Part shown: positions 1-63,684 of the stretch, piece after piece
How positions within the stretch are numbered: the stretch's first letter is position 1
Layout: each line of letters starts with the position of its first letter
From: a virus
Taxonomy: Duplodnaviria; Caudoviricetes
Length of the DNA stretch: 63,684 nt
IMG/VR virus record: IMGVR_UViG_3300038315_001014
Span: 1 to 63,684 of that record
Reading direction: 5' to 3' (one strand)
Made by a program: the position numbers and the translations under genes
Notes under the pieces: generated by a model
Databases searched by the model: none
What the model was told of the DNA's origin: nothing
What the model saw: the letters and a program-made list of their open reading frames with translations, nothing else

Positions 1-130
1 CTCTTCAGCAGCAATTGCATCTAATCTGGCTTGCTCTTCAGCATCTAATATGGCTTGCGCTTCCTCTTCAGCAGCAATTGCATCTAATCTGGCTTGCTCT
101 TCAGCATCTAATATGGCTTGCTCTTCAGCT
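1..130. repeat. Tandem repeat shared with the window end (63518-63684)
   Basis: CTCTTCAGCAGCAATTGCATCTAATCTGGCTTG... units occur at both ends; the window ends and begins with CTCTTCAG. Confidence 0.9.
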
Positions 131-1473
131 GGCGTTTCTCCTCCTTCTAATACTACAAGGTCTATATCTGTTACTGCATCCTCAGCCGCATCCTGATCTC
201 CGGTTTGATCAGTAGTTGGTGTTGGCTCTGTTGTAGTGGTAGTAGTTGCTACATCTCCAGCTGCACCATCAGTTGTACCACTTGTAGTAGCTTCAGTAGT
301 AGCACCATCAGTTGTACCATCAGTTGTACCACTTGTAGTAGCTTCAGTAGTAGCACCATCAGTTGTACCACTTGTAGTAGCTTCAGTAGTAGCAGCATCT
401 ACGTTCTCTTGAGCTTTTTCCGTAATCGCATCAAAAATCTCTTCATATGTCGCATTTTCTGGTAATCCAAAGTCATCAATAATAGCTGCTTTAACTTCTG
501 GGTCAGACATAAGATCTTCAAAGTCATCAATAATGGCTTGGGTGTCTTCAACGCTAGGTGTAGTTGCTACATCTCCAGCTGCACCATCAGTTGTACCACT
601 TGTAGTAGCTTCAGTAGTAGCAGCATCTACGTTCTCTTGAGCTTCTTCCATAATTGCATCAAAAATTTCTTCATTTGCCGCATTTTCTGGTAATTCAAGG
701 GCATCAATAATGGCTTGGGTGTTCTCAGCGCTAGGTGTAGCTCCGGCGCTATCGCCGTAACCACCTCCTATAACTGGGGGGTCCATTGTGACTTCAGACC
801 ATATATAAGGCGATTGCGGATTTAGCTGTCCAGAATCAATTAAATTTCCATTTTCATCATAAATAAACTCTCCGTTTGCATCAACAGCTGGTTCCCCAGT
901 AGGGACATATACAGGTTCAGGCTCGTGCTTAGACTTTCCTTCTCCTGTAATAATATCTATTAACTCACCACCAGAAGGAAGCATTTCGCGGAAAATATCT
1001 TCATCTATAAACTCACGTTCTCCACCAAGTCCACCCGTAACACTATCTGACCCCAATACAGGACCTTCTTTTTGTAACTCCGTCTTACGGACATTTAGAT
1101 CAATAGCCTCCTGTGCTGTTAACGCATCTGATCCACGATTCCCTTCAAGCCTCTCTGTCATAATATCAATATGTCTAATTAATCTGCGCCTTGCTAAATC
1201 AATAGCCTTTTTATCTCCCGAAGCTTTAGCAGCTTCTAAAGCAGCTTCTTTTTCTGCAAGTTCTATCTGTAATGACTCTTTCTGTGTCCTCACTGCTTCT
1301 TCAAGAGTTTCCCTCTCTGTACCAATAAATCCAGCTTCTGGGCTTTCATCCCAGGGCATTCTTTCTTCAAGGCCAGTCCCACCCCCAGCAGTTTCAAACG
1401 AACGGGGGCGTCTTGGCGCACCTATAGTGTCACTTCTTCTACCTTCAACTACAATATTTTCTATACCAGGCAT
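1..1473 (-). CDS. N-terminal part of an acidic, repeat-rich virion-associated protein; runs off position 1 and continues at 63684
   Basis: Manual translation from ATG at 1473 (MPGIENIVVEGRR...) stays open to position 1 and contains ATTEATTSGTTDG and [19 protein letters not shown] repeats. It is absent from the ORF track because it has no stop in the linear window. Confidence 0.8.
   Translation of the reverse strand, partial: MPGIENIVVEGRRSDTIGAPRRPRSFETAGGGTGLEERMPWDESPEAGFIGTERETLEEAVRTQKESLQIELAEKEAALEAAKASGDKKAIDLARRRLIRHIDIMTERLEGNRGSDALTAQEAIDLNVRKTELQKEGPVLGSDSVTGGLGGEREFIDEDIFREMLPSGGELIDIITGEGKSKHEPEPVYVPTGEPAVDANGEFIYDENGNLIDSGQLNPQSPYIWSEVTMDPPVIGGGYGDSAGATPSAENTQAIIDALELPENAANEEIFDAIMEEAQENVDAATTEATTSGTTDGAAGDVATTPSVEDTQAIIDDFEDLMSDPEVKAAIIDDFGLPENATYEEIFDAITEKAQENVDAATTEATTSGTTDGATTEATTSGTTDGTTDGATTEATTSGTTDGAAGDVATTTTTTEPTPTTDQTGDQDAAEDAVTDIDLVVLEGGETPAEEQAILDAEEQARLDAIAAEEEAQAILDAEEQARLDAIAAEE
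241..735. repeat. Intragenic tandem and dispersed repeats (TTEATTSGTTDG; QAIID...LPENA.EEIFDAI.E.AQENVDAA)
   Basis: CACCATCAGTTGTACCACTTGTAGTAGCTTCAGTAGTAG recurs 4 times, within a larger duplicated block. Confidence 0.9.
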
Positions 1474-1484
1474 TGCATTATCTC

Positions 1485-1781
1485 TTACAATTCATTTACT
1501 TTTTCTAGTATCTGGTCAAGTTTCTTATGTATCCGATCATGTGCCTTTATATTTATTTCCTGTCTAGCTAAATCCATTTGTTGATTATGCTTTGCATTGT
1601 TACTATTAATAACTACAACTTCAGTTAATGTATCTAATCTATCATCAATAACTACATCACGCTCCATAAGAGATTTATCTAAATATACAGATCCCACGCC
1701 ACCAACAATACTTACTATAATAACTAAAGAAGCAGCTACAGAATAAATGGTTACAGAATATTGTTGAAACTTCTCTTTCAC
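1485..1781 (-). CDS. Membrane-anchored coiled-coil protein (possible lysis or holin-like)
   Basis: One N-terminal hydrophobic helix followed by a helical tail. Confidence 0.55.
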   Translation of the reverse strand: MKEKFQQYSVTIYSVAASLVIIVSIVGGVGSVYLDKSLMERDVVIDDRLDTLTEVVVINSNNAKHNQQMDLARQEINIKAHDRIHKKLDQILEKVNEL

Positions 1782-1787
1782 GTTAAC

Positions 1788-2246
1788 TTACTCCGGTGGT
1801 AAAAAAGCAGTTTTATCATTGGCTTTATGCCATCTAACGTAATGTTCTCCATCTTTAAAAGTACGTTCTAACAACCCTTGAACGGTACCAATTTCAATAC
1901 GTAACTCCTTAACTTTAGTTTTTATCTCTGCAAGTTTTTTATCGTCTTCTGGCCCAGACTCTGCAACTGCATCTTCAAAACTAGTCCATCCAGTAAATTG
2001 AGAACAAAACCCAGTCTGTGCAGCTGAAATAGAAATTTTAGGAACCCCATTTTTCTTAGATTCAGGAGGTGGAAAATACCGTACTATTACAGCTATACCA
2101 ATTAATCCAGCAAACAACACAATAGCTTGAGACATAGGCAAATCAGCCCATAAATTAGCAGCAAAGGGAGAACAAACAGCAAGTACTAACAATACCTGCC
2201 AAAGTTTAAGTTTCTGTGCTAATTCAGCAATTTCTTCAAGAGTCAT
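1788..2246 (-). CDS. Hypothetical two-TM membrane protein
   Basis: Two hydrophobic segments; TAATG coupling to the upstream ORF. Confidence 0.6.
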   Translation of the reverse strand: MTLEEIAELAQKLKLWQVLLVLAVCSPFAANLWADLPMSQAIVLFAGLIGIAVIVRYFPPPESKKNGVPKISISAAQTGFCSQFTGWTSFEDAVAESGPEDDKKLAEIKTKVKELRIEIGTVQGLLERTFKDGEHYVRWHKANDKTAFLPPE

Positions 2247-2773
2247 TATTCATAATGTCCGATAATAATTACAGAACCTGAAGTAGATTCAGTTACTTGA
2301 TTTACTTGTACATAAGTATTCTTTTCTAAAATATACCCATCTAAACTTGAATCAACAGGTAATGCTCCAGTACCTGCAATAACAGTCCAAAATCTTAGTG
2401 ATATAGTTGCAGTTGCTACAGCAGTTTCGTCATATAACGCAGTAACATCTGCTGCACCTGTATTTTTTGGACTTAAATTAGATTCCGCCGCTGCTGTACC
2501 AGAAGGAGTTGTAGTAGTTGAACCAACTCCTAAATCATATTCACATATTGCGTTAGAACCATTAATAATAATTCGGTCTAAAAATAATGGATCATCATTA
2601 AGATTTTTAACAAATAATATTGTGTCGTTAGCATCAATATCACGAGTACCTGAATCCCAAGAATACGCTTTCCCTAACCGTGAAGCTTTAGTAAGCGGAG
2701 ATTCTGTTACAACAAAAAGTTCTCCCGCTGCATTAGACTCTACCGGATTACCACTTTTACCTTTCAATATCAT
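2246..2773 (-). CDS. Hypothetical beta-rich virion protein
   Basis: T/S/A-rich, in the structural operon with overlapping stop/start. Confidence 0.6.
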   Translation of the reverse strand: MILKGKSGNPVESNAAGELFVVTESPLTKASRLGKAYSWDSGTRDIDANDTILFVKNLNDDPLFLDRIIINGSNAICEYDLGVGSTTTTPSGTAAAESNLSPKNTGAADVTALYDETAVATATISLRFWTVIAGTGALPVDSSLDGYILEKNTYVQVNQVTESTSGSVIIIGHYE

Positions 2774-2930
2774 CTATGTCATCCTCTTCTATACCTGTTT
2801 CAAATGCTTCTTCAAACTTTGCATTAAGAAACATCAACTGATTAACTATCATTTCTACTACTTCAAATGCATCTTGGTCAGTTACAACTATTTTCCCATC
2901 ACTATCTCTTCTAAAAGCAAAATAACTCAT
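2757..2930 (-). CDS. Small acidic hypothetical protein (57 aa, MSYFAFRRDSDG...)
   Basis: Manual translation; fills the gap between flanking minus-strand genes. Confidence 0.6.
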   Translation of the reverse strand: MSYFAFRRDSDGKIVVTDQDAFEVVEMIVNQLMFLNAKFEEAFETGIEEDDIDDIER

Positions 2931-2931
2931 A

Positions 2932-3360
2932 CTATATCAACAACCATTTAGATAGTGTACTGGAGTAAACAAAACTTGGAGCGTCATATTGATCTCCTAA
3001 TATTAGTTCAGTAACCCCGTCTATTGTCCCAGAAATCGTTACCCCACCAGTATTAGCTCGTTTTACAGTTATCCTGTCGTTGTTTTCAGGAGTTGTAGGG
3101 AAAGTTACCGTTATATCTAAAGTGTTGTTACAAATAACTACCTGAAATTCTGCCTGTGTAAGCGTTGCACTTGCGGTAAGTGTTGTATAACTAACCCCAT
3201 GACTCTTAACAAACTCACGTACAAAATTATCTAACTGGTTAAAGTACAACCTAAGTATATTGTTAAAATGAGCAAATGCTTGCAGATTGTATTCTCCAGG
3301 AGGTATTGGTAGCACAGGAGGAGCAAACTGAATTGTATGCTCTTCAATTGAATCAACCAT
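2932..3360 (-). CDS. Putative tail-associated protein
   Basis: FNNILRLYFNQLD motif, directly after the nozzle-like gene; beta-rich C-terminus. Confidence 0.55.
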   Translation of the reverse strand: MVDSIEEHTIQFAPPVLPIPPGEYNLQAFAHFNNILRLYFNQLDNFVREFVKSHGVSYTTLTASATLTQAEFQVVICNNTLDITVTFPTTPENNDRITVKRANTGGVTISGTIDGVTELILGDQYDAPSFVYSSTLSKWLLI

Positions 3361-5204
3361 TACCTTCTCCCATCAAGTCTAAGATCTAACCTGGGAGTAC
3401 CCAATCTCCATGTAACTCCTTCTGCAGTAGATGAAACTTTTATAGATAACTGTCTACCGCGAACGCGCATATCTAATTGGTTTGTGTAAGCTTCTACAGG
3501 TGAAGTAGCACTACGTGTAACTGTCCCCGTATCAGTACCCCCCTCTGAAGCTGGTGAATTATACCCAGAGCCAGATCCAGCTAAAGGTAACAACGTAAGA
3601 ACGGCTGCTGGACTAGAAGCTGTGGAGCCACTAAATGACATATCAGGTAGTACCTTCTTTACGAAAGAAAACCTATCTCCATCACCAATATCAAATTCAG
3701 AAGAAAGTATATGTGCACTTATAGCAGCCGTTGTGCCTGTTTCATTATCATCAACCCCTTCTTCATGATTAACTAAATTAGACGTATACGTAGCAGCGAG
3801 AGGGTACTGGCGAAGCCCTGAATCTAGCCAAGCAGTTCTAGCCAACGTACCATAGTACCAAATATCCTGACCGTAGTTATAAACCACATACCTATCTACA
3901 GTAGTGCTACTAGCCGAACAATAAAACCACCATACTTCAGTAAAGGCTTCAATCGTGCCCGCAAATACTTGGGCATATTGCAAGTAGTTAAAGTCATCAA
4001 AAATGTATTTTCTAAGATCACAACGTAAGTTAGACGCTGTACCACTATAAGAATAGAACTTATCTTTACCCATCCAATAAGCTACACCATTTGCATAAGC
4101 AACTGCTCTTGGTGAAGCAGTAGAAATATTTTCTCCAACCAACTGTGCACCCCAAACAATAGGTGCGCCTACGTACTGAAATGCGTACAAACTAGAATCA
4201 GTCCAAATTAAAATTTCTTGCCTAGCTTGCATAGCAGTAATAATCTCAGCACCCCTAGATAACTTAAGACTACCTGCTTGGTTAGTAGCTGCTGGGGTCC
4301 AATTAACCGCGCTTTCCTGGTCTGACCAACGAACTAACATGGGGTCAACAGTAGAAGTGCTTATCATATTTGCTCCAAGAGCGAACACAAACCTGTTTAT
4401 GTCAGATACAAGAATAAAGTTTTGGCTAGTAGGAACATCAGATGCGCCAGTTAATCCAGATAAAGCAACCCCCCTTGTAGTAACTGCGTTAGTAGCATCC
4501 CAGTAGTACATAGCCCCACCTATAGGGCCAAAAATAAGGTCTTCTCCAAAATGGTACTGGGTCCAAAGGCGCATAGCTTCAGTAGATGTATCACCCGTAC
4601 CCCATAGTCCAGTACCCCAACCGCCAGCACTCCAACCAACAAGAGGTACAGCAACGGAAGGACCAACACTTATTTGGTAAGCAGCAGTTACAGTCCCCCC
4701 ACCAGAAGTAGTGGAAGAGGCGCTACTTGAATGAGTAATTGTGTAAGTATTACCAGAAGCGTAGGCAAGTACATATTCTCCATCTATAGTAATACCACCA
4801 ACGGCATCAGCTCCACTAAATGTTACGTAGTCTCCATCAGCATAACCACCGTTAGCATCAGTAACAGTAACAGTAGCAGAACCATTAGTAACAGAGAAAG
4901 GATCAGTGAGTGTTACAGTAGCTCTTATAGGGGTTATATCGTAATAAGTGCCACCATTTTCAAGATAGTATTTAAGATGTGTACCAAGAGCTGTTAGATT
5001 TAAACTACCTAATGTAACCCAATTCCAAAGAGAACGGCATACTCCAGTAAAAGTTGAGGTAGATATCCGAGTCCACCCACCTATTTTTTCTGGATACTCC
5101 TGGCGGAATCGTACTTTTTCAGACTCATACCATCCCCCTTCACTAGCGTATGCAGTTATCTCTCTATTAACCCCAGGCTTAATCTGAACTTTTTGTATAG
5201 GCAT
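3360..5204 (-). CDS. Tail nozzle / head-stabilisation protein (P22 gp10- or tubular B-like)
   Basis: 614 aa, W/G-rich beta-propeller-like sequence (VRWSDQE, EILIWTD, EVWWFY) typical of podovirus nozzles. Confidence 0.65.
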   Translation of the reverse strand: MPIQKVQIKPGVNREITAYASEGGWYESEKVRFRQEYPEKIGGWTRISTSTFTGVCRSLWNWVTLGSLNLTALGTHLKYYLENGGTYYDITPIRATVTLTDPFSVTNGSATVTVTDANGGYADGDYVTFSGADAVGGITIDGEYVLAYASGNTYTITHSSSASSTTSGGGTVTAAYQISVGPSVAVPLVGWSAGGWGTGLWGTGDTSTEAMRLWTQYHFGEDLIFGPIGGAMYYWDATNAVTTRGVALSGLTGASDVPTSQNFILVSDINRFVFALGANMISTSTVDPMLVRWSDQESAVNWTPAATNQAGSLKLSRGAEIITAMQARQEILIWTDSSLYAFQYVGAPIVWGAQLVGENISTASPRAVAYANGVAYWMGKDKFYSYSGTASNLRCDLRKYIFDDFNYLQYAQVFAGTIEAFTEVWWFYCSASSTTVDRYVVYNYGQDIWYYGTLARTAWLDSGLRQYPLAATYTSNLVNHEEGVDDNETGTTAAISAHILSSEFDIGDGDRFSFVKKVLPDMSFSGSTASSPAAVLTLLPLAGSGSGYNSPASEGGTDTGTVTRSATSPVEAYTNQLDMRVRGRQLSIKVSSTAEGVTWRLGTPRLDLRLDGRR

Positions 5205-5210
5205 AACATA

Positions 5211-5438
5211 TCACGTTTGCACAGTACTAAAAACAGATGGTAATGTAGCTACTTCTATTACCACACTTTGTTTAATTTTCAACTTCTTTCTGCAAGAAGG
5301 ACATTTCCTATTTTTCTTTCTACTCTTAGCCTTTTTCTCACTTAAATCGAACCCACACTTTCTACAAACAATTTCAACAGTACGTGCTGGCGTAAACTTA
5401 CTAGCACTTAAATTTCTAGCTTCTTCCCTAACTTTCAC
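5211..5438 (-). CDS. Small basic zinc-ribbon protein
   Basis: CRKC and CPSC pairs. Confidence 0.6.
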   Translation of the reverse strand: MKVREEARNLSASKFTPARTVEIVCRKCGFDLSEKKAKSRKKNRKCPSCRKKLKIKQSVVIEVATLPSVFSTVQT

Positions 5439-5817
5439 GACTCACCTTTTTAGTTTTCTCTAAGGTTCGTAATCCCCCCATACCTAGCATACCCATAAGC
5501 ACCGGATACAACATTGCTGGATCAACTTCAGGCATATCAAACCAAATATCTAAAAAAGGACTTATCAAAACGTTATACAGTAATCCAACACCACATACCC
5601 AACCTACAAATGGACGCCACCCTGCAACGAAAATTGACTTATGAGCAGCCTCAACTTTATTAATATCCAACTGCCCCATTACTAACTGCAATTCACCAGC
5701 AAACTCTTGTGAACGCGCCTGAGCAGATAACTTAGCTGCTAAATCCTTGTCTTTTACAAACTTACCAATAAATGTATCAACAAGTCCTAAACCAGCGGTA
5801 AGAGGGTCAACTGCCAT
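5428..5817 (-). CDS. Holin (3TM holin family)
   Basis: SIFVAGWRPFVGWVCG and GMLGMGGLRTLEK signatures. Confidence 0.85.
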   Translation of the reverse strand: MAVDPLTAGLGLVDTFIGKFVKDKDLAAKLSAQARSQEFAGELQLVMGQLDINKVEAAHKSIFVAGWRPFVGWVCGVGLLYNVLISPFLDIWFDMPEVDPAMLYPVLMGMLGMGGLRTLEKTKKVSRES

Positions 5818-6174
5818 TACCCAGCGGCCTCTTTCTTTTTAACTTCAGGAACTTCCTTAACTTCTATATCTTCTGCGTCCTGCAAGTCTTTTATGAAGTA
5901 GTAAAGATCCTTAGTACCAGCCCCCCCAACCCCAGCTATCAACTCGATCTAAAATTGCTTTGTACTGAGCATCTTCAAGCAATATAGAACCATGCCCTAC
6001 TTCTGGAACTTTAACTTCCTCCAGTCTTTCTACTATAGGATAAAACTCCATTATCTCAGGAGTTGTTAACGGTATAGCTCGTCCTTCTTTAATCAATGGG
6101 TTCTGCAATACTAACTTAAACATATCAACATAAGTTGTACCATCTTCTAACTTCTTAACCTTTACTTTCTTCAT
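5817..6174 (-). CDS. Hypothetical protein downstream of the tail fibre, apparently frameshifted at a G7 run
   Basis: The ORF stops at 5911. Removing one G at 5921-5927 extends it to TAA at 5817, which overlaps the holin ATG. Confidence 0.55.
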
Positions 6175-6232
6175 TCTTTACTCCTTATTCAAGATCTGGG
6201 GCTGACACATCAATTCATTGAACTTCTGGAAC

Positions 6233-6496
6233 CTAACTAAAGTCTGTTTCTGCTGTTGCTTCTGCAGCTTCACGAGTAGTTTCTGTGTCTTTTTTAACCA
6301 ATCCCTGTTGGTAATAAACCTTCAGTAGCTGTTTCGCAAGAGCTAAATATAACCCTGCCTTTTCTTCATCTGTTCCTGATGTGTCCTTTCCAGCGTGTTC
6401 CAGACTCCGATCAGCAATTTCTAATAATTTTGCATTAGGGACTGTTCTGCCTAAGAGCTTTTCGATTACTGTTTTTGCGTCTGCTACATTAGTCAT
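6233..6496 (-). CDS. Hypothetical protein (possible tail fibre assembly factor)
   Basis: Helical ORF coupled to the upstream gene. Confidence 0.55.
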   Translation of the reverse strand: MTNVADAKTVIEKLLGRTVPNAKLLEIADRSLEHAGKDTSGTDEEKAGLYLALAKQLLKVYYQQGLVKKDTETTREAAEATAETDFS

Positions 6497-6677
6497 TCTT
6501 CACCTCTTTAAGTGGTGGTTTTTCAAGTTCCTCAATTTTCTTTCCCAATTCTTCTATTTCTTGTTGGGCTGCTGAAAGTTTACCCGCATACACCGCTGCT
6601 TGGTCTAATGCTTGATTCCGCTGAGCACATAAGACCTCAAGCCGTGCGTTGATTTCTGTCATTGTGATATCGTTCAT
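6489..6677 (-). CDS. Small coiled-coil protein following the tail fibre
   Basis: Heptad pattern; overlaps the fibre stop. Confidence 0.6.
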   Translation of the reverse strand: MNDITMTEINARLEVLCAQRNQALDQAAVYAGKLSAAQQEIEELGKKIEELEKPPLKEVKND

Positions 6678-9151
6678 TTTAGTTGCTCTATCTCTGCTTC
6701 AAGTGATTCGATTCGTGCCATTGCTTCCTGCGTGACTCGCATCGCCCCAAAATACATGTCCTTGTTGAACACGGTAAGCAAGCCATCACCCTGCTCAAAT
6801 CCGCTATCGTCAACAAATCTTGGTTCCACCTTTTGTACTTGCTGTGCGATTATGCCGATATTCAGGTTATCGTTCGTTTGGTTTATGTAACGGAAATCTA
6901 CTATCTCAATGGCTTTAAACGTATCCCACATTGAACCAAGCGGAGTGATGTCCTCCTTCACACTGATATCTGAAAGGTCTGCGTCGTTAGACTGTACATT
7001 GGCTATTCCTCCATTTGAGCGTACCGTCATTTTGGCCCCGCCTGTGTCGGCACAATTCAAAAATAGACTCGATGTATTATTTGGAGCTGCTACAGAATAA
7101 GAGACAGAAACACCATAAGGCGTGGAACCGTGAGCATTTACAGCGCCTATAAGGAAAGCGTTTGTTGGCGAATTAATAGTTATAGAGCTTGCTGTCGGAG
7201 CCTCACTATCGATGTTCAGGGCGATTCCGTCGCCGTCCTGATTAATGAAGATGCCGTTACCAGTACCAAGCTGCTGTGCAACAATTACTGACGCTGTTGT
7301 ACTCGCATGGCCTTGTTGGGCAACAATCGCGCCTGCCCCCGCAGCGGCATGGTTACCTACATTGACAACTTGGAGAATATTCCCCGACGTGTTTATAGAG
7401 TCAAGCTGGAGATTGACCGCGCTCGTAGCCTCACTATCGATATTCAGGGCTATTCCGTTGCCCTCCTGATCGATGAAGATGCCGTTGCCTGTGCCAGCGT
7501 TCTCCGTATATATGCCAGCAACGCTCGTGCTTGCATGAGTGTGAGCCAGATATAACAGCGCCCCTGATGTTTGCTGCCCAGCATTCACAATCGTCATTAC
7601 ACTATTGGTAGTCTGTACTGATGCTATCTCTAGAGCCGTTTGAGAAGTGGCCTCGGTATCTATTACCAGCCCCTTGGCGTTATTATCCTGGTCCAGCGTA
7701 AGAGCGACACCAGATGACGGGGAGATGTCCATCGCACCGCCAAAGAAGGAAGCCTTAGCAACCCCAAGCCCCCCATCTGTATGGATAGAGCCTGTAGTGG
7801 TAGAGGAGGAGTCTGTGGTGTCGTCTACTGAGAGGGCTGTGGAAAAGGTAGACACGCTGGTAGCAATAAGGAGCTTGTCTGTAGCACCAGCCACACCAAA
7901 ACTTAAATCATTCTGTGCATGGTCATAAATTATCCGGCCAATAGCATTATCGCCTGCATCAGAGAAAAGAATTGATGCTGTGCTAGAAGTTCCTGCCGAA
8001 ATTGTCATTCCCGTATTGCCAGAACTGGAAAGATGTAGTTCGTCTGCCATTGCGTTAGCTGTCTGCCCAGAGGCCGATGTTTCTATGGTTGATGCTTTGC
8101 CCACAAACAAGGCTTTCGCTACACCCAGCCCACCATCTGTATGGATAGAGCCTGTAGTGGTAGAGGAGGAGTCTGTGGTGTCGTCTATAGAAAGGACGCC
8201 AGAACCTGTGATTGTGGTGGCCGTAACAGCAGCAGCAGAAGCCGCACCTATCGTTGTCCCATCAAGCGTACCGCCGTTAATGTCTACAGTAGAAACAGTA
8301 CCAAGATCAGTCCATGTTCCTGTTAATGCTCCACCACCAGAAAACGTAACTGCTCCAGTTGTATCTATAGCATTAGCTTGGAAATCAAACTTTGAAGCAG
8401 AATCATCATATTGAAGCTCTACGCCAGCAGTAGCACGTAGTTCAATGTCATTTGCCTTAGTAGCGTGTGTGTCTCCGTACAATAAAATATTCCCACCTTT
8501 TGCGTTATCTGCACCAGGAGCAATGTACATAATTCCGTTAGTATCGCCACCCAATATTTCTGGGTTAGCGGCATTTAGAGTAAGATCACCTCCCGTAATA
8601 AGCCCAGTGACAGTTAACGCACCGGAAGCAAGCGTTCCTGTAGTAGTAAGATTCTCGTTACCAAGTGAAATAGCACCTGAAGTATCTGTAATTGATCCCC
8701 CAGCTACTGTCATAGTTCCAAACACACCACTACCAGCAATAGCATTTGAAGCTTCTACTACGTTAGTACCATCACAATACACAAAAGAAGTATTACCATC
8801 AAGAACAGCTATTCCAGAACCAGCTGAAGTCTTTACAGTTATTGTTTGCCCAGTACCGTTATTTACAACATATAACTTAGTACGTGTTGGGACAATAAGA
8901 GTGCCAGTACCTGATAAATCAGTAGTAGTATCAGTAAGTTTTAGTATTGCGTTTCGCGCCTGTGCAGTAGTTCCATTTGCTGTAGTTAAAGTGTGTGAAT
9001 TTGCTACCCAAACATCCATTGTGGCTTGCCCAGCAATAGCTTCTTCAATCATATTAGTGATATTGTCATTAACTACATCCCCCCAAGTACCACTTAATTC
9101 ACCTTGGACAGGAAGTGCTAACTGCAATAATGTTGAGTATGCTGTAGCCAT
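6674..9151 (-). CDS. Tail fibre/spike with C-terminal intramolecular chaperone (peptidase S74-like)
   Basis: G/T/S/A-rich with internal repeats. The C-terminus has SDISVKEDI, IGIIAQQVQKVEP and a coiled coil. Confidence 0.85.
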   Translation of the reverse strand: MATAYSTLLQLALPVQGELSGTWGDVVNDNITNMIEEAIAGQATMDVWVANSHTLTTANGTTAQARNAILKLTDTTTDLSGTGTLIVPTRTKLYVVNNGTGQTITVKTSAGSGIAVLDGNTSFVYCDGTNVVEASNAIAGSGVFGTMTVAGGSITDTSGAISLGNENLTTTGTLASGALTVTGLITGGDLTLNAANPEILGGDTNGIMYIAPGADNAKGGNILLYGDTHATKANDIELRATAGVELQYDDSASKFDFQANAIDTTGAVTFSGGGALTGTWTDLGTVSTVDINGGTLDGTTIGAASAAAVTATTITGSGVLSIDDTTDSSSTTTGSIHTDGGLGVAKALFVGKASTIETSASGQTANAMADELHLSSSGNTGMTISAGTSSTASILFSDAGDNAIGRIIYDHAQNDLSFGVAGATDKLLIATSVSTFSTALSVDDTTDSSSTTTGSIHTDGGLGVAKASFFGGAMDISPSSGVALTLDQDNNAKGLVIDTEATSQTALEIASVQTTNSVMTIVNAGQQTSGALLYLAHTHASTSVAGIYTENAGTGNGIFIDQEGNGIALNIDSEATSAVNLQLDSINTSGNILQVVNVGNHAAAGAGAIVAQQGHASTTASVIVAQQLGTGNGIFINQDGDGIALNIDSEAPTASSITINSPTNAFLIGAVNAHGSTPYGVSVSYSVAAPNNTSSLFLNCADTGGAKMTVRSNGGIANVQSNDADLSDISVKEDITPLGSMWDTFKAIEIVDFRYINQTNDNLNIGIIAQQVQKVEPRFVDDSGFEQGDGLLTVFNKDMYFGAMRVTQEAMARIESLEAEIEQLK

Positions 9152-9161
9152 ATCTTTTTAC

Positions 9162-9482
9162 CTAAGCTGCGTTTTCCCAATCTGCTGTTTGTGATGTACT
9201 CACTTCTGAAAACCCTGGAGTCTGCCCTTCATCCATATTAGACCAAACTGTTATACCACCTAAAGTCATTGTAAGAGTGACCCCTGTAACAGATATATTA
9301 CCTGCAGCTGTTACGCTAACAGTACCTATTGAACCAGTAATAAACAATCCAGAAGATACTGCGCCTATTCTACCAGTAGCAGTTACATTGTCTGGAACTA
9401 TATTTAGGTAGTCAGCGCCCCACTTAGTAGGTGTGCCCCACGGACCCCCACCCCATCCAGTATGCTTAACTATAGTAGGCAT
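9162..9482 (-). CDS. Structural protein (G/T/W-rich)
   Basis: Position and composition. Confidence 0.55.
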   Translation of the reverse strand: MPTIVKHTGWGGGPWGTPTKWGADYLNIVPDNVTATGRIGAVSSGLFITGSIGTVSVTAAGNISVTGVTLTMTLGGITVWSNMDEGQTPGFSEVSTSQTADWENAA

Positions 9483-9486
9483 ATTA

Positions 9487-9915
9487 CTACACTATCCTAA
9501 TAATAGCGTTTGTAGCATCAGCTGTAGGAAATTGTATAATAAAATCACCTGCTGTAGCCGCTTGATCGCTACCAAAATCTAACACTGCAACTGCTGGAGT
9601 ACTACCTCCAGTCTGATAAATTAACGCCCCTCTTGCCGTAATTGTTGCTGACGCCCATGTTACGTCATCAAAATCCAAATAAGCAGTTGTGCCTGATGTA
9701 GTTGGGGCATTAATAGTTAACGCTGCACCCCCAGCAGTATATCCAGTTCCAGAAACTTCGTTAGTAACAGAGTACGCAGTTGTAGCAGCGCTCAACGTAG
9801 CAGAGGAAGTGTACAAAGCAATCTTATATGACTGAGATGTATCTGAACTAAAATCCATCTCTCCATCAAGAAGAGCTAGTTTAAAAGTTGTAGTCATGGC
9901 TTGCGTTATTGCCAA
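9487..9915 (-). CDS. Structural / tail-associated protein
   Basis: YKIALYTSSA, EVSGTGYTAGG and TARGALIY motifs common in phage structural modules. Confidence 0.65.
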   Translation of the reverse strand: MAITQAMTTTFKLALLDGEMDFSSDTSQSYKIALYTSSATLSAATTAYSVTNEVSGTGYTAGGAALTINAPTTSGTTAYLDFDDVTWASATITARGALIYQTGGSTPAVAVLDFGSDQAATAGDFIIQFPTADATNAIIRIV

Positions 9916-9924
9916 GATAACCTC

Positions 9925-10554
9925 CTATTTAACAACCGACTTAGGTTGACCATTACGGTATGTATCGCCACGTAATTTACCATCTCCAAGATTTTTAAGC
10001 AGGAGTAACGCTTGTCCATACATACCTTCATAAAGCTGTACTATATCTGCCTCCTGCTTCATAAAGCGTGCAGCTTCTACAAGGGCACCATTCAACAAAG
10101 CAATTTCAAAATTATCACCTAACCATGTAGTACTTGCTGTGACAATAGACTCTGGATAATAACCATAATGTAATTCTACTGTGTACCCAGAATCAGGAGT
10201 AGGACCAAGAAGAATACTGTTAACATCAAAATCTGCGTAATACTTTGGTAGCCCACTAGCTGCTACTGTTGGATAGGCATCCCGAATAAAATTCACATCC
10301 TTGTTCACTAAATATGTAAATTCACTACTAGCATTAAGCACAGCCAAACTGTATGTATAAAGATAATCAGAAGGAACAGACAAATACTGATTACTTGTAG
10401 TAAGTGTGCCGGTACTATTCTTCCGCAACGCAGGGACCTGTACAGAAGCATAAATACGTTGTTCTGCCTGTTGTGTAAACAGTTTATACATCGCATCAGT
10501 AAACGTGTTCTCACACACATCTGCAATATTAGATTTAAGATCAGTATAGTTCAT
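9925..10554 (-). CDS. Head-tail adaptor (tubular A-like)
   Basis: MNYTDLK, GLPKYYA, LGPTPD and ALLNGALVEA pattern. Confidence 0.65.
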   Translation of the reverse strand: MNYTDLKSNIADVCENTFTDAMYKLFTQQAEQRIYASVQVPALRKNSTGTLTTSNQYLSVPSDYLYTYSLAVLNASSEFTYLVNKDVNFIRDAYPTVAASGLPKYYADFDVNSILLGPTPDSGYTVELHYGYYPESIVTASTTWLGDNFEIALLNGALVEAARFMKQEADIVQLYEGMYGQALLLLKNLGDGKLRGDTYRNGQPKSVVK

Positions 10555-10859
10555 GGTGTGCTCACCGTTACACTACCTACCCATATTCCAACAGATATAG
10601 GAGTGACTGGATATATCTTCTTCCTGCTTGCAGCATACCCCGCAAAATCTGGTCTTGGATCACGTATAGCTTGTGGATCATTAATTGGCAACTCTCCTAA
10701 TTTATTTTGTGGGTGATCTGGACTCCAGCAAGTAGGACAAGCCTTTATATTAGTCTCCCGCCCCTTCACAACTTCAGATCGCAGCTCCCGTAAATAATAC
10801 CTAAACCCGCAAATATCACATTCTGCAAGTGCGTTTCTGCCAGAAGCAAACCTAACCAT
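10551..10859 (-). CDS. Zinc-binding conserved phage protein
   Basis: CDICG, CPTC and DPQAIRDPRPD. Confidence 0.65.
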   Translation of the reverse strand: MVRFASGRNALAECDICGFRYYLRELRSEVVKGRETNIKACPTCWSPDHPQNKLGELPINDPQAIRDPRPDFAGYAASRKKIYPVTPISVGIWVGSVTVSTP

Positions 10860-10861
10860 AA

Positions 10862-11542
10862 TTACACTCTAGCAATTCTAGGTACAAACCGGACAGATAC
10901 TTTATTCCTATCTTCCTCTGCTGCTAACATAAACTGTCTTTCGTACTCAGCCTGCATTATAGGCACGCGATTAGCAAGTCCAGGTACTTTCATAGCAAGG
11001 TAGTACGCTAATCCCGCAACTAACGCAGGGAAAAATCTAAAATTCATGTCCGGTGTTTCTACTCCGTTCCCTGCGTCCTCAATCCTGCGTATCCGCCAAT
11101 AATAAAACGTATAGTCATTGTTATTCGGTACAGGCCAAACGTTTATGGATGGTGTGGTAAGAAGACGCTCAATCCAGAATTGGATTGGCCTGCCCGTAAT
11201 AAGCTTATTAGGTATGGAAGACCATACACTAGCAGAAATACGGTTAATTGTTATATCTGATTGCGTAGTGCCACTACCTGTACGCACAACAGCATCTAGT
11301 ATATCTACAGTATCTGCGGGGAGGGAATATTCAGCGGTATCAGCTACGAGACTAACGCTGCCTTCATCAATAGTCCAAAGATTTATACCACGATTCTGCC
11401 ATTCAATTGTTAACAGATTCATGGAGCGGCGAGCAGTGCGTAAATCATACCCAGAGCGCATTTCGCCCCCGGCACGTTCCCAAGCCTCTTCAGCTATTTC
11501 TGTAAAGTCTAGGGTAAAGGCTGTAGTACCTGAAGTAGCCAT
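10862..11542 (-). CDS. Head-tail connector/adaptor protein
   Basis: ARRSMNLL..EWQNRGINLW, GRP, VWPVP and LVAGLAYYLA. Confidence 0.65.
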   Translation of the reverse strand: MATSGTTAFTLDFTEIAEEAWERAGGEMRSGYDLRTARRSMNLLTIEWQNRGINLWTIDEGSVSLVADTAEYSLPADTVDILDAVVRTGSGTTQSDITINRISASVWSSIPNKLITGRPIQFWIERLLTTPSINVWPVPNNNDYTFYYWRIRRIEDAGNGVETPDMNFRFFPALVAGLAYYLAMKVPGLANRVPIMQAEYERQFMLAAEEDRNKVSVRFVPRIARV

Positions 11543-11555
11543 AATTTACCCCATA

Positions 11556-11954
11556 CTAGCTAGTTCTCACTTTTATAACTAAAGCACCCTCGTCACCAAG
11601 AGCATCAAAGCCAAAAGTAGAGATAAGAACCCGCCCAGTAGCATCGTTGGGGTTACTTCGATCAGCCAAACCCGTATACTTTTTAAAGTCTACGTAGTTC
11701 ACCCCTTCTGCCAGCACCCAAATCAACGTATCTTCAATAAGTAGCTCAAAGTGGATACGCGCGTGGAAGCCCACAAACCCCCACGTAATATCATCAATGG
11801 TAAATCTGGAATTCCCAGACATATCCTCATTAGCAGGATCAATTAATATATGACTATTAATGTCCCCGCTAGAGCCATCACTCTGGAAATAGGCATGATA
11901 AATGAGGTATCTAGGGCCAGAAAGAAGCCTTGTAACTTCTATCCGATTAGCCAT
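11556..11954 (-). CDS. Hypothetical virion protein
   Basis: Clean ORF with GAGG RBS in the structural operon. Confidence 0.6.
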   Translation of the reverse strand: MANRIEVTRLLSGPRYLIYHAYFQSDGSSGDINSHILIDPANEDMSGNSRFTIDDITWGFVGFHARIHFELLIEDTLIWVLAEGVNYVDFKKYTGLADRSNPNDATGRVLISTFGFDALGDEGALVIKVRTS

Positions 11955-11966
11955 GTGTCACCTCAT

Positions 11967-12479
11967 TTATTCGTCTATCTCAGCCCATGTGAAAGAACAC
12001 AAACCAGTACGTGCAGTAGTCAGTGTAGCAATAGCAATATACTGCCCCGGCGTAACCAGCGTATCACCATTAAGATTAGCTTCGTTCATCCCAGATTCAA
12101 CAGAACCTGTTAACTCAACACTACCCATTGTCTTATACCAAACAGGAGTTGTTAGCAACGTTGCAACACTCAATGCCTGACCTCTACCTGGATTGGAATT
12201 AGAACCAGAAAGTTTAGCATTATGTATAACAGCTGCTGTTCCTGTCTGAACAGCGACAAGCATAGTAGGAGACACAACTAGTCCAACTTCAGCAATTGCC
12301 GCAAGCGTTGAATTAGCAAACTGTGCATTTTTCATCACCAGAATCTTATTGCTACCTACCGGGTTTGATATAACAAGCCCAGTATACGTAGCATGGATGA
12401 CTGTTACCTCCCCAGCAGTTGTGTTATGAGCATGATATACATTACCCAGTAAAGCTTGTTCGTAAAACCACTTATCCAT
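11967..12479 (-). CDS. Hypothetical virion protein
   Basis: GGAG RBS; beta-rich. Confidence 0.6.
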   Translation of the reverse strand: MDKWFYEQALLGNVYHAHNTTAGEVTVIHATYTGLVISNPVGSNKILVMKNAQFANSTLAAIAEVGLVVSPTMLVAVQTGTAAVIHNAKLSGSNSNPGRGQALSVATLLTTPVWYKTMGSVELTGSVESGMNEANLNGDTLVTPGQYIAIATLTTARTGLCSFTWAEIDE

Positions 12480-12509
12480 TTTTAATCTCCGTTTATTTAT
12501 AGAGAAACC

Positions 12510-13418
12510 TTATTCAAAAAGTATACGACTAATGCCTGTATAGTGAACATCTAAAGCTTCAGCTGCAGCTGCACCTGCTTCAATACCAATATATGGAATC
12601 AAATCAATATCGTTAGTGAGCGCAGTTGAAAGAACAGGGGCTTCATTTTTCTTAACACGAGTTACAGCTGTTCCACCTGTACTACCTGCTGTACTTGTTA
12701 CGTTATATTGAAGACCATTGACAAAAATAGTAATCTGTCTATTTGAATCAATGATTATTTTTAAGTGGTATGATGTATTAGCTGCAACAGTAATAGGCAA
12801 TGCGCTAATGTAGTCAGTATTTGCTACACTATATACAAAATGCAAAAGAGTAAAATCAGTAAGTGATTCACCATTATCAGCGTCTGTTGCAAACTTAAAA
12901 AATGCTTGATCAGCATCTGTAGCTATTAGCTGGTCATTAGTAAGTTTTAATCCTGCCCATATTTTCTGATTATCAATAGCATTAGTAGAAACTAAACAGT
13001 CCCATTGCACTGAATTTTCAGTACCCCATAAAACACCATACCAAGCAGTGTTTCCATCTGTGTTATCAGTAGTAGTATCAAGATGAGGAGTTATAATAGC
13101 TTGATCTTCATCAGCACCGGCAGTGGTAATAGTAATACCACCACGAGTAGTATCAAATGTACTAAGTGCCGTAGTCATGTTAGTACCAAGCACCTCAAAA
13201 TGCCTGTTAAGACCACGAGCAATTTCTACTGTATATGCCTGATCAATATTAGCATTTATACCAGGTCGGTGAGAAAAATACTCTTCAAGGTAATATCTAC
13301 GTGCGTCTCTACCACCAATAGTGGTGTGACTAATATACTCACCAGTAGTAGAGTTCTTTACTGCGTGCTCAAACCCATTTGCCGATCTAACGGGACCGGA
13401 CCAACTTGATCTGCTCAT
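12510..13418 (-). CDS. Putative capsid fibre / decoration protein
   Basis: SGPVRSANGF N-terminus followed by a beta-sandwich-like region; directly after the MCP. Confidence 0.55.
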   Translation of the reverse strand: MSRSSWSGPVRSANGFEHAVKNSTTGEYISHTTIGGRDARRYYLEEYFSHRPGINANIDQAYTVEIARGLNRHFEVLGTNMTTALSTFDTTRGGITITTAGADEDQAIITPHLDTTTDNTDGNTAWYGVLWGTENSVQWDCLVSTNAIDNQKIWAGLKLTNDQLIATDADQAFFKFATDADNGESLTDFTLLHFVYSVANTDYISALPITVAANTSYHLKIIIDSNRQITIFVNGLQYNVTSTAGSTGGTAVTRVKKNEAPVLSTALTNDIDLIPYIGIEAGAAAAEALDVHYTGISRILFE

Positions 13419-13472
13419 GTCTATCTCCTGTCGTGAGCGGCGTCCGCTACATTATGTAGCAGGCAGGAAAGA

Positions 13473-13492
13473 GGGGGCATATTTCAGCCCCC
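13473..13492 (-). terminator. Hairpin after the major capsid gene
   Basis: GGGG/CCCC stem followed by a pyrimidine tract on the minus strand. Confidence 0.45.
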
Positions 13493-13500
13493 AATTAATT

Positions 13501-14412
13501 TTATGCGCCCCCTGCTGATCCCCAGATCCCAAGAGGATCTGATACACCAAAGGAATATCGTTCCCGCGCTTTATACCGACTGTTGCCAGTATCGAAATCA
13601 GTGTCCATCGCTGTGGACATCTTAACCCGTTTAAAGTGCTTCAGGCCGTTTGGTACATCCGTAAGGATAAACCAAGCATCAGTATCAGTAAGGAAGTGAT
13701 TAATGCAATATCCGCCCGGAATAGACCCATTTGCGTTCAAAGCATTGATGTCATTATCCGCAGTTTCTACTCGTCCCGGTGATTCCAGAAGTCGTGTTAC
13801 CACAAACTCTAGAGCAGCAGGTACAACAAGCTTCCGCGCTCTTGCAGCAATCAACAACCCACGTTCATCAACCCATCCCGCCATCTGAATAATTGCTGCT
13901 TCCAGAGAAGTTTCGTTAAGATCAGCTGCTGTAGCAGGTGTGTTAGCATTGGAATCACCACTTACCATTGTGTGGTCAGTAGCACACAAGGTAGATCCAT
14001 CACCGTAGGTCGTACCAGTAGCAAACGCAGTATTAAGGATAGCTGCACCCTTAACCTGTTTAGTGTATGCCATAGCACGAGCCAACGCCTTGGTATAACG
14101 TGCAGACAACGAATCATACAGGTTATCCTCAATAGCTTCCTCAGTGATAGAGAAACCCATTGCGATGGTTTCGTGGTTGTACCGAGCTGTGTAGACTTCC
14201 TTACCTTCTTGGTAAGTAATCCCTGCTCCCTCATTCTTAACCGGAGCAGCTGAGAAACCAGAAAGTTTGGTTTCTTCTTCAAATGAACGGTCAGAAGATT
14301 CTGTTTCAAAAATCTCCCTATGTTCCTCCTTATACCGCGCATATTCTAAACCATACAAAGCGTTCAGGCCGGGAAGGAGTTCTGTAAGTAATTGTGCTCT
14401 TGAAATAGCCAT
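13501..14412 (-). CDS. Major capsid protein
   Basis: MAISRAQLL.ELLPGLNA, SDRSFEEE, KLVVPAALE, HFLTDTDAWF and YKARERYSFG; follows portal and scaffold. Confidence 0.9.
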   Translation of the reverse strand: MAISRAQLLTELLPGLNALYGLEYARYKEEHREIFETESSDRSFEEETKLSGFSAAPVKNEGAGITYQEGKEVYTARYNHETIAMGFSITEEAIEDNLYDSLSARYTKALARAMAYTKQVKGAAILNTAFATGTTYGDGSTLCATDHTMVSGDSNANTPATAADLNETSLEAAIIQMAGWVDERGLLIAARARKLVVPAALEFVVTRLLESPGRVETADNDINALNANGSIPGGYCINHFLTDTDAWFILTDVPNGLKHFKRVKMSTAMDTDFDTGNSRYKARERYSFGVSDPLGIWGSAGGA

Positions 14413-14424
14413 TTACATATCTCC

Positions 14425-15060
14425 TTATACGCCAATTGGGTTACGATAGAAGTGCCCACCCGTAGTCGTATTCGGGGTTCCTTCTACGTTATATGGTTCG
14501 TTCCATTTGCACAAAAACTCAGGATACTCCCCATCAGAATCAACCGTATCAACGATAACATCGACAATACGTACAGGTAGAGACAGTGTAGTACCAGCTG
14601 AACTGCCATCCACCGCAACTCCAGAAGTACCAATTGTGGTATTACCTGTGTTTTGTACAAGTGGAACATTCAGCCCAATTACAGTTCTTCCGTAACTCTC
14701 GATAGTCGTCCCCGAAGATACAGAAGCTACTTGGAACAGAATGTCCGGATCATCAACAATAAACCCAACTGCATCAGTCGCGGCATTACTGGCAGGCCAA
14801 TAGTCCGAATGAACCACTTGCCCCGTAGATGGTTCGGTATAACGGCACCCCATAAAGATGCCGAGTGGTGTTGCTGTAGATGTGCCAATATCTTTTTCAA
14901 TTCCACCAGCAGCTACATGCTTCACCACATCACCCATGATAATGTCAGTGCCATATGTAGTAGCAATTACAAACTCACGGGTTTGTCCTGCAAACGGCTG
15001 TCCACCAATAAGTTGGACAGGTCTTAAACCATAAGGAGCCGCAATAGTAGGATAAGCCAT
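14425..15060 (-). CDS. Capsid stabilising / decoration protein
   Basis: APYGLRPV, GIFMGC.Y and DDPD motifs; immediately before the MCP. Confidence 0.6.
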   Translation of the reverse strand: MAYPTIAAPYGLRPVQLIGGQPFAGQTREFVIATTYGTDIIMGDVVKHVAAGGIEKDIGTSTATPLGIFMGCRYTEPSTGQVVHSDYWPASNAATDAVGFIVDDPDILFQVASVSSGTTIESYGRTVIGLNVPLVQNTGNTTIGTSGVAVDGSSAGTTLSLPVRIVDVIVDTVDSDGEYPEFLCKWNEPYNVEGTPNTTTGGHFYRNPIGV

Positions 15061-15076
15061 GTTTATCTCCTAAAAA

Positions 15077-15526
15077 TTAACCCCCCGTACCAAAAGTTAC
15101 TTCGGAGTCACCCTCTTTAAACAAGGGCATTCGGGGGTCGTTTTCTCTCATAAGACTATTGTCCACTGCCCGAACTTGACCCTCTGCTTGCTTCTCATAA
15201 TAAGCATTTCGCTGCTCAACCATTTCAATAGGTGTTTTACACAGCAACAGCCCCCCAATAAGGATATTATCCTTAAAGCGTTCATTTTCTATATTTACAA
15301 GGAAAATTTCGGGGTGGTCTACAGCTCGGCAGGGTTCCCAGCCTTCTCGTAATCGTGCAGATACATTAGTGGCGTCAACTTCTCCGCGTATAGCAACTCT
15401 GATCCACCGCATCGCATACCCTTCTTCAGAGCGTGGCTCAGGCAAAGTTGTAGGAGGCTTCCACGCCTGTGGGCGCTCCTCAGTTTCTCGTGTTTCAAGT
15501 GTACGATCTAGTCTATTTTCGGCCAT
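15077..15526 (-). CDS. Conserved head-module protein (probable start MAENRL at 15526)
   Basis: RWIR, REGWEP and GGLLLCK motifs; GGAG RBS. Confidence 0.65.
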   Translation of the reverse strand: MAENRLDRTLETRETEERPQAWKPPTTLPEPRSEEGYAMRWIRVAIRGEVDATNVSARLREGWEPCRAVDHPEIFLVNIENERFKDNILIGGLLLCKTPIEMVEQRNAYYEKQAEGQVRAVDNSLMRENDPRMPLFKEGDSEVTFGTGG

Positions 15527-16517
15527 CTGTATTCTCCGATTGCTCTGCAACCTTTTGGGCGTATAAATCAAGAGGTACACCAAGCCGTTCAGCGATGTTC
15601 ACTTGTGTCTGGGTAAGCCTCACTTTTTTAGGGGCTACGCTTCTTTTAGCAGAAGCAACGACATTCGAACTTCGCTTCGGTGATGTACTAGTCTCTCCTC
15701 CATCGTTTCCATCAAAACTATCTGGAAACGCGCTACGCATACGAGAATCAATGGCTTCGTAGTACTCGTCACTATTAGGATCAAAACCCTCAGTTGTAAC
15801 GAGCTGTTCATGCAGTCCTAACGCATAACCTGTCTTAGGCCCATCAGTACCAAACCATTTATTAGATTCGTACCATTGTTTGGACTTTTCGTTCGGTTCT
15901 GGTGCGTTTGGAACGGAACTCTGCTCTCCTTTTACCTCAGTTTCCTCTTTTTGTAAAGCAGGAAGTTTGAAATTATCTATTCGATCAGCTCTTATTTTCG
16001 CTGCAGTCAGTTGTTCCTGCGCGGCAATAACTGCATCTGACTCTCCACTTTCATAAGCCTCTTTATACTTTACTTTAGCCCGTTCAATATCGGAACTAAC
16101 AGCTCTCTTAGCCTGCTCCAACAAAGCAGTCTGACTTTTACCAACAGAACCCTTAAGCTTAGTATTCTCCTCGACAAGCTGCAAAGCGTAACGTTCCATC
16201 TCCTGACGTTCACGTTGGGCCTTTTCTTTCTCCCTCCGTTCATCATTGTACCCTTTAGTAAAGCGACGTATCCTTTTCTGAACAGACTCTGAGTATGATG
16301 CCAATTCTTCATCTGTTACTTCACCAGGAGGGGGAGAAGCTGTTCTACCACGATCCTCTTCTGGAGTATCGTCAACAACCTCAATCTCGATAGCGTCACT
16401 AGCGTCCTTTTCTGACTCCAGTACTTTAGCGCTAGAGGGTTCTACTTCAATTGCAGTATCTTTATCCGTTTCATCAGGAAAAGTATATTCTGTATGCCCT
16501 ATTTGCTGTGTTACCAT
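15513..16517 (-). CDS. Scaffolding protein
   Basis: Acidic N-terminus, coiled coil, KWFG, and C-terminal VRLTQTQVNIAERLGVPL. Confidence 0.7.
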   Translation of the reverse strand: MVTQQIGHTEYTFPDETDKDTAIEVEPSSAKVLESEKDASDAIEIEVVDDTPEEDRGRTASPPPGEVTDEELASYSESVQKRIRRFTKGYNDERREKEKAQRERQEMERYALQLVEENTKLKGSVGKSQTALLEQAKRAVSSDIERAKVKYKEAYESGESDAVIAAQEQLTAAKIRADRIDNFKLPALQKEETEVKGEQSSVPNAPEPNEKSKQWYESNKWFGTDGPKTGYALGLHEQLVTTEGFDPNSDEYYEAIDSRMRSAFPDSFDGNDGGETSTSPKRSSNVVASAKRSVAPKKVRLTQTQVNIAERLGVPLDLYAQKVAEQSENTDGRK

Positions 16518-16527
16518 AATTACACTC

Positions 16528-16914
16528 CTATGCTCTCGTTATCCCACGAGGATCTGGTACAACTGCTTCAATTGAATCATCGTTCATTAAACGATATTCA
16601 ACATCCTCTATCTTAAATCTTGTGCCTGAATTAGCACGGAATAATACATAGTCCCCTTCCTTACACCAAGGGCCAGTAGGAAATCGTTCCTTATCCAGAT
16701 ACGCAGTGCTACCTATATCCATTACAAGTCCAACGATAGACATAATAGTTTCGTTGTGCTTCTCTACAGGCGTCTTCTGAATATCTGTACCCTCATACGT
16801 TTCACTCACTTGTGGTAGTGCAACAAGTAAATGATACCCCACAGGTTTGGGCCTTTGCTGTTCAAACTCCCCATCTGATAAAGGAGCAATTTGTTCACGC
16901 ATCGTCGTCTCCAT
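16528..16914 (-). CDS. groES: GroES/Cpn10-like co-chaperonin
   Basis: KPVGYHLLV, GPWCKEGDYVLF and YRLMNDDSIEAVV match the Cpn10 pattern. Confidence 0.8.
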   Translation of the reverse strand: METTMREQIAPLSDGEFEQQRPKPVGYHLLVALPQVSETYEGTDIQKTPVEKHNETIMSIVGLVMDIGSTAYLDKERFPTGPWCKEGDYVLFRANSGTRFKIEDVEYRLMNDDSIEAVVPDPRGITRA

Positions 16915-17095
16915 CTACATAACTTTGAGCTAGCTCTTGCACAAGACGCAGCGCCTCGTTCATACCCTGAATATATCCAACAGCCTCAGTGTACGCTGGG
17001 TAATTTTTTGCTCCCCCCTCGGATAAAAAAATAGTTCGTGCAACCGCCGCCTCTTTTATACTGTCAGAAAGCACGTCAAATACTGTTCGTGCCAT
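16895..17095 (-). CDS. Small head-module protein
   Basis: Coupled to the portal stop; YTEAVGYIQG. Confidence 0.6.
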   Translation of the reverse strand: MARTVFDVLSDSIKEAAVARTIFLSEGGAKNYPAYTEAVGYIQGMNEALRLVQELAQSYVDGDDDA

Positions 17096-19575
17096 TATCC
17101 CTCCTTACTGAGGTTATTTTCTTTACTCTGCATCAGCTTTGCTATTTCAACTTCAAGTGTGTTATCAGCATTTACTTTCGCTGCAACGTCTTTACGTACA
17201 TCACTCTCCTGATTACCCAGTACTTCTATTTCTTCCAAACGGAGTTTTTCTGCTGCAACTAGCGAGTCTACTTTATCCTTCGCTTCTTTGCGTTTCTGTT
17301 CCGCAACCTTTATCTCGGCGTCTGAAGCGTCTTTCATTTGTTTCCGTTGTTGCTCAGCTTGATCCAGTTGTATCCTAGCTTGCTCTAACTGGAACGCTGG
17401 GTCTTGCGCTTTCTGCTGTGCCTCTTGCTGTGCAGCTTGCTGCATATGCTTCTGCGTTACCTGTTTACCAGCATCAGCCATCATACGTGCAAGATTAACT
17501 TCAATTTCTTCAGGCAGGGGCTTATTAGGTGCTGGTAATGGAACTCCAATTTTCTCTTCCATTTCCTTACGGTAACGAAACCCTAAATGTTCCGCTATGT
17601 GCGCTTGCAAAGCCGCCATTATTTGCTGGGCTTGTGGATTCTGCCCGATTGTCTGTGCAACCATAGGATCTTGCATAAATACACTGTGTGTTGCTATATG
17701 CGCATCAGAATCTTGGTAAATGAACGCTTTGATCGGTTTCCCCACAAGCGCATTCATATTTTCACTCACTGGATCAACAGGCAATGTATCCTCGGATATA
17801 GGCACGAGTTTGTCTGCGTTCTTTACACCAAGAACCTCTATCATCTGACGATGTAACTGAGGTAGGTCGTAAATTTGTGGAGCAGATTGCGACAGTTGGT
17901 GTACCGCTTGGTACTGTACTACCCGCTGTGCCATCGTAGAACTGTTAGGGTCACTAACAGGGATAACATCAACCATAGCATAATCAGAAACTCTAGCAGA
18001 TACTTCCCCCCGTTCAGGAACGTAACCATATTCTTGGGGGGCATACTCAGATATGATTTTCTTAAGTAGCTTAAACTCCTGCTTCATCGTGTAGTGCACA
18101 CGAGCCTGAACAGCAGCCATAGGTTTAAGTGTTCGTTCCAGCAAAGCTAAGGTAGTCCCAACAGGAGCATTGGCAGACATATCAGAGATGTTCATATCAC
18201 TGATAGCCCCAAGCCGCCTACCTTCAGTAGTTATCTCTGTCAACAGTGCGTGTAGTGTTGCGCTTGGCTCTCCATATGGTAGAGGCATCATGTTTTCTTT
18301 TATCGTCCCGCCAGGAACGTCAACATCTCTCCACTCTCCTGGTTCTATAGGAGTGTCATCTGACTTAATACGCAACCCCCGAGTTTTCACGCCCCCAGGA
18401 AGGTTAGATAATGTACCTGCATCAACCAATTGACGAATCAACGATGTCCCCGCCCGCGAGTACCCACCTATAATATGTATCAGCCCCAGTCCGTAAAACC
18501 CAAACCCTGGTATGTACACATAATGCACGAAGTGCTGTCGTTTTAACTGTTTCTCGTCATCTTCCCGCCAATTACGCCTAATTGCTAACACCTCGTTGTT
18601 TCCGCGTTCTATAGTTACAACATAAGGTCTAGCAATAGCATTTTCATCATCTGGATCGTCTTCAATTACAAGATCCGCATGCACTTCATACAATGCGTAA
18701 CGATTATCTTCAGTAAGAACAAACCCACTATCCTTAGCTTTCTGCTCTTCAACATCTGTACGGTATTTTTCTGGCTCTCCAAGATCTACATCCTTATAGA
18801 ACCCACTAGCCTGTAATTTCTTCAGTTCGTTTTTAGTTTTGCGCATAACGTGTGTAGCACGTTCCGCATTTTCAATCTGCGATTCCCCATAAGGAACTAT
18901 TACGTCTTCGGCAGCTACATAAACTGCAGTCTGTCTGCCAATGTTTGGATCGAAGTAAATTTTCTTAAACGCAGACCCAGCTAAACCAAGACTGAATAAC
19001 AATCGTTCATGCTCAGGACGGTACTCAACCATATTCTCGGTGAGTTCATAATTCATATCGCTCTTTACACGATTAGCTGCTTCTTCTTTTTCTTTAGTTT
19101 CATCACCAAGAACTTTAGTTTTCACCGGACCCATTGCAGGAAATGTTTCGCTCATTGTCTCTGCTTGGAATCGTATCGCCGCCTCTGCTAGAACGTTAGA
19201 ATAAACACCACAAGCGCCATCCCAAGGCTCAGTACGTTCGTCATATTTAAATCCAAGTACCTCAAGTCCAGATATATATGCTTCCACCCATTCCCTACGC
19301 GCTACTATATCTGCCTCAACCAACTCTGAAATATCTGCAGCTAACAAATTCAGCTTGTCTTCCGGCATATACTCAGCAAGGTTAGCTTCGAACGGAGCGT
19401 TTGCCAACTCATCATCTGCTCCTTCATCTTCGAAGATTACTTCCACCCCACCATCTTCCAACTCTATAATTTCGTTTTCCCCTTCCTCAGGAAACTCAAA
19501 TTCTAAGACGTTTATTTCAAACTCTTTGTCGTCTTCAATGTCTGGTGTTCGTAATGGTTTCTCTATGTTAGCCAT
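17095..19575 (-). CDS. Portal protein (P22-like with long C-terminal coiled coil)
   Basis: ~826 aa; LAGSAFKKIYFD, GFYGLGLIH and QLVDAGTLSNLPGG; Q-rich tail; downstream of the terminase. Confidence 0.9.
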   Translation of the reverse strand: MANIEKPLRTPDIEDDKEFEINVLEFEFPEEGENEIIELEDGGVEVIFEDEGADDELANAPFEANLAEYMPEDKLNLLAADISELVEADIVARREWVEAYISGLEVLGFKYDERTEPWDGACGVYSNVLAEAAIRFQAETMSETFPAMGPVKTKVLGDETKEKEEAANRVKSDMNYELTENMVEYRPEHERLLFSLGLAGSAFKKIYFDPNIGRQTAVYVAAEDVIVPYGESQIENAERATHVMRKTKNELKKLQASGFYKDVDLGEPEKYRTDVEEQKAKDSGFVLTEDNRYALYEVHADLVIEDDPDDENAIARPYVVTIERGNNEVLAIRRNWREDDEKQLKRQHFVHYVYIPGFGFYGLGLIHIIGGYSRAGTSLIRQLVDAGTLSNLPGGVKTRGLRIKSDDTPIEPGEWRDVDVPGGTIKENMMPLPYGEPSATLHALLTEITTEGRRLGAISDMNISDMSANAPVGTTLALLERTLKPMAAVQARVHYTMKQEFKLLKKIISEYAPQEYGYVPERGEVSARVSDYAMVDVIPVSDPNSSTMAQRVVQYQAVHQLSQSAPQIYDLPQLHRQMIEVLGVKNADKLVPISEDTLPVDPVSENMNALVGKPIKAFIYQDSDAHIATHSVFMQDPMVAQTIGQNPQAQQIMAALQAHIAEHLGFRYRKEMEEKIGVPLPAPNKPLPEEIEVNLARMMADAGKQVTQKHMQQAAQQEAQQKAQDPAFQLEQARIQLDQAEQQRKQMKDASDAEIKVAEQKRKEAKDKVDSLVAAEKLRLEEIEVLGNQESDVRKDVAAKVNADNTLEVEIAKLMQSKENNLSKEG

Positions 19576-19577
19576 TT

Positions 19578-19727
19578 TTAACTCCACGCATCCTCGTCAT
19601 CGCCAGATGCTTCCCATAATCTATATCGCACTAAAGATTCCTCATCCACGATCAAAAACGTAGCATGCTGAATCTCAGAAAACTCTCTCCACTGCGTTTC
19701 GGTAATGTCTGAGGGTAGCTCATACAT
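19578..19727 (-). CDS. Small acidic hypothetical protein (49 aa)
   Basis: Manual translation MYELPSDITE...; TAATG coupling. Confidence 0.5.
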   Translation of the reverse strand: MYELPSDITETQWREFSEIQHATFLIVDEESLVRYRLWEASGDDEDAWS

Positions 19728-20458
19728 TAATATATCCTCACTCTCCCACCACGGGAGTATTCTTTTGGTAGTGTTATGTTTACATCTCTTTTTTTATCCA
19801 GCCCAAATTGACGCATCATTACGTTGCCCGCTGCTCTTGGACTCTTGAGCATAGCGGGTAGATTACTTAGGAATTCTTTCACAGACAGTTTTTCTCCCTC
19901 CCACTCCCAATCATACGTATCTTTTATCTCTACTGTGCCGTCAGGAAGCTTAGTGGCGACATACTGCCCTAAAGTTGTCTGCACTACATATCCCGGTTTT
20001 GAAAAACTATCCCTAATTGTCTCTAACGTACCTCGTTGGGGCACGTAATGATGCTCACCAAGTCGTACATCTTTACCATAATCCCTATAATCAATAGATG
20101 TTCTCCCCCTCGTTTTTTCATAAGAAGCTACTTTCTTTCTCGCTCTCTCTACATTTTCATCATACTCTGCTTCGTACTCGGCAGGATCTTTAATGCGCGT
20201 GGGCCACTCTTTATGCCACCGCGCATTATTTCGCATAGCCTGCGCTTTCCCATCTTGCCAAGCTTTTAATGCCCTTCGCGCCTTCGCCTCATCTATATCG
20301 TTCCAATCACTACGCTCAGATACTTGCCTTCGCATATACCCTAATTCTCTAGGGGTAAAATCTTTCTCGGTTACTGGCGCTCTTTTCCCAACTAAATTTT
20401 CTGCAAAGATCCGCATATTAGTAGGTATAGCTTTATATAAATCAGTAATACCGGCCAT
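19727..20458 (-). CDS. Hypothetical protein between terminase and portal
   Basis: 243-aa ORF coupled on both sides; ends YSRGGRVRIY. Confidence 0.7.
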   Translation of the reverse strand: MAGITDLYKAIPTNMRIFAENLVGKRAPVTEKDFTPRELGYMRRQVSERSDWNDIDEAKARRALKAWQDGKAQAMRNNARWHKEWPTRIKDPAEYEAEYDENVERARKKVASYEKTRGRTSIDYRDYGKDVRLGEHHYVPQRGTLETIRDSFSKPGYVVQTTLGQYVATKLPDGTVEIKDTYDWEWEGEKLSVKEFLSNLPAMLKSPRAAGNVMMRQFGLDKKRDVNITLPKEYSRGGRVRIY

Positions 20459-22011
20459 CAGTAATACCCTTTTCCTCTATGTCCTTTAAAATAACGCACC
20501 TCATCTTGTTCGTCAGAGGGGAGTCGTATGAACCCACCCTGCCTAAATCTCATCAGCGCCATCACTGTGCTATCAACCAAGTCATCGTTCGACATGAACG
20601 GAAATCCTGCAATCTCTTCAATAACTTCCTCTGCCCAACGCTTCTGAGGCATCCAAACTAACCCCGACTTCACGATGTCAGCCACGGAATTTAGCCGCGC
20701 TGTCTTGTCTCCAGTGCCCCGGTGTGGAGTATACTCCGAAACAGGAATACCCATCCGACGAAGTTCTTGGTACAGGGCAATACCAGAACTCTTTTTCTCC
20801 ACTATCAACGAGTCTGGCTCCCAGAGATTGTACTGCTCCAGAGCCAGCACTTTCAACTCAGGAAACTCCAATCGCCGCTTGATGGAATTGAGCAAGATAA
20901 TATTATACGTCTCCTCCTCTGTATCGAAGAACACTCCCCAGGTAGTGAGCGCCGTAAAGTCAGCACGAGTCGTCCTCTCCGACGCTGTATCTAAGGACAT
21001 TATAATGTACTCACATTTAGGCGGCTCAGCTGCTTCCCATACTCTCCACCACTCTCGTTTCACAATTGCCGCTTCTTCTGCGGTAGGATTCTGCTGAAAT
21101 TGAGCATTCCACTGAAATAGTGGCATCGAAGCTTTAGTCTTGTGCAGCGCATCAAGATCAAAAAATTCCGGCCACAGCGCTTTTTCAACGCCTTCTATAT
21201 CCAATATCGCGGGAAACTCCACCACCTCATACTGATCTGCCTTCGGAGTCGCCATATCCTTCATCAACCGCCCAGTCAGATCGTCCATGTGCCAGCGAGT
21301 TTGCACGACCGCTATAGCTGCGTTGGGCATCAACCGGGTCCGTGCACCGAACGTGAACCATTGGTACGCCCGGTCAAAGACGGTGTAGTTGCCGTTAATT
21401 ATATCCTGCTCAGAATGAGGATCGTCAATAATAAGGAGGTGAGCACCGCGACCGGCCAACGCTGAACCGACGCCGCATGCGTAGTACTCCCCTCCGAAAT
21501 TCGTATTCCACCGACCAGCACTTTTGCTGTCGTATGCAAGGGTAACGTTCGGGAAAATAACCCTATACTCGTCAGAATTGATTAGGTTTCTTACTTTACG
21601 ACCAAAATCCACCGCCAAGTCCGTTGTATGGGACGCCATGATGACCTTTTTTGTGGGGTTCCTCCCCAGATACCACGCTGGGTAGAATATTGAGTCCATC
21701 TGACTCTTGCCGTGCCGTGGGGGGATATTTACGCATATTCTGTTCATCTCCCCCCGTTCTATCGCCATCAGCATGTCTGCAAGGATCTTATGGTGTTTAC
21801 CTACTATATAGTCCGACTGCATGCGCTGACAAAACACCAGGAAATCATTAGCAGCTGCTTCATTACGTGTCCGCGCATCAAGCTCGTCCACCATTCTATC
21901 TATCTCTGCTATCTCCTCCGGAGAATACTTATCCAAGTTATTCAGCATGAGCTGAAGCTCATCAGCGGTGAACACCTCCTCTCCTTGAGGCATAAGCGCA
22001 AGATCACCCAC
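20458..22011 (-). CDS. terL: Terminase large subunit
   Basis: Walker A PPRHGKS, Walker B LIIDDP, QTRWH, and nuclease motifs SLDTA and DDLVD. Confidence 0.95.
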   Translation of the reverse strand: MGDLALMPQGEEVFTADELQLMLNNLDKYSPEEIAEIDRMVDELDARTRNEAAANDFLVFCQRMQSDYIVGKHHKILADMLMAIERGEMNRICVNIPPRHGKSQMDSIFYPAWYLGRNPTKKVIMASHTTDLAVDFGRKVRNLINSDEYRVIFPNVTLAYDSKSAGRWNTNFGGEYYACGVGSALAGRGAHLLIIDDPHSEQDIINGNYTVFDRAYQWFTFGARTRLMPNAAIAVVQTRWHMDDLTGRLMKDMATPKADQYEVVEFPAILDIEGVEKALWPEFFDLDALHKTKASMPLFQWNAQFQQNPTAEEAAIVKREWWRVWEAAEPPKCEYIIMSLDTASERTTRADFTALTTWGVFFDTEEETYNIILLNSIKRRLEFPELKVLALEQYNLWEPDSLIVEKKSSGIALYQELRRMGIPVSEYTPHRGTGDKTARLNSVADIVKSGLVWMPQKRWAEEVIEEIAGFPFMSNDDLVDSTVMALMRFRQGGFIRLPSDEQDEVRYFKGHRGKGYY

Positions 22012-22687
22012 GATGCTTACCTTCTCTCTTCTCTACAGTGTCCATTACCTCATCGAAGCCACTGTCCTTCTCCTGCAGCGCAGCCATCATCTCATTGCCT
22101 GTAAGCCCTAACTCTGCATCTATGTTGATCTCCACCTGATCAATTATCACCGCATCCTCTGCATCCTCAACGCCCAGCAACTTATCCAGCTTCCCCCGCA
22201 GCTTTTTCCTAAGATCCGCTGTACTCTGGTGCGTAATTGTAACCTCCGACTTTTCAGCAAACAGCCCCACATCAGAAATCTTACCTAGCAGCTCCAACGC
22301 ACGTATACGTATGCGGGGATCAGGATTCTCCGACTCCAATAAAAGTTTGTTAGTAACTAGATAGCGTAGCTCGGCTGCACTCTCAGCCACTGAATGCCCA
22401 AACTCCTGTAGAATTGAATTCACCATGATCATGGTGCCATTAGATAGGGCCGCTACTCTCGTATTATTACACCGTTCTGACACTGTAGCGGGGTCTTGTG
22501 CGTAGGCAACTGCAAGCGCGGCTGCCAAATCCTTATCTTCCTTAGTGATCTCCTCCAGAGTCAGCCCCAGCTTTTGCAGCTTATCAAGTGTCTGGCAGAC
22601 CGTCGCCGCCCGCTCCTTCAGGTCAATATATGACTCTTTAAGAGGAAACGCTACGCCAATATCTGGCTCGATTACTATTTTAGGCAT
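22004..22687 (-). CDS. Probable terminase small subunit
   Basis: Immediately upstream of terL; RIRALELLGK..VGLF motif. Confidence 0.65.
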   Translation of the reverse strand: MPKIVIEPDIGVAFPLKESYIDLKERAATVCQTLDKLQKLGLTLEEITKEDKDLAAALAVAYAQDPATVSERCNNTRVAALSNGTMIMVNSILQEFGHSVAESAAELRYLVTNKLLLESENPDPRIRIRALELLGKISDVGLFAEKSEVTITHQSTADLRKKLRGKLDKLLGVEDAEDAVIIDQVEINIDAELGLTGNEMMAALQEKDSGFDEVMDTVEKREGKHRG

Positions 22688-22689
22688 CC

Positions 22690-22926
22690 TTACCCCATAA
22701 CTGCATGTTTTACGCTACGCCCCAGTGCTTGTATTTTTTTATCCATATCTTCTGGCTTATTCTTATCAACAAAGGCACCGATAGCGTATTTTGTACCATC
22801 TGGTTTTAGTGCATGTACTTCTACCATCGTATAGTCTTCAGAGAAGGTATACCCTTTTTCTGGGCTTACTTTACTGGGTAACGCTACTGCTGCACCAAAT
22901 AAGAAAGTGCGTCTTTTCATCTCCAT
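22690..22926 (-). CDS. Hypothetical protein
   Basis: AGGAG RBS; RRTFL N-terminus resembles a Tat motif but the h-region is short. Confidence 0.5.
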   Translation of the reverse strand: MEMKRRTFLFGAAVALPSKVSPEKGYTFSEDYTMVEVHALKPDGTKYAIGAFVDKNKPEDMDKKIQALGRSVKHAVMG

Positions 22927-23069
22927 CTCCTAAAAAGAGGGGACTACATAGGCGCAGCCCCCTAAATTACTCAGTCAGGAGGTGACTGAGCGTACTTTCT
23001 TCACCCCACCTCACATTTTTACACACTTTTCCTTTTTTTGTTATACTTATCAGGTATCAACCCCACTAC

Positions 23070-23489
23070 ATGCTCAACGCTTCATACCCTATGAAACTCA
23101 TAAGGTTCGCCTATTTCACTGATCGAACGCTGGGACAACTTCATCACCAAGACAAAACGTGGTGGACTATTGAACGTCCTTGGCTCGATAACCAGCCAAA
23201 TGTCTCCTGTATCCCAACAGGCACTTACCCGCTGGAAAGAGTTGATTCCCCCCGCTTTGGCCCAAGGATGTGGCAGATTAGTAGAGTTCCTGATCGTACT
23301 CATATTCTTATCCACGTTGCTAACACTGCTGATAACGTTATGGGCTGTGTGGGTCTTGGAACGGGTCTTTATGGGGATCTGGCAGGTGTTGCAAGTAGCC
23401 GGAACGCGATTACTGCGTTTTATGATCTCACTTCTAAAAGCGAAAACTACTCGATAATAGTCATAGATGGCGTAATAAAAGAAGAGTAG
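23070..23489 (+). CDS. DUF5675-like protein (candidate endolysin)
   Basis: TIERPWLDN..SCIP.GTY and ILIH.AN......GC..LG motifs. Confidence 0.75.
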   Translation: MLNASYPMKLIRFAYFTDRTLGQLHHQDKTWWTIERPWLDNQPNVSCIPTGTYPLERVDSPRFGPRMWQISRVPDRTHILIHVANTADNVMGCVGLGTGLYGDLAGVASSRNAITAFYDLTSKSENYSIIVIDGVIKEE

Positions 23490-23904
23490 CCCTCCGACCG
23501 CGTTTCCTAAATATAATAAAAAATTTTTTGGTGTGTCCCTTTCTTTATGTGTTTTTTCTGCTCTGTAGCCCTTTGTTTATGTGGGCTGCAGGATTATCCA
23601 GTTTTTACGCAAAAATTTTGGTGAAACGGAATTTTGAAAAATTAGTGATTATTTGTCCAGAACAGAGTTCTGTGTGTTCTAGTGGAGTCCCTCTTTTATT
23701 TTGGGGGTCCGGGATAGGGTGGGTCGCTAATTCTCCCAAAACATGCCCTGCCGTGCGCCATAGTTTTATCTCATGAGATAAACTGCTTTCCAATCTATTC
23801 CGGCTCACTATGTTACATATAATAACGTCCTATGGTTTAATGTGCTTACTCAATCGGGTGATTGAGTAGAAGTAACTACCTTAAACCATTGCGGAGTAAA
23901 TCCA

Positions 23905-24822
23905 ATGAAGAGAGGAGAACGAAAACTAACGTTTGTCGACGTTCCCGGCGTTAAACAGGTTCTGACAGTTCAAGCGATTGAAGTAGCTGAACCTATAGCG
24001 CTAAGCTTAACCGTTGATGACATTATGTATCTCGACGATGTAAAGACTGCATTAAAGGGCAGCAACGAATTGCCCTCTTTTTGCAGCGACACCAACGGCG
24101 AAGCGATTGTGGGCCAGCTAGTTGACTGGCAAGTTAGCGCCACTCACACTAGCGCGCACGCCAGTAGACTAAACGATCTTCTTGCAGTTGAGATATTGGA
24201 GGGACGTTTGGATATGCGCATTCTTTGTGGCGTTAAGGTTGCCAGAGCGAATAATCTGGCCGTCAGCTATAACGCCTTTCGCGCTATGTATGGAATGACC
24301 ATGGAACCGGCATTAGCTGCTATGAGTATGATTTCATGCAGCGAAGCCGATGACATTGGCAAGGCAGAGGGGGCATTGTGGCGCAAGATGAATAAGCGCA
24401 CTAACTCATTCATCCATAACACGCGCCGATCAGCTTGTTCCCGCTGGAACCTCGACCCGGAGACACTCGCACCGATTGTCGAAGTACCGGAACCCTCTGG
24501 CGAATCGGATCCCCCCGGCGAATCGGATCCCCCCGGCGATCCCAAAGGCGCAACATTGCCCGATGGGTCCGATGTTTCACCGGAGGAGACTCAAGTTCCC
24601 GTTACGCCTGAGGTAAGGTTCTTGAATGCCTGCGTCAATTTGAAGGAGATCTTTAGTTTAATCACTTTAGAGAACGGTACAGGTATTGACTTAGTAGGAT
24701 GGTGGGACGACGCATTCCCCAAGCTAGTCGCTAATGCAGAAGATCTTGTTAAGCGGCAAGACGCAGCGCGCAAGGCGCGTGCTTTGGACGCAGTGTATGA
24801 TGACTCCCTTAAACTCACCTAG
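23905..24822 (+). CDS. Hypothetical early protein
   Basis: 305-aa ORF with GGAG RBS and an 18-bp tandem repeat (GESDPP) at about 24499-24540. Confidence 0.7.
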   Translation: MKRGERKLTFVDVPGVKQVLTVQAIEVAEPIALSLTVDDIMYLDDVKTALKGSNELPSFCSDTNGEAIVGQLVDWQVSATHTSAHASRLNDLLAVEILEGRLDMRILCGVKVARANNLAVSYNAFRAMYGMTMEPALAAMSMISCSEADDIGKAEGALWRKMNKRTNSFIHNTRRSACSRWNLDPETLAPIVEVPEPSGESDPPGESDPPGDPKGATLPDGSDVSPEETQVPVTPEVRFLNACVNLKEIFSLITLENGTGIDLVGWWDDAFPKLVANAEDLVKRQDAARKARALDAVYDDSLKLT

Positions 24823-24882
24823 TATTTAAACTCACTTTGGGGCCGGCTTACATAGCGGCCCCGCTATTTTGGAGTACAACTT

Positions 24883-25089
24883 ATGCAGATCAAAATACAT
24901 GGAAACAAACAGGATGGATATTCTATAAACATCATCCAACATGGCAAAGTAATTGCCTCCGCGACTGAGAGCAATAAGCGTCGAGCCTATCGCCATGCTT
25001 ATGGCATGGTCTGGCAATTGCAGCATGATACACCGATGCGCCAAGTCGGTGCTATTGAATGGTCGCGCTATACCATCAAGGAAAACTAG
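24883..25089 (+). CDS. Hypothetical protein
   Basis: GGAG RBS; followed by a terminator. Confidence 0.55.
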   Translation: MQIKIHGNKQDGYSINIIQHGKVIASATESNKRRAYRHAYGMVWQLQHDTPMRQVGAIEWSRYTIKEN

Positions 25090-25114
25090 CAGCATTTAAA
25101 CTCACCTAGTATCC

Positions 25115-25148
25115 GCCTCGGCTATTTATTTAGTCGAGGCTTTTTTTT
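25115..25148 (+). terminator. Rho-independent terminator
   Basis: GCCTCGGCTA/TAGTCGAGGC stem followed by T8. Confidence 0.85.
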
Positions 25149-25213
25149 GTCTGCAATTTATCTCCTGAGATAAATTTATCACGCAGTTACTTAGTATCTT
25201 TGGGTAGGCTCTT

Positions 25214-25345
25214 GATACCAGTTCCTTATGAAGCGTTGAGTGTATGGTGCCCTCGATACCAGTTCCTTATGAAGCGTTGAGTGTATGGTGCCCTCGATAC
25301 CAGTTCCTTATGAAGCGTTGAGTGTATGGTGCCCTCGATACCAGT
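25214..25345. repeat. 41-bp perfect tandem repeat x3 plus a partial copy
   Basis: GATACCAGTTCCTTATGAAGCGTTGAGTGTATGGTGCCCTC at 25214, 25255 and 25296; GATACCAGT at 25337. Confidence 0.95.
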
Positions 25346-25424
25346 GTTGAGGATGTAAAGACATGACGTGTAAGGCTTTTCCAATGCAGAGCATAGCTCT
25401 GTCATGTTTATCTCATGAGATATG

Positions 25425-25616
25425 TCACGTATCCTCATCAAGCTCCGATGCAACTACATAATCCGCAATCAGTTCCCGAATCACATCAGCGCGGCTGCGT
25501 TGCATATCCGCACATAAAATATCAAAAGAAACTGCAAGGTACTCAGGAACCTGCACTATCCATTGCTTGATGGCCCGACCACTAATAGGATGTGTATCGT
25601 TTGGCTTGCGGCGCAT
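25425..25616 (-). CDS. Ribbon-helix-helix (CopG-like) regulator
   Basis: IVQVPE (beta), LAVSFDILCADM (helix), SRADVIRELIADYV (helix); AGGAG RBS. Confidence 0.7.
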   Translation of the reverse strand: MRRKPNDTHPISGRAIKQWIVQVPEYLAVSFDILCADMQRSRADVIRELIADYVVASELDEDT

Positions 25617-25680
25617 ATCTGCTCTCCTATACGTATCTATATATATTAAACTTAAGGCACCTGTTTAACAAGCCATTTTT

Positions 25681-26113
25681 TAATGTTCCGGCTACAGCCC
25701 GCATGGATACTGGGTTTAGCTTCCTAATGTTCCTAATGTTCCTGTAATGTTCCGTTTTATTCTGAAGAAAGGTACAATCTTGTTTTATGCTCTGCGGTGC
25801 TCTGCGGTGTACAGAGATAGCAGGAATTAGGGCAAAAACCCTCTAATAATAATAATAAATGATAATGTTCCTTAATACCCCACAATTGAGAAGCGACATT
25901 TTTGCCTGCCTTCTCCCTCCCACATCTTGTGTAAACGCATATATGGTGTGTACGTAGAAATTTTCGTTCAATATATAGCTTTGGAACATTACTGCAAAAT
26001 CAAGGGCTTAAAATATAGGGTACGGTACATTACCTACAAGCCCCTGTTTATGCGACCTCGTTGTCAAGTCGTTAGGTACGAAAACGGAACATTAGGGTAC
26101 AAATGGAACATTA
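25681..26113. repeat. Iteron-like 9-mers TAATGTTCC (5 forward, 3 reverse); candidate origin or packaging region
   Basis: Forward at 25681, 25725, 25734, 25745 and 25863; reverse at 25983, 26086 and 26105; AT-rich TAA tract at about 25845-25862. Confidence 0.7.
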
Positions 26114-26287
26114 CCCTATTAGATCATCCCCGTTCGTATCCTCTCTCGTCCTCCCATGCAATATCTAACACTTTCCCAACGATTATTTTTCGTGACCACC
26201 CCCATTTTTTCGCTCTTTTACAGAGGGGCGCACACGTGCCCAACTAAACAGCAAGCCGCGTAACACAACAATATGAAAGGACACGAT

Positions 26288-26317
26288 TTGACACAGCAGT
26301 ATAACTTATGATATAAT
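26288..26317 (+). promoter_or_regulatory. Consensus sigma70 promoter for the early operon
   Basis: TTGACA-18 bp-TATAAT. Confidence 0.8.
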
Positions 26318-26349
26318 ATGTTCTTGTGAGTGAGAAAGTTCGCTCGCAT

Positions 26350-26399
26350 GTTGGCTGCACGTTTTTGCAGACAGCAACGTTGGCTGCACGTTTTTGCAG
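26350..26399 (+). repeat. 21-bp direct repeat x2 in the early leader
   Basis: GTTGGCTGCACGTTTTTGCAG at 26350 and 26379; each contains a CTGCA/TGCAG hairpin. Confidence 0.9.
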
Positions 26400-26448
26400 T
26401 TACAAGCACTTAAATTTATCTCATGAGATAAATACAGGAGAACTACCT

Positions 26449-26706
26449 ATGACTAATCGCAATAGTCGAAGTATCGCTGCTAGTAAGCAGTATCAACAAA
26501 ATCTCGCTCAAGCATGTGCCTCAATGGACAGGCTGGTGCTGGATGACAACGAATTTACACAGGAGGACGCTGAAGAAGCTAAAGCGTGTATCAGGAGCAT
26601 GAGTGCAACGGAGATTGCAACGGAAGGCATGGTGAGTCGCGAGTACGCAGATACGATGGGCCATCGTTGGAGCGCAGCAACCTGCACATGGAGGCCGCGC
26701 CGATGA
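26449..26706 (+). CDS. Hypothetical early protein (start MTNRNS)
   Basis: CAGGAG RBS directly after a palindrome. Confidence 0.6.
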   Translation: MTNRNSRSIAASKQYQQNLAQACASMDRLVLDDNEFTQEDAEEAKACIRSMSATEIATEGMVSREYADTMGHRWSAATCTWRPRR

Positions 26707-26966
26707 GAGATAGCTTAGCCCTACCTATACAACAGCTGCCGTTGATTACGCACTTGGGGTATGAGCGCGTAGTTGAGGTCAAAGATATGGCGTTCCGCAT
26801 AAAGTTCGTCATGCGCAGGGATAGAGTTGACTACCTCCCTGCTAATATCCGACACACTATTGCAACCACGTATGGTGTGCTGATGAATAAACAATTTCAC
26901 CGGGCGTTCGACGCTGCGGTAGCGCAGCATTTATCTCATGAGATAACCAAAACAGGAGAAGCATAA
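26703..26966 (+). CDS. Hypothetical early protein (start MRDSL)
   Basis: ATGA overlap with the previous gene. Confidence 0.55.
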   Translation: MRDSLALPIQQLPLITHLGYERVVEVKDMAFRIKFVMRRDRVDYLPANIRHTIATTYGVLMNKQFHRAFDAAVAQHLSHEITKTGEA

Positions 26967-27400
26967 TGGGGCAAAAAGAACGTGACGAGAACATGAGTGC
27001 AACGGAGAAGAAGCAACTACGCAAGCTGGTGCTTGCACAAGCGAAGGAGATAGCCGACCTCAAGCAGTATCTGCCTAAGTTATCTCATGAGATAAATCTC
27101 ATGAGGTATGAGATTTATGAGATGCAGGAAGTTAGATTGTACAAGCTCAATAAAGGTGATGAGTTCTTTCATCATGGTCATTGGTATACAGTTCACCATC
27201 ATGACGGACGAGTAACCCATACACGAACTAAGGTAGGTCGTGAGAAGTATCATTCAGTTTCCACACTCGTGAAGATTCGATGTTACAGGCGCGGCCTCCA
27301 GGAGCAATTTCGGGTATATCAAGGCGATGGCATAAAGTGGGAGATTGGTGAAGATGATGGGCAAGAGTGGGTAGAAGAAGCACACCAAAGATGGGACTAG
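26966..27400 (+). CDS. Hypothetical early protein (N-terminus shared with 27443..27793)
   Basis: CAGGAG RBS; duplicated 5' segment. Confidence 0.6.
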   Translation: MGQKERDENMSATEKKQLRKLVLAQAKEIADLKQYLPKLSHEINLMRYEIYEMQEVRLYKLNKGDEFFHHGHWYTVHHHDGRVTHTRTKVGREKYHSVSTLVKIRCYRRGLQEQFRVYQGDGIKWEIGEDDGQEWVEEAHQRWD

Positions 27401-27442
27401 GTCGTGTATACAAACGCTGGCACGCCAGCAAGGAGAAGCATA

Positions 27443-27793
27443 ATGAGGCAAAAAGAACGTGACGAGAACATGAGTGCAACGGAGCTATACAAACGCTGGC
27501 ACGCCAGCAAGGAGAAGATGACTATGAGTAAGTTCAGTAACCTGGACATTGTGTTTAGAAAACTCAAGAAGAAGCAACTACGCAAGCTGGTGCTTGCACA
27601 AGCGGAGGAGATAGCCGACCTCAAGCAGTATCTGCCTAAGTTATCTCATGAGATAAATCTCATGAGAGATGAGATTTATGATTGGAATGAGCGGCTCGAC
27701 CGCCGCATCACTGAAGCAATTCAGGAAGTAACTGACGATTGTGAATTCCTTGCACGGCAGAAACAACAGGAGTTTCATGATGAGTTGGTTTGA
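27443..27793 (+). CDS. Hypothetical early protein
   Basis: AGGAG RBS; duplicated 5' segment. Confidence 0.6.
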   Translation: MRQKERDENMSATELYKRWHASKEKMTMSKFSNLDIVFRKLKKKQLRKLVLAQAEEIADLKQYLPKLSHEINLMRDEIYDWNERLDRRITEAIQEVTDDCEFLARQKQQEFHDELV

Positions 27794-27965
27794 TGAGATG
27801 ACTCAAGCACAGCAAGATAAATTCACAGAAACAGAGGAGGAAGTATTATCAGCGTTCCTTGCAGCATTAGAGGAAGCGGGAAAGAAAGAGCGAGAGGAGC
27901 ATCCCTGCGAAGTAACGTGGCAAGCGTACGTTGCGTTTGAAAGACTGCGAGGAGGTGAAAAATGA
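27780..27965 (+). CDS. Small acidic hypothetical protein
   Basis: CAGGAG RBS before MMSWF. Confidence 0.5.
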   Translation: MSWFDEMTQAQQDKFTETEEEVLSAFLAALEEAGKKEREEHPCEVTWQAYVAFERLRGGEK

Positions 27966-28063
27966 GGCGAGGAGGAAGAGCGGAGTTTGTTCATTAACGT
28001 TCTCCTGTAAGAACTGGTATCACTGGTATCAAATTTATCTCATGAGATAAAGGAGGGGTAAGA

Positions 28064-28387
28064 ATGGCAACAATATTAGAAGAACTGCAAGACCGACTGG
28101 ACTCTCTCGCAGAGAGAAAACTTGCAATCGACAATGAGGAAACAGAGTTGAGCGAGATTATTAGTAAGGCGCTCGTTGGTGAAGTTGATAAAGATGCTAT
28201 GCCATCAGTAGAGGCTTTGAGCTTACAAGCTAAAAACAACCAGATGGAGGCAATTAAAGCGTTACGTGCAGCCACAGGATGGGGGCTACGCGAGAGTAAG
28301 TTTATGATTGATTGCATTGTGGAGTTTTGGCCGAGGCGTTCTTATTTCAGGAGGAATGATAATGAAACTATGGGGCGTAAGCAGTGA
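28064..28387 (+). CDS. Protein with a ribosomal L7/L12 C-terminal-like domain
   Basis: MEAIKALRAATGWGLRESKFMID resembles the L7/L12 KIAVIKAVR..TGLGLKEAKDLVE motif. Confidence 0.7.
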   Translation: MATILEELQDRLDSLAERKLAIDNEETELSEIISKALVGEVDKDAMPSVEALSLQAKNNQMEAIKALRAATGWGLRESKFMIDCIVEFWPRRSYFRRNDNETMGRKQ

Positions 28388-28889
28388 AGCGTTAGTACGC
28401 GTAGTAAAGGAAGTATCTAAGAAGAAATATAAAGGGAATCTTGTACTCCGCGGGCCAGAACAACAAGGGAAGACTGCGATACTGCATGACACCATTGAAG
28501 ATTGTGAAACATCTGTTGAGGAATTAACAGCTGCGATAACCTTCACTCTCCGTGTAATAGATAGTCGTGGTATTGGAGCACATATCGCTGCATCGGGGCG
28601 AAGAAGTACGAGTCTATGCTGGCATGGGCATAGGGATGTAATGTGGGAACTGTTTCATAGGTTCCCTGAAGCGCGGTTAAAATCGCGGGATGCTGACTAT
28701 CATGGAGTAGCTGAATTTCTTTTAACATATGAAGAAACGGGAGAAGAAGCAATAGCACTTAATATTTACAATAAAATTGGTTGTCGTAAAGAGCAATGCA
28801 AATGTAATGATTTATCTCATGAGATAAAACAGGAGGATAACGGGCCTATAAAGATAAAGTGGAGGGAGACAGGAGGAAAATATGAGTGA
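28356..28889 (+). CDS. Hypothetical protein with a 19-codon insert copied from the HD gene
   Basis: AGGAGG RBS; CWHGH motif. Confidence 0.6.
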   Translation: MIMKLWGVSSEALVRVVKEVSKKKYKGNLVLRGPEQQGKTAILHDTIEDCETSVEELTAAITFTLRVIDSRGIGAHIAASGRRSTSLCWHGHRDVMWELFHRFPEARLKSRDADYHGVAEFLLTYEETGEEAIALNIYNKIGCRKEQCKCNDLSHEIKQEDNGPIKIKWRETGGKYE

Positions 28890-29475
28890 ACATGGCATTG
28901 AACATAAACGTAGTCAGAAGTTAATAGACCATGCCTACGCAGTTGCGAAGAAGGCACACGAAGGGCAGGAGAGAAAATATACAGGTGAACCCTATATCAC
29001 ACACCCAGTAGCCGTAGCTAACATCTGTGCTATGGTGACAGATGATGTGGATATTATCTGCGGTGCATTACTGCATGACACCATTGAAGATTGTGAAACA
29101 TCTGTTGAGGAATTAACAGCTGCGGGGTTAGGTTGGGGCATCATTGATGTAGTAGTAGGGATGACCGATATATCTAAACCAGAGGATGGCAATCGTGCTA
29201 CACGTAAGGCTAAGGATCGTGAATTCCTTGCACGGCAGAGACAACAAGTACACACGGTGAAGTTAGCCGATGTTTTGCACAACGGTAAGGATATTTCAGA
29301 GAACGATCCGAGGTTCGCGAAGGTCTACATGCGGGAGATATCTTTGCTTGTGCCATTCCTTAGTAAAGGGAACATCATACTACATGAAGCCGCAGTCCAT
29401 ATGCTGGAGGAGTATTGGAGCGGTGAACACAGAAACTTTCAACGTAAGTTAGATTTTTTAGAGCCAAAAAATTAA
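28882..29475 (+). CDS. HD-domain phosphohydrolase (RelA/SpoT-type small alarmone hydrolase-like)
   Basis: AH.GQ.RK..GEPYITHP, ALLHDTIED and VKLAD..HN. Confidence 0.85.
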   Translation: MSEHGIEHKRSQKLIDHAYAVAKKAHEGQERKYTGEPYITHPVAVANICAMVTDDVDIICGALLHDTIEDCETSVEELTAAGLGWGIIDVVVGMTDISKPEDGNRATRKAKDREFLARQRQQVHTVKLADVLHNGKDISENDPRFAKVYMREISLLVPFLSKGNIILHEAAVHMLEEYWSGEHRNFQRKLDFLEPKN

Positions 29476-29495
29476 GTAAAACAGGAGGACGAAGG

Positions 29496-29663
29496 ATGAC
29501 AATGCGAGAGTACATTAAGAAGCATAAGGATGAAATAGATCGCTACATAAGGAATGTGTTAGACATGCCCGACTTCAAGATCAACAATGAAGAGCGGGAA
29601 ATTTGGGTCCGAAATGACCTAGCACTGTATGAAGATGCAAAAACAGAAGGAGTAAAAGTATGA
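29496..29663 (+). CDS. Small hypothetical protein (55 aa)
   Basis: Manual translation MTMREYIKKH...IWVRND; AGGAGG RBS; ATGA overlap. Confidence 0.6.
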   Translation: MTMREYIKKHKDEIDRYIRNVLDMPDFKINNEEREIWVRNDLALYEDAKTEGVKV

Positions 29664-30559
29664 ATAACTTACTGCAAGAAGCACCACAGATCGAAGCAAT
29701 ATCTATTAGCAGTTCAGCTATGCTAACGGAGCATACCCAAGGGATATGGACAGGGCGTAAGAAAGATAAGAGAGCGTCTACCCAAGTGAACGACGACAAT
29801 AATGCTGACGCGGGTGTAGCGAACGTGTATAAAGCTCTTTTGGGATCATCCCCTGATCTCAAGGCGGTACAGAACTTTGCTCAAAATGCACGTAACTCGC
29901 ATTACAGTATGACCCTACCGTGGAGCGCAGGCTTCCAGCTCTTACCCGTCGCGCAATACTTCAGCTACCATAAACAGATGACTGCATTCCAAGTAGAGTT
30001 TTATCGGTTAGTTGACGTGTTCATGCAGGGGTATAAATGGGCAGTTGTACAAGCGGAGAGTAAACTCGGTGATCTGTTTAACCGAAATGAGTATCCAACC
30101 GAAGATGCAATCCGAAGTAAGTTTTACTTCAACGTGAACTATGTTCCGCTACCTGAAGCGGGGGATTTTAGACTGGATATTGGCAATGAAGAAAGAGCCG
30201 CATTGGAAACTCATTACAATGATTACTATTCCAAGCAACTCACGGGAGCTATGAACCATCTGTGGAATAAAGTTTATGACGTACTCACTAAGATGAGCGA
30301 GCGTCTTGACTACGGTGATGGGGAAGTAAAGAAAGTCTTTAGAGATTCTCTCGTTACTAACGTACTGGATGTAGTGGATCTACTTACTTTATGTAACGTA
30401 ACTGAGGATTCTCAATTGGAGCAGATGCGTATGGACTTAGAGGTTGCATTACGTGGTGTATCTGCAAGTGGCTTGCGTGAAGATGCGGGGCTACGTCGAA
30501 TGACTAAGCGTAGTGTAGATAAGATGATTGATAGCTTGCCAAGCTTGAAAATTTCATGA
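29660..30559 (+). CDS. DUF3150-like protein
   Basis: WTGRKKDK, TLPW, LGDLFN..EYP and FRDSLV; sits next to a MoxR/vWA pair. Confidence 0.6.
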   Translation: MNNLLQEAPQIEAISISSSAMLTEHTQGIWTGRKKDKRASTQVNDDNNADAGVANVYKALLGSSPDLKAVQNFAQNARNSHYSMTLPWSAGFQLLPVAQYFSYHKQMTAFQVEFYRLVDVFMQGYKWAVVQAESKLGDLFNRNEYPTEDAIRSKFYFNVNYVPLPEAGDFRLDIGNEERAALETHYNDYYSKQLTGAMNHLWNKVYDVLTKMSERLDYGDGEVKKVFRDSLVTNVLDVVDLLTLCNVTEDSQLEQMRMDLEVALRGVSASGLREDAGLRRMTKRSVDKMIDSLPSLKIS

Positions 30560-30577
30560 GATAAATACAGGAGAACG

Positions 30578-30673
30578 ATGATGACAGCAACAGCAATAGC
30601 AACAGCAACAGCAACAGCAACAACAGCAACAACTCAACGAGTAAAAGTACCAGCAAAGGAGAAAGCGTCATGA
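30578..30673 (+). CDS. 31-aa peptide encoded by an ACAGCA hexamer repeat
   Basis: CAGGAGAACG RBS; MMTATAIATATATATT...; ATGA overlap with the next ORF. Confidence 0.45.
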   Translation: MMTATAIATATATATTATTQRVKVPAKEKAS

Positions 30674-30951
30674 TGGCTAGGCTTCTTCTTGTAGCTGCGG
30701 TGGTTGCTATCTGTATAGGAGCTATTACCCAGGAAAGTATGGTACTCGCACTGGGTATACTTCTATCTATTTGGGCTGAGGTATGGGGCACACAGGAAAA
30801 ACTATGTTCAATAGAAGAACACTTGTGTGCAGATATATCAGCGTTAACTCTATCCCTGCGCATATGGGGGGATATAAAAAAAGAGGAGGCAGAACGTAAC
30901 TTTGAAAATGAGTTAGATTCACTAGAACCAAAACAGGAGAACGAAGTATGA
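30670..30951 (+). CDS. Hypothetical membrane protein
   Basis: Two hydrophobic segments. Confidence 0.55.
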   Translation: MMARLLLVAAVVAICIGAITQESMVLALGILLSIWAEVWGTQEKLCSIEEHLCADISALTLSLRIWGDIKKEEAERNFENELDSLEPKQENEV

Positions 30952-32045
30952 ATCAAGCACAAAAAATGTACGCTTTAAGTTTAGAACAAATTATGCAAGC
31001 TATCCTTATTGGGGGGACTGAACGGACGGTACTCGTTCAAGGGCATATGGGCACAGGTAAGAGCACTATACTGCCCATGTTAGGGGAAGAGCTGACTCTC
31101 CACACACAGTGTTATTTTGATGGCACTACCAAAGACCTTGGGGATGTTATGATCCCTAACATATCTGTGTTGGACGACAGCTCTAAAAAGTTTGTTACCT
31201 TTGCTACCAATGAAGAACTTGGTATGCACCTTAGCAAGCCAATTATCCTTATGATAGATGAGTATGGTAAGGCCCCTCGTCCTGTTCAAAATGCACTAAT
31301 GCGTCTGATGTTGGAACGTAAGATTGGTTCATATACGTTACATGAAGAAAGTATTGTATTCGCCAATACTAACTTAGCTGCGGAAGGCGTAGGTGATATG
31401 ATGCTCCCACACCAATGCGATAGGATTTCTATTATCACTTCTCGCAAGCCTGATAATAAAGAGTGGATCATATGGGGAGTACAGCATGACATAGACCCCA
31501 TTATGTTAAGTTGGTGTAAGGACAACCCACAGTTGTTCCATTCGTTTGAGGATGTTGAGAACCCTGAAGACAATCTGTATATCTTCCATCCTAAGAGACA
31601 ATCGCATGCGTTTGTTACCCCAAGATCCTTACATGCAGCATCTGACTGGATGAAGAAGCGGGGGCAGCTTGATGACCAAACACTTTGTGCTTTGTTGATG
31701 GGGACTATTGGGGATCGTGGAGCAATGGATCTTATGGCATACGTTAAGCTAGCGGATCAACTACCAACCACAGAAGCTATTAAGCAAGATCCTCACAATG
31801 CGCGGGTGCCTGACTCTGACGCTGCTGTATGTATGGTTGTTTATAGGGCGTTAGCGTCTATCGAGCGGGACTGGGTATCTCCGTGGGTGGATTACATGCG
31901 GCGATTGGATGCTGAAGCACAAGGACTGTTTGCTAATGGAGTACGCGCAGATGGGTATGATAAGAAGCAGTTCATTTATCAGAATAAGAAATTCGCTCAG
32001 TGGGCAATGGACAATGGCTATATGTTCAGCGCCGACAAAGCATAA
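30948..32045 (+). CDS. MoxR-like AAA+ ATPase
   Basis: Walker A GHMGTGKS, Walker B LMIDE, and TPRS sensor motif. Confidence 0.85.
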   Translation: MNQAQKMYALSLEQIMQAILIGGTERTVLVQGHMGTGKSTILPMLGEELTLHTQCYFDGTTKDLGDVMIPNISVLDDSSKKFVTFATNEELGMHLSKPIILMIDEYGKAPRPVQNALMRLMLERKIGSYTLHEESIVFANTNLAAEGVGDMMLPHQCDRISIITSRKPDNKEWIIWGVQHDIDPIMLSWCKDNPQLFHSFEDVENPEDNLYIFHPKRQSHAFVTPRSLHAASDWMKKRGQLDDQTLCALLMGTIGDRGAMDLMAYVKLADQLPTTEAIKQDPHNARVPDSDAAVCMVVYRALASIERDWVSPWVDYMRRLDAEAQGLFANGVRADGYDKKQFIYQNKKFAQWAMDNGYMFSADKA

Positions 32046-32082
32046 TTTATCTCATGAAATAAACGTGACCAAGGAGAAAGCA

Positions 32083-32340
32083 ATGGACGTAAATCCTAAA
32101 GATGTGATGCGTGGTAGATATATGACGTTGACGGAGGTAGTTGATATATTGCCCGTATCGAAGGCAACGATATACAGACAAATACGGTTAGGGAGGTTCC
32201 CCCGCCCTAGACGATTTGGGGCGGGGATGAGTATATGGATAACACAGGAGGTTATGGACTGTATAGATAACTTACCCGTATCAAATATGAAAAACCCAAG
32301 AATACGTAAACAGGAGAACGAAGATGTTAAGAATAAATAG
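32083..32340 (+). CDS. AlpA-family HTH regulator / excisionase-like
   Basis: LTEVVDILPVSKATIYRQIRLGRFPRP...W. Confidence 0.85.
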   Translation: MDVNPKDVMRGRYMTLTEVVDILPVSKATIYRQIRLGRFPRPRRFGAGMSIWITQEVMDCIDNLPVSNMKNPRIRKQENEDVKNK

Positions 32341-33760
32341 TGATTTAACAGCGGAGCAGCGGCTTACCAAAGCTGTTGTAGCAATAATGGGTAAAGATAG
32401 GTACGTAGCTTTATCGGGAATACTTATGATAGGGACACGTAACGTTGTCGATACCCCTGAAATAATAAAAATATTTGCAGGGAGGCCGGTGTTTACTGCT
32501 TGCACTAACGGACGTGATGAGAAGTACGGCAGAGAGTTTATCGAGTTGCTTACTGACGCAATGCTGCGGTATCTTGTACTGCATGAAAACTATCATAAAT
32601 TGTATAAGCACTTAGACACATGGAAAGTCCTCCATGATGAGAATCCGTATTTAGCGAATTGCTCTTGTGATTACGTTATTAACCTGAAAATTTCTAACGA
32701 TAATACAGATGGGTTTGCTGTTATGCCCGTAGATGAAAACGGTAAGCAGATGGGTTTGCTGGATACAAGATTTGAAGGTATGAACTCAGGTCAAGTGTTC
32801 AAAATCCTCAAAGAAGAAGCTGAAGACAACGAGGATGAGGATGGTGACGAAGGAGGTGGAAGTACAGGTGACGGCCCCCCACAAAATGGACAACCGGGGG
32901 GAGGTAAAGGCACATCTAATGGGGTGGGAAACAAAAATGCTACACCAGGTGATGGCGACGATGATGATGACACTGAAGGATCTTCTGAAGCTGGAACTGG
33001 AACTGGAACTGGAACTGGTGGGACTGGAACTGGTGGAACTGGTTTTGATGAACATGATTGGGACGGAGCTGAGTCATTAACAGAATCAGAAAAGCGGGCG
33101 CTTGATCGAGACATCGACGAAGGGATAAGGCAAGGTGCGTTGCTAGCAGGGAGTACAGGGTCTGGCAATGGAGAGAGGGAATTTGGGGATCTCCTAAAAG
33201 CGCAGATACCCTATCAAGAAGTATTGCGGGAATTCATGAACGAGAATTGCGTGGGTAATGATTTAGCTACATACCGTAGGCCCAACAGAAGGTTTATGTC
33301 CATAGTTGATCATGTGTATTTACCCAGCGCATATAGTGAGCGAATAGGCGATGTCTGTGTAGAGATCGACAACTCTGGATCTATTGGGGATGACGACTTG
33401 CGAGATTTTATGTCTGAGTTTAAGTTTATCTGCGATACGTTACGCCCCCACTGTGTTCGGGTTTTGTATTGGGATACTGAAGTAGTCCACACTGAAGTAT
33501 ATCGTGATGAGGAAGTAGCTCAATGTATTGAGACTACACGACCTCGTTACGGTGGGGGAACTGATGTTCGTTGTGTAGCGCAATACTTACAGGAGAAAAA
33601 TATAATTCCGCAGGTGCACATCGTATTTACTGATGGCTATCTGTATGGTGGGTGGGGGGACAAGTGGAATGCTCCGCTGCTTTGGGTTATCAAAGGCAAC
33701 CGAAAGGATATTCCAACAGTAGGTAAATATGTATATCTTAAAAATGAGGTGGGGTTATGA
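32324..33760 (+). CDS. DUF2201-like metallopeptidase plus vWA protein
   Basis: TACTNG, HENYH zinc motif, DYVIN, acidic Gly linker, MIDAS DNSGS, GGGTD and VFTDG. Confidence 0.85.
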   Translation: MLRINSDLTAEQRLTKAVVAIMGKDRYVALSGILMIGTRNVVDTPEIIKIFAGRPVFTACTNGRDEKYGREFIELLTDAMLRYLVLHENYHKLYKHLDTWKVLHDENPYLANCSCDYVINLKISNDNTDGFAVMPVDENGKQMGLLDTRFEGMNSGQVFKILKEEAEDNEDEDGDEGGGSTGDGPPQNGQPGGGKGTSNGVGNKNATPGDGDDDDDTEGSSEAGTGTGTGTGGTGTGGTGFDEHDWDGAESLTESEKRALDRDIDEGIRQGALLAGSTGSGNGEREFGDLLKAQIPYQEVLREFMNENCVGNDLATYRRPNRRFMSIVDHVYLPSAYSERIGDVCVEIDNSGSIGDDDLRDFMSEFKFICDTLRPHCVRVLYWDTEVVHTEVYRDEEVAQCIETTRPRYGGGTDVRCVAQYLQEKNIIPQVHIVFTDGYLYGGWGDKWNAPLLWVIKGNRKDIPTVGKYVYLKNEVGL

Positions 33761-33846
33761 GCATAGATGACGACATCTACGGTCTAATCCACAGCCAAAC
33801 GAGAAACTTTGGATGCAAGAGTAACGAAACTAGAGGAGGATAAACT

Positions 33847-34737
33847 ATGAACTATGAGCGGATACTAATATCTGATATGGATGTATTTAATGTAGATATC
33901 AATACGGACACAGGTACTGAAGCAGCGTTGCGCGTGTTTGCTAAGGCTATTCGGGAGCAACTACGTGGAGTTCGGTTTGCTAAGTATCGGTCCAGCGATA
34001 CCTACATGCTTTATGTGTACTATCCTGATGATGTATTTCCTTTAGGTGCAATAAGCTATAGCGACATGAAAATGAAGGGAGTACATCCTAGAACGTTTAA
34101 TGTAAGTTCTCGGGCAATTGTTAACAAGCGGTTTGATGATTGCAGGGAGCAGTATCATATGGTTATGTCAGGTAATATGGATAGGGCAGTAAAAAACGCA
34201 TTGAAGTATCTTAGGATGTACACGCTACCTGAAATGATGGGAACAGTAATAGCTGCCTTCTTACGTGCGGCTAGTAACTACACATATGTAATAAGGAGTG
34301 AACGAAATAAAGTTTTTAGTGAAGTTAACATGGATCTTTTTTCGCCTTCTACTCCGTTGCGGGGTGCACTCTTACGAGAAATGCAATTTATGCTGGACGA
34401 ACATAAGTTTTACGACTCCTCAGTAAAAGATGTTATAGCAAGAATGTTAGAAGTGTACGGGCGATGCGATCTTGAGGAACGTTTTGCTTCTGGATCGTTT
34501 TGGTTTGTTAGGGCAAAACAAGATGGCTCATTTGACACCATCTATAAGAAGGAAAGCGGTGATCCTAACGAGGAGCAAAAGGCATACGCTCCTGATACAG
34601 TTCCCGAAGTAATGGCGCATAGGCTAGCTATTTTAAGCATCAATAACTCCGAAACATATGTAGGTGGGATAGGCTACCGTTACTGTAACGACCTGTACTT
34701 TGTTTATGATAAGGAAGCACCGGAGAACATGAATTGA
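33847..34737 (+). CDS. Hypothetical protein
   Basis: 296-aa ORF with GAGGAGG RBS. Confidence 0.75.
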   Translation: MNYERILISDMDVFNVDINTDTGTEAALRVFAKAIREQLRGVRFAKYRSSDTYMLYVYYPDDVFPLGAISYSDMKMKGVHPRTFNVSSRAIVNKRFDDCREQYHMVMSGNMDRAVKNALKYLRMYTLPEMMGTVIAAFLRAASNYTYVIRSERNKVFSEVNMDLFSPSTPLRGALLREMQFMLDEHKFYDSSVKDVIARMLEVYGRCDLEERFASGSFWFVRAKQDGSFDTIYKKESGDPNEEQKAYAPDTVPEVMAHRLAILSINNSETYVGGIGYRYCNDLYFVYDKEAPENMN

Positions 34738-34834
34738 CGTTCGATGACCAACTAGGTGCGCCTATCGAAAAGGTTGTGAGATACGAACTGTATGCTTTCC
34801 AGAACACCAATGGTTCACAACAGAGGCATAGAAA

Positions 34835-35152
34835 ATGAATCGACAGCTTTCAAGCAAGATGCTAGGCGCTATCAAAGCAATCCGCGAAGACTTCACAACC
34901 GCTAACGAACATGAGCAAGAACGATGGGGCCATCCAATTTCGTCGATCTCTTGGGATGACGAGAAGTATGGAAACCGCAACACGATGAATGCTCTGTTGC
35001 GGAGAGGATTGATTGAAATTGTCAGGACCAATCACCACCACTTTGACCGAGCCAAAACATATAACTACGGCAGGAATACCAAGTACGTGGCAGCAAGCTA
35101 TACACAACACCACATTAGACCGACTACAGACCATCAAGGCGAATGGATATGA
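34835..35152 (+). CDS. Hypothetical protein
   Basis: GAGG RBS; TMNALLRRGLIE is wHTH-like. Confidence 0.5.
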   Translation: MNRQLSSKMLGAIKAIREDFTTANEHEQERWGHPISSISWDDEKYGNRNTMNALLRRGLIEIVRTNHHHFDRAKTYNYGRNTKYVAASYTQHHIRPTTDHQGEWI

Positions 35153-35188
35153 TGGCTAAAACGGCAGCAGACATCTGCAAAGCCAAGG

Positions 35189-35452
35189 TTGATGGTCGCA
35201 GATGCAGACAATGGGCAAAGGCTAACGGCTATTGTCATTCAACGATACTTTGACTCGCACTATGGCGCTCGATACGGCGATGAGGGTAGCCAATACCTGT
35301 CAGGTGGATCCGGTATCGATGACGCCTACAGACGCTATAACGGGCCTGTAAGGATTACTGCGCGGTCTTGGGTAGACTGGCAGTTAACTAAAGAATTGTT
35401 ACCACAAATACTTGACCGGCATTGTAGCGAACTATGCCATTACGATAACTAG
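35189..35452 (+). CDS. Hypothetical protein (start uncertain)
   Basis: ORF track only. Confidence 0.35.
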   Translation: MMVADADNGQRLTAIVIQRYFDSHYGARYGDEGSQYLSGGSGIDDAYRRYNGPVRITARSWVDWQLTKELLPQILDRHCSELCHYDN

Positions 35453-35536
35453 GAGACTACCACATATTGGAAGGGAACAAACATGACTAATATACACATT
35501 TAGGTACGTTTATACAACGTACCCAACAAGACTTGA

Positions 35537-35751
35537 GCTACCTAGAGTAGTATGGTAAGGTAGCATCGGCAAGAAAGGTAAACCCATATAACGATCATGG
35601 GGCTGAAGCTATTTCTCCCTAAATTCACTGATAGGGTGTGAATGCAATGCTCGTATGTCCTACTACGGTTACCCCAAAAACTTCATGGCCGTAGTAGGGG
35701 CAAGGTCGCGCTTCAGGGTAACTAAGAGCGACTAAATGCGAGCGACCCTGC
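35537..35751 (+). ncRNA. Candidate structured RNA or regulatory leader
   Basis: Three stems: 35537-35564, 35659-35698 and 35700-35751; no long ORF. Confidence 0.35.
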
Positions 35752-35867
35752 TTTATCTCATGAGATAAATTTTTGGAGAGCACTTTACTTCATTTATCTC
35801 ATGAGATAAATTTGATACCAGTGATACCAGTGATACCAGTGATACCAGTTCTTACAGGAGAACGTTA

Positions 35868-36161
35868 ATGAACAAAATGAAGCCCAGACGGGTATCATTC
35901 CTCGCCTACGATGCATATCATTCCATCAACCTACTTCAAGCTATGCTAGCTACCCGTAGTAACAGAAACGATAAGGGGCGTATAGTTTGGGAAGCTTCTG
36001 AACAGGAAGCGGAAGCAGTTTTCTCTATACTAAAGGGCAAGTATCCAGCTCTGAAGCTAGTAGGCTACGTCTTTATACTTATCGCTTCAGGTAAAAACAT
36101 TACGCCAGTGACCTTGCTCATTGAGGAAGGGGAAATGGAGGAAAACCTCTATGCGTTCTAA
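35868..36161 (+). CDS. Hypothetical protein
   Basis: CAGGAGAACG RBS. Confidence 0.6.
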   Translation: MNKMKPRRVSFLAYDAYHSINLLQAMLATRSNRNDKGRIVWEASEQEAEAVFSILKGKYPALKLVGYVFILIASGKNITPVTLLIEEGEMEENLYAF

Positions 36162-36450
36162 GGTATTTTTGGGTCCTACCCTATACCGTAGCACCCCCCA
36201 AAAGAGGGCAAAATGAGAAATAAACGCAAACATCATGTTCTAAAAAAGATAACCCCCCGCCCATTTGAAAGCGATATACATAGATTTCTTTGCGGCAGAA
36301 ACGAACCCCACCCTGTTCCTACGCAAGTAAAACGAGAAGGACTTTGCGTACGATGCGAACGCGTAGCTAAAGATGAGCACTAGACATAAAAAAGAAGCAC
36401 GTTCACGTAGGAAATTAGCGTACGAGCGGATGTGGGCATAGCGTATTTTA

Positions 36451-36636
36451 ATGCAACGCAAAAACCGAAAACCTAACCCGAAGAAAATACCCACGATTAA
36501 TCCACGTGGGTATTTAATAGGTTGGTATAAGGTTACTTACACCAATGCAGAAGCAATGGAATTAGCAGAACAGTATTTGAAGCAGCGAGGCTCTAACAAT
36601 ACTGTAGCAGCGGGCTTATTACCGGAGGAAGAATAG
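36451..36636 (+). CDS. Hypothetical protein
   Basis: ORF coupled to the next gene. Confidence 0.4.
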   Translation: MQRKNRKPNPKKIPTINPRGYLIGWYKVTYTNAEAMELAEQYLKQRGSNNTVAAGLLPEEE

Positions 36637-36842
36637 TGACCACGTATGGGTACACTAAAAAGATAGATAATTTAGCTATGGAACGAGAGAAAATAGCCAG
36701 AGATACAGAAGAGTTTCTAGCTAAAGGTAATGAGATCCTCTACGTTCCCACAGGATTGAGCGGCATAGGTGTAAAGTTGACTCCACAGAACATAAAAGCA
36801 TTAGGAGAAGTAGGGAATAAACGAAGAGCAGGAGTGAAATAA
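36636..36842 (+). CDS. Small protein with a SutA-like motif
   Basis: IARDTEEFLAKGNEILYVP.GLSG recalls the SutA RNAP-binding segment (AFLAxGGxI...GxS). Confidence 0.45.
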   Translation: MTTYGYTKKIDNLAMEREKIARDTEEFLAKGNEILYVPTGLSGIGVKLTPQNIKALGEVGNKRRAGVK

Positions 36843-37109
36843 ATGCCAAGCGCAAAAGAAATAGCGAAAAATTTTAAATTCTTACGACAGGAACTAATGG
36901 CAGGAGTTACGTTTAAAGTACTCTCGCCGGGATTTGATCAGCTAGTAAGTGAAGTTTTATGGGAACTGAATAACATAAAGCCTACGTTCCATGAACTCAA
37001 TTGCCATAAGATCTGGTGTAAATCTCTTGATGCAAGCTGTGGTAATCTAAAAGTAGCAGCGGCGAATGTTGCCGCCTACGAAGATTGGGTAAAGGAGCGA
37101 GAGAAATAA
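36843..37109 (+). CDS. Hypothetical protein
   Basis: AGGAG RBS. Confidence 0.55.
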   Translation: MPSAKEIAKNFKFLRQELMAGVTFKVLSPGFDQLVSEVLWELNNIKPTFHELNCHKIWCKSLDASCGNLKVAAANVAAYEDWVKEREK

Positions 37110-37783
37110 TGACTACACCAGAAGCCAAAGTTAAAAAGGTTGTAGTAAAACAACTTAAGGAGTTAGGTTGCTACTATTTCTATCCAGTGACAGGTGGGTA
37201 TGGACGTAGCGGCGTGCCAGATATTATAGCTTGCTTTAACGGTAAGTTTATTGGCATAGAATGTAAGGCGGGAAAGAACAAACCTACGCCACTACAGGAA
37301 AGGAACATAGACGAGATCAATGGCTGTAACGGGCTTGCCATCGTTGTTAATGAAGACAATATGCACGAAGTGGCAAACATTCTACGGCGAAATCAAGAAC
37401 CTTTTTTAGAATCTGTAAGTGATGCACTGGATTATGCTTGTGAATTACTGGCAGTAGCTAAAGCTCCGCGTAAAGCAAAAGAAATCCGCACAGAAATAAT
37501 GAGCGGGGCATGGACTAGAAAGATTCTTACACGCCAAAAAACTCCTCAGCAAGAATTATTCTATGCAGTAAAACACGGAAAAACTTTAATCGGCCTCAAT
37601 GGGCACGATTTACGCTGCGGTCAATGTAAAACCCTAAAAACTGTAAGTACTATAGATCACTTTGACACTACTACAATAGATTTATTAGCCACGTGTAAAT
37701 GCGGTACAACGTTAATACAGAGAACAACTAAGCAAGCGCAGGTGGAATGGGAGGAAGGAAAATGGATAAACAAAATTACATAG
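37109..37783 (+). CDS. VRR-NUC endonuclease with a C-terminal Cys-rich extension
   Basis: TPEAKVK, GVPDII, GIECK and PTPLQ; CGQC and CKC. Confidence 0.85.
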   Translation: MTTPEAKVKKVVVKQLKELGCYYFYPVTGGYGRSGVPDIIACFNGKFIGIECKAGKNKPTPLQERNIDEINGCNGLAIVVNEDNMHEVANILRRNQEPFLESVSDALDYACELLAVAKAPRKAKEIRTEIMSGAWTRKILTRQKTPQQELFYAVKHGKTLIGLNGHDLRCGQCKTLKTVSTIDHFDTTTIDLLATCKCGTTLIQRTTKQAQVEWEEGKWINKIT

Positions 37784-37882
37784 AGCTAAGAAGAACTGAG
37801 GATATTACAGAGATTACTTTTGAAAATGGAGATACTTTTACATTTATTTCTTGCGATGCTGATTCTGAACCAACGCCAGTAA

Positions 37883-38089
37883 GTGGAGCAGAGAGGGATA
37901 AAGATGGATAAGCGAAAATGGTTGTTGATAACTATGGCACTGTTTTGTGGAGGGTGGGTACTATACCCACTATTCAACGCCCCAATAGAATGGTCAGGGC
38001 GACAAATACTTCTTGAATATTGGTGGTGCTATCTATTAGGGGTAGTGTGCGGGATTACAGGAATAGTAATAACGGAGTGGGATGAATGA
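37883..38089 (+). CDS. Small membrane protein
   Basis: Two hydrophobic helices. Confidence 0.5.
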   Translation: MEQRGIKMDKRKWLLITMALFCGGWVLYPLFNAPIEWSGRQILLEYWWCYLLGVVCGITGIVITEWDE

Positions 38090-38304
38090 GCGAAGAAACG
38101 TATAAAGGAAGTTTTGAAAGTATAGAAATTAACGAGGGTGAAATGATTGTGGATATGGACCCTAATTTAGTTACAGAAATACTTGCTTCTGCAGAAAAAA
38201 TAAGCGGCTATGATGAATGGTTACTAAGACGCGCTGCTGGAAGAATACATTTCCTTACAGCATACAGTGATATAGTTACAGAACTACATGAAGAGAAGAA
38301 ATAA
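38086..38304 (+). CDS. Hypothetical protein
   Basis: ATGA overlap. Confidence 0.55.
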   Translation: MSEETYKGSFESIEINEGEMIVDMDPNLVTEILASAEKISGYDEWLLRRAAGRIHFLTAYSDIVTELHEEKK

Positions 38305-38326
38305 CTAAACAAGATAAGGAAGTAGC

Positions 38327-40153
38327 ATGAACCTCATAACAGTTGATTTTGAAACGTACTACGACAAGACGTACAATCTGTCGAAACTCACAACAGAGGA
38401 ATATATCCGAAGCCAGTTATATCAAACCATTGGCGTTGCTGTTAAAGTTAACAACGGGAAAGCTGAATGGGCTAGTGGCACACATGAACAGCTCAAAGAA
38501 GATTTGCACACTTATGATTGGGAGAACAGTATCTTACTCGCTCACAATTGTGCTTTCGACGGTGCTATTGCTAGTTGGCTTTTTGACATTCACCCCCGCG
38601 CTTATGCTGATACTTTATGTATTGCCCGTGCCCTACATGGAGTAGAGGCTGGTGGTAGCCTCGCTAAGCTTGCTAAAAGATATAATATTGGCACCAAGGG
38701 AGAGGAAGTTGTGAACGCCCTTGGGAAGCACCGAGAAGACTTCACAAAAAAGGAGCTAGCAAAATATGGCGACTACTGTATTAATGACGTGGAATTATGT
38801 TTTGAGCTGTTTAAGATCTTAGGAGCAAATTTCCCCGCTAGCGAGATGAAAGTTATAGACACAACACTAAAAATGTTTGTAGAACCTAAACTAAAACTCA
38901 ATGTGCCCTTATTAAATGAACATCTAATACATGTAAAACAGGATAAAGCAGAGTTGCTAAAAAATGTAGGGGCTACTAAAAAGGAACTTATGAGTAATCC
39001 TAAGTTTGCTGGTGCTTTAAAGGATCTTGGGGTGTCCCCCCCGATAAAAACTAGCCCCACTACAGGTAAAGAAACCTATGCATTTGCTAAAACAGATAAA
39101 GACTTCTTAGCACTGCAGGAGCATCCCGACATACGTGTACAAGCTCTTATGGCAGCTCGGATGGGCAGCAAAAGCACCTTAGAAGAAACACGCACAGAAC
39201 GGCTTCTGAACATCGCTGCGCGAGGTAACTTCCCTGTCCCTATAAAATACTATGCTGCACATACTGGCAGATTTGGCGGGTGGGATAATGTAAATATTCA
39301 AAATCTCCCTAGCCGCAAAGGAAAATACGCTAAGGTGCTTAAGAAAGCTATCATAGCCCCACCAAAACATATGCTCATAGACTGTGATTCTTCACAAATT
39401 GAAGCGCGGGTGCTAGCGTGGTGGGCAGAGCAAAATGATCTAGTAGAAGCTTTTCGTAATGATGATCCTGTATACGAACAGATGGCTGCTGAAATTTATG
39501 AAGTCCCCATAGAGGAAGTAACACCCCCCAACAGATTTGTTGGAAAAACCACAATCTTAGGTAGTGGCTACGGTATGGGAGCATTGAGGCTCCAAATGCA
39601 GCTGAAAACTGAAGGTATAGAAATGGAACTCGACGAATGTAGACGGGTAATAAATGTCTACCGGAGTAAGCAAAATAAAATCAAAGACCTGTGGAAAACT
39701 GCGCAAAGCATGCTAGCTGCGATGAACAACGATACAGATTACTCTCTGGGACGGGAAGGAGTTGTATCTATCTTACCAAAAGATAATGCTGTGCAACTAC
39801 CAAATGGGCTGCTCATGAGGTACGGTAATTTGTCTCATGAAGCAGGGCAGTATGGGCCAGAGTTTTCTTACAGCACCCGTAAAGGGCGGGTCAAAATTTA
39901 CGGCGGCAAGGTTGTTGAAAATATCTGTCAAGCTCTCGCAAGAATTATTATCACTGACCAAATGCTGCAGATATCTAAGAAATGTAAAGTAGTGTTAATG
40001 GTGCACGATTCTATAGTTGTTTGCGTCCACGAAGTTGAAGTTGCACCTGCACGTAAGTTTATTGAAAAGATAATGCGCACTCCACCAACTTGGGCAGAAG
40101 GATTGCCATTGAATTGCGCATCAGGCTGCGCAGATGCTTATGGAGATTGCTAA
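38327..40153 (+). CDS. polA: Family A DNA polymerase (3'-5' exonuclease plus polymerase)
   Basis: DFET, HNCAFD and YCIND exonuclease motifs; HTGR; NIQNLP; motif A DSSQIEARV; motif B RFVGKTTILGSGYG; motif C VHDS. Confidence 0.95.
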   Translation: MNLITVDFETYYDKTYNLSKLTTEEYIRSQLYQTIGVAVKVNNGKAEWASGTHEQLKEDLHTYDWENSILLAHNCAFDGAIASWLFDIHPRAYADTLCIARALHGVEAGGSLAKLAKRYNIGTKGEEVVNALGKHREDFTKKELAKYGDYCINDVELCFELFKILGANFPASEMKVIDTTLKMFVEPKLKLNVPLLNEHLIHVKQDKAELLKNVGATKKELMSNPKFAGALKDLGVSPPIKTSPTTGKETYAFAKTDKDFLALQEHPDIRVQALMAARMGSKSTLEETRTERLLNIAARGNFPVPIKYYAAHTGRFGGWDNVNIQNLPSRKGKYAKVLKKAIIAPPKHMLIDCDSSQIEARVLAWWAEQNDLVEAFRNDDPVYEQMAAEIYEVPIEEVTPPNRFVGKTTILGSGYGMGALRLQMQLKTEGIEMELDECRRVINVYRSKQNKIKDLWKTAQSMLAAMNNDTDYSLGREGVVSILPKDNAVQLPNGLLMRYGNLSHEAGQYGPEFSYSTRKGRVKIYGGKVVENICQALARIIITDQMLQISKKCKVVLMVHDSIVVCVHEVEVAPARKFIEKIMRTPPTWAEGLPLNCASGCADAYGDC

Positions 40154-40851
40154 TGGTTAAAGACGCAGTATATAGAGAGCAAAATATCCTCCCGTGGTCA
40201 TACACAAAGATACATAATTTTGAGCAATGTCCGAAGCAGTTTTACCACCTCGATGTAGTAAAAGATTATGAGAAAGAGTTTTCTGACACTTCGATACAAT
40301 ACGGTAATGAATTTCACAAAGCTGCTGAGGCATATGTATCTATAGGTAAAGCACTCCCTGTAAAATTTCAGTACGCGAAAAATATGATAGATGCGCTAAA
40401 AGAAAAACGGGGTGACATTCTATGTGAGTATAAAATGGGGCTGACAAGAAATTTAGCTGCATGTGATTTCTTTGATAAAGTAGTTTGGTGGCGCGGAGTA
40501 ATTGACTTATTAATAGTCAATGAAGACGCTAAGTACGCTTATGTAGTGGACTACAAAACAGGTTCTAACAAATATGCTGATCTTGATCAACTTGCTCTAA
40601 TGGCGCTAGGTACCTTTGCTCACTTCCCATTTGTCGAAGAAGTTCGAGCAGGGCTTCTATTTGTTAGAGCTAAAGATTTTATCAGGCAAACCTATACAAA
40701 ACCCGAACAGAGCGACATGTGGGATGGTTGGATGCGTCGTATGCTTCGTCTGAAGAAAGCTTGCGATACTGATGTATGGAACCCAAACTCTAGCGGATTA
40801 TGCAAAGCACATTGTCCAGTAACTGAATGCCCGCATAATGGGAGGAACTAA
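40153..40851 (+). CDS. PD-(D/E)XK Cas4-like exonuclease
   Basis: WSY..CP, GNEFH, GVID, DYKTG, QL and C-terminal C..HCP...C. Confidence 0.85.
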   Translation: MVKDAVYREQNILPWSYTKIHNFEQCPKQFYHLDVVKDYEKEFSDTSIQYGNEFHKAAEAYVSIGKALPVKFQYAKNMIDALKEKRGDILCEYKMGLTRNLAACDFFDKVVWWRGVIDLLIVNEDAKYAYVVDYKTGSNKYADLDQLALMALGTFAHFPFVEEVRAGLLFVRAKDFIRQTYTKPEQSDMWDGWMRRMLRLKKACDTDVWNPNSSGLCKAHCPVTECPHNGRN

Positions 40852-41246
40852 TGAGTGAAAACAAACTAGACCCAGATGTTGTATGGATACGAGAACTATG
40901 TAACTTAAACATATTTAGTGAGGTACTAGCAAAAGAATTTCAAAGAGTCGCAGATAGGTTAGAAAAATACGTAGAAGAAGAAGAAGAAGAAACCCCAACT
41001 GTAGATGTTAGTAGTATGATATCCACAGTTCTGCAAGTACGAGATGATGACCCCCAAAAAATTCGTAGGCTCTATACAGGGGGTAGGTTGGATTGGATAG
41101 TTGATTTCATATACTCAATGGAAAAGTTAGTCCCTAACCCAGAAAGGATTTCAGTAAAACAAGAAACCAGCCTTACAGAACTTTATGAGCGGTTAACTGC
41201 GGAAGAGCCAGAACTTGCTCAAGTTATTGAGCGGTGGAGGGAATAA
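40851..41246 (+). CDS. Hypothetical protein
   Basis: TAATG coupling. Confidence 0.6.
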   Translation: MSENKLDPDVVWIRELCNLNIFSEVLAKEFQRVADRLEKYVEEEEEETPTVDVSSMISTVLQVRDDDPQKIRRLYTGGRLDWIVDFIYSMEKLVPNPERISVKQETSLTELYERLTAEEPELAQVIERWRE

Positions 41247-41247
41247 A

Positions 41248-41616
41248 ATGACTGAAGACCAAGCAACAAAAGAAGAAGCTGCAGCAGCTAAAATAACTTT
41301 GCTACGGGATGAAGAAATAGATCTCTTAGTAAAAAGAAAAGTACATGAAGTTGTTGAAAGGCAAGTAGTACATATGTTAATGAGGTCGCTAGACCACATA
41401 ATATACGATTACATAGGGGCTAAAATTAATATAGACACCCCGGCTGTGTTCCTGAATAGAATTAAGTTAGATAGAGACTACGAAAACCTAATGACTTTTT
41501 TTAGAAGGCTTTTGATTTTAGCTATAAGTGACGAAGACATATTCGTTAAAAACATCCCCATAGATCAGTTGTATGGAAACGAAACTTTAAAGATACTAAG
41601 AAAGTTACTAAGATGA
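41248..41616 (+). CDS. Hypothetical protein (MTEDQAT...)
   Basis: GGAGG RBS; N-terminus similar to the next ORF. Confidence 0.6.
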   Translation: MTEDQATKEEAAAAKITLLRDEEIDLLVKRKVHEVVERQVVHMLMRSLDHIIYDYIGAKINIDTPAVFLNRIKLDRDYENLMTFFRRLLILAISDEDIFVKNIPIDQLYGNETLKILRKLLR

Positions 41617-41864
41617 CTGACGAAGACCAAGCAACCCCAGAAGAGATCGCAGATACAAAGCTAATGCTGGAAGTAGAAACTATTATGGTAGAGAAAATAA
41701 AACAGGCTCTCTTACAGCTAGTATATGAAGATCCTTATTTTATGCGTACATTACTCCAAGAACCGCATGTCATGTACCACCGGCCTGCTGCAGCGATGGA
41801 CACTGATTTCGATACTGGCAACAGTCGGTATAAAGCGCGGGAACGATATTCCGGTGACAGGTAG
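41613..41864 (+). CDS. Hypothetical protein whose C-terminus is copied from the major capsid gene
   Basis: AMDTDFDTGNSRYKARERYS is identical to the MCP. Confidence 0.6.
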   Translation: MTDEDQATPEEIADTKLMLEVETIMVEKIKQALLQLVYEDPYFMRTLLQEPHVMYHRPAAAMDTDFDTGNSRYKARERYSGDR

Positions 41865-41905
41865 AGAATTGCACCCCCATCCGAAGACAGGGCTGGAGAA
41901 GCGCC

Positions 41906-42151
41906 ATGAAGACTGAACTTATGGGAATGGTTCGGCTGAAGATATTGAGGGCTGGCAGCGTCGGTAAGCTCGCTGATACCACGTCTATAGACAGGGCGTA
42001 TCTGTCAAGGCTGGCACGAGGGCTGAAGGAGAATCCAAGCGAGAGAGTCTTGGACGAACTTGGGATTGAACGGGTATCGTACTATGTTTGGAAAGACCCA
42101 AAAGACGAACCCCAAACCGAAGAGGAATGCTGGCTTTTATTGGAGGACTAA
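41906..42151 (+). CDS. XRE/Cro-like HTH protein
   Basis: SVGKLADTTSIDRAYLSRLARG...PS..VL..LG. Confidence 0.75.
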   Translation: MKTELMGMVRLKILRAGSVGKLADTTSIDRAYLSRLARGLKENPSERVLDELGIERVSYYVWKDPKDEPQTEEECWLLLED

Positions 42152-42185
42152 AATGAGCGAGTTCTTCACGAATTGGAGTACTAAT

Positions 42186-42440
42186 ATGCCTTACGTAAAT
42201 AAACCTAGACCATATAAAAAGGAATACCAACAGCAGAAAGCAAGAGGGGAACACAAAAACCGGATGGAACGACAGCGTGCTAGACGCGATTACGATAAGC
42301 GCGGGGTCAACCGCAAAGGTAAAGATATTCACCACAACAAAGCTTTGAGCAAAGGTGGGTCTAACAAAGATGGCACAAGACTTCAAAGCCCAAGCAAAAA
42401 TAGAGCAAACAATACCCATAAAAAGAGGGAGCAAAGATGA
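42186..42440 (+). CDS. Small HNH endonuclease-like protein
   Basis: MPYVNKPRPYKKEY and KDIHH..ALSKGGSN...NRA.N. Confidence 0.75.
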   Translation: MPYVNKPRPYKKEYQQQKARGEHKNRMERQRARRDYDKRGVNRKGKDIHHNKALSKGGSNKDGTRLQSPSKNRANNTHKKREQR

Positions 42441-42649
42441 AAGATGCTAAAATTCTTGCGGCCATAAACAAGGAACATAAAGCAACGATGACCAGCGAAG
42501 GCTAGCTTTTATTGGGGGATTAAAATGAGCGAGTTCTTCACGAATTTGGAAACGATGGACAGTGTATTTTATGTAGGGTACACCCTCCTTATCGTACTAT
42601 GTGTGGTACTTATCGCTAATAGGGAAAAGTGTAAGAAGGAGGAAAAGTA

Positions 42650-42790
42650 ATGCCTTCAAGTACAGAAAAGCAACGCAAATTCATGGGTGCAGAGTTAGCC
42701 AGAAAACGTAAAGGCAAGAAAACAAAAACTAAAATGTCTGCAAAGCAACTAAGTGATTTCGCTAAGAAGAAAAAGAAGAAAACAAGATAA
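42650..42790 (+). CDS. Small very basic protein (46 aa, DUF3008-like)
   Basis: MPSSTEKQRKFMGAELARKRKG...MSAKQLSDFA; AGGAGG RBS. Confidence 0.65.
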   Translation: MPSSTEKQRKFMGAELARKRKGKKTKTKMSAKQLSDFAKKKKKKTR

Positions 42791-42791
42791 T

Positions 42792-42866
42792 TGCAGAGTG
42801 GAGAAGTGGTATCTAGTTGGACTCATAATCTGAAGGTCGAGGGTTCAAATCCCTCCTCTGCTACCA
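42792..42866 (+). tRNA. tRNA with CAT anticodon (Met/fMet-like)
   Basis: GCAGAG/CTCTGC acceptor with a 1:72 mismatch, CT-CAT-AA loop, GAGGG-TTCAAAT-CCCTC T arm and encoded CCA. Confidence 0.85.
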
Positions 42867-42918
42867 ATTTACCAGGAAAACCGTTGCCTGCTTAAAGTAC
42901 GGTACTAGGAGAACGACA

Positions 42919-43341
42919 ATGACTGAAATGGTTATAATTTCTGAAGAGCAAGCAACGGCACTTACATCGTTAGGTGTTACTGTAAAGAAATGTTATGCAA
43001 TCCCTAAAACTTTAGTGAGCATATTTAGTTCATTAGGGAAAGGGACCACACGAGCAACACCAAAAAGGAGGAAAGCAACAAAAGGCCCTAGCGTTAAAGC
43101 TATGAAGCTCGGTCTTAACGCTGAGAAGTTAGCTGAAAAAATATCAGAAGCTAGTATTACTGGACTAGCTGTAAAAACTATTGTGGGTGAAATGGACCCT
43201 AAGTATGTCTACCGCAGAGAAACTTTAACCACGATGTTAAAAAATGTAGGGCTTACTGGTGGGCGTTTGCATTGGCCCCTAACTGAGTTAGTACATAGAG
43301 GAATTCTTGTAGCTGCTCCACGGCATTCTGCTACGCGATGA
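42919..43341 (+). CDS. Basic hypothetical protein (possible wHTH C-terminus)
   Basis: AGGAGAACG RBS; LTELVHRGIL. Confidence 0.6.
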   Translation: MTEMVIISEEQATALTSLGVTVKKCYAIPKTLVSIFSSLGKGTTRATPKRRKATKGPSVKAMKLGLNAEKLAEKISEASITGLAVKTIVGEMDPKYVYRRETLTTMLKNVGLTGGRLHWPLTELVHRGILVAAPRHSATR

Positions 43342-43357
43342 CACTTAAGCTACTTTT

Positions 43358-43716
43358 GGTAGGTGGGGCGAGGCGTGGTGATGTAAGGTAAGGAACGGCT
43401 AGGTGTGGTAAGGCAGGTAAGGTTAGGTAAGGTTAGGTAAGTTCAGGTGGGGTGTGGTTGGGTAAGGCAGGTTTGGTATGGTTCGGTTTGGTGCGGTAGT
43501 ATGGGGTCGGGTATGGTCAGGTTGGGTAAGGCAGGTTTGGTATGGTTCAGTTTGGTGGGGTCAGGTGGGGTCGGGTATGGTCAGGTTGGGTAAGGCAGGT
43601 AAGGTTAGGTAAGTTCAGGTGGGGTCGGGCCGGGTACGGTCGGGTAAGTTGCGGCATGGTGAGGCAGGTAGGGTAGGGTAAGGTTAGGCGTGGTGATGTA
43701 TGGTGAGGTAAGGTTT
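43358..43716 (+). ncRNA. GGY-NN pentamer array with 6 units; putative multi-guide RNA
   Basis: 67 pentamers in strict 5-nt register. Units begin at GGTA (43358) and GGCA (43412, 43466, 43530, 43594, 43663). The repeat is certain; the RNA function is inferred. Confidence 0.75.
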
Positions 43717-43744
43717 TAATTTTAATTTTAATTTTAATTTTAAT
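43713..43744 (+). repeat. (TTTTAA)5 tract between the array and the RBS
   Basis: Seen directly; followed by CAGGAG RBS and ATG at 43757. Confidence 0.9.
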
Positions 43745-43756
43745 CAGGAGAGCAAC

Positions 43757-44386
43757 ATGAGTGTTCAAACAGAAAGTAATGTAGTTGTACTAAATAAACT
43801 AAATATTATAAAAGCACCAGTAATACTAATTGGTGATTCCCCTATTTTAATGCATAAGTGGTCAGACAAAGCAAAGAAAGAAATGCTTGATAAACAAATG
43901 GGGAAAAATACGAAGCAACGAGGGAAGAAAAATCCAGAGCAAGACTACAAAGAATCTATGCATAAATGTAGCGATGGACCTACAAAATATGGATTTCCCG
44001 CTAATGGAGTTAAGGCATGTGCCTGTCGTGGAGCTAAAGAAGTTGCTGGCCTTGATATGACTAAAGCACGCACCAGTTTTCATGTATTAGGAGAGTTAGT
44101 TCCTATTTATGGATCTCCAGAAATGCATGAGTCTATGGTACGAATTGCGCAAACAACTGACATTCGGTACCGTGGAATTTTTAATGAATGGGCAACTAGG
44201 TTTACTGTACGATTTAATGCTGACATCATTACATATGACCAGATTGTAAATATTTTTGAATATGGTGGTTTTGGTTGTGGCATAGGTGAGTGGCGACCAG
44301 CACGAAATGGTACTATGGGTATGTTTCATGTTGGTACTGAAGAAGAACTTACCTACTATATTAATAAGTATGGGGAGAAAGAATAA
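43757..44386 (+). CDS. Stand-alone Cas7/RAMP-like RNA-binding protein
   Basis: ILIGDSPILMH (beta1), YGFPANGVKAC (compare RAMP IPGSSLKG) and a C-terminal Gly-rich loop GGFGCGIGEWRPARNGTMGMF. Confidence 0.7.
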   Translation: MSVQTESNVVVLNKLNIIKAPVILIGDSPILMHKWSDKAKKEMLDKQMGKNTKQRGKKNPEQDYKESMHKCSDGPTKYGFPANGVKACACRGAKEVAGLDMTKARTSFHVLGELVPIYGSPEMHESMVRIAQTTDIRYRGIFNEWATRFTVRFNADIITYDQIVNIFEYGGFGCGIGEWRPARNGTMGMFHVGTEEELTYYINKYGEKE

Positions 44387-44847
44387 TGATTTATAAGTTT
44401 AAGAGTAGTACAAGGCCAACAGAAGAGTCTCAGCAGGTAGGTGAGACTCTTCTACAAATAAAAAAAGACCAGGATGTTTTACACGCATGTGAAGTTGTAG
44501 CACAAGCAAAAGAAAAAGATTCGGTACTACATAAATACTTTCAGTGGGACGATACTTTAGCAGCGGAGCAGCACCGACTTAACCAAGCAAGACACTTAAT
44601 TACCTCTGTAGAAATTGTTAGGGAAACTGGGGATAATCGTTCAATTACTATACCTGCGTATACACATTTACGTGTAGATAAACACGGGTACAGAGACACA
44701 GAAGAAGTGTATTCAGTTCAAGATCTACGTAGTTCTTTAGTTACGCAACTAAAAATAGACTGGGAAACACTAAAGAAAAAACATGATTCTGTACTACAAG
44801 AAATAGCTTCTTTTGAATCGTTTAACTCGGAAGTTACAAACCTATGA
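44386..44847 (+). CDS. Hypothetical partner protein of the RAMP-like gene
   Basis: TAATG coupling; SVLHKYFQWDD..AA.QHRL.QARHLI motif. Confidence 0.7.
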   Translation: MIYKFKSSTRPTEESQQVGETLLQIKKDQDVLHACEVVAQAKEKDSVLHKYFQWDDTLAAEQHRLNQARHLITSVEIVRETGDNRSITIPAYTHLRVDKHGYRDTEEVYSVQDLRSSLVTQLKIDWETLKKKHDSVLQEIASFESFNSEVTNL

Positions 44848-44893
44848 ACCTCATAACAGTGGATAGCCCTGAATATTGACAGTGAAGCGCCTT

Positions 44894-46429
44894 ATGGAAA
44901 TAATTCAAAATAAAGCACTACTAATCACGCTAAAAGACCCCCTACCTGTACTAAATGCCATACCAAAAAGTAAACAGGTAGGAGATAAAACACTTGTTTA
45001 CTGGGGCATAGATGAAGTACATAAGCTAAAGGAGCTTGGAGTAGACGCACCCTCTCCTATGGAACGAAAGTATCTTTGGACGCAGTGTATGATGACTCCC
45101 TTTGAACATCAAATCAAAACTGCTGCGTTCCTCACCCTATACAAACGCGCCTTCTGTTTTAACGAGCAAGGTACAGGGAAAACTGCCAGTGCAATATGGG
45201 CAAGCGATTATTTAATGAGCCTAGGAATTATTCATCGTGTACTAGTTATCTGCCCTTTGTCCATTATGGACACTGCATGGCGAGCAGAAATGTTTGACTG
45301 TGCTATGCACCGTACTGTAGATATAGCTTACGGCAGTGCAAAAAAACGTGCCACTATCATAGCAGGCAGTGCAGAGTACGTGATAATAAACTATGACGGA
45401 GTTAAGGTAGTTCATGATGAAATTAAGAAGGGGGGCTTCGATCTAATTATCGCTGACGAAGCGACTCACTATAAGAACGCAAATACTTCCCGTTGGAAGA
45501 AACTCCACAAGTTAATTACCGAAGATACTTGGGTATGGATGATGACAGGTACCCCAGCGGCGCAAAGTCCGTTGGATGCCTATGGGTTAGCTAAAATCAT
45601 TAACCCTACTGCTGTACCAAAGTGGTTCGGTTCGTTCCGTGACCTAGTAATGTTCAGGGTGAGTCAGTTTAGGTGGCTTCCGAAAGATAGCGCAACCACT
45701 ACGGTTCATCGTGTGCTGCAACCTGCTATCCGTTTTACAAAAGAAGAATGCTTAGACCTACCTGACATGGTTTACTTAACCCGCGATGTTGAGTTAACCC
45801 CACAACAGAAAAAATACTACGACGACCTAAAGAAACGAATGATCACAATAGCGGCAGGAGAGAGAATCACAGCTGTCAACGCAGCTAACATGATGAACAA
45901 ACTTCTGCAAATATCCTCCGGTGCAGTATACTCAGACGATAGTGAATCCATAGCATTTGACGTTTCGAACAGATATTCTGTTCTAAAAGAAGTCATTGAC
46001 GAGTCCAGTCACAAAGTGCTTATATTCGTTGCTTACCGGCATACAATACGAGTTGTAGCAGAAAAACTTAAAGCAGACAGTATCACAGGAGAAATAATAC
46101 AAGGCGATGTCTCAGTAACAGAACGCACTCGCATAATAAAAGCATTTCAGGAGAACCCAGACCCAAGAGTACTCATCCTTCAGCCCGCCGCCGCTGCCCA
46201 CGGTGTAACTCTCACAGCAGCAAATACTATAGTGTGGTGGAGTCCAATAAGTTCGTTAGAAACTTATTTACAGGCGAACGCTAGGGTCCACCGGGCAGGG
46301 CAGGTAAATAAGTGCAGCGTGATTCATCTACAAGGCTCTGCTATGGAACGTCACGTTTATGGACTATTGCGTAACAAAATAGACATCCATACAAAAATCA
46401 TTGAACTATACCAAGATTTGATAAAATAG
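44894..46429 (+). CDS. SNF2-family superfamily 2 helicase
   Basis: EQGTGKT, IINYD, ADEAT, MTGTP, HGVTLT and QANARVHRAGQ. Confidence 0.92.
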   Translation: MEIIQNKALLITLKDPLPVLNAIPKSKQVGDKTLVYWGIDEVHKLKELGVDAPSPMERKYLWTQCMMTPFEHQIKTAAFLTLYKRAFCFNEQGTGKTASAIWASDYLMSLGIIHRVLVICPLSIMDTAWRAEMFDCAMHRTVDIAYGSAKKRATIIAGSAEYVIINYDGVKVVHDEIKKGGFDLIIADEATHYKNANTSRWKKLHKLITEDTWVWMMTGTPAAQSPLDAYGLAKIINPTAVPKWFGSFRDLVMFRVSQFRWLPKDSATTTVHRVLQPAIRFTKEECLDLPDMVYLTRDVELTPQQKKYYDDLKKRMITIAAGERITAVNAANMMNKLLQISSGAVYSDDSESIAFDVSNRYSVLKEVIDESSHKVLIFVAYRHTIRVVAEKLKADSITGEIIQGDVSVTERTRIIKAFQENPDPRVLILQPAAAAHGVTLTAANTIVWWSPISSLETYLQANARVHRAGQVNKCSVIHLQGSAMERHVYGLLRNKIDIHTKIIELYQDLIK

Positions 46430-46442
46430 AGTACAATACAAA

Positions 46443-46504
46443 GCGAGAGTGGTGGAATGGCAGACACAACGGGTTTAAGACCCGTTGCTTTTAGGCATGA
46501 GGTT
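46443..46504 (+). pseudogene. Truncated tRNA-Leu(TAA), lacking most of the T arm and the 3' acceptor strand
   Basis: GTGGTGGAATGGCAGACAC D arm, ACGGG-TTTAAGA-CCCGT anticodon arm and a long variable arm. Confidence 0.7.
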
Positions 46505-46569
46505 GCGCCCAACGGAGGGAGTTAGGGATTTCAAACCCAAAACTGAGGGTTCAATTCCCTCCGCAACCA
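46501..46569 (+). tRNA. Atypical tRNA-like element, possible TCA anticodon
   Basis: GGTTGCG/CGCAACC acceptor and GAGGG-TTCAATT-CCCTC T arm; weak D and anticodon arms around TTTCAAA. Confidence 0.5.
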
Positions 46570-46581
46570 CAGGAGAACGAA

Positions 46582-46971
46582 ATGGCAAAAATTCAAGTAG
46601 ACGTACTAACTGAAATCTTCATAAAGATCAGAGACAAACGTGCTGAAGTAAAAGCTGCACATAAAAAAATAGAGGAAGAACTCGAATCCCAAATGGATAC
46701 AATTAAGCAAGCTCTTTTGAAACACTGCAAAGATGAAAAAGTAGAGAGCGTGCGTACTACCGCAGGACTATTCTACAGAACATTAAAAACCCGTTACTGG
46801 GCAAGTGATTGGGCATCTATGTATAAGTTCATTGCCAAGCATGAAGTCCCCGAATTCTTTGAAAAACGACTCAACCAATCTGTAGTAAAGACTTTTGTAG
46901 AAGAGAACCCCAACGTTGTACCTGACGGACTTAACGTTGATTCAGAGTACATACTTACTGTAAAGAAATAG
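46582..46971 (+). CDS. Conserved replication-module protein (coiled coil; Gam/gp157-like)
   Basis: SVRTTAG, DW..MY.FI, FEKRL and VPDGLN. Confidence 0.6.
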   Translation: MAKIQVDVLTEIFIKIRDKRAEVKAAHKKIEEELESQMDTIKQALLKHCKDEKVESVRTTAGLFYRTLKTRYWASDWASMYKFIAKHEVPEFFEKRLNQSVVKTFVEENPNVVPDGLNVDSEYILTVKK

Positions 46972-46979
46972 GAGTCAAT

Positions 46980-47231
46980 ATGACTGAGTCATTTGTACCA
47001 ATTGACGTAGTTGCAGAACACTTTACTGTATCTGCCTCAACTATACGTTCCTGGGTTAGATCAGGACGTATACCAAAAAGTGCTTACATTAAAGTAGGGA
47101 ACACCTATAGGTTTTCGCTTAGCGCAGTTGTTGAAGAACTATTGCAAAAAGAAAGAGAACCTGAAGTACCTGATGATTCACTTGAAGATATAGCGAGTGA
47201 ATTCGAACTTAATACAGACGATGATATGTAG
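46980..47231 (+). CDS. MerR/excisionase-type HTH protein
   Basis: VAEHFTVSASTIRSWVRSGRIP..YIKVG..YRF. Confidence 0.8.
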   Translation: MTESFVPIDVVAEHFTVSASTIRSWVRSGRIPKSAYIKVGNTYRFSLSAVVEELLQKEREPEVPDDSLEDIASEFELNTDDDM

Positions 47232-47240
47232 GAGCAATAC

Positions 47241-48245
47241 ATGACTGAGAATAAAGAAGTTGGGTTATTTGCAGGAACTACCATAGTACAGAATCCCAAG
47301 TTAAAGGAAAAACTACGTGAGATTAACGAAAATCTCATGAGCGGTGGCATAGCAATGCCAAGGATAAGTTTGCGCGGGGGTAAATTCCGTCAAATGATAG
47401 CCGGGGAGCAGCAAGGAGTTACTAACAACAATGAAATGAACGTTATCATTGTTAGGGCTGCTAAAGTGTCCCGAACGTATTACAAAGGTGTCTATGATCC
47501 AGATAAAGCAGTCCCCCCTACATGCTGGTCAAGTGATGCACAACAGCCAGCAGCGGATGTATCCGCAGAAAACAAACAAGCTGATCGCTGTATGGATTGC
47601 TCTATGAACGTAAAAGGATCTGGGCAAAACAATACAAAAGCTTGCCGATACAACCAACGCTTAGCTATCGTACCAGAAGATAATATGGAGCGGGTATACC
47701 AACTTCAATTACCAGCTACGAGTATTTTTGGTGATGTCGTAGCTAACAAAATGCCTATGCAATCCTACGCTAAGTTCCTTGAAGCCCACGACAAAACTCC
47801 TATCATCGCAATTGTCACCCAAATGTATTTTGACGACGATGCTGATGTGCCTAAGCTGTTTTTCACTCCGGTGCGCCCCCTAAATGAAGGAGAACTGGAG
47901 AAAGCAATCGAATTGAGCGAATCCCCTGAAGCAGAGAGGGCTGTTAGCATAACAGTGTCCCAAGCTGATGGTGTTATGCAACCAGAAGAGGAGCCGAAAG
48001 ATGATGGGGATGATACTAATAACGACAGTAACGTCGATAATTCTAATACTAGTGGGAGTAAGCCTGATACTGAAGGAGCAAGTGGAGATACTGCAGACGC
48101 TGTCGCGGCAAATAGCGGTGATGGCACCGACCCAGACGAACCACCGGAACCTGTAGTAATGAAGAGCAGCAAGAAAACTGCTGATGAGCCTGAAGGTGAC
48201 GTTGATGAAGATCTTGTTGAATTAATAGACAAGTGGACTGATTAA
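47241..48245 (+). CDS. Probable ssDNA-binding / recombination protein
   Basis: RISLRGGKF, RTYY.G.Y, PTCWS, C.DC.MN.KGSG..KAC and a long acidic tail. Confidence 0.6.
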   Translation: MTENKEVGLFAGTTIVQNPKLKEKLREINENLMSGGIAMPRISLRGGKFRQMIAGEQQGVTNNNEMNVIIVRAAKVSRTYYKGVYDPDKAVPPTCWSSDAQQPAADVSAENKQADRCMDCSMNVKGSGQNNTKACRYNQRLAIVPEDNMERVYQLQLPATSIFGDVVANKMPMQSYAKFLEAHDKTPIIAIVTQMYFDDDADVPKLFFTPVRPLNEGELEKAIELSESPEAERAVSITVSQADGVMQPEEEPKDDGDDTNNDSNVDNSNTSGSKPDTEGASGDTADAVAANSGDGTDPDEPPEPVVMKSSKKTADEPEGDVDEDLVELIDKWTD

Positions 48246-48252
48246 ACATGCC

Positions 48253-48282
48253 TACTGTGGCTAAAGAAACTTAGCCACAGTA
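48253..48282. terminator. 12-bp-stem hairpin
   Basis: TACTGTGGCTAA/TTAGCCACAGTA. Confidence 0.6.
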
Positions 48283-48301
48283 TCACTTCAGGTTGCAGTT
48301 G

Positions 48302-51127
48302 ATGGGCGCTAAAGGTTTTTTAGACGCTGCGCTTAGTGACACCGGGTATTACTGCGTTTTTGCTAATAGGAAAAAGTCTAAGCCTGTACAGAAGTTTTAC
48401 GGTTCTACAGGAGAACTACTAGACGCTGCCATTAAGCTCGACGCAGATGGGTATGATACCTACTTCGCGTTAGCCACTTTTACTGAGAATTCCTCACGTA
48501 AAACCGATAATGTGCATAAATTATGCGCTTTCTTTCTTGATTTAGACTGTGGGGAAGACAAAGAATATCCAACCCAAGCGCATGCACTAAAAGACCTACA
48601 GCGGTTCTGTGAAACCACCGCTATACCGAAACCTACTATTGTAAGCTCTGGACGTGGCATACACGTTTACTGGCCGCTAAAAACCCCCGTCACGCTCTCT
48701 GAGTGGCTCCCTGTAGCCTCTAAACTTAAACAGGTATGTTCGGATCAGAATTTACTTGCTGACCCTGTCGTTACAGCTGACGCAGCCAGAATCCTACGTA
48801 TACCCACAACCCACAACCATAAGGACTCCCCCCCAAAAGAAGTTCGTATTTATAGTGAAAAACTAACCCCTATTGAGTTTGGGGCGTTCAAAGAGAGAAT
48901 GGACGCTATCCCTGTGAAAACAGCGCCAGTTGTCCCAGTTGTCCCAGTTGTGGGCGACATATCAGGAATAAACAGCGCCCTGATGGATGCCTTAATGGGT
49001 AATCAGGAAAGCTCCTTCAAAGATATTCTCAGGAAAACTGCTAAAGGCCACGGCTGTGACCAACTTAAAATTATCACCAAAGACCAAAAAAGTATATCTG
49101 AACCCCTCTGGCGGGCAGGGCTGTCCATTGCCAAATTTTGTACAGAAAAGGAGGAGGCAGGGCATTTCATCTCAAAAGGCCATCCTGACTACACAGTAGA
49201 AGATACTATAGCAAAAATGGATGGTATCGCTGGACCTCACTTATGCTCCAGCTTCGATAGTATAAATCCCAACGTATGCCCCGACTGCCCTAATAGAGGC
49301 AAGATACGTTCCCCAATAACGCTGGGCAACTCAGTAAAAGAGGCTTCCAAAGCTGATAACATCGTGCAAGTCCCCAGTGCCTTATTCGATCCCCAAACGT
49401 ACATAATCCCTACTTACCCAAAACCATATTTCCGGGGCACCAATGGCGGGGTATACAGACGAACAAGTGTAGACGGAGAAACAGAAGATGTATTGGTCTA
49501 CCATAATGATATTTACGTAACCCAACGAATACACAACGAAGAGATTGGAGAGTGCGCAGTACTACGATTACATCTTCCAAAAGACGGCGTGCGCGACTTC
49601 ACTATCCCACTATCTGCAATCACATCCAAAGAAGAATTCAGAAAGCACATGTCCATGCAAGGCGTGGCCTTAACGAAAATGGATACCCTCATGCATTACA
49701 TAACCACATGGATAAACGAACTCCAGCATCTCTCTTCTGCTACTGCCGCCCATATGCAGTTCGGATGGGTGGGCGACGACTTCGAAGCATTCATACTAGG
49801 TAAAATGGACATTCGAAAAGATAGCGTCGAATTCAACCCACCAACCCCACCCACTGCAGGACTTATGTATGCTTTTGAACCCAAAGGAACCTTAGAAGGG
49901 TGGAAAGAAGCAATGGAGTTCTACAACAGACCAGGCTTTGAGCTACATCAACTTGTAGTAGGTTCAGGATTTGGTGCCCCGTTAATGGAGTTCCTACCAA
50001 TCAGTGGAGCAATGATGCACCTACATAGCGATACTGGGTTTGGTAAAACCACTGCTTTATACGCAGGGATGAGTATATGGGGCTACCCAAAAGAGCTAGT
50101 ATTATTAGAAGACGACACAACAAACGTAAAGATGCATAGAGGTGAGGTATACCACAGCCTACCGCTATACATAGATGAAGTAACTAATGAAAGCGGTAAA
50201 GTGTTAAGCGGGCTTGCCTATCAAACAGTAGGAGGCATGCAACGGGGGCGCATGAAAGCTTCTGTTAATGAAGAACGTAAACGGGGTAGACCGTGGAAGC
50301 TACTTTCTGTTACTACAGGGAACACAAGTTTTATTGACCGTGTCGCTATGTATAAAAGCACTCCTAAAGCAGAAGCACAACGAGTCTTAGAACATAGAGT
50401 AAAAGAAGTAGTCTTCGACACAAAGGAAGAGACTGATAACTTTGCTGAAATCATTATGAAAAACTACGGACATGCAGGGAAAATCTATGTCCAGTACATT
50501 ATGAATCACGTTTCTGAAGTCAGGCAATTGCTTAAAGGCGTACAGAAACGTATAGATACACTTGCAAGACTCAAAGCAAAAAATAGATTTTGGTCTGCAT
50601 TTATGACAACTACGATAACTGGGTTGATAATTGCTAAACGGCTTGGACTTATCAATTACGATACGCAGAAACTATTCCAGTTTGCGCTCGATATGTTAAG
50701 TACCTCAAAACAGTCAATCCAATCGTTAGACTCCTCTATAGAAACTCACCTAAATGACTACATAAGCAAAAATTACAGCAATATACTGTCAATAAAAAGC
50801 ACTGATGATGGACGCACAAACCCAGTAATTCCCGAAGCCACTCCAAGAGGAGAGTTAGTAGCGCGTTACGAAACAGACGTAAAGAAGTTATTTCTCTTAC
50901 CAAAACCACTAAAGACATGGTGCCTTAATCAGCAATTAGACTACAGCAATATAATCAACCAGCTCAAAACAACTCTGGGGGGCAAAGCGGTAAAAATTCG
51001 ACTCGGTAAAGGGACAAACATGAAGCTCCCTCCAACGAATGTATGGGTGATCAACTTCAACGTGCCCATATTAGCTGAGGAACCACCCCCAGATGCGCCG
51101 TCTGAAGAAACCGCCGCTAACGTATGA
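48302..51127 (+). CDS. Primase-helicase (AEP/RepB-like primase, PriCT-like region, DUF927 P-loop domain)
   Basis: FLDLD, SSGRGIHVYW, ARILRIP, C...CPDC, TGFGKTT and YIDE. Confidence 0.85.
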   Translation: MGAKGFLDAALSDTGYYCVFANRKKSKPVQKFYGSTGELLDAAIKLDADGYDTYFALATFTENSSRKTDNVHKLCAFFLDLDCGEDKEYPTQAHALKDLQRFCETTAIPKPTIVSSGRGIHVYWPLKTPVTLSEWLPVASKLKQVCSDQNLLADPVVTADAARILRIPTTHNHKDSPPKEVRIYSEKLTPIEFGAFKERMDAIPVKTAPVVPVVPVVGDISGINSALMDALMGNQESSFKDILRKTAKGHGCDQLKIITKDQKSISEPLWRAGLSIAKFCTEKEEAGHFISKGHPDYTVEDTIAKMDGIAGPHLCSSFDSINPNVCPDCPNRGKIRSPITLGNSVKEASKADNIVQVPSALFDPQTYIIPTYPKPYFRGTNGGVYRRTSVDGETEDVLVYHNDIYVTQRIHNEEIGECAVLRLHLPKDGVRDFTIPLSAITSKEEFRKHMSMQGVALTKMDTLMHYITTWINELQHLSSATAAHMQFGWVGDDFEAFILGKMDIRKDSVEFNPPTPPTAGLMYAFEPKGTLEGWKEAMEFYNRPGFELHQLVVGSGFGAPLMEFLPISGAMMHLHSDTGFGKTTALYAGMSIWGYPKELVLLEDDTTNVKMHRGEVYHSLPLYIDEVTNESGKVLSGLAYQTVGGMQRGRMKASVNEERKRGRPWKLLSVTTGNTSFIDRVAMYKSTPKAEAQRVLEHRVKEVVFDTKEETDNFAEIIMKNYGHAGKIYVQYIMNHVSEVRQLLKGVQKRIDTLARLKAKNRFWSAFMTTTITGLIIAKRLGLINYDTQKLFQFALDMLSTSKQSIQSLDSSIETHLNDYISKNYSNILSIKSTDDGRTNPVIPEATPRGELVARYETDVKKLFLLPKPLKTWCLNQQLDYSNIINQLKTTLGGKAVKIRLGKGTNMKLPPTNVWVINFNVPILAEEPPPDAPSEETAANV

Positions 51128-51329
51128 GAAGCTAAATATTGATGGGGTTGAGATGCTTGTCAATATTGGCAAAATGAAAGTAAATCATTCAGTATTCATC
51201 CCCTGCATACGTACCAAAAGCGCTGTTTTTAAGCTACATAGTATGGCTAAAAAATGGGGTAGGACTGTGAAATGTTTACCTGTCGTTGAGGATGGAATAC
51301 AAGGAGTACGTATGTGGCGAATTTTGTGA
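51093..51329 (+). CDS. Small conserved protein after the primase
   Basis: SVFIPC and GVRMWRI. Confidence 0.6.
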   Translation: MRRLKKPPLTYEKLNIDGVEMLVNIGKMKVNHSVFIPCIRTKSAVFKLHSMAKKWGRTVKCLPVVEDGIQGVRMWRIL

Positions 51330-51367
51330 TACTATATGTAGTGAACGTCTTTGGTACGTTCTCCTGT

Positions 51368-51401
51368 GAACCCTGGTTAGTCGCCTGATTAGCCGGGGTT
51401 C
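51368..51401. terminator. Hairpin between the convergent early and late arms
   Basis: GAACCCTGGTTAGTC/GATTAGCCGGGGTTC stem. Confidence 0.7.
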
Positions 51402-54400
51402 TTAGTCATCAAAAGCCCCCCACGTAGCATCAGCTTGTTCACTAGCATATCTCATCAATGGACTAAACTGCACTCCCCCTTCCATCTGAGAAGATGTTTT
51501 GTGGTGTCGCTTCATTGATCTGATAATTGTTGATAGCGGGATAAGCTCCCCCCCTATTCTAGACAGATGCCTTTCATTGAATTCTACTATCTCATCAAGT
51601 ATTTCCTGAAATTCAGCGTAGTCCATAAACCGATAGGCTACGTACAGGCGTTTTGTTAGCCTCTCACGCATAGTGGATATTGCGGTGCTGACCTTTTTCT
51701 TAGAGCGGTTCTTTTCTTGCTGGAACGTATACTGCGCCGGGGAGAAGCCCATCCCTTGCCAGAACATATCATTCGCATCTAGCCCATCTACAATAATGTC
51801 ACCTCTACGAGTGAGCGGAGCACCATCATGTATGTACCGAAAAGCTTTCATTACATTACGTAATGCTGTTGGGGCCATAGTTTCTAGGGCACGTTCAACT
51901 TCACGTGGGGTATTTGCTTCTAACAAGTCCTCACGCCCGCGATTGATCTCTGATACTACACTACCAAAAGGACCAGTAGCATACCGTGCTAACTGGTCCC
52001 CAAGGGTTAGATTTTCTGTAAAAGGATTTGTTCTATATAGCAGCCCCGACAAACCTACACGCTGTGCTACGTCTGCACCTGACCCGTAATTTATCACACC
52101 TTTATACAGGGGTTCCCCCATATGCAAACGTACTATGGTTTCGAAATCTTCCTCATCATCTTCAAGGAACATAAGATTAGCTAGCGCAGATACAATAGCG
52201 AAAAACGGAAGGCCCTGGACACCAGATAAAATTAACGTAGATCCCAAAACCCCTAAAAATTGCTTAGTAGCTTCGTGTCGGTTTTTTTCTCCAGCTATCT
52301 GTTGTTTAATTGCTGTCTTAGCTGTTCTAAGTAGGTAATGGTACATAGTAGCGCCAAAAGGTTTATACATAAGCGCAACTCTCAACGCTCCTTTACGTGC
52401 CGCACTTGCTACCAAATTACGATTAGTCCCGCCGTTATACTCCTCTGTTTTCTGTAGTGCCTCTAATGCAATCTCTTCATACTCTGCTTTTGTAAGTTCT
52501 TTCTTGGTTACGTACTCTACTCCGTTACGAACTTCTTTTACTGTTCTTCTCTTATCTATCTCTAGCATATAAGCAGACATCATGGTTATTTGGCGAGTGT
52601 ACTTTTCGAAATGATGGAACATAAACGCAGACCACTTACTAATTTTACTTGACCATCCCTCTCGCTTACCTGCCTCGCCCAAATCCATTGATTCAAAAGC
52701 TGCAGACTGTCCTAGCATCGCACGTTTAGCTGCAGCGTCTATCAAGATGAGTAACTTATATTCTGTCAAAATTTCAGTAGTAGTCTCCCCTAACTCTCTA
52801 AGTTCTTTCTCCCCAATAAGCGTACTCTTTGTAAAAACTTCTTCACGTAGCTCCTGCTCTCCCTTTTTGTTTACTACTACGTAATTCCCTATGTTTAGCG
52901 CTGCTTTAGAAAATACTGTGCTCTCATCACCGTAATCAGCCGCCAGTTTTATCTCTGTTCCCCACCCGCTATTGGCAAACACCTTGTTCGCTTTGTGTAT
53001 CATCTTAATAGCTTCTACATGTCCATACCTAGCAGCAAGGGCAGGATACACAATAAGCGCTAGCTGAGTCAGATTAACCATTGCTGAGGATGGGTTGAAT
53101 CCAATCGTCCATAAAAAAGCTATTCTAGTAGCTATTGTAGCCAACTGATCTTTCGGCGGTGATGCAGCAAAGTGGGCCTCACTTATCATCTGCTCAATTA
53201 ATTCTACGTTTTTGGTGTCGTTCTTTTCTAGCGCCTCTTTTAACTCCCCTTTTTTAACATCCGCTACCTTGTACAATTCCTCTGCATACTTAAGCTGCTC
53301 TACCTGAAAACGCATAGAATGAGCACGCTCCTCAAACACCTCAAATAGGTTCTCTTCAAATCCAAGAATATTCTTCCGCTTTTGTAGCCCCTTAACAAAG
53401 GAAGCTTCTGGTAAAAGATCAATGAATATCTCCATGATATCTGCTTTTACCATAGCCCTTGCAGTTTTAGCAGTTTTATCCTTCTCTGGATCAACATCAG
53501 GCGCGGCGTTATTCATTCTTGTAAATATCTGGTTAATGAAAGAGGCAGTGGGCGCGTCTCTGTACACCACAGACTTATTAACAATAGACCTATGCACTGC
53601 GCCTAAAAGATCTAACGCCTCATCTCTAGTAGTCGCTTTGTTTCCTTTATCTTCAAGTTTGCGGGTTATCTCAATCGCTGAGTACTTTTCCCTAAGCTCA
53701 GGACGTATAACATTCTGTATGAACGTCTCTCTAGCCTCTGGAGACTGGAGATGCTCTACTGCAAGTTCCCCGTTGAAATCAAAAGTAACTCTGTAATCTC
53801 CCTTCCTTGCAAGCGGTAAGTATCCGTCTATCTTATTCTTGAACAACATGCTCATCACTCTGTTCTTTACTTCTTTTGCCCCCTCTACATCGTCCCCCAT
53901 TACAAAATCTATCCGCTTGAAAACTACGTTCTTCATATCGTCGTATATGATTTCATATGCATCAATAATATGTTTCAGTGTCTTCTTTGCGCCGGGACCA
54001 GCTTTTGCCAACTCCTTCGTTAGTTCCCCATGTATTTTTAGTTTGGCCCCTTCATAAGCTGAAGCAGGTTTTGTTACGTCCACTTCGGCTAAAGTACCTT
54101 TGTTACCAACTTCAATTAACGTTTCTATTTGTGCTGCACTACGCTTTCTTAGCCACTCATTATTTTTTACTATCGACCCCGATACGCTATCATGCCCACT
54201 CCTTATCGCTGCGTTCATAAAGTGAATTAATTCTTCTCCCCTATTGGGATCTTTAAGCTTCGCGTCCTCTGCGAACTTAGCATCATTACGTACCCCTGCA
54301 GTAGCAAAGAAGCCTTTTTTAGCTAGCGTACTCAATTTTCTAAATGTCGTAGCCAGTCTTATTTTTTCCGTAAGTAGCCGCCCGCCTTTATCAAGTGCCT

Positions 54401-57400
54401 TAGTAAACCTTTTCCGTCCTTCGTAGTACGCATCGTATAACTCTACTGTAGTTGCAGCTGCATACAATTGTCCTGCGTCACGATACTGCGGTGCAGGGGA
54501 AAGCATAGCGTTAGTGAGGTCGTCCACTCTATCCAACACAGTGGGCTTTGTCTTAGGGGGCCTACCTACCAATCTACGCATACCGTTCATAACAATACGA
54601 GAAAACCATTCCAGCGCATTACGTACCGGACCTTTGGATAACGTTATAGATGCCAGTGCTTGTCTAAACTCTATGTTACTAGATGCTTCAGTCACAAACT
54701 CATGTACTGATTGCGACCCGTAATACGTCCCTAAATTATCCTTAACAGCTTCATACAAGGCAGTGAGCTGCTTAGCCTCCCTCGACTCCCCAGTAGCTAA
54801 ATCATGAGAAGTGAACGCATGCATCGTTTCGTGCATTAACACATGCGTATTAACCCCAAACTCAGCGTCAAGCTGTATCGTGTTCGTCTTAGGATCAAAT
54901 AGTCCAGCTACGTGCTCACCCCTCTCGTTAATAAGCTTATCCACCACCTCCAATTTTGTGTCAGTAAGTGTAGCAGCGAGCTTTTTAGCAAGAGTTCTTA
55001 GCCGCCCACTCATACTTGTATGGGCAATATTTGTTAGTGCACTTCCTAGATCCCCATTATGTACATACTGAGTAGTCAGGGGATGCAACGGATGATCAAG
55101 GGCAGAAACTTCACTCAATGTTAAGTTAAGTTGAACGTTATCCGAAATATCCTCAACTGTAGTCTCACCTATCCCTAACTCACTCTGAACATCCTGAACT
55201 GTAGTCTCCTTTATCCCCACTTCAACCTTATCACCAACGAAGATCTTCTCAAGCTCAGCTTCTTGCTCTTCTGCAGGCGCAGCTTCTTCCTGTGCCCCTC
55301 TCTTAGCGCGTACATCTGCTTTCTTTAGCTGCTTCTTCGCTAGTGCTGTACCCTTAGTTTCTGCTTTGGCTTTCTTCGCTTCAGCTTTGGCTTTCTTCGC
55401 CTCGGCTTTTGCTTCAGCCTCAGCTTTGGCTTCAGCCGTAGCTGCCCTCCTAGCTTTCGCTCTGGCTTTAGTTTCTGCTTTCTGCCTACTTAGAGCACCT
55501 CCTTCAATTGTACCAACAGTACTCTTCGCAAGTTCTATTTTTGTCTTCAATATTATTCGCGCCTCGGCAGATAAATTTTCTTTTATCCATTTTCTAGCTT
55601 GCTTAAGTTGTTCCTGTTTAAGCCCTTTATAAAAAGCTTGAACCTCAGCAGGATTCCCCTGGTTAAGTTCGTTTGCAACTTTAAATATAGAGTGGTAGCC
55701 TAGCAAAGATATATTATCTATCAGCCGAGGGAGCTTGCTAAATACTACCTGTGCACTTGAAGCATTTGTAGAAGTTTCCGATCTGTATCCTTTCTTAGTT
55801 TTGTTAGTAAGTAATGTTTTTTCTTTAGTGTTTAACAAAGCAAGTATTTTTACTTTATCACCTAAAGGCAAATCAATCTTCTTATTCTCTACCGCAAACA
55901 CCAACCCTTTAGTCTTTCGTAGCATGTCCATAATTTTTTTAGCTACGCCGCCAGCATGTTTTGTACCCCACATTGCTTGTATAAACGCATCTATTTCCGC
56001 ATGAGAAATGCGTCTGTCTTTAGCTTCTGCTCTCGCATTTACTTCCCTTACAAGCGCATCCAGTGCAGTATCCCCAGTAACTCCCTCAACTGCGGAAACT
56101 AACTCATTGTTCTTAAGCGCTGCAAATTTCTTCCTTGCTGCTTCTTGCTCCGCAGTCGTAGCTACTTGCTCAGGTGCAACAGTCGTAGCAGTCCTACTAC
56201 GCTCAGCTTCTTGTGCTCTATTCGCTGCGCGTACTCCAGCCCTACGTGCCTTCTCCTTCACTGCTTCTGCAAGAAACTTCTTTACATTCTCACGGTACTT
56301 TTTCTGCTTAGTCCTACTATAGTTAACATGCTCATCAAAATTTGCAGGCGTAACTCCCCACTCTGCTAAATCGTATGCATATTCTTGCGCACCCTTCATA
56401 CCTGGTGCTCTCAATAACGCAGTCTGTACTTCTCCTGCTACTACAGACGTAACTTTTGGTTTAGGCTTTACTTCTACTTTTGGTTTTATTCCTCGATCTA
56501 TAACTTCAACGCCCCCTCCATCTACTAGCGCTCTTACCTGCTCAATAGTACCATCCATCCCAGTGAGCCACTCTAAGACACGGGGGAAATTTTCTTTTGG
56601 TGTAGCGTTAATCTTCTCAGCGAGTTCCTTTTTTAGCTCGTTCGCTTTTGTTAATGCCCCTACCCTTGTTCTGGATTCAATTTTATTTTGTAGCGAAGTG
56701 TAGTCTGATCTAGTTTCAGATACTTCTACTTTACGTTTAGCAGCTTTCGCATGCTCTATACTTGCTCTAAGTTGGCCCAGCGTTTTTTGCAGTACTACGC
56801 TATTACTGCCTTCTGTGGGGTAAGCTCTAACTTTACTACTACCAACACTAACTAAGTTATACAATTTTTCTGATAAATCCTCTCTAAACTTTTGCCCTCT
56901 ACTAATATGTGTGTCCAAATAGTTCATTAAGTCTTCTGCAGGTATCGCTGCTTCTGCACGGTCTAATTCTGCCAACAGTCCATTTTGATTTTCATAATGG
57001 AACTGAGCTTTGTGTGACATTTTTGTTAGCTTTTTATCGCTAGTCGCCGTATATGAATCCAATTCAGGATCTTTTTTCTTCCTTACAGCTCCTCCCACTG
57101 CTGGCGCTTCAACAACCTCAATACCGCTTAAGATCTCTGCAATGTTGGCACCTTCACCTACAAGTTCGCCATCAGCGTCATGTCCTTCAACTGCTTCTCC
57201 ATCTGTTATTCTGTAATTTACTCCTTTGAACTCAATCTCCCCCTCAGCTTCTAGGTCACTTTGGGCTTCTTCAATTTCGTCCAACGTAGGAGCTGCTATC
57301 TCTTGCTTTCCTGTAAGTATCTTTTCGTCAGCTATAAACGCATCTGAAACTTCGGGTGGGGTTTTTTGCGCCTCTTTTTTACTGAAGTCAAGTTCCAGTT

Positions 57401-58907
57401 GGTCTTCTGATACTTCCTCAGCTACCTCCTCAACAGCAGCCTCACTTTCAAGAGAACCTAGACGTTTGCGCTTACGGTTCCTACCAAGCCCTGGAAGTCC
57501 TATTTGTTGTTCTGGCTGTGGCTGCAACGGTGCTCGTTCTTTTGGTTCAGTAACAGGTGCAGAAGCTGCCGCTCTAGCTTCCTTTGCTTTTTGTCTAAGT
57601 TTTTCTTGTGCAGTTGCTCTAACTTTTTCACTTGTTGTGTTTCTTAGTAGCCATTTAAGTGCACTGATCTTTTTAGTTTCTGCTTCCTCTTTTGTTCTTT
57701 TTTTCTTCGCTTCTTTTGCGGCTGCTTTTTGTCGTTTTTCTTCCGCAGCTTCTTGCCCAGCTATAGATCGTTTACGTTGTTCTTCTTTTTCTGCAAGTTG
57801 CTGATCTTCTTCTATCTGCATTTGCCGTAATTCTTCTTCGTCTAGCATATACTCAGCAGCTTCAAGCTCTTGTGCCTGACGGGTTTCTTGCACTATATCT
57901 TGCCGTAATTCTTCTTCGTCTAGCATATACTCAGCAGCTTCATCTCGCTCATCCTCTCGTCTTTTTACATCTTGTGCTGCTACAACTCTATCGACTTTAG
58001 CTTTTTTCCTTCGCTCCCCTTCTGTTGCCCGCTCTTCTTTAAGTGTAGCGTAACGTCTTGCACGTGTTCGCCTAGTGATAACTTCCATAACTGCCTGTAC
58101 AAAACCACCAACACCCCCACCATAACCAACAGCTTCCCCCCAACCTTCATAAGTTTCTTGGTCTGGGTTGTACCCTTGCTCAATGGAGTTCTGTAACACT
58201 GCAGCAACAAATTCTTGCGCTCCTTCTGCCCCCGCCTGGGTAAGGATACGCGCCCCAGTACTAACAACCTCCCTTGCCTTAGTTTTGCCAAACATCTTAA
58301 GCCAAGCAGCGGGTAACAACTTAAGTGATCCAACTGGGATTATTTCTGTTAGTCCAACCGCCGCACCTTTTAGTGCCGCTAAACCACGTTCCTCTTCTGA
58401 AGCCCCTTCTTCTCTTGCACGTTCACTCGCTTCACCTGCACCAGCACCTACACCTAACGCAGCAGAACCAAGTATGCCCGCTATCCCCGCACCAGGAATA
58501 AGGGCAGGAGCGGCCACACCAAGAAAGGAACCAAGTGCTTCAGAGAACTTTCTAGGAACCATCCAACGTAGCCCACGATCAGCAGCTAAATACTCCTGCA
58601 TAGGTTCAAAAGCTCCCATAATACCTTCCCGCACAGGAGCTTCGTACTTTTCTGATAGCATAGTGGCACCACCAAGCAACCCAGACTCGATCCTGCTCGC
58701 AGCACCAGAGGCGATACCTTTAGGGACTTCCTGTAAATAATCTAAAACAGAGGGGTCGGGATGGAGTAACTCAGAGAGTTTTTGAAATTCTTGTATCCTA
58801 TGCTGGCGATTAGCAAGTCTAACTAATTCTTTTTTCGACGCATTAGCAGGAGCTTCTACCTTTATAGAAGCCCCCGACCTACGATCTGTTACGGTATGTA
58901 TAGGCAT
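51402..58907 (-). CDS. Giant internal virion/ejection protein (polyvalent type) with zincin metallopeptidase and PLxRFG-like regions
   Basis: 2501 aa; Gly/Ala membrane-like N-terminus, K/E/A coiled coils, GLFDP...LMHETMH...HEFVTE and YLPLARKGDY. Confidence 0.75.
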   Translation of the reverse strand: MPIHTVTDRRSGASIKVEAPANASKKELVRLANRQHRIQEFQKLSELLHPDPSVLDYLQEVPKGIASGAASRIESGLLGGATMLSEKYEAPVREGIMGAFEPMQEYLAADRGLRWMVPRKFSEALGSFLGVAAPALIPGAGIAGILGSAALGVGAGAGEASERAREEGASEEERGLAALKGAAVGLTEIIPVGSLKLLPAAWLKMFGKTKAREVVSTGARILTQAGAEGAQEFVAAVLQNSIEQGYNPDQETYEGWGEAVGYGGGVGGFVQAVMEVITRRTRARRYATLKEERATEGERRKKAKVDRVVAAQDVKRREDERDEAAEYMLDEEELRQDIVQETRQAQELEAAEYMLDEEELRQMQIEEDQQLAEKEEQRKRSIAGQEAAEEKRQKAAAKEAKKKRTKEEAETKKISALKWLLRNTTSEKVRATAQEKLRQKAKEARAAASAPVTEPKERAPLQPQPEQQIGLPGLGRNRKRKRLGSLESEAAVEEVAEEVSEDQLELDFSKKEAQKTPPEVSDAFIADEKILTGKQEIAAPTLDEIEEAQSDLEAEGEIEFKGVNYRITDGEAVEGHDADGELVGEGANIAEILSGIEVVEAPAVGGAVRKKKDPELDSYTATSDKKLTKMSHKAQFHYENQNGLLAELDRAEAAIPAEDLMNYLDTHISRGQKFREDLSEKLYNLVSVGSSKVRAYPTEGSNSVVLQKTLGQLRASIEHAKAAKRKVEVSETRSDYTSLQNKIESRTRVGALTKANELKKELAEKINATPKENFPRVLEWLTGMDGTIEQVRALVDGGGVEVIDRGIKPKVEVKPKPKVTSVVAGEVQTALLRAPGMKGAQEYAYDLAEWGVTPANFDEHVNYSRTKQKKYRENVKKFLAEAVKEKARRAGVRAANRAQEAERSRTATTVAPEQVATTAEQEAARKKFAALKNNELVSAVEGVTGDTALDALVREVNARAEAKDRRISHAEIDAFIQAMWGTKHAGGVAKKIMDMLRKTKGLVFAVENKKIDLPLGDKVKILALLNTKEKTLLTNKTKKGYRSETSTNASSAQVVFSKLPRLIDNISLLGYHSIFKVANELNQGNPAEVQAFYKGLKQEQLKQARKWIKENLSAEARIILKTKIELAKSTVGTIEGGALSRQKAETKARAKARRAATAEAKAEAEAKAEAKKAKAEAKKAKAETKGTALAKKQLKKADVRAKRGAQEEAAPAEEQEAELEKIFVGDKVEVGIKETTVQDVQSELGIGETTVEDISDNVQLNLTLSEVSALDHPLHPLTTQYVHNGDLGSALTNIAHTSMSGRLRTLAKKLAATLTDTKLEVVDKLINERGEHVAGLFDPKTNTIQLDAEFGVNTHVLMHETMHAFTSHDLATGESREAKQLTALYEAVKDNLGTYYGSQSVHEFVTEASSNIEFRQALASITLSKGPVRNALEWFSRIVMNGMRRLVGRPPKTKPTVLDRVDDLTNAMLSPAPQYRDAGQLYAAATTVELYDAYYEGRKRFTKALDKGGRLLTEKIRLATTFRKLSTLAKKGFFATAGVRNDAKFAEDAKLKDPNRGEELIHFMNAAIRSGHDSVSGSIVKNNEWLRKRSAAQIETLIEVGNKGTLAEVDVTKPASAYEGAKLKIHGELTKELAKAGPGAKKTLKHIIDAYEIIYDDMKNVVFKRIDFVMGDDVEGAKEVKNRVMSMLFKNKIDGYLPLARKGDYRVTFDFNGELAVEHLQSPEARETFIQNVIRPELREKYSAIEITRKLEDKGNKATTRDEALDLLGAVHRSIVNKSVVYRDAPTASFINQIFTRMNNAAPDVDPEKDKTAKTARAMVKADIMEIFIDLLPEASFVKGLQKRKNILGFEENLFEVFEERAHSMRFQVEQLKYAEELYKVADVKKGELKEALEKNDTKNVELIEQMISEAHFAASPPKDQLATIATRIAFLWTIGFNPSSAMVNLTQLALIVYPALAARYGHVEAIKMIHKANKVFANSGWGTEIKLAADYGDESTVFSKAALNIGNYVVVNKKGEQELREEVFTKSTLIGEKELRELGETTTEILTEYKLLILIDAAAKRAMLGQSAAFESMDLGEAGKREGWSSKISKWSAFMFHHFEKYTRQITMMSAYMLEIDKRRTVKEVRNGVEYVTKKELTKAEYEEIALEALQKTEEYNGGTNRNLVASAARKGALRVALMYKPFGATMYHYLLRTAKTAIKQQIAGEKNRHEATKQFLGVLGSTLILSGVQGLPFFAIVSALANLMFLEDDEEDFETIVRLHMGEPLYKGVINYGSGADVAQRVGLSGLLYRTNPFTENLTLGDQLARYATGPFGSVVSEINRGREDLLEANTPREVERALETMAPTALRNVMKAFRYIHDGAPLTRRGDIIVDGLDANDMFWQGMGFSPAQYTFQQEKNRSKKKVSTAISTMRERLTKRLYVAYRFMDYAEFQEILDEIVEFNERHLSRIGGELIPLSTIIRSMKRHHKTSSQMEGGVQFSPLMRYASEQADATWGAFDD

Positions 58908-58908
58908 A

Positions 58909-60831
58909 CTAGTCTAAAGAGACAGTCGAAGTGGCATCCTTATATGCATCCCCAGCACCAGCTTTTTCTGGGCTAATATTTGTTATCTGCGTTACATACT
59001 GTTCTATCACACTAATGAGATCAAAAGTAGGTTTGTATTTTTCTCTCATATCCCTATCTACGTCAGCTTTAGCAGCTGCGTATGCAGCTGGGTCGAAGTC
59101 TGAAGTGCCTATATCCTTATAAAGCTCTCCTACTAACCTAACTTTCTCGTTATGTATATTCGATTGTTCAGCTATCATTATATCGTTCAGTAATTTAATT
59201 GCTCCCTCGTACACTCTAAGAGCATCGTTCCTACTACTTGCTTTTTTCGCTAGTACTTCGAGTCTATGCTGCGTGTCAATTAACTTTTGTTGTGTAGCGT
59301 TGTTAACCCCAGCGATTGTAAGTTGGTTCTTCATATTTTCAATAGCTATATCAGCTTGTGAGTTTATCTGCGCTAAATTCACATCAACAGTTCTACCTCT
59401 CATAATGTAATTGGCAAGCTCCCCCGCAGCTTGGTCTGAAGAAGTAGCAATTCTGTCCGCCTCAGCTTCCCCCGCAGCTAATGCCTCTTTCCCCATTTTA
59501 AACCCTGTATCTATACCCGTTTTTTGTAAGCTATGTAACTTAGTAAGCAACGTTTCTTCTTCGCCTTCCTGACGAATTCTCTCAGCATCCATACCTCCAC
59601 TACCTGCACTCATAATCCCACCAATACCACCAAATGGATTAGCTGCTCCATAGCGACCTCCTGCCTGCGCAAAAGCCCTAAGCTGTTCACGTTTACGTTT
59701 TCTTGGGTCGGTAATACGGTTCAAGCGGTCCCTAAGTTCGCTAGCCATATCTTCATGCGCAACTCTGCTTGCCTCACGCCTAAGATATGTATCTGTCTCA
59801 TCTCTATACTGTTGGTTAGCCTGACGCCTAGCCTTTTGTGTACTTATCATCCCCTTTAACAAATCAACAATACCAGTATCATCAGGAGAAATACTTCTAT
59901 CCGGTAACTTCGAAGGAGTGTACCTAATTATTTCCGGTCCAAGAGGAGGAGGCACTTCTTGTTCAACCTCAGCAGGGGGGCTTCTCGTTATTGGAGGCCG
60001 CATTCTTGCCCCCTGAAGTTGTGGTGCGCTTTCTGCAACTGCAGCGGCGGCGGTAGGAACAGCTGCAGAGGAGAGCGTAGGAGTAGGAGTAGGAGTAGGA
60101 GTAGGAGTAGGAGTAGGAGTAGGAAGCGTTATTCCCCGCAATCTACCCATTGACGGATCTACTTTGCCTGTGTACCCAAAAGAATCCCCTTCTACTTTTG
60201 TCCAATCAGGCGCAGTAAGTCTATTTATAGCAGCTTTTCGTATCCACTCTTCAGGTAGCATTCCCCCTCTCCTTCCCTTTAGCTCGATACGTACTTTCTC
60301 CATCTCTGCCTTAATTTGTTCGTCTGTAAGGTTAGATTCAACGAGACTTCCTTCTCTCCCGTTGAAAGCAACAATACCCCCATTAGAAAACTTCGCCATG
60401 TTAGGTGCTGGGTTAGCAGCGATACCACCCATACGCGGGTTAGGGGGAGCGCCTATACCCCCCATACCGCCTCCAGACTTATTCATCTGCGCCATAAGCT
60501 TTTGTAAATTTTGCTGATCTTGACGCTGCTTCTGCGCAATAACCCCACCCGTTTGCTGAACTACTTCATTCTTAGTCAGCTGCATAAGTTCGTCTTCATC
60601 TTTTTGCGCAACAGACCTGGGATCTCGCTCCAGCTGCAAGTTCATTTGGTTGGCTTCATTTTTCTTCTGCTCAAGCAACTTTCGTGCTGCCAAAGCTTCG
60701 ATTGTTATTTCTGGTAAGCCACGCTGGAGCTGCTGCCGTTCATGCTGCTGTTGTCGCTGAAGTAGCTGCGGAAAACTTCTGTATAGACGTAAGCTATCAG
60801 CTAGTTTCTGATCAAGTGATCGCATTGCCAT
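58909..60831 (-). CDS. Internal virion/ejection protein
   Basis: Q/A/G-rich and helical; PT repeat encoded by a GTAGGA hexamer run at about 60078-60124. Confidence 0.65.
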   Translation of the reverse strand: MAMRSLDQKLADSLRLYRSFPQLLQRQQQHERQQLQRGLPEITIEALAARKLLEQKKNEANQMNLQLERDPRSVAQKDEDELMQLTKNEVVQQTGGVIAQKQRQDQQNLQKLMAQMNKSGGGMGGIGAPPNPRMGGIAANPAPNMAKFSNGGIVAFNGREGSLVESNLTDEQIKAEMEKVRIELKGRRGGMLPEEWIRKAAINRLTAPDWTKVEGDSFGYTGKVDPSMGRLRGITLPTPTPTPTPTPTPTPTLSSAAVPTAAAAVAESAPQLQGARMRPPITRSPPAEVEQEVPPPLGPEIIRYTPSKLPDRSISPDDTGIVDLLKGMISTQKARRQANQQYRDETDTYLRREASRVAHEDMASELRDRLNRITDPRKRKREQLRAFAQAGGRYGAANPFGGIGGIMSAGSGGMDAERIRQEGEEETLLTKLHSLQKTGIDTGFKMGKEALAAGEAEADRIATSSDQAAGELANYIMRGRTVDVNLAQINSQADIAIENMKNQLTIAGVNNATQQKLIDTQHRLEVLAKKASSRNDALRVYEGAIKLLNDIMIAEQSNIHNEKVRLVGELYKDIGTSDFDPAAYAAAKADVDRDMREKYKPTFDLISVIEQYVTQITNISPEKAGAGDAYKDATSTVSLD

Positions 60832-60857
60832 CTCTCTACCCTATATTATACATTTGG

Positions 60858-61063
60858 CGGCACCAGCTTGAGTATTGCCATTACCTAATGACTCACCACA
60901 TCTGCGGGGACTACGAACTCCCCAGGATATCCACATCATATCAAAAGTTGTTTGTTTTGTGCTAGCCGAGCTATCCCCGATTGCCGCGTAGCTTCATCAA
61001 TTTCCTGCCCGCCAGAGGGGTTCAGATTTTGGTCGCTCCAGCTGCAAGATATCCACATCATAT
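60858..61063. repeat. Intergenic mosaic made of copies of four other loci
   Basis: Matches 62090-62157, 61623-61682, the reverse complement of 49096-49119, and 60625-60640. Confidence 0.85.
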
Positions 61064-61983
61064 TAACCGCGAGCTGGATCGTATATCTCCTCTTCTGTTT
61101 TCATTCCAGGTTCTGTGCCTGACATATCAGTAACGCCACCGCCAGGAACTCCACCACTCCCACCAGCATCATTTTCTGCACCACCAAATAGCACATTGAT
61201 TAGATGATCAAGCCCACTTACAGTATGTGACAAATTAGCAAAGTCACTGGGCTGCGCATAATTAGTACTTTGCGCTGCCATAGGAAGATTCTGGAGCAAC
61301 GACTGCATGTATTGAACTTGTTTATATGGGAACAGTCGTTCTTCTTCAAACTGGGCTAAGTTTGCATCTATACCTTGCTGTTCAATATCTCTTTGCCGCT
61401 TACCTAACTCTGCTTGTTTAGAAAGAGCTTGAAGACCATATTGTTGAGCTTGATCAGCTGCATTCATCCCGAGTTGTTGTTCTTTGTTAAACTGACTAGC
61501 CGCTCTATCATATGCAGTGTTATAGCCTTGTCCTGTTATGTTAGCAAGATTGCTCATAAGGTTACGCGTCAACTCAGAATCCATAATCCCTTGCCGCGAG
61601 CCACCAAAAGCGCCTGCCTGTGAAAGTTGTTTGTTTTGTGCTAGCCGAGCTATCCCCGATTGCCGCGTAGCTTCATCAATTTGAGGCTGAAGAGCTTGCA
61701 TTAGATAAGGATTCATATACTGACTAGCTACACCAGGATCAGTAAATGACTGTGGTGTAAATGAACCCATATCATCAGTAGGAATAGTTAATCCTGCTAT
61801 ACCAGAAAAAGCGGATTGCTGTGGTGCTGTAGTACCTGCTACTAACGGTCCTGTATATGCTTGGTACCCTGTATCAGCAAGCGCCTTACCTTTACCAAGC
61901 ATGTCCGTTACATACGGACCTACCCAATTAGATAAAGAAGACTCTGTACCTGTCGTTGCGGGTGGAACGTAAACGTCTGACAT
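61063..61983 (-). CDS. Internal virion / DNA pilot-like protein
   Basis: YQAYTGP, QYMNPY and AGAFGGSRQGI; Q-rich. Confidence 0.7.
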   Translation of the reverse strand: MSDVYVPPATTGTESSLSNWVGPYVTDMLGKGKALADTGYQAYTGPLVAGTTAPQQSAFSGIAGLTIPTDDMGSFTPQSFTDPGVASQYMNPYLMQALQPQIDEATRQSGIARLAQNKQLSQAGAFGGSRQGIMDSELTRNLMSNLANITGQGYNTAYDRAASQFNKEQQLGMNAADQAQQYGLQALSKQAELGKRQRDIEQQGIDANLAQFEEERLFPYKQVQYMQSLLQNLPMAAQSTNYAQPSDFANLSHTVSGLDHLINVLFGGAENDAGGSGGVPGGGVTDMSGTEPGMKTEEEIYDPARG

Positions 61984-61991
61984 TTCTCACC

Positions 61992-62714
61992 TCAAGCCGG
62001 TAGAACTTGTTTAGGGTTAATCTTTTCACTAGGCTCCATTGAGCCTGTTCTTTCTGCACGTATCCTATCCATCATATTATAAAGTACTTCGGCACCAGCT
62101 TGAGTATTGCCATTACCTAAATGACTCACCACATCTGCGGGGACTACGAACTCCCCATCACTCAATACTGCTTTTTGTGGCTTGCTCCCTCCCCGTATTT
62201 TTGCTGGTACTCTATCGGCTAGCCCATCAGTTTTTCCTGATATAAGCCCTACTACGCCCTGTTTACGGGGATTGCGAATACTCTGCGCACGATACGATGG
62301 GCCACCGTGCCTAAGTGCTACAATACCCCCCTGTGCTAACTGAGGAGCTTCTAACTTGGGAGCGTTTAATTGATACTCCGTATCTGTAAAATAACGTCTG
62401 CCCATCGTAGGCGCAACAGAACCAGATGGAGGCATAACAGCAGGTTCAGCAGGACCAGGTAATCTTTCACGTACCGCAGTGTAATCGGGAATACCCCCTT
62501 GGTAGCCCACTTTGTCTATATTAGGGCTTACAAAAGAACTATTTGCTAACGCCCCACTACCAAGTAAAGTAAGTATCCCACTTAAATTATCACTATCCCC
62601 TAACCAATCACCTAGATTTCCAGCAGCGTCACCAAGCCAACTACCTAGATCACTCCAAAATCCCCCACTATTTGAATCATCAATCAAGTTCCCTACCCAA
62701 TCTAAAACACCCAT
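61992..62714 (-). CDS. Internal virion protein
   Basis: GKTDGLADRVPA...LSDGEFVVPADVVSHLGNG..AGA domain. Confidence 0.65.
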   Translation of the reverse strand: MGVLDWVGNLIDDSNSGGFWSDLGSWLGDAAGNLGDWLGDSDNLSGILTLLGSGALANSSFVSPNIDKVGYQGGIPDYTAVRERLPGPAEPAVMPPSGSVAPTMGRRYFTDTEYQLNAPKLEAPQLAQGGIVALRHGGPSYRAQSIRNPRKQGVVGLISGKTDGLADRVPAKIRGGSKPQKAVLSDGEFVVPADVVSHLGNGNTQAGAEVLYNMMDRIRAERTGSMEPSEKINPKQVLPA

Positions 62715-63684
62715 TACCCTATACCTTTTAATATCTGAAGTAGCCTATTTAGATCCCCCGCTTCCCCACTTGCTATTTTGCCATATGGATCTAGAAACAA
62801 ATTTTCCTGCCCTAACGTACCAAATATATCCTGCATCCCCACAAGTGAATCTCCTGTTTCCTCAGTAGAGGAAGTTAAAGGCATAGGTGCTAGTGTAATC
62901 CCATAGGGATCTGTAAACTTACTTTTTTGCTCAGGAGTAGCAAACTCACTAGCCCCAAAACCCATATCATATAAATACTCTAGCTCCCCCCCTGGTGAAG
63001 ATTCAGTAATAACATTCTGTTGTTGGGGAGTCAGCGCTTGTAAAAACTGAAACCACGGTCCTATGTTTGGGCGACCACCTCCGGTTCCAGTTCCAGTCCC
63101 AGTTCCAGTTCCAGTTCCAGTCCCCGTTCCAGTTCCAGTTCCAGTTCCAGTTCCACCAGTTCCAGTTCCACCAGTTCCAGTTCCAGTTCCAGTCCCACCA
63201 GTCCCAGTTCCAGTTCCAGTCCCACCAGTCCCAGTTCCAGTTCCAGTTCCAGTTCCAGTTCCAGTTCCAGTTCCAGTTCCAGTCCCACCAGTTCCAGTTC
63301 CAGTTCCAGTTCCACCAGTTCCAGTTCCACCAGTTCCAGTTCCAGTTCCACCAGTTCCAGTTCCAGTTCCAGTTCCACCAGTTCCAGTTCCACCAGTTCC
63401 AGTTCCAGTTCCAGTCCCACCAGTTCCAGTTCCAGTTCCAGTTCCAGTTCCAGTTCCAGTTCCAGTTCCACCAGTTCCAGTTCCAGTTCCACCAGTTCCA
63501 GTTCCAGTTCCAGTTCCAGCAGCAATTGCATCTAATATGGCTTGCGCTTCCTCTTCAGCAGCAATTGCATCTAATCTGGCTTGCTCTTCAGCATCTAATA
63601 TGGCTTGCGCTACATCTCCAGCTACAATTGCATCTAATCTGGCTTGCTCTTCAGCATCTAATATGGCTTGCGCTTCCTCTTCAG
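62714..63684 (-). CDS. C-terminal part of the origin-spanning gene, including a ~145-residue Gly-Thr tract
   Basis: The frame ...[13 protein letters not shown]...[14 protein letters not shown]...[10 protein letters not shown] is continuous with ORF 62714..62965. Confidence 0.8.
63083..63520. repeat. CCAGTT hexamer microsatellite (GGAACT on the coding strand)
   Basis: About 440 bp with in-frame variants. Confidence 0.95.

What the first reader, a model, noticed from the sequence alone, without database searches (positions are those of the whole stretch)
43358..44847. Candidate minimal RNA-guided system: GGY-NN array + lone Cas7/RAMP-like gene + partner gene
Seen: a 359-nt non-coding, strictly 5-nt-periodic array lies directly upstream of, and co-oriented with, a 209-aa protein bearing three RAMP-like motifs, followed by a translationally coupled 153-aa gene. 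There is no cas1/2/3/6 and no repeat-spacer array. Established: Cas7-family RAMPs polymerise on guide RNA with a fixed nucleotide step per subunit. Inference: each subunit binds one invariant GGY and displays the variable NN, so each unit is a guide carrying 20-26 informative nt as spaced dinucleotides that read a gapped target. With no linked nuclease, it may act by binding or silencing, for example against competing phages or host genes. From memory this resembles recently reported viral 'VIPR'-type loci, which I cannot verify here.
Basis: partly seen in the sequence, partly recalled or inferred. Interest (0 to 1): 0.97.

Follow-up and report, generated by a model that had tools for sequence, protein, structure and literature searches.

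The report
Staggered-array VIPR locus in marine phage
This marine phage carries a real copy of VIPR, an RNA-guided DNA-silencing system described in 2026, in its untested back-to-back guide layout; it is a good new example of a known system, and its targets were not found.

Summary
Confirmed as a VIPR locus (Yoon et al. 2026). The array (43358-43716) has six GGY-NN units of 10-13 repeats. It is not strictly 5-periodic: units end in a 4-nt GGCA step, the published 'staggered' layout, and 8 of 67 pentamers are not GGY. The 209-aa protein's family profile hits one PDB sequence, SUSP1 Vipr (E 3e-10), folds like Csm3/Cas7 and keeps the guanine-reading residues. Co-oriented arrays flank 51 of 60 homologous loci. 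The clade is separate from the tested type II systems, and its 153-aa partner is a winged-helix-like protein unrelated in sequence to Vap1. The likely mechanism is RNA-guided DNA binding with a 1-nt skip and silencing of a competing element; this is inferred, and no target beat chance. Extras: the cassette sits at a different site than in sister phages and ends in a 17-nt copy of the polymerase start. One contig in another sample lacks 1,338 nt including vipr, leaving a solo guide, as described for SUSP1 relatives. Verdict: new member of a known kind.

The parts
43358..43716 (+). Staggered GGY-NN vrRNA array, six units
   Evidence: GGCA 4-nt steps as in 41 of 41 distinct array-bearing homologous loci
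43362..43415 (+). Unit 1, 10 repeats plus GGCA; kept whole in the deletion variant
43416..43469 (+). Unit 2, 10 repeats; shares a 5-pentamer block with unit 5; the deletion breakpoint lies at 43443
43470..43533 (+). Unit 3, 12 repeats; near-duplicate of unit 4
43534..43597 (+). Unit 4, 12 repeats
43598..43666 (+). Unit 5, 13 repeats
43667..43716 (+). Unit 6, 10 repeats, running into the A/T tract
43714..43744 (+). Five-copy TTTTAA tract between array and vipr; role unknown (candidate cleavage site or translation enhancer, inference)
   Evidence: a four-copy tract at the same place in L002 and in none of the other 59 loci
43757..44386 (+). vipr, 209-aa Cas7/Csm3-like RAMP
   Evidence: dN/dS 0.23 vs sister phage
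44386..44847 (+). vap-like accessory gene, 153 aa, winged-helix-like N-terminal domain plus C-terminal helices
   Evidence: dN/dS 0.09
44844..44860 (+). 17-nt exact copy of the DNA polymerase gene start (38327), at the cassette's 3' end
   Evidence: vap abuts pol in L076/L077
42792..43341 (+). tRNA-Met and a 140-aa ORF that lie inside the same inserted block; not shown to be part of VIPR

Best explanation
A phage-borne VIPR system of the staggered-array clade. The array is transcribed with or just ahead of vipr (inferred) and is cut at the GGCA steps into about 50-69-nt guides without a structured tail (inferred; staggered processing was not tested in the papers I read). Vipr polymerises one subunit per pentamer, buries GGY and presents NN, which pairs with double-stranded DNA skipping every third target base (shown for SUSP1 and P. 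fulva; carried over by homology). With no nuclease in the cassette, the bound filament blocks transcription of a competing phage or satellite, helped by the winged-helix-like Vap (inferred).
For: Homology to SUSP1 Vipr: only PDB hit, E 3.3e-10; hhalign probability 97% over 63 columns to a near-identical SUSP1-like protein. SUSP1 residues H17, K82, R138, C173, D177, W178, R179 named in the structure paper align with H33, K94, R139, C174, E178, W179, R180. AlphaFold2 pLDDT 93; top Foldseek rows are Csm complex, Cas7-11 and other RAMP chains, best E 5e-6. Arrays on the gene's strand in 51 of 60 loci, none on the other strand; none in 16 more distant relatives of this phage that lack vipr in the DNA held. 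GGCA makes 178 of 228 four-nt steps, and 134 of 170 unit lengths are 4+5n. Vap homologue in 50 of 60 loci. Purifying selection on both genes. No self-match of 80% or more under skip 0-3 except one 16/20 at skip 2.
Against: No target found. Best skip-1 matches were 19/20 (unit 1 once, unit 2 twice, unit 6 once), 21/24 and 21/26, all within chance for collections this size. Among 80 guides of this clade scanned on 0.6 Mb of fetched DNA, skips 0-3 scored alike. This clade is far from the tested type II clade, its Vap is a different family and its guides lack the pseudoknot tail from whose end R-loop formation starts in SUSP1. The N-terminal half aligns poorly to SUSP1, so K33, E71 and M72 have no clear match. 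No sigma-70-like promoter upstream of the array. TM-scores to Csm3/Cas7 chains are only 0.34-0.53.
Confidence: 0.85

Rival explanations
1. A VIPR locus in decline in this lineage: the genes are intact, but the guides are being scrambled by internal duplication and the cassette is being lost, so it silences little or nothing now.
For: Units share copied blocks, including the non-canonical pentamers, beyond shuffles (0 of 2000); this was significant at P<0.05 in only 1 of 21 arrays tested, this one. One contig of run X5 lacks vipr and most of the array. No targets found.
Against: dN/dS 0.23 and 0.09 against the sister phage, which reflects the long term rather than the present. Key residues kept. 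Run X3 of another study holds 42400-43531, 43502-43595 and 43752-45400 with no differences.
Confidence: 0.08
2. Same machinery, but the guides aim at host genes or host regulatory DNA, making it a host-takeover regulator rather than an inter-virus weapon.
For: No viral target in six seeded scans of viral contigs. Solo vrRNAs aimed at host repeats are published for satellites. The host is unknown, so it was not searched directly.
Against: Two scans of genome contigs gave 0 hits and one 21/26 hit in an unrelated-looking locus. Published natural targets are mostly phages and satellites.
Confidence: 0.05
3. Not a guide array: a G-rich simple repeat lying by chance beside an orphan Cas7-like protein, for example a type IV CRISPR remnant or a crRNA sponge.
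For: Fold similarity to Csm3/Cas7; 9 of 60 homologous loci showed no array at my threshold.
Against: 51 of 60 loci carry a co-oriented array with the same punctuation; direct homology to SUSP1 Vipr; no PADLOC or NCBIfam Cas model matches.
Confidence: 0.02

Closest known systems
VIPR systems with staggered vrRNA arrays (bioRxiv 10.64898/2026.04.26.720920, text and fig. S18 legend)
   Same: vipr plus one accessory gene, GGY/NN repeats of 9-16 units, units overlapping by one base, phage-borne.
   Different: Nothing tested differs. The type number (I-VII) could not be assigned because figures and data files are not held. Staggered arrays were not among the layouts confirmed by sequencing in that paper.
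Type II VIPR of phage SUSP1 and P. fulva prophage (PDB 36PP)
   Same: Homologous Vipr with the same G-loop and thumb residues; two-gene operon; GGY/NN code; no nuclease.
   Different: Separate clade (100/100 support, long branches); about 25% identity. SUSP1-like and LESphi2 guides are spaced and tailed with no GGCA step; the Vap here does not match Vap1 (E 0.01-0.1 on single comparisons) but matches the Gordonia, Mycobacterium and cyanophage partners at E 1e-34 or better.
VIPR-null, solo-vrRNA SUSP1 relatives (bioRxiv 10.64898/2026.10.15.759431)
   Same: Deletion of vipr-vap leaving a guide behind: 1,114 bp there, 1,338 nt here.
   Different: Here one contig of one run, an unrelated phage, a breakpoint inside the array, and no target known for the remaining guide.
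Class 1 CRISPR backbone RAMPs (Csm3, Cas7)
   Same: RRM fold with thumb and glycine-rich loop; polymerise on a guide RNA.
   Different: About 7-14% identity; no repeat-spacer array or adaptation genes; CRISPR uses contiguous pairing with a 6-nt step.

Membership tests
VIPR | Vipr-family RAMP protein with RRM core, thumb and G-loop | tested here: met
VIPR | Adjacent co-oriented array of 9-16 GGY/NN repeats per unit | tested here: met
   10-13 repeats per unit, 59 of 67 GGY; 51 of 60 homologous loci
VIPR | Minimal locus: vipr plus one vap, no CRISPR array or adaptation genes | tested here: met
VIPR | Viral or proviral location | tested here: met
   terminase, portal, capsid, tail fibre, polymerase genes; virus record
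VIPR | Array is expressed as small RNAs bound by Vipr | not testable with these tools
   needs small-RNA sequencing and pull-down
VIPR | 1-nt-skip recognition of natural DNA targets | tested here: inconclusive
   no match above chance; collection scans are exact-match only and other skips were not scanned at that scale
VIPR | No self-targeting at 80% NN match or more under the 1-nt skip | tested here: met
   best skip-1 self matches 14-15/20, 16/24, 18/26
VIPR staggered-array layout | Units overlap by one base (4+5n spacing) | tested here: met
   five GGCA steps; 178 of 228 steps clade-wide; definition read from the fig. S18 legend only
VIPR type II | Vipr in the SUSP1/P. fulva clade, Vap1 partner, spaced guides with a structured 3' tail | tested here: not met
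   LESphi2 is my stand-in for the Pseudomonas branch, P. fulva itself was not fetched
VIPR types III-V | Vap is a predicted nuclease or helicase | tested here: inconclusive
   Vap model resembles winged-helix domains at Z 5.7 or less; no nuclease row near the top; the helicase downstream is a core gene also in VIPR-less relatives
Class 1 CRISPR-Cas | Repeat-spacer array and cas1/2, cas5, cas6 or a large subunit | tested here: not met

The most novel reading that the evidence does not exclude
The tail-less staggered clade works differently from type II. Its own winged-helix-like Vap (invariant H49, W54, A59, R64) reads or cuts the GGCA step and caps each guide in place of the pseudoknot. New guides arise by block copying inside the array, as between units 2 and 5 and units 3 and 4, giving guide turnover with no Cas1-like enzyme. 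Wild-type and vipr-deleted forms of one marine phage would then be a natural defender-and-cheater pair in which the solo guide borrows a co-infecting phage's Vipr.
Probability: 0.15. Interest if true: 0.7.

Novelty: new member of a known kind. Interest (0 to 1): 0.36.

Why it matters
VIPR is proposed as an ancestor of Class 1 CRISPR and as a very small programmable DNA binder. This locus does not add a new system. It is a clean, compact example of the staggered layout, whose processing and skip rule were not tested in the papers I read. The same Vipr clade, Vap family and GGCA punctuation occur in cultured Gordonia and Mycobacterium smegmatis phages, so the open questions can be tested in laboratory strains. 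The relocation scar and the deletion contig suggest that gain, movement and loss of vipr-vap with a guide left behind is not limited to SUSP1 relatives.

Tried and rejected
Target searches, all with the 1-nt skip. Units 3/4 full pattern: 0 in viral contigs, 0 in genome contigs. Their 20 shared bases in metagenome contigs: 1 hit, 21/24 and 20/24, in a sugar-epimerase-like ORF, failing at the two variable dinucleotides, skip not at wobble; rejected as chance. Units 3/4 3' seed: 2 hits, 17-18/24. Unit 5: 14 viral hits, best 20/26; 1 genome hit, 21/26. Unit 1: 54 hits in 8 families, best 19/20, in frame in a low-GC phage gene; the other guides reached at most 16/20 and 19/26 on that 26-kb contig. 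Unit 2: 25 hits, 20 families, two at 19/20; unit 6: 43 hits, 26 families, one at 19/20. About 3 matches of 19/20 are expected per guide in 6e10 positions, a size I estimated from the seed counts. Guides against vipr loci and phage relatives: at most 16/20, 18/24, 18/26. The best self-matches of units 2 and 3 fall in vipr (15/20, 16/24) but are off the wobble frame; rejected. Skip test on 80 clade guides: no difference between skips; 13-14 of 80 reach 80% under any skip, so that cut-off alone means little. Block copying as a clade-wide rule: not supported (1 of 21). No RNA holder listed. Vipr-Vap complex prediction: no verdict. Array RNA folds no better than shuffles (z +1.96); Rfam found only tRNAs. 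Pfam, PADLOC and NCBIfam name neither protein. Foldseek on Vap: no match at E 0.001 or better. A search of 301 genomes of one unrelated phylum for this clade, meant to test the skip rule elsewhere, found none. Host not identified; nearest named polymerases are about 34% identical. A 12-bp inverted repeat at 44421-44453 is not kept in L002.

Full report
Observation. The window is a whole 63,684-nt virus record with terminase, portal, capsid, tail fibre, polymerase, helicase and primase genes. The stretch was found in marine metagenome runs of several studies. At 43358-43716 lies a G-rich array: 50 GGY motifs are followed by another 5 nt on, against 4.5 on average and 12 at most in 2000 shuffles, and nothing like it occurs elsewhere in the window. 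The period breaks at a leading GGTA and five GGCA steps of 4 nt, giving six units of 10, 10, 12, 12, 13 and 10 repeats; 59 of 67 pentamers are GGY. A TTTTAA tract and a ribosome-binding-like site lead to a 209-aa ORF and an overlapping 153-aa ORF.

The 209-aa protein. Pfam, PADLOC and NCBIfam give nothing; PHROGs gives an unnamed family. A search found 379 relatives among 418 candidates; 110 of the 120 listed were aligned. That profile matches one PDB sequence, SUSP1 Vipr, at E 3.3e-10. The AlphaFold2 model (pLDDT 93) matches Csm-complex, Cas7-11 and other RAMP chains by Foldseek, with modest TM-scores. Using phage tootiki's protein, nearly identical to SUSP1 Vipr, the residues that the structure paper names for reading G1, G2 and Y3 and for clamping the non-target strand (H17, R138, D177, W178, R179, C173, K82) align with H33, R139, E178, W179, R180, C174 and K94. 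K33, E71 and M72 have no clear counterpart.

Array-gene linkage. Of 60 viral loci with a homologue, 51 carry an array on the gene's strand and none on the other; these include near-duplicates, 41 loci being distinct. All 41 have 4-nt steps, 178 of 228 being GGCA, and 134 of 170 unit lengths are 4+5n. This fits the 'staggered' arrays whose units overlap by one base (fig. S18 legend), a layout the paper did not confirm by sequencing. A homologue of the partner gene is in 50 of 60 loci.

Which VIPR. In a tree of 34 proteins the SUSP1-like and LESphi2 proteins form their own branch (100/100), apart from this protein and its Gordonia, Mycobacterium and cyanophage relatives; long branches make the depth unsure. 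The first group has spaced, tailed guides and mutually similar partners; the second has GGCA-punctuated arrays and this Vap family. The Vap model (pLDDT 90) resembles winged-helix domains over residues 7-111 at Z 5.7 or less, a weak level. So this is not type II; the type number cannot be set from the text.

Targets. None found. Exact and seeded skip-1 scans of viral, metagenome and genome collections gave at best 19/20, 21/24 and 21/26, in line with chance. Exact seeds miss targets with a mismatch inside the seed, and the host is unknown, so this is inconclusive rather than negative. A skip 0-3 comparison on 80 clade guides over 0.6 Mb showed no preference.

History of the cassette. In two sister phage contigs (helicase 93% identical) vap directly abuts the polymerase gene, and nothing lies before the helicase; in the window the block tRNA-Met, 140-aa ORF, array, vipr, vap sits before the helicase. 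It ends in a 17-nt exact copy of the window's own polymerase start, which I read as a scar of relocation (inference). Sixteen more distant relatives show no vipr or array in the DNA held; five of them span from the endonuclease through polymerase to helicase. Against the sister phage, dN/dS is 0.23 for vipr and 0.09 for vap, with synonymous distance like core genes. vipr and vap are 37% GC against 43-44% for core genes, and the Y position is T in 60 of 67 repeats against mostly C in the clade. Units 2/5 and 3/4 share five-pentamer blocks, beyond 2000 shuffles, but this was significant in only 1 of 21 arrays. In run X5, a different sample of the same study as the possible source, one contig of depth 7.8 joins 43443 to 44782 over a 2-nt microhomology, removing 1,338 nt: half of unit 2, units 3-6, vipr and most of vap. 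It is a single contig and unconfirmed by reads. It parallels the 1,114-bp vipr-vap1 loss in 97 SUSP1 relatives. Run X3, from another study, matches the covered parts with no differences.

Mechanism. Shown here: anatomy, homology, conserved residues, linkage, punctuation, selection. Taken from type II work: one subunit per repeat, 1-nt skip, triplex, silencing. Inferred: transcription of the array, cutting at GGCA, the role of Vap, and a competing element as target. I put 0.85 on this reading, with membership in VIPR itself near 0.97.

Papers seen. 10.64898/2026.04.26.720920: whole text with supplementary methods and legends, plus passages of PMC13142463 and its supplement PDF; figures, tables and data S1-S4 not seen, and they hold the type definitions. 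10.64898/2026.04.26.720927: parts 1-2 of 6. 10.64898/2026.10.15.759431: parts 1 and 3 of 8 and passages. 10.64898/2026.10.21.760802: passages. Three searches listed no paper testing staggered-array processing; subscription journals are not covered.

Verdict. Real, correctly interpreted, and already described as a kind: a new member of VIPR in its staggered, untested clade, with a relocation scar and a probable natural deletion form. Interest 0.36.

Noticed in passing
window 23767-35810: A palindrome centred on TCTCATGAGA (TTATCTCATGAGATAA) occurs at least 10 times in the small-ORF region, some copies ahead of ribosome-binding-like sites; likely a phage operator or promoter.
   Followed up: no
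window 43443/44782, run X5: Deletion contig removing vipr and leaving unit 1 plus five repeats of unit 2.
   Followed up: partly
window 24782 and 45074: A 29-nt exact copy of part of the helicase gene lies at 24782, near a 41-nt three-copy tandem repeat at 25214-25345 and an 18-nt one at 24488; unexplained.
   Followed up: no
window 42135-42184 and 42497-42546: Duplicated gene-end and gene-start segment around the 42186 ORF, also in runs X3 and X5; this region holds several small ORFs absent from the sister phages.
   Followed up: no
window 46443-46565: Second tRNA-like hit (Rfam 31.8 bits over 123 nt) not called by ARAGORN; possibly one or two degenerate tRNAs.
   Followed up: no
window 44876-44904: Near-consensus sigma-70 site (11 of 12) overlapping the helicase start at the cassette's right junction; chance not excluded.
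   Followed up: no
window 42919-43341: 140-aa ORF with no family, no homologue in any fetched locus and a possible C-terminal helix-turn-helix.
   Followed up: partly
L225 2135-2445, L226 1002-1347, L227 2144-2325: Staggered arrays in cultured phages UmaThurman and Donkeykong and in Cy-LDV1; in the first two the array is annotated as hypothetical protein-coding genes.
   Followed up: partly
window 51402-58907, 16528-16914: 2501-aa DarB-like internal virion protein and a GroES-like co-chaperonin.
   Followed up: no
window 1-126 and 63517-63676; 63080-63519: The same repeat-rich gene is split across both ends, consistent with a circular contig opened inside it; a long Gly-Thr-type repeat lies next to it.
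   Followed up: no
L001 1-62: The start of this contig is an inverted copy of the vipr start, probably an assembly artefact, which explains its missing array.
   Followed up: yes
L001-L060 arrays: NN dinucleotides are A/T-rich (AA, AT, GA most common; CC, CT, CG rarest) even in GC-rich phages.
   Followed up: no

What the first reader, a model, noticed from the sequence alone, without database searches (positions are those of the whole stretch)
43371..43700. Array units appear to diversify by duplication and recombination
U3 and U4 differ at only two NN positions. U2 and U5 share GGTAAGGTTAGGTAAGTTCAGGTGGGGT. U1 and U6 share AGGCGTGGTGATGTA, including the same degenerate TGT triplet. This suggests new guides arise by in-register slippage and point mutation rather than Cas1-type acquisition.
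Basis: partly seen in the sequence, partly recalled or inferred. Interest (0 to 1): 0.7.

Follow-up and report, generated by a model that had tools for sequence, protein, structure and literature searches.

The report
Phage VIPR guide array, slippage-diversified
The stretch is the guide-RNA array of a recently described phage weapon called VIPR, and its units, like those of related phages, change by copying, losing and reshuffling whole five-letter repeats and whole guides rather than by a CRISPR-style capture enzyme.

Summary
Window 43358-43716 (+) is an intergenic array of six units of 10-13 GGYNN repeats, separated by a 4-nt GGCA step. U3 and U4 differ at 2 of 12 NN positions. Token shuffles never reach the two best matches (0 of 2000; 0 of 1000).

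The array belongs to a VIPR system, described in three 2026 bioRxiv preprints. The next gene (43757-44386) is a Vipr/Cas7-like RAMP. A conserved accessory gene follows.

- The genome has no Cas1 and no reverse transcriptase.
- In 16 related mycobacteriophages, arrays differ by 5-nt repeats or whole units (59 and 113 nt) while 1200 nt of flank differ by 0-1 nt.
- In one metagenomic trio, homologous units differ by 5, 10 and 15 nt, and two units have swapped order.

Against it:
- Only 5 of 68 arrays show internal paralogy.
- The closest relative's array shares no guide with the window's.

Slippage therefore explains guide variants, not the origin of wholly new guides. This is a new member of a known kind. 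The point about array evolution appears not to be in print.

The parts
42919..43341 (+). Upstream ORF (140 aa) of unknown function. It ends 17 nt before the array.
   Evidence: ORF list. No PHROG, Pfam or NCBIfam match. No promoter-like or terminator-like site lies between it and the array on the + strand, so co-transcription is inferred.
43358..43361 (+). GGTA 4-nt step that opens the array. It looks like the junctions but has T where they have C.
   Evidence: Read from the sequence.
43362..43411 (+). Unit U1, 10 GGYNN repeats. Repeat 5 is degenerate (TGT) and repeat 7 is GGA. Shares a 15-mer with U6.
43412..43415 (+). GGCA junction 1. Read in the upstream register it is a terminal GGCAG repeat that overlaps the next unit's first G by 1 nt.
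   Evidence: The same -1 register shift is seen at 144 GGCAGGY junctions in 39 arrays.
43416..43465 (+). Unit U2, 10 repeats. Shares a 28-mer with U5 and has an extra GGTTA GGTAA (10 nt). Its last two NN (TG AA) match the ends of U3 and U4.
43466..43469 (+). GGCA junction 2.
43470..43529 (+). Unit U3, 12 repeats. Paralogue of U4: 10 of 12 NN are identical.
43530..43533 (+). GGCA junction 3.
43534..43593 (+). Unit U4, 12 repeats. Paralogue of U3. Its repeats 6-8 (CA GG CG) equal U5 repeats 4-6.
43594..43597 (+). GGCA junction 4.
43598..43662 (+). Unit U5, 13 repeats. Its head is paralogous to U2.
43663..43666 (+). GGCA junction 5.
43667..43716 (+). Unit U6, 10 repeats. Shares a 15-mer with U1, including the TGT.
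43714..43744 (+). (TTTTAA)5 tract between the array and the vipr ribosome-binding site. Function unknown.
   Evidence: Tandem Repeats Finder: period 6, 5.2 copies, 100% match. A similar tract lies at the same place in relative L189.
43757..44386 (+). vipr: a 209-aa Cas7-like RAMP protein that, by homology, polymerises on the GGYNN RNA.
   Evidence: phrog_4652. AF2 model pLDDT 89.5. Foldseek against PDB gives 29 hits with E<=1e-3, led by Csm3/Cas7. The family profile hits 'SUSP1 Vipr protein' 36pp_D at E 2.3e-10. E178, W179, R180 and R139 are invariant or nearly so. They align to SUSP1 D177, W178, R179 and R138, which the structure preprint names as GGY contacts.
44386..44847 (+). vap-like accessory gene (153 aa).
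   Evidence: phrog_15946. A homologue lies next to vipr on the same strand in 54 of 60 viral loci. AF2 pLDDT 91.2. No PDB fold match at E<=1e-3, and the weak top hits include winged-helix regulators.

Best explanation
Window 43358-43716 is the guide array of a VIPR (Viral Interference Programmable Repeat) system in a complete 63.7-kb marine phage genome.

How it works, by homology. The array is transcribed with the flanking genes. The Vipr protein (43757-44386) binds one GGY per protomer and presents the NN dinucleotides. These read double-stranded DNA of a competing mobile element with one target base skipped per repeat, which silences it. This step is taken from the preprints on phage SUSP1 and is not shown here.

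Architecture. The array is of the 'staggered' kind. It has six guides of 10-13 repeats and no 3' tail. Each guide abuts the next at a constant GGCA(G) junction that shifts the register by -1.

How it diversifies. The guides are partly paralogous: U3~U4, U2~U5, and more weakly U1~U6 and U4~U5. Such arrays change without an adaptation enzyme, by three processes:
(a) replication slippage of whole 5-nt repeats, especially at tandem identical repeats;
(b) gain, loss, duplication and re-ordering of whole units by unequal or illegitimate recombination at the constant junctions;
(c) occasional NN substitutions.

Processes (a) and (b) are shown by comparison in relatives. For the window's own array they are inferred from its internal repeats. 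These processes make variants of existing guides. The source of unrelated new guides is not explained.
For: Identity of the element.
- GGYNN periodicity and GGCA junctions.
- Vipr is a Cas7/Csm3-like RAMP by fold. Its family profile matches SUSP1 Vipr at E 2.3e-10. The G-loop and thumb residues are conserved.
- 34 of 60 viral loci that encode a Vipr relative carry a GGYNN array of at least 100 nt. All 34 are on the gene's strand and none on the other. A 5-nt G periodicity peak lies near the gene in most of the rest.
- An accessory gene is adjacent in 54 of 60 loci.
- The published description matches: 9-16 YNNGG repeats, and staggered arrays with a 1-nt overlap.

Paralogy in the window.
- Shuffles reach the two best matches 0 of 2000 times and 0 of 1000 times.
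- Paralogous units share degenerate scaffold triplets.

No adaptation enzyme.
- Cas1: 0 matches. RVT_1: 0 matches.

Mode of change in relatives.
- The 16 Cheoctovirus mycobacteriophages give 9 array haplotypes. Where 1200 nt of leader, vipr and vap differ by 0-1 nt, the arrays differ by one, two or three 5-nt gaps, by 59 nt (11 repeats plus GGCA), or by 113 nt (two units).
- The 5-nt events sit at GGCCC GGCCC and at GGCGA GGCGA.
- L234 against L252: three homologous unit pairs differ by 10 nt, by a net 5 nt, and by 15+5 nt, at 49/49, 48/48 and 48/49 identity. Two units are in swapped order. L240 has 1 unit where L252 has 6, a 250-nt difference.
- Other array indels between near-identical contigs are 9 nt (GGCA plus one repeat) and 19 nt.

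Independent sample.
- Contigs of a run from another sample and another study match the window without any difference over 42900-43531 and 43502-43595.
Against: - No RNA data exist for this phage, so expression and processing of the six units are inferred.
- No target was found. A 1-nt-skip scan of U1-U6 over the window and all fetched loci (3.36 Mb, both strands) gave nothing above shuffled guides.
- Only 5 of 68 distinct arrays of at least 150 nt show within-array NN-run sharing reached by 1% of shuffles or fewer. The window's degree of paralogy is therefore unusual. Those 68 include near-duplicates and other VIPR types.
- The window's array and that of L189 share a longest run of 3 NN, which 499 of 500 shuffles reach. 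The L189 genes are about 82% identical in nucleotides. Whole guides thus turn over by something other than slow divergence of duplicates.
- The register-preserving pattern of indels could partly reflect selection against out-of-register arrays rather than mutational bias.
- No contig from an independent run bridges the whole array, so the order and number of the near-identical units are not independently verified.
- The profile match to SUSP1 Vipr covers only the C-terminal 67 profile positions.
Confidence: 0.8

Rival explanations
1. The shared blocks and the unit order are an assembly artefact. Short-read assemblers mis-join or mis-count near-identical 50-65-nt units, so U3/U4 and U2/U5 might be one unit each, or be arranged differently.
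For: Logan contigs of four runs all break inside the array, and none spans it. The only full-length second copy is metagenome contig L188. It is 100% identical over 5076 nt and may come from the same sample. The look-up of sequencing runs marks two runs as a possible source.
Against: - U3 and U4 differ at 6 positions, so they are distinct sequences rather than a collapsed repeat.
- Run X3, from another sample and another study, reproduces 42900-43531 and 43502-43595 with 0 differences, which covers U1-U3 and all of U4.
- The same kind of array, with paralogous and slipped units, is seen in finished genomes of cultured phages.
Confidence: 0.08
2. The shared blocks are convergent. Units resemble each other because they were selected independently against the same or overlapping target sequence, not because they were copied from one another.
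For: The VIPR preprint reports many vrRNAs converging on one target locus: 18 of 20 SUSP1-clade targets and 36 P. fulva-clade vrRNAs. U3 and U4 share 10 of 12 NN, above the 80% NN match that the preprint uses as its hit threshold, so they would read nearly the same site.
Against: - The blocks share degenerate scaffold triplets that are not read against the target. GTT lies inside the U2/U5 block and TGT inside the U1/U6 block (mechanism).
- U2 differs from U5 by a tandem 10-nt repeat, which is a slippage signature.
- In mycobacteriophages, identical units sit in arrays that differ only by tandem single-repeat copies.
Confidence: 0.07
3. Slippage and duplication are side effects. New guides are installed by an unknown dedicated or horizontal route, for example recombination with arrays of co-infecting phages or an unrecognised host or phage enzyme. 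That route, not duplication plus point mutation, creates new specificities.
For: - 63 of 68 arrays lack detectable internal paralogy.
- The window and L189 share no guides although their genes are about 82% identical.
- Between mycobacteriophage haplotypes whose flanks differ by about 1.2% (14 of 1200), whole units are replaced by unrelated ones.
- Substitutions are not enriched in arrays of near-identical pairs.
Against: - No candidate enzyme is present: no Cas1 and no RT. The locus is two genes plus the array.
- Among all array pairs compared, NN runs of 6 or more are shared only between close relatives (3 pairs), so this small sample shows no exchange across lineages.
- A 5-nt-period guide cannot be copied directly from a 3-nt-period target.
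Confidence: 0.3
4. The G-rich tract is not a guide array. It could instead be a replication origin or R-loop element, a G-quadruplex tract or a protein sponge in the replication module.
For: It lies among replication genes: PolA, a PD-(D/E)XK nuclease, an SNF2 helicase and a DUF927 primase. It is G-rich on the coding strand and is followed by an AT-rich (TTTTAA)5 tract.
Against: - The tract is linked to a Vipr/RAMP gene, on the same strand, across very different phage backgrounds, including the lysogeny-switch region of mycobacteriophages.
- It has the exact GGY/NN anatomy and unit length of published vrRNAs.
- The GGY-contacting residues of Vipr are conserved.
Confidence: 0.03

Closest known systems
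VIPR systems, staggered-array architecture (bioRxiv 10.64898/2026.04.26.720920; Results, Discussion, the type-classification method section and figure legends read, figures and supplements not seen)
   Same: It is phage-encoded. A small RAMP protein is paired with an accessory gene. The long intergenic tract consists of GGY/NN pentamers in units of 10-13 repeats, within the published range of 9-16. Adjacent units overlap by 1 nt at the junction, as the legend of fig. S18 describes. There is no Cas1.
   Different: The host is an uncultured marine phage, with the locus in its replication module. The array lies upstream of vipr, whereas most relatives seen here have it downstream. VIPR type I-VII could not be assigned, because the defining tree and locus figures are not available. 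The preprint says staggered arrays were not among the architectures confirmed by small-RNA sequencing.
Type II VIPR of Escherichia phage SUSP1 (same preprint; structure preprint 10.64898/2026.04.26.720927, sections 5 and 6 read; PDB 36pp)
   Same: The Vipr proteins are homologous: profile E 2.3e-10, with the G-loop [D/E]-W-R-P and the thumb Arg conserved. The RNA code is GGYNN.
   Different: SUSP1 vrRNAs are separate transcripts of about 100 nt, each with an invariable 3' tail and pseudoknot. The window's units have no tail and abut directly. The sequence match covers only the C-terminal third of the protein.
Class 1 CRISPR-Cas (Cas7/Csm3 backbone with a CRISPR array)
   Same: The protein has a RAMP fold; the top PDB fold hits are Csm3 and Cas7-11 at E 5e-5 to 1e-3. 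One protomer binds per fixed RNA step. Multiple guides are encoded in one array.
   Different: The period is 5 nt with a sequence-specific GGY, not 6 nt. There are no palindromic repeats. Cas1, Cas2, Cas5, Cas6 and Cas10 are absent. Guides are not copies of target DNA, so new guides cannot be captured by integration.
Microsatellite or contingency-locus slippage, and unequal crossing-over in tandem arrays (general knowledge, recalled)
   Same: Changes come in whole-repeat steps at tandem identical repeats. Whole higher-order units are gained or lost. Arrays vary while the flanks are identical.
   Different: Here the repeat is the scaffold of a guide RNA, so a step changes guide length and reading register rather than switching a gene on or off.

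Membership tests
VIPR system | A Vipr protein: a minimal single-RRM RAMP with G-loop and thumb, homologous to SUSP1 Vipr | tested here: met
   AF2 pLDDT 89.5. Foldseek against PDB gives 29 hits with E<=1e-3, all listed ones RAMP backbone subunits. The family profile hits 36pp_D 'SUSP1 Vipr protein' at E 2.3e-10 over profile positions 129-195. The G-loop E178-W179-R180-P181 and R139 are conserved and align to SUSP1 D177, W178, R179 and R138.
VIPR system | Tracts of tandem GGY/NN (YNNGG) pentamers, 9-16 per vrRNA, next to vipr on its strand | tested here: met
   Six units of 10-13 repeats at 43362-43716 on the + strand, 41 nt upstream of vipr. 8 matches of (GGTNN)4GGT against 0 in shuffles.
VIPR system | An adjacent vipr-accessory (vap) gene | tested here: inconclusive
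   A conserved 153-aa gene directly follows vipr, and does so in 54 of 60 relatives. Whether it is one of the published vap1-6 could not be tested, because no vap sequence or family model was available. Its fold has no PDB match at E<=1e-3.
VIPR system | vrRNAs are expressed, processed and bound by Vipr | not testable with these tools
   No RNA run holds the stretch (0 runs on record as RNA). No promoter-like or terminator-like site flanks the array on the + strand.
VIPR system | NN dinucleotides match a natural DNA target under the 1-nt-skip rule | tested here: inconclusive
   The scan of the window plus all loci (3.36 Mb, both strands) found no hit above shuffled guides, and no self-target. 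Public collections were not scanned with the gapped patterns.
VIPR type II (SUSP1-like) | Each vrRNA ends in a conserved 3' tail of about 40 nt with a pseudoknot | tested here: not met
   Units abut at a 4-nt GGCA with no intervening tail. The same holds at 144 junctions in 39 arrays of relatives.
VIPR staggered arrays (fig. S18 legend) | Adjacent vrRNAs overlap by 1 nt, so the end of one marks the start of the next | tested here: met
   In the upstream register the last repeat is GGCAG. Its final G is the first G of the next unit's first GGY, which gives unit spacing of 5k+4 (54, 64, 64 and 69 nt). This mapping to the legend is my inference, because the figure was not seen.
CRISPR-Cas | Cas1 (and Cas2) adaptation module | tested here: not met
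   PF01867 gives 0 matches at E<=1 in the complete record, while the control genomes give hits.
CRISPR-Cas | An array of identical direct repeats of about 25-40 nt separating unique spacers | tested here: not met
   The only constant element between units is GGCA (plus flanking GGY). Rfam gathering-threshold hits in the window are tRNA only.

The most novel reading that the evidence does not exclude
VIPR arrays diversify themselves. The invariant GGY scaffold makes every guide a 5-nt microsatellite, and the constant GGCA(G) junction makes every unit a recombination cassette. Replication slippage and unequal recombination would then generate guide-length, guide-copy and guide-order variants faster than point substitution. 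Arrays differ while 1200-nt flanks are identical. On this reading the system has a Cas1-free, untemplated way to vary and re-assort guides, and near-duplicate guides such as U3 and U4 are an allelic series that tracks polymorphic targets. The mirrored order of paralogues in the window (U1 U2 U3 | U4 U5 U6), together with the swapped unit order between L234 and L252, would then be footprints of recombination between array haplotypes of co-infecting phages.
Probability: 0.45. Interest if true: 0.6.

Novelty: new member of a known kind. Interest (0 to 1): 0.45.

Why it matters
VIPR was described only in 2026 and is proposed as the ancestor of CRISPR RAMP effectors. I found no account of how its guide repertoire changes without an adaptation module. 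'slippage' has 0 hits in the main text of each of the three VIPR preprints. No paper in the library holds both 'vrRNA' and 'slippage'. Supplements were closed.

This window adds a marine member with a staggered array whose units are visibly paralogous. The comparison it prompted shows that arrays change by whole repeats and whole units while the neighbouring genes stay identical. That gives a concrete picture of array dynamics and makes the question testable in cultured phages of a harmless laboratory host.

It also has a practical use for annotation. In deposited mycobacteriophage genomes these arrays are called as protein-coding genes.

Tried and rejected
(1) Before the fold search I considered a replication origin or R-loop element, a G-quadruplex tract, a TRAP-like or CsrA-like protein sponge and a type III toxin-antitoxin RNA. 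I dropped these once the neighbouring gene proved to be a Vipr/RAMP and the array-gene linkage held across unrelated phage backgrounds.

(2) blastn of 42700-44900 against 50,697 phage records matched only the tRNA-Met.

(3) Rfam found tRNA only. Pfam and NCBIfam gave nothing for vipr or vap.

(4) Literature searches with 'pentanucleotide repeat'/'phage'/'G-rich', 'Cas7-like', 'Cas7'/'phage-encoded'/'5-nt' and 'Csm3-like' found nothing relevant. The PDB sequence hit gave the name.

(5) The target search by the 1-nt-skip rule in local data gave no hit above the null.

(6) The exact 28-mer block has 0 matches in viral contigs, with the window's own record left out by the tool.

(7) Read-level variation could not be assessed. 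Only Logan contigs were available and none bridges the array. X4 and X6 cover little of it, and a 40-nt X4 piece with 2 other letters at depth 2.6 is too weak to use.

(9) Complex prediction, the ESM Atlas and the search of protein representatives were not used.

(10) VIPR type I-VII could not be assigned, because the figures and supplements that define the types were not available.
Full report
**What is there.** The window is a whole IMG/VR virus record of 63,684 nt, rated 100% complete. Between a 140-aa ORF that ends at 43341 and a 209-aa ORF that starts at 43757 lies a G/T-rich tract. In it GGT recurs every 5 nt from 43358 to 43716. The spacing is 9 nt at five places, each at GGCAGGT. The pattern (GGTNN)4GGT matches 8 times, all here and all on the + strand, against 0 matches in 100 shuffles.

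Cutting at the 4-nt GGCA steps gives six units of 10, 10, 12, 12, 13 and 10 repeats. A (TTTTAA)5 tract and a ribosome-binding site follow. The surrounding genes form a replication module with a tRNA-Met: PolA, a PD-(D/E)XK nuclease, an SNF2 helicase and a DUF927 primase.

All three statements check out.
- The 28-mer occurs at 43426 and 43598, and the 15-mer at 43371 and 43686.
- U3 and U4 differ at 2 of 12 NN dinucleotides.
- With the 67 pentamer tokens shuffled, the two best shared NN runs (6 and 5) were reached in 0 of 2000 shuffles and the third (3) in 56 of 2000.
- The two 28-nt exact matches were reached in 0 of 1000 shuffles and the third-longest match (15 nt) in 4 of 1000. The U1-U6 match alone was reached in 12 of 1000, which is suggestive only.
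- Two further details fit a mosaic. U2 equals the head of U5 plus a tandem extra GGTTA GGTAA (10 nt), and it ends like U3 and U4 (TG AA). The two NN at which U4 departs from U3 make U4 repeats 6-8 identical to U5 repeats 4-6.

**What it is.** The downstream protein has no Pfam or NCBIfam match and belongs to phrog_4652. An AlphaFold model built on 28 relatives has pLDDT 89.5. Its best PDB fold matches are Csm3/Cas7 backbone subunits, Cas7-11 domains, Cmr4 and type VII Cas7. There are 29 hits with E<=1e-3 and TM about 0.4-0.5. Among viral models, one hit is named a RAMP superfamily protein. A profile of the family hits one PDB sequence, 36pp_D 'SUSP1 Vipr protein', at E 2.3e-10 over the C-terminal 67 profile positions.

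That name led to three 2026 bioRxiv preprints on VIPR, Viral Interference Programmable Repeat systems. I read:
- the Results, the Discussion, the type-classification method section and the figure legends of 10.64898/2026.04.26.720920;
- sections 5 and 6 of 10.64898/2026.04.26.720927;
- the Discussion, and passages found by term search, of 10.64898/2026.10.15.759431.

According to them, a small phage-encoded RAMP (Vipr) polymerises on RNAs made of 9-16 YNNGG repeats, one protomer per repeat. It hides the GGY and presents the NN. The NN pair with double-stranded DNA while skipping every third target base, which silences competing mobile elements.

In the SUSP1 protein the named GGY contacts are D177, W178 and R179 of the G-loop and R138 of the thumb. 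In the alignment these fall on the window protein's E178, W179, R180 and R139, which are invariant or nearly so in the family.

The preprint also mentions 'staggered arrays' in which adjacent vrRNAs overlap by 1 nt. That is what the GGCA step amounts to. In the upstream register the last repeat is GGCAG, and its last G is the first G of the next unit. This mapping is my inference from the legend, because the figure was not available.

**Support from relatives.**
- 34 of 60 viral loci that encode a Vipr relative have a GGYNN array of at least 100 nt by a strict rule. All 34 are on the gene's strand and none on the other.
- A 5-nt G periodicity peak lies near the gene in most of the remaining loci.
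- A homologue of the next gene (44386-44847, phrog_15946) is adjacent in 54 of 60 loci. Its model is confident (pLDDT 91.2) but has no PDB match at E<=1e-3. I call it vap-like by position only.
- Across 39 arrays, 144 GGCAGGY junctions keep the GG register at -15, -10 and -5 and at +4, +9 and +14.
- 215 of 293 4-nt steps are GGCA, and the distance between junctions is mostly 8-13 repeats.

**How the array changes.** The genome has no Cas1 and no reverse transcriptase.

*First comparison: metagenomic near-duplicates.*
- Arrays were identical where the flanks differed by 0.02-0.6%: 0 of 321 against 27 of 4674, and 0 of 96 against 32 of 5266.
- Where arrays did differ, the indels were 9 nt (GGCA plus one repeat), 19 nt and 250 nt.

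*Second comparison: the trio L234, L252 and L240, with flanks 92-95% identical.*
- L240 has one unit, L252 has six and L234 has at least five.
- Three unit pairs are clearly homologous (49/49, 48/48 and 48/49 identical). They differ by 10 nt, by a net 5 nt, and by 15 nt at the 5' end plus 5 nt at the 3' end.
- Two of these units stand in opposite order in the two phages.

*Third comparison: cultured phages.* Vipr homologues occur in 152 deposited phage records. I fetched 16 of the 27 Mycobacterium records, all Cheoctovirus. All 16 carry a GGCNN array with GGCA junctions just upstream of vipr, and they fall into 9 array haplotypes. Where 1200 nt of leader, vipr and vap differ by 0-1 nt, the arrays differ as follows.

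| Haplotype pair | Array difference |
|---|---|
| Saal/Gorge vs BobaPhett/SwagPigglett/James | one 5-nt gap |
| Saal/Gorge vs DRBy19 | one 5-nt gap |
| Saal/Gorge vs Philus | three 5-nt gaps |
| Saal/Gorge vs ByChance | 59 nt (11 repeats plus GGCA) and 5 nt |
| Donkeykong vs the Brocalys group | one 113-nt gap (two units) and one mismatch |

The 5-nt events lie at tandem identical repeats (GGCCC GGCCC, and GGCGA GGCGA), which is the signature of slippage. One within-unit insertion is 16 nt: three repeats, one of them 6 nt long.

Taken together, within-unit length changes are multiples of 5 in 7 of 8 cases. All 5 changes that span j junctions equal 5k+4j.

**What this does not explain.**
- Only 5 of 68 distinct arrays of at least 150 nt show within-array NN-run sharing that 1% or fewer of shuffles reach. 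The set includes near-duplicates and other array types.
- The array of the closest relative, L189, is about 950 nt long and sits at the same place upstream of (TTTTAA)n and vipr. Its Vipr is 75% identical and its genes about 82% identical in nucleotides. It shares with the window only a run of 3 NN, which 499 of 500 shuffles reach.
- Between mycobacteriophage haplotypes whose flanks differ by about 1.2%, whole units are replaced by unrelated ones.

Duplication, slippage and reshuffling therefore account for variants, lengths and order. The origin of unrelated guides remains open. Selection against out-of-register arrays could also contribute to the register-preserving pattern.

**The window's own lineage.**
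- A metagenome contig (L188) is identical over 5076 nt, but it may come from the same sample.
- Of four runs laid as Logan contigs, none bridges the array.
- One run from another sample and another study matches 42900-43531 and 43502-43595 with no difference.
- One run has a contig that leaves the window at 43445 (inside U2). The 30 nt that follow are exactly window 44784-44813, inside the 3' end of the accessory gene. This fits a 1338-nt deletion of the rest of the array, vipr and most of vap. I could not follow it further.
- The order and number of the near-identical units are thus not independently verified.
- No target was found in the sequence held locally. Public collections were not scanned with the gapped patterns.

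**Verdict.** The element is a VIPR locus with a staggered six-guide array: a new member of a kind described in 2026, not a new kind.

I found no discussion of array diversification in the main texts. 'slippage' has 0 hits in each of the three preprints. No paper holds both 'vrRNA' and 'slippage', and 8 papers hold 'vrRNA', of which 4 are relevant.

Noticed in passing
window 43446-44783: In run X5 one Logan contig (2102 nt, depth 7.8) follows the window up to 43445, inside U2. It then continues with 30 nt that are exactly window 44784-44813. This fits a 1338-nt deletion that removes the rest of the array, all of vipr and most of the accessory gene, with CA on both sides of the joint. It would be a natural VIPR-null variant that keeps U1 and part of U2. 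It recalls the vipr-vap1 deletions in solo-vrRNA phages named in the section headings and legends of 10.64898/2026.10.15.759431.
   Followed up: partly
L268 1983-2369; L273 1096-1284; L278 1130-1294; L279 1150-2082: In deposited mycobacteriophage genomes the GGCNN array is annotated as a protein-coding gene, or is swallowed by an extended vipr start. Examples are Donkeykong gp48, LastJedi gp43, BobaPhett gp51 and Philus gp52. The vipr and vap genes are labelled 'hypothetical protein'.
   Followed up: partly
L283 1336-2553; L275 2097-2813: In phage Gorge one annotated CDS (gp54) spans both vipr and the accessory gene, and tblastn splits the match into two pieces. In Pippy the accessory gene is annotated longer than in its relatives. 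I did not examine whether these are real fusions or frameshifts or merely annotation choices.
   Followed up: no
window 43714-43744 and L189 about 2455-2485: A (TTTTAA)n tract sits between the end of the array and the vipr ribosome-binding site, both in the window and in its closest relative, although their arrays are unrelated. Function unknown.
   Followed up: no
window 43362-43716: The paralogous pairs are nested in mirror order (U1~U6, U2~U5, U3~U4), all in direct orientation. A single tandem block duplication would not give this. With three pairs the arrangement has a 1 in 15 chance, and U1~U6 is weak, so it may mean nothing.
   Followed up: partly
window 46443-46565: Rfam reports a tRNA match of 31.8 bits (gathering score 29) spread over 123 nt on the + strand. 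ARAGORN does not call it. It may be a tRNA with an insertion, or a chance hit.
   Followed up: no
L189 1503-2455 and 3597-5427: The closest relative has an array of about 950 nt, with 17 junctions by my tokeniser. Its PolA gene lies downstream of the accessory gene, whereas in the window PolA lies upstream of the array. The module has therefore moved relative to the replication genes.
   Followed up: no
Single-sequence tblastn finds a Vipr relative in 16 of these 119 stretches. Some arrays (L078, L088, L165; the last is 1150 nt) lack GGCA junctions and probably belong to other VIPR architectures or are solo arrays.
   Followed up: partly
window 51402-58907: A 2501-aa ORF lies on the minus strand. 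I did not analyse it.
   Followed up: no

What the first reader, a model, noticed from the sequence alone, without database searches (positions are those of the whole stretch)
43358..43716. Array grammar: six units of 4+5n nt punctuated by GGCA
AGGCAGG occurs at 43411, 43465, 43529, 43593 and 43662, with spacings 54, 64, 64 and 69 (all 5n+4). NN strings are: U1 GG GA GT GA AA AA AC TA GT AA; U2 AA TA AA TA AA CA GG GT TG AA; U3 TT AT TC TT GC AG GG CG AT CA TG AA; U4 TT AT TC TT GG CA GG CG AT CA TG AA; U5 AA TA AA CA GG CG CG AC CG AA GC AT GA; U6 AG AG AA TA GT GA AT GA AA TT. The register survives even where the triplet is degenerate (TGT, GTT, TAT, AGT, GGA). Constant positions 1-3 with free positions 4-5 is unlike a decaying microsatellite. 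The register break is a plausible processing or filament boundary.
Basis: seen in the sequence. Interest (0 to 1): 0.9.

Follow-up and report, generated by a model that had tools for sequence, protein, structure and literature searches.

The report
Phage VIPR guide-RNA repeat array
This stretch is the guide-RNA array of a VIPR system, a recently described phage-borne relative of CRISPR in which two free bases in every five-base repeat spell out the DNA target, so it is real and functional-looking but already explained by 2026 preprints.

Summary
Window 43362-43711 holds 66 pentamers of the form GGY-NN. Five 4-nt GGCA tokens split them into six units of 10, 10, 12, 12, 13 and 9 pentamers.

The same grammar sits beside homologues of the downstream gene in 45 of 60 IMG/VR loci and in 3 GenBank phages. 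It is always G-rich on the gene's strand.

A literature search found two 2026 bioRxiv preprints on VIPR systems. These consist of a small RAMP protein (Vipr), an accessory gene (vap), and vrRNAs of 9-16 YNNGG repeats whose NN bases pair with DNA under a 1-nt-skip rule.

The 209-aa gene at 43757-44386 meets the Vipr tests:
- It has a Cas7/Csm3-like fold.
- Its family profile hits the solved SUSP1 Vipr at E 2.6e-11.
- The GGY-contacting residues are conserved.

The 5n+4 spacing matches the preprint's "staggered arrays" with 1-nt overlap.

Verdict: a new member of a known kind, in an uncultured marine phage. RNA ends and natural targets remain untested. No target turned up in 1.9 Mb of related phage DNA.

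The parts
   Evidence: token parse
43412..43415 (+). 4-nt GGCA register break 1
43416..43465 (+). vrRNA unit 2, 10 pentamers
43466..43469 (+). GGCA break 2
43470..43529 (+). vrRNA unit 3, 12 pentamers; near-duplicate of unit 4 (90% identical)
43530..43533 (+). GGCA break 3
43534..43593 (+). vrRNA unit 4, 12 pentamers
43594..43597 (+). GGCA break 4
43598..43662 (+). vrRNA unit 5, 13 pentamers
43663..43666 (+). GGCA break 5
43667..43711 (+). vrRNA unit 6, 9 pentamers; not closed by a GGCA break and runs into the AT-rich repeat
43714..43744 (+). (TTTTAA)x5 spacer between the array and the ribosome-binding site of vipr; conserved in the nearest relative L002 although that array's NN bases differ; role unknown
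43757..44386 (+). vipr, 209 aa, RAMP (Cas7-like) protein predicted to bind one pentamer per protomer
44386..44847 (+). vap-like accessory gene, 153 aa (phrog_15946); function unknown
42441..44875 (+). accessory insertion between two backbone replication genes (42060-42440 and the SNF2 helicase at 44876). It carries small ORFs, tRNA-Met (42792-42866), a 140-aa ORF (42919-43341), the array, vipr and vap

Best explanation
The array is the guide-RNA (vrRNA) array of a VIPR system (Viral Interference Programmable Repeat) carried by an uncultured marine tailed phage.

Inferred mechanism, by homology to the SUSP1 system of the preprints:
- The array is transcribed on the + strand together with vipr and vap.
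- Vipr protomers bind one pentamer each. They sequester G1, G2 and Y3 and present N4 and N5.
- The NN dinucleotides of a unit (9-13 here) pair with a double-stranded DNA target in which every third base is skipped.
- Binding silences genes of a competing phage, satellite or prophage.

The 4-nt GGCA token shifts the register by one base. Each unit therefore becomes a separate guide, which is the 'staggered array' architecture, with no 3' tail hairpin and no ribozyme between guides.

Shown here: the grammar, its conservation, the strand bias, the Vipr fold and homology, the conserved GGY-contact residues, the conserved vipr-vap-array cassette, and the cassette's accessory, mobile nature.

Inferred only: transcription, processing at the breaks, ribonucleoprotein formation, DNA targeting, and the identity of the targets.
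For: 1. Grammar. The window has 66 pentamers and 5 GGCA breaks, with entropies 0.38/0.38/0.55/1.92/1.81 bits. Across 48 unique arrays there are 1739 pentamers and 202 four-nt tokens, of which 169 are GGCA. Entropies there are 0.22/0.61/1.16/1.90/1.96 bits, G at position 3 occurs in only 0.3%, and units are most often 9-11 pentamers long.

2. Linkage. Arrays occur in 45 of 60 IMG/VR loci fetched with the 209-aa protein and in 3 of 3 GenBank loci screened at that stage. All 61 of 61 arrays are G-rich on the strand of the vipr homologue. By my count of the table, a vap homologue lies beside vipr in 55 of 64 loci.

3. Protein. The AlphaFold2 model has pLDDT 85.7 and pTM 0.80. Its top Foldseek PDB hits are Csm3/Cas7, Cas7-11, type VII Cas7 and Cmr4, with best E 1.1e-6 and 63 hits at E<=1e-3. 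The family profile hits one PDB sequence significantly, 'SUSP1 Vipr protein' 36pp_D, at E 2.6e-11. The single window protein hits it at E 2.1e-8.

4. Contact residues. The second preprint names H17, R138, D177, W178 and R179 as the G1, G2 and Y3 contacts in SUSP1. They align to window H33, R139, E178, W179 and R180. These are invariant or >=90% conserved in the 35-sequence alignment.

5. Link to type II. The felixounavirus tootiki homologue scores hhalign probability 97.9. It is flanked by GGY-NN tracts followed by hairpin tails.

6. Literature. The preprints describe vrRNAs of 9-16 YNNGG repeats, the 1-nt skip rule, seven types and staggered arrays with 1-nt overlap.

7. Structure. The array RNA has no stable fold of its own: z = +1.03, and 87 of 100 shuffles fold at least as well. 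No Rfam family, hammerhead included, matches 42800-44000 apart from the tRNA.

8. Accessory nature. In 35 of 35 related loci that hold both backbone genes, the gap between them is 20-456 nt, against 2435 nt in the window. Only 2 of 56 relatives fetched with the prim-pol protein carry vipr, and both carry it at a different site.
Against: No direct evidence exists for this locus. No RNA run was listed, so transcription and RNA ends were not seen.

No sigma-70-like promoter lies near the array in 42400-45000.

No DNA target was found. The best 1-nt-skip matches are no better than the 0-, 2- or 3-nt-skip controls or shuffled-order controls. This holds in the window itself, in 0.54 Mb of loci and in 1.92 Mb of loci.

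The vap-like protein has no significant structural match (best E 0.64). It is not detectably similar to the vap of the type II felixounavirus (E 0.64). Its role and the VIPR type are therefore open.

Unit 6 lacks a closing GGCA. Unit 1 has degenerate pentamers.

The staggered architecture is not listed among those confirmed by small-RNA sequencing in the preprint's main text.
Confidence: 0.9

Rival explanations
1. The array is a replication origin or iteron array: G-rich repeats, possibly forming an R-loop, next to an AT-rich unwinding element inside the replication module.
For: The array lies among polA, an SNF2 helicase and prim-pol genes. It is followed by (TTTTAA)x5. Its strand bias would suit R-loop formation.
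Against: The array travels with vipr and vap, not with the replication genes. In 35 of 35 relatives that span the junction there is no insertion at this site, and in L146 and L175 the cassette sits elsewhere. A 5-nt register with a 1-nt slip is not a double-helix periodicity. AT-rich runs do not consistently follow the arrays of other loci.
Confidence: 0.03
2. The array is a protein-binding RNA or single-stranded DNA platform for something other than DNA targeting, for example a sponge or a TRAP-like regulatory wrap that controls translation of the downstream gene.
For: A 5-nt period with a conserved triplet and a free dinucleotide resembles TRAP binding sites (recalled knowledge). The array ends just upstream of the vipr ribosome-binding site.
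Against: In relatives the arrays lie before vipr, between vipr and vap, or after vap, so a fixed 5'-UTR role does not fit. The neighbouring protein is a homologue of a solved guide-binding Vipr and keeps its GGY-contact residues.
Confidence: 0.04
3. The array is a decaying or selfishly expanding pentanucleotide satellite with no function, and the GGCA recurrence is only a by-product of duplicating a 64-nt higher-order unit.
For: Units 3 and 4 are near-duplicates, and TRF reports a 64-nt period. Units 2 and 5, and units 1 and 6, share runs of pentamers.
Against: The GGCA break recurs in 169 of 202 four-nt tokens in unrelated arrays of differing GC content. GGY is held constant while NN is close to 2 bits. 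Linkage to vipr and the strand bias hold across distant phages.
Confidence: 0.02
4. The array is a protein-coding repeat, with a 15-nt period giving a 5-aa repeat.
For: Short ORFs of 44-48 aa cross the array.
Against: Stop codons occur in all frames, and the ORFs overlap each other in different frames. The 4-nt breaks change the frame. In GenBank relatives the arrays overlap only 'hypothetical protein' calls.
Confidence: 0.01

Closest known systems
VIPR systems with 'staggered' vrRNA arrays (bioRxiv 10.64898/2026.04.26.720920, fig. S18 legend; main text, named sections and figure legends read; figures and supplements not visible)
   Same: GGY-NN pentamer guides follow one another directly, and adjacent guides overlap by 1 nt, which gives 5n+4 spacing. 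A vipr gene and a small accessory gene lie next to the array, and the system is phage-borne.
   Different: I cannot tell which of the seven types this locus belongs to. The words 'GGCA' and 'SNF2' do not occur in the main text. The strong GGCA consensus of the break (169 of 202 tokens) and the weaker A-rich bias of the flanking pentamers may or may not be shown in the supplements.
Type II VIPR of Escherichia phage SUSP1 and relatives (same preprint; structures in bioRxiv 10.64898/2026.04.26.720927; PDB 36pp)
   Same: The Vipr proteins are homologous (E 2.6e-11). The H, R and (D/E)-W-R contacts to GGY are conserved. Guides have 9-16 repeats.
   Different: Type II guides are separate ~100-nt RNAs, each capped by a ~40-nt tail with a pseudoknot. 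Here there is no tail and no stable structure. The vap genes are not detectably related.
Class 1 CRISPR-Cas backbone (Cas7/Csm3 filament on crRNA)
   Same: The protein has a RAMP fold with a glycine-rich loop. One protomer binds per fixed number of guide nucleotides, with periodic bases withheld from pairing.
   Different: The period is 5 nt with three bases sequestered and two pairing, not 6 nt with one flipped. There is no repeat-spacer array, no cas1/cas2 and no other cas gene. Neither vipr nor vap matches any PADLOC model.
TRAP (trp RNA-binding attenuation protein) binding sites: triplet repeats with 2-3-nt spacers (recalled, not tested)
   Same: A conserved triplet plus a free spacer gives a period of about 5 nt, with one subunit per repeat.
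   Different: TRAP spacers carry no information, and TRAP is a closed 11-mer ring that acts on its own leader RNA. No TRAP-like protein is present here.

Membership tests
VIPR system | Vipr protein: small (~20 kDa) RAMP fold with an RRM core, a glycine-rich loop and a thumb | tested here: met
   The protein is 209 aa. The model has pLDDT 85.7. Its best PDB matches are Csm3/Cas7-family chains, with E down to 1.1e-6 and TM 0.4-0.5. A glycine-rich loop at about 170-181 has invariant G171, G175 and G177.
VIPR system | Sequence homology to an experimentally characterised Vipr | tested here: met
   The family profile matches PDB 36pp_D 'SUSP1 Vipr protein' at E 2.6e-11 over 178 profile positions. 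The single window protein matches at E 2.1e-8. The felixounavirus tootiki_14 protein scores hhalign probability 97.9.
VIPR system | Residues that read G1, G2 and Y3 (SUSP1 H17, R138, D177, W178, R179) | tested here: met
   They align to window H33, R139, E178, W179 and R180. H33, R139 and R180 are invariant; E178 and W179 are >=90% conserved among 35 sequences. The alignment around K33, E71 and M72 is too weak to judge.
VIPR system | vrRNA of 9-16 YNNGG repeats with conserved GGY and hypervariable NN | tested here: met
   Units have 10, 10, 12, 12, 13 and 9 pentamers.
VIPR system | Accessory vap gene adjacent to vipr | tested here: met
   A 153-aa gene overlaps the vipr stop codon. By my count of the table, its homologue lies beside vipr in 55 of 64 loci. 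Its function is not established, since the fold search found nothing significant.
VIPR system | vrRNAs are expressed and co-purify with Vipr | not testable with these tools
   No RNA holder was listed.
VIPR system | NN strings match natural DNA targets under the 1-nt-skip rule | tested here: inconclusive
   No match above the controls was found in the window, in 0.54 Mb of loci or in 1.92 Mb of loci. The absence of a self-target agrees with the preprint. No search of a whole collection was run.
VIPR, staggered-array architecture | Adjacent guides overlap by 1 nt with no tail or ribozyme between them | tested here: met
   All five breaks are 4-nt tokens. There is no Rfam hammerhead and no stable fold. 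Processing at the breaks was not tested.
VIPR type II (SUSP1 clade) | Conserved ~40-nt 3' tail with a hairpin or pseudoknot after each repeat tract, and a vap1-type accessory gene | tested here: not met
   Units abut directly. The fold z-score is +1.03. The vap is unrelated to tootiki_15 (E 0.64).
CRISPR-Cas | Repeat-spacer array plus cas genes (an adaptation module and several effector subunits) | tested here: not met
   The parse of the array found only pentamers and 4-nt tokens, with no repeat-spacer structure. Only one RAMP gene is present. Neither vipr nor vap has any Pfam or PADLOC match.

The most novel reading that the evidence does not exclude
In this clade the one-base register slip (GGCA in place of a pentamer) may itself be the whole delimiter of a guide. 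It would stop a Vipr filament that reads strictly in fives and so set guide length. It would also mark the processing site without any tail, pseudoknot or ribozyme. A single transcript would then be cut or partitioned into guides by phase alone, a punctuation mechanism with no counterpart in CRISPR repeats. The break is GGCA in 169 of 202 four-nt tokens, and breaks lie within 1-3 pentamers of both array ends in many arrays. Both facts are compatible with this reading. Nothing here tests it.
Probability: 0.35. Interest if true: 0.6.

Novelty: new member of a known kind. Interest (0 to 1): 0.35.

Why it matters
VIPR is a very recently described RNA-guided DNA-recognition system, proposed to be older than CRISPR. 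This locus extends it to an uncultured marine phage of about 64 kb.

The locus also gives a clean natural example of the staggered, tail-less array, which is the architecture without published small-RNA confirmation in the main text I could read. Comparison across 48 arrays gives a consensus for the boundary (GGCA, flanked by A-rich NN). That consensus can be used to find and segment guides automatically.

The comparison shows too that the vipr-vap-array cassette is a mobile accessory module. It is inserted at different sites of an otherwise conserved replication backbone.

For the scan, the case shows that a reader working from raw sequence alone recovered the correct grammar of a real guide array.

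Tried and rejected
**Database searches with no useful hit**
- blastn of 42900-44900 against GenBank phages: no match.
- Rfam at E<=1 on 42800-44000: only the tRNA and one chance-level hit.
- Pfam and PADLOC: nothing for vipr, vap or the 140-aa ORF.

**Early hypotheses dropped once the cassette and the preprints were found**
- A TRAP-like ring platform.
- A replication origin or R-loop element.
- A Rho-loading site on the antisense RNA.
- A G-quadruplex.
- A run of Shine-Dalgarno-like motifs.

**Target searches by script, using the NN strings under 0-3-nt skip rules**
- No self-target: best 14-18 of 18-26 bases, the same for all skip rules.
- All-against-all of 134 units versus 0.54 Mb of loci: the mean best fraction is 0.76 for every rule, with 10 units at >=0.85 under skip 1 against 6, 7 and 3 under skips 0, 2 and 3. 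This is not convincing.
- Six window guides versus 1.92 Mb of loci, including 136 newly fetched relatives: no better than shuffled-order controls.
- A scan of the whole IMG/VR or metagenome collections was not run. It needs typed gapped patterns derived from the array, which I left out.

**RNA and read data**
- No RNA holder was listed.
- Laid contigs only show that assemblies break inside the array.

**Weak or confounded analyses**
- NN composition fits codon positions 1-2 of the sense strand best (+101.6 bits over background for 1739 NN). Antisense positions 2-3 come close (+78.9 bits), so the support is weak.
- Mismatch positions between similar units: 29 of 34 fall in NN. Only 2 of the 5 pairs are clearly homologous, and the fixed GGY inflates similarity, so the test is confounded.
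- Test of whether GGCA marks the 5' or the 3' end of guides: no asymmetry. Breaks lie within 2 tokens of the start in 18 of 48 arrays and within 2 tokens of the end in 15 of 48.

**Vap and SNF2**
- Vap fold search: no significant match. The low-ranking list contains several winged-helix regulators, all at E>0.6.
- The SNF2 helicase was considered as a vap and rejected, because it belongs to the conserved backbone.

Full report
**1. The observation**

The window is a complete virus record of 63,684 bp. Between the stop codon of a 140-aa ORF (42919-43341) and the gene that starts at 43757 lies a non-coding stretch. GGT recurs in it every 5 nt.

A dynamic-programming parse of 43362-43713 gives 66 pentamers and five 4-nt tokens, all GGCA. 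This yields six units of 10, 10, 12, 12, 13 and 9 pentamers.

Register-corrected entropies are 0.38, 0.38, 0.55, 1.92 and 1.81 bits. Without the correction the five phases are indistinguishable. Chains of GG at 5-nt steps reach 9 inside the array and 3 everywhere else in the window.

The motif AGGCAGG is not enriched in the window as a whole: 14 matches against 7.56 +/- 2.64 expected. What matters is its clustering and its 5n+4 spacing. Units 3 and 4 are near-duplicates, reported as a 64-nt period.

**2. The grammar is conserved next to one gene family**

The downstream 209-aa protein (phrog_4652, no Pfam family) was used to fetch 60 IMG/VR loci. Of these, 45 carry one or more arrays of the same kind. 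So do three GenBank phages: Gordonia phage UmaThurman, Mycobacterium phage Donkeykong and cyanophage Cy-LDV1.

All 61 arrays are G-rich on the strand of the gene.

The 48 unique arrays contain 1739 pentamers and 202 four-nt tokens, of which 169 are GGCA. Entropies are 0.22, 0.61, 1.16, 1.90 and 1.96 bits. Position 3 is C or T in 94% of pentamers and G in 0.3%. Runs between breaks are most often 9-11 pentamers.

Around the break, the flanking pentamers are biased to GGC-A-(A/T). The arrays lie before vipr, between vipr and the next gene, or after that gene.

The 15 IMG/VR loci without a called array include the two nearest relatives. Their contigs end inside or just before the array, and L002 starts within one.

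**3. What it is**

A full-text search for pentanucleotide repeats in phages returned a 2026 bioRxiv preprint. I read its abstract, Results, Discussion, three Methods sections and its figure legends through passages. A second search found a structural companion preprint. Of that one I read the abstract and two Results sections.

The preprints describe VIPR systems, which have three parts:
- Vipr, a RAMP protein of about 20 kDa.
- An accessory vap gene.
- vrRNAs of 9-16 YNNGG repeats.

One Vipr protomer binds one repeat. It sequesters G1, G2 and Y3 and presents N4 and N5. The NN bases then pair with double-stranded DNA while every third target base is skipped. Natural targets are competing phages, satellites and prophages, and the effect is transcriptional repression.

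Seven types are reported. Besides the tailed guides of type II, the preprint names staggered arrays with vrRNAs overlapping by 1 nt, hammerhead-interspersed arrays and single-guide systems. Only the last two are said to be confirmed by small-RNA sequencing.

**4. Membership tests**

- **Fold.** A model of the 209-aa protein, built from a 35-sequence alignment, has pLDDT 85.7 and pTM 0.80. Its best PDB matches are Csm3/Cas7, Cas7-11, type VII Cas7 and Cmr4, with E down to 1.1e-6 and 63 hits at E<=1e-3.
- **Sequence.** The family profile has a single significant PDB hit, 'SUSP1 Vipr protein' (36pp_D, E 2.6e-11). The window protein alone gives E 2.1e-8.
- **Contact residues.** The SUSP1 residues that read GGY are H17, R138, D177, W178 and R179. 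They align to H33, R139, E178, W179 and R180, which are invariant or >=90% conserved.
- **Type II relative.** A felixounavirus homologue (tootiki_14, hhalign probability 97.9) is flanked by GGY-NN tracts that end in hairpin tails. This is the type II layout.
- **Vap.** The next gene (44386-44847, phrog_15946) has a homologue beside vipr in 55 of 64 loci, by my count of the table. Its confident model (pLDDT 91.7) has no significant structural match. It is unrelated to the felixounavirus vap.
- **Architecture.** The array RNA has no stable structure (z = +1.03), and no ribozyme is found. The locus is therefore a VIPR system of the staggered, tail-less architecture and is not type II. The type could not be assigned because the figures and supplements were not available.

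**5. Genomic context**

The array sits in the replication module: polA, a PD-(D/E)XK nuclease, an SNF2 helicase and prim-pol. It is not part of that module, however.

Of the 56 relatives fetched with the prim-pol protein, 35 hold both the 42060-42440 homologue and the SNF2 gene. In those 35 the gap between the two genes is 20-456 nt, against 2435 nt in the window.

Only 2 of the 56 carry vipr (L146 and L175), and both carry it upstream of polA.

The window's extra 2.4 kb holds small ORFs, tRNA-Met, a 140-aa orphan ORF, the array, vipr and vap. This is the behaviour of a mobile accessory cassette, and it excludes the SNF2 helicase as a vap.

**6. What remains open**

- **RNA.** No RNA run was listed, so transcription and RNA ends are untested.
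- **Promoter.** No sigma-70-like promoter lies near the array.
- **Targets.** Script searches under the 1-nt-skip rule found no self-target, in line with the preprint's own control. They found no target in 0.54 Mb or 1.92 Mb of fetched phage DNA beyond what the 0-, 2- and 3-nt-skip and shuffled-order controls give. A scan of the whole collections was not run.
- **NN composition.** It fits codon positions 1-2 of the sense strand best. The margin over the next model is small.
- **Guide ends.** Whether GGCA marks the 5' or the 3' end of a guide cannot be told from the position of breaks in arrays.

**7. Verdict**

The element is a guide-RNA array of a known, very recently described kind, in a new marine phage member. 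Confidence in the assignment is 0.9. Novelty is limited to the new member, the quantified GGCA boundary consensus and the evidence that the cassette is mobile.

Noticed in passing
window 42441-44875: The VIPR cassette, together with tRNA-Met and an orphan 140-aa ORF, is an insertion between two backbone genes. In 35 of 35 related loci those two genes are 20-456 nt apart. In L146 and L175 vipr sits upstream of polA instead.
   Followed up: yes
window 43443-44782: One contig of a coded marine run (X6, depth 7.8) joins 43443 directly to 44782. It skips 1338 nt, which is most of the array, vipr and most of vap. This may be a natural deletion variant or an assembly artefact at the repeat. It is a single contig from the same study as the likely source sample.
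   Followed up: no
L062 5635-5951; L064 4502-4844; L063 5644-5822 and 6442-6580: In Gordonia phage UmaThurman and Mycobacterium phage Donkeykong the GGY-NN arrays coincide with annotated 'hypothetical protein' CDSs (gp40 and gp48). These CDS calls are probably wrong. In cyanophage Cy-LDV1 the arrays fall in unannotated gaps.
   Followed up: partly
L083 787-1314: A relative fetched with the large terminase (73% identity) carries a 528-nt array, with 97 GG-at-5-nt steps, on the same strand as a vipr homologue at 2466-1849.
   Followed up: no
window 43714-43744 and L002 46-80: The (TTTTAA)n run between the array and the vipr ribosome-binding site is conserved in the nearest relative, although that array's NN bases differ. 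Its role is unknown; it could be a spacer, a terminator-like T-run or a translation element.
   Followed up: partly
window 42792-42866: A tRNA-Met gene (anticodon CAT) lies on the + strand just upstream of the cassette.
   Followed up: no
window 1-126 and 63528-63674; 63080-63519: The two ends of the record share a 63-nt repeat family, which suggests a repeat-rich gene running across the record ends or terminal redundancy. About 80 copies of a TCCAGT hexamer lie inside the ORF at the right end.
   Followed up: no
window 25214-25345: A perfect 41-nt tandem repeat of 3.2 copies lies in the region where gene orientation switches.
   Followed up: no
window 51402-58907: A 2501-aa ORF lies on the minus strand. 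It was not analysed.
   Followed up: no
all arrays (48 unique): The NN dinucleotides are purine-rich at N4 (A 35%, G 32%) and A/T-leaning at N5. They fit codon positions 1-2 of sense strands slightly better than the other models. This is what the wobble-skip idea predicts, but the margin is small.
   Followed up: partly
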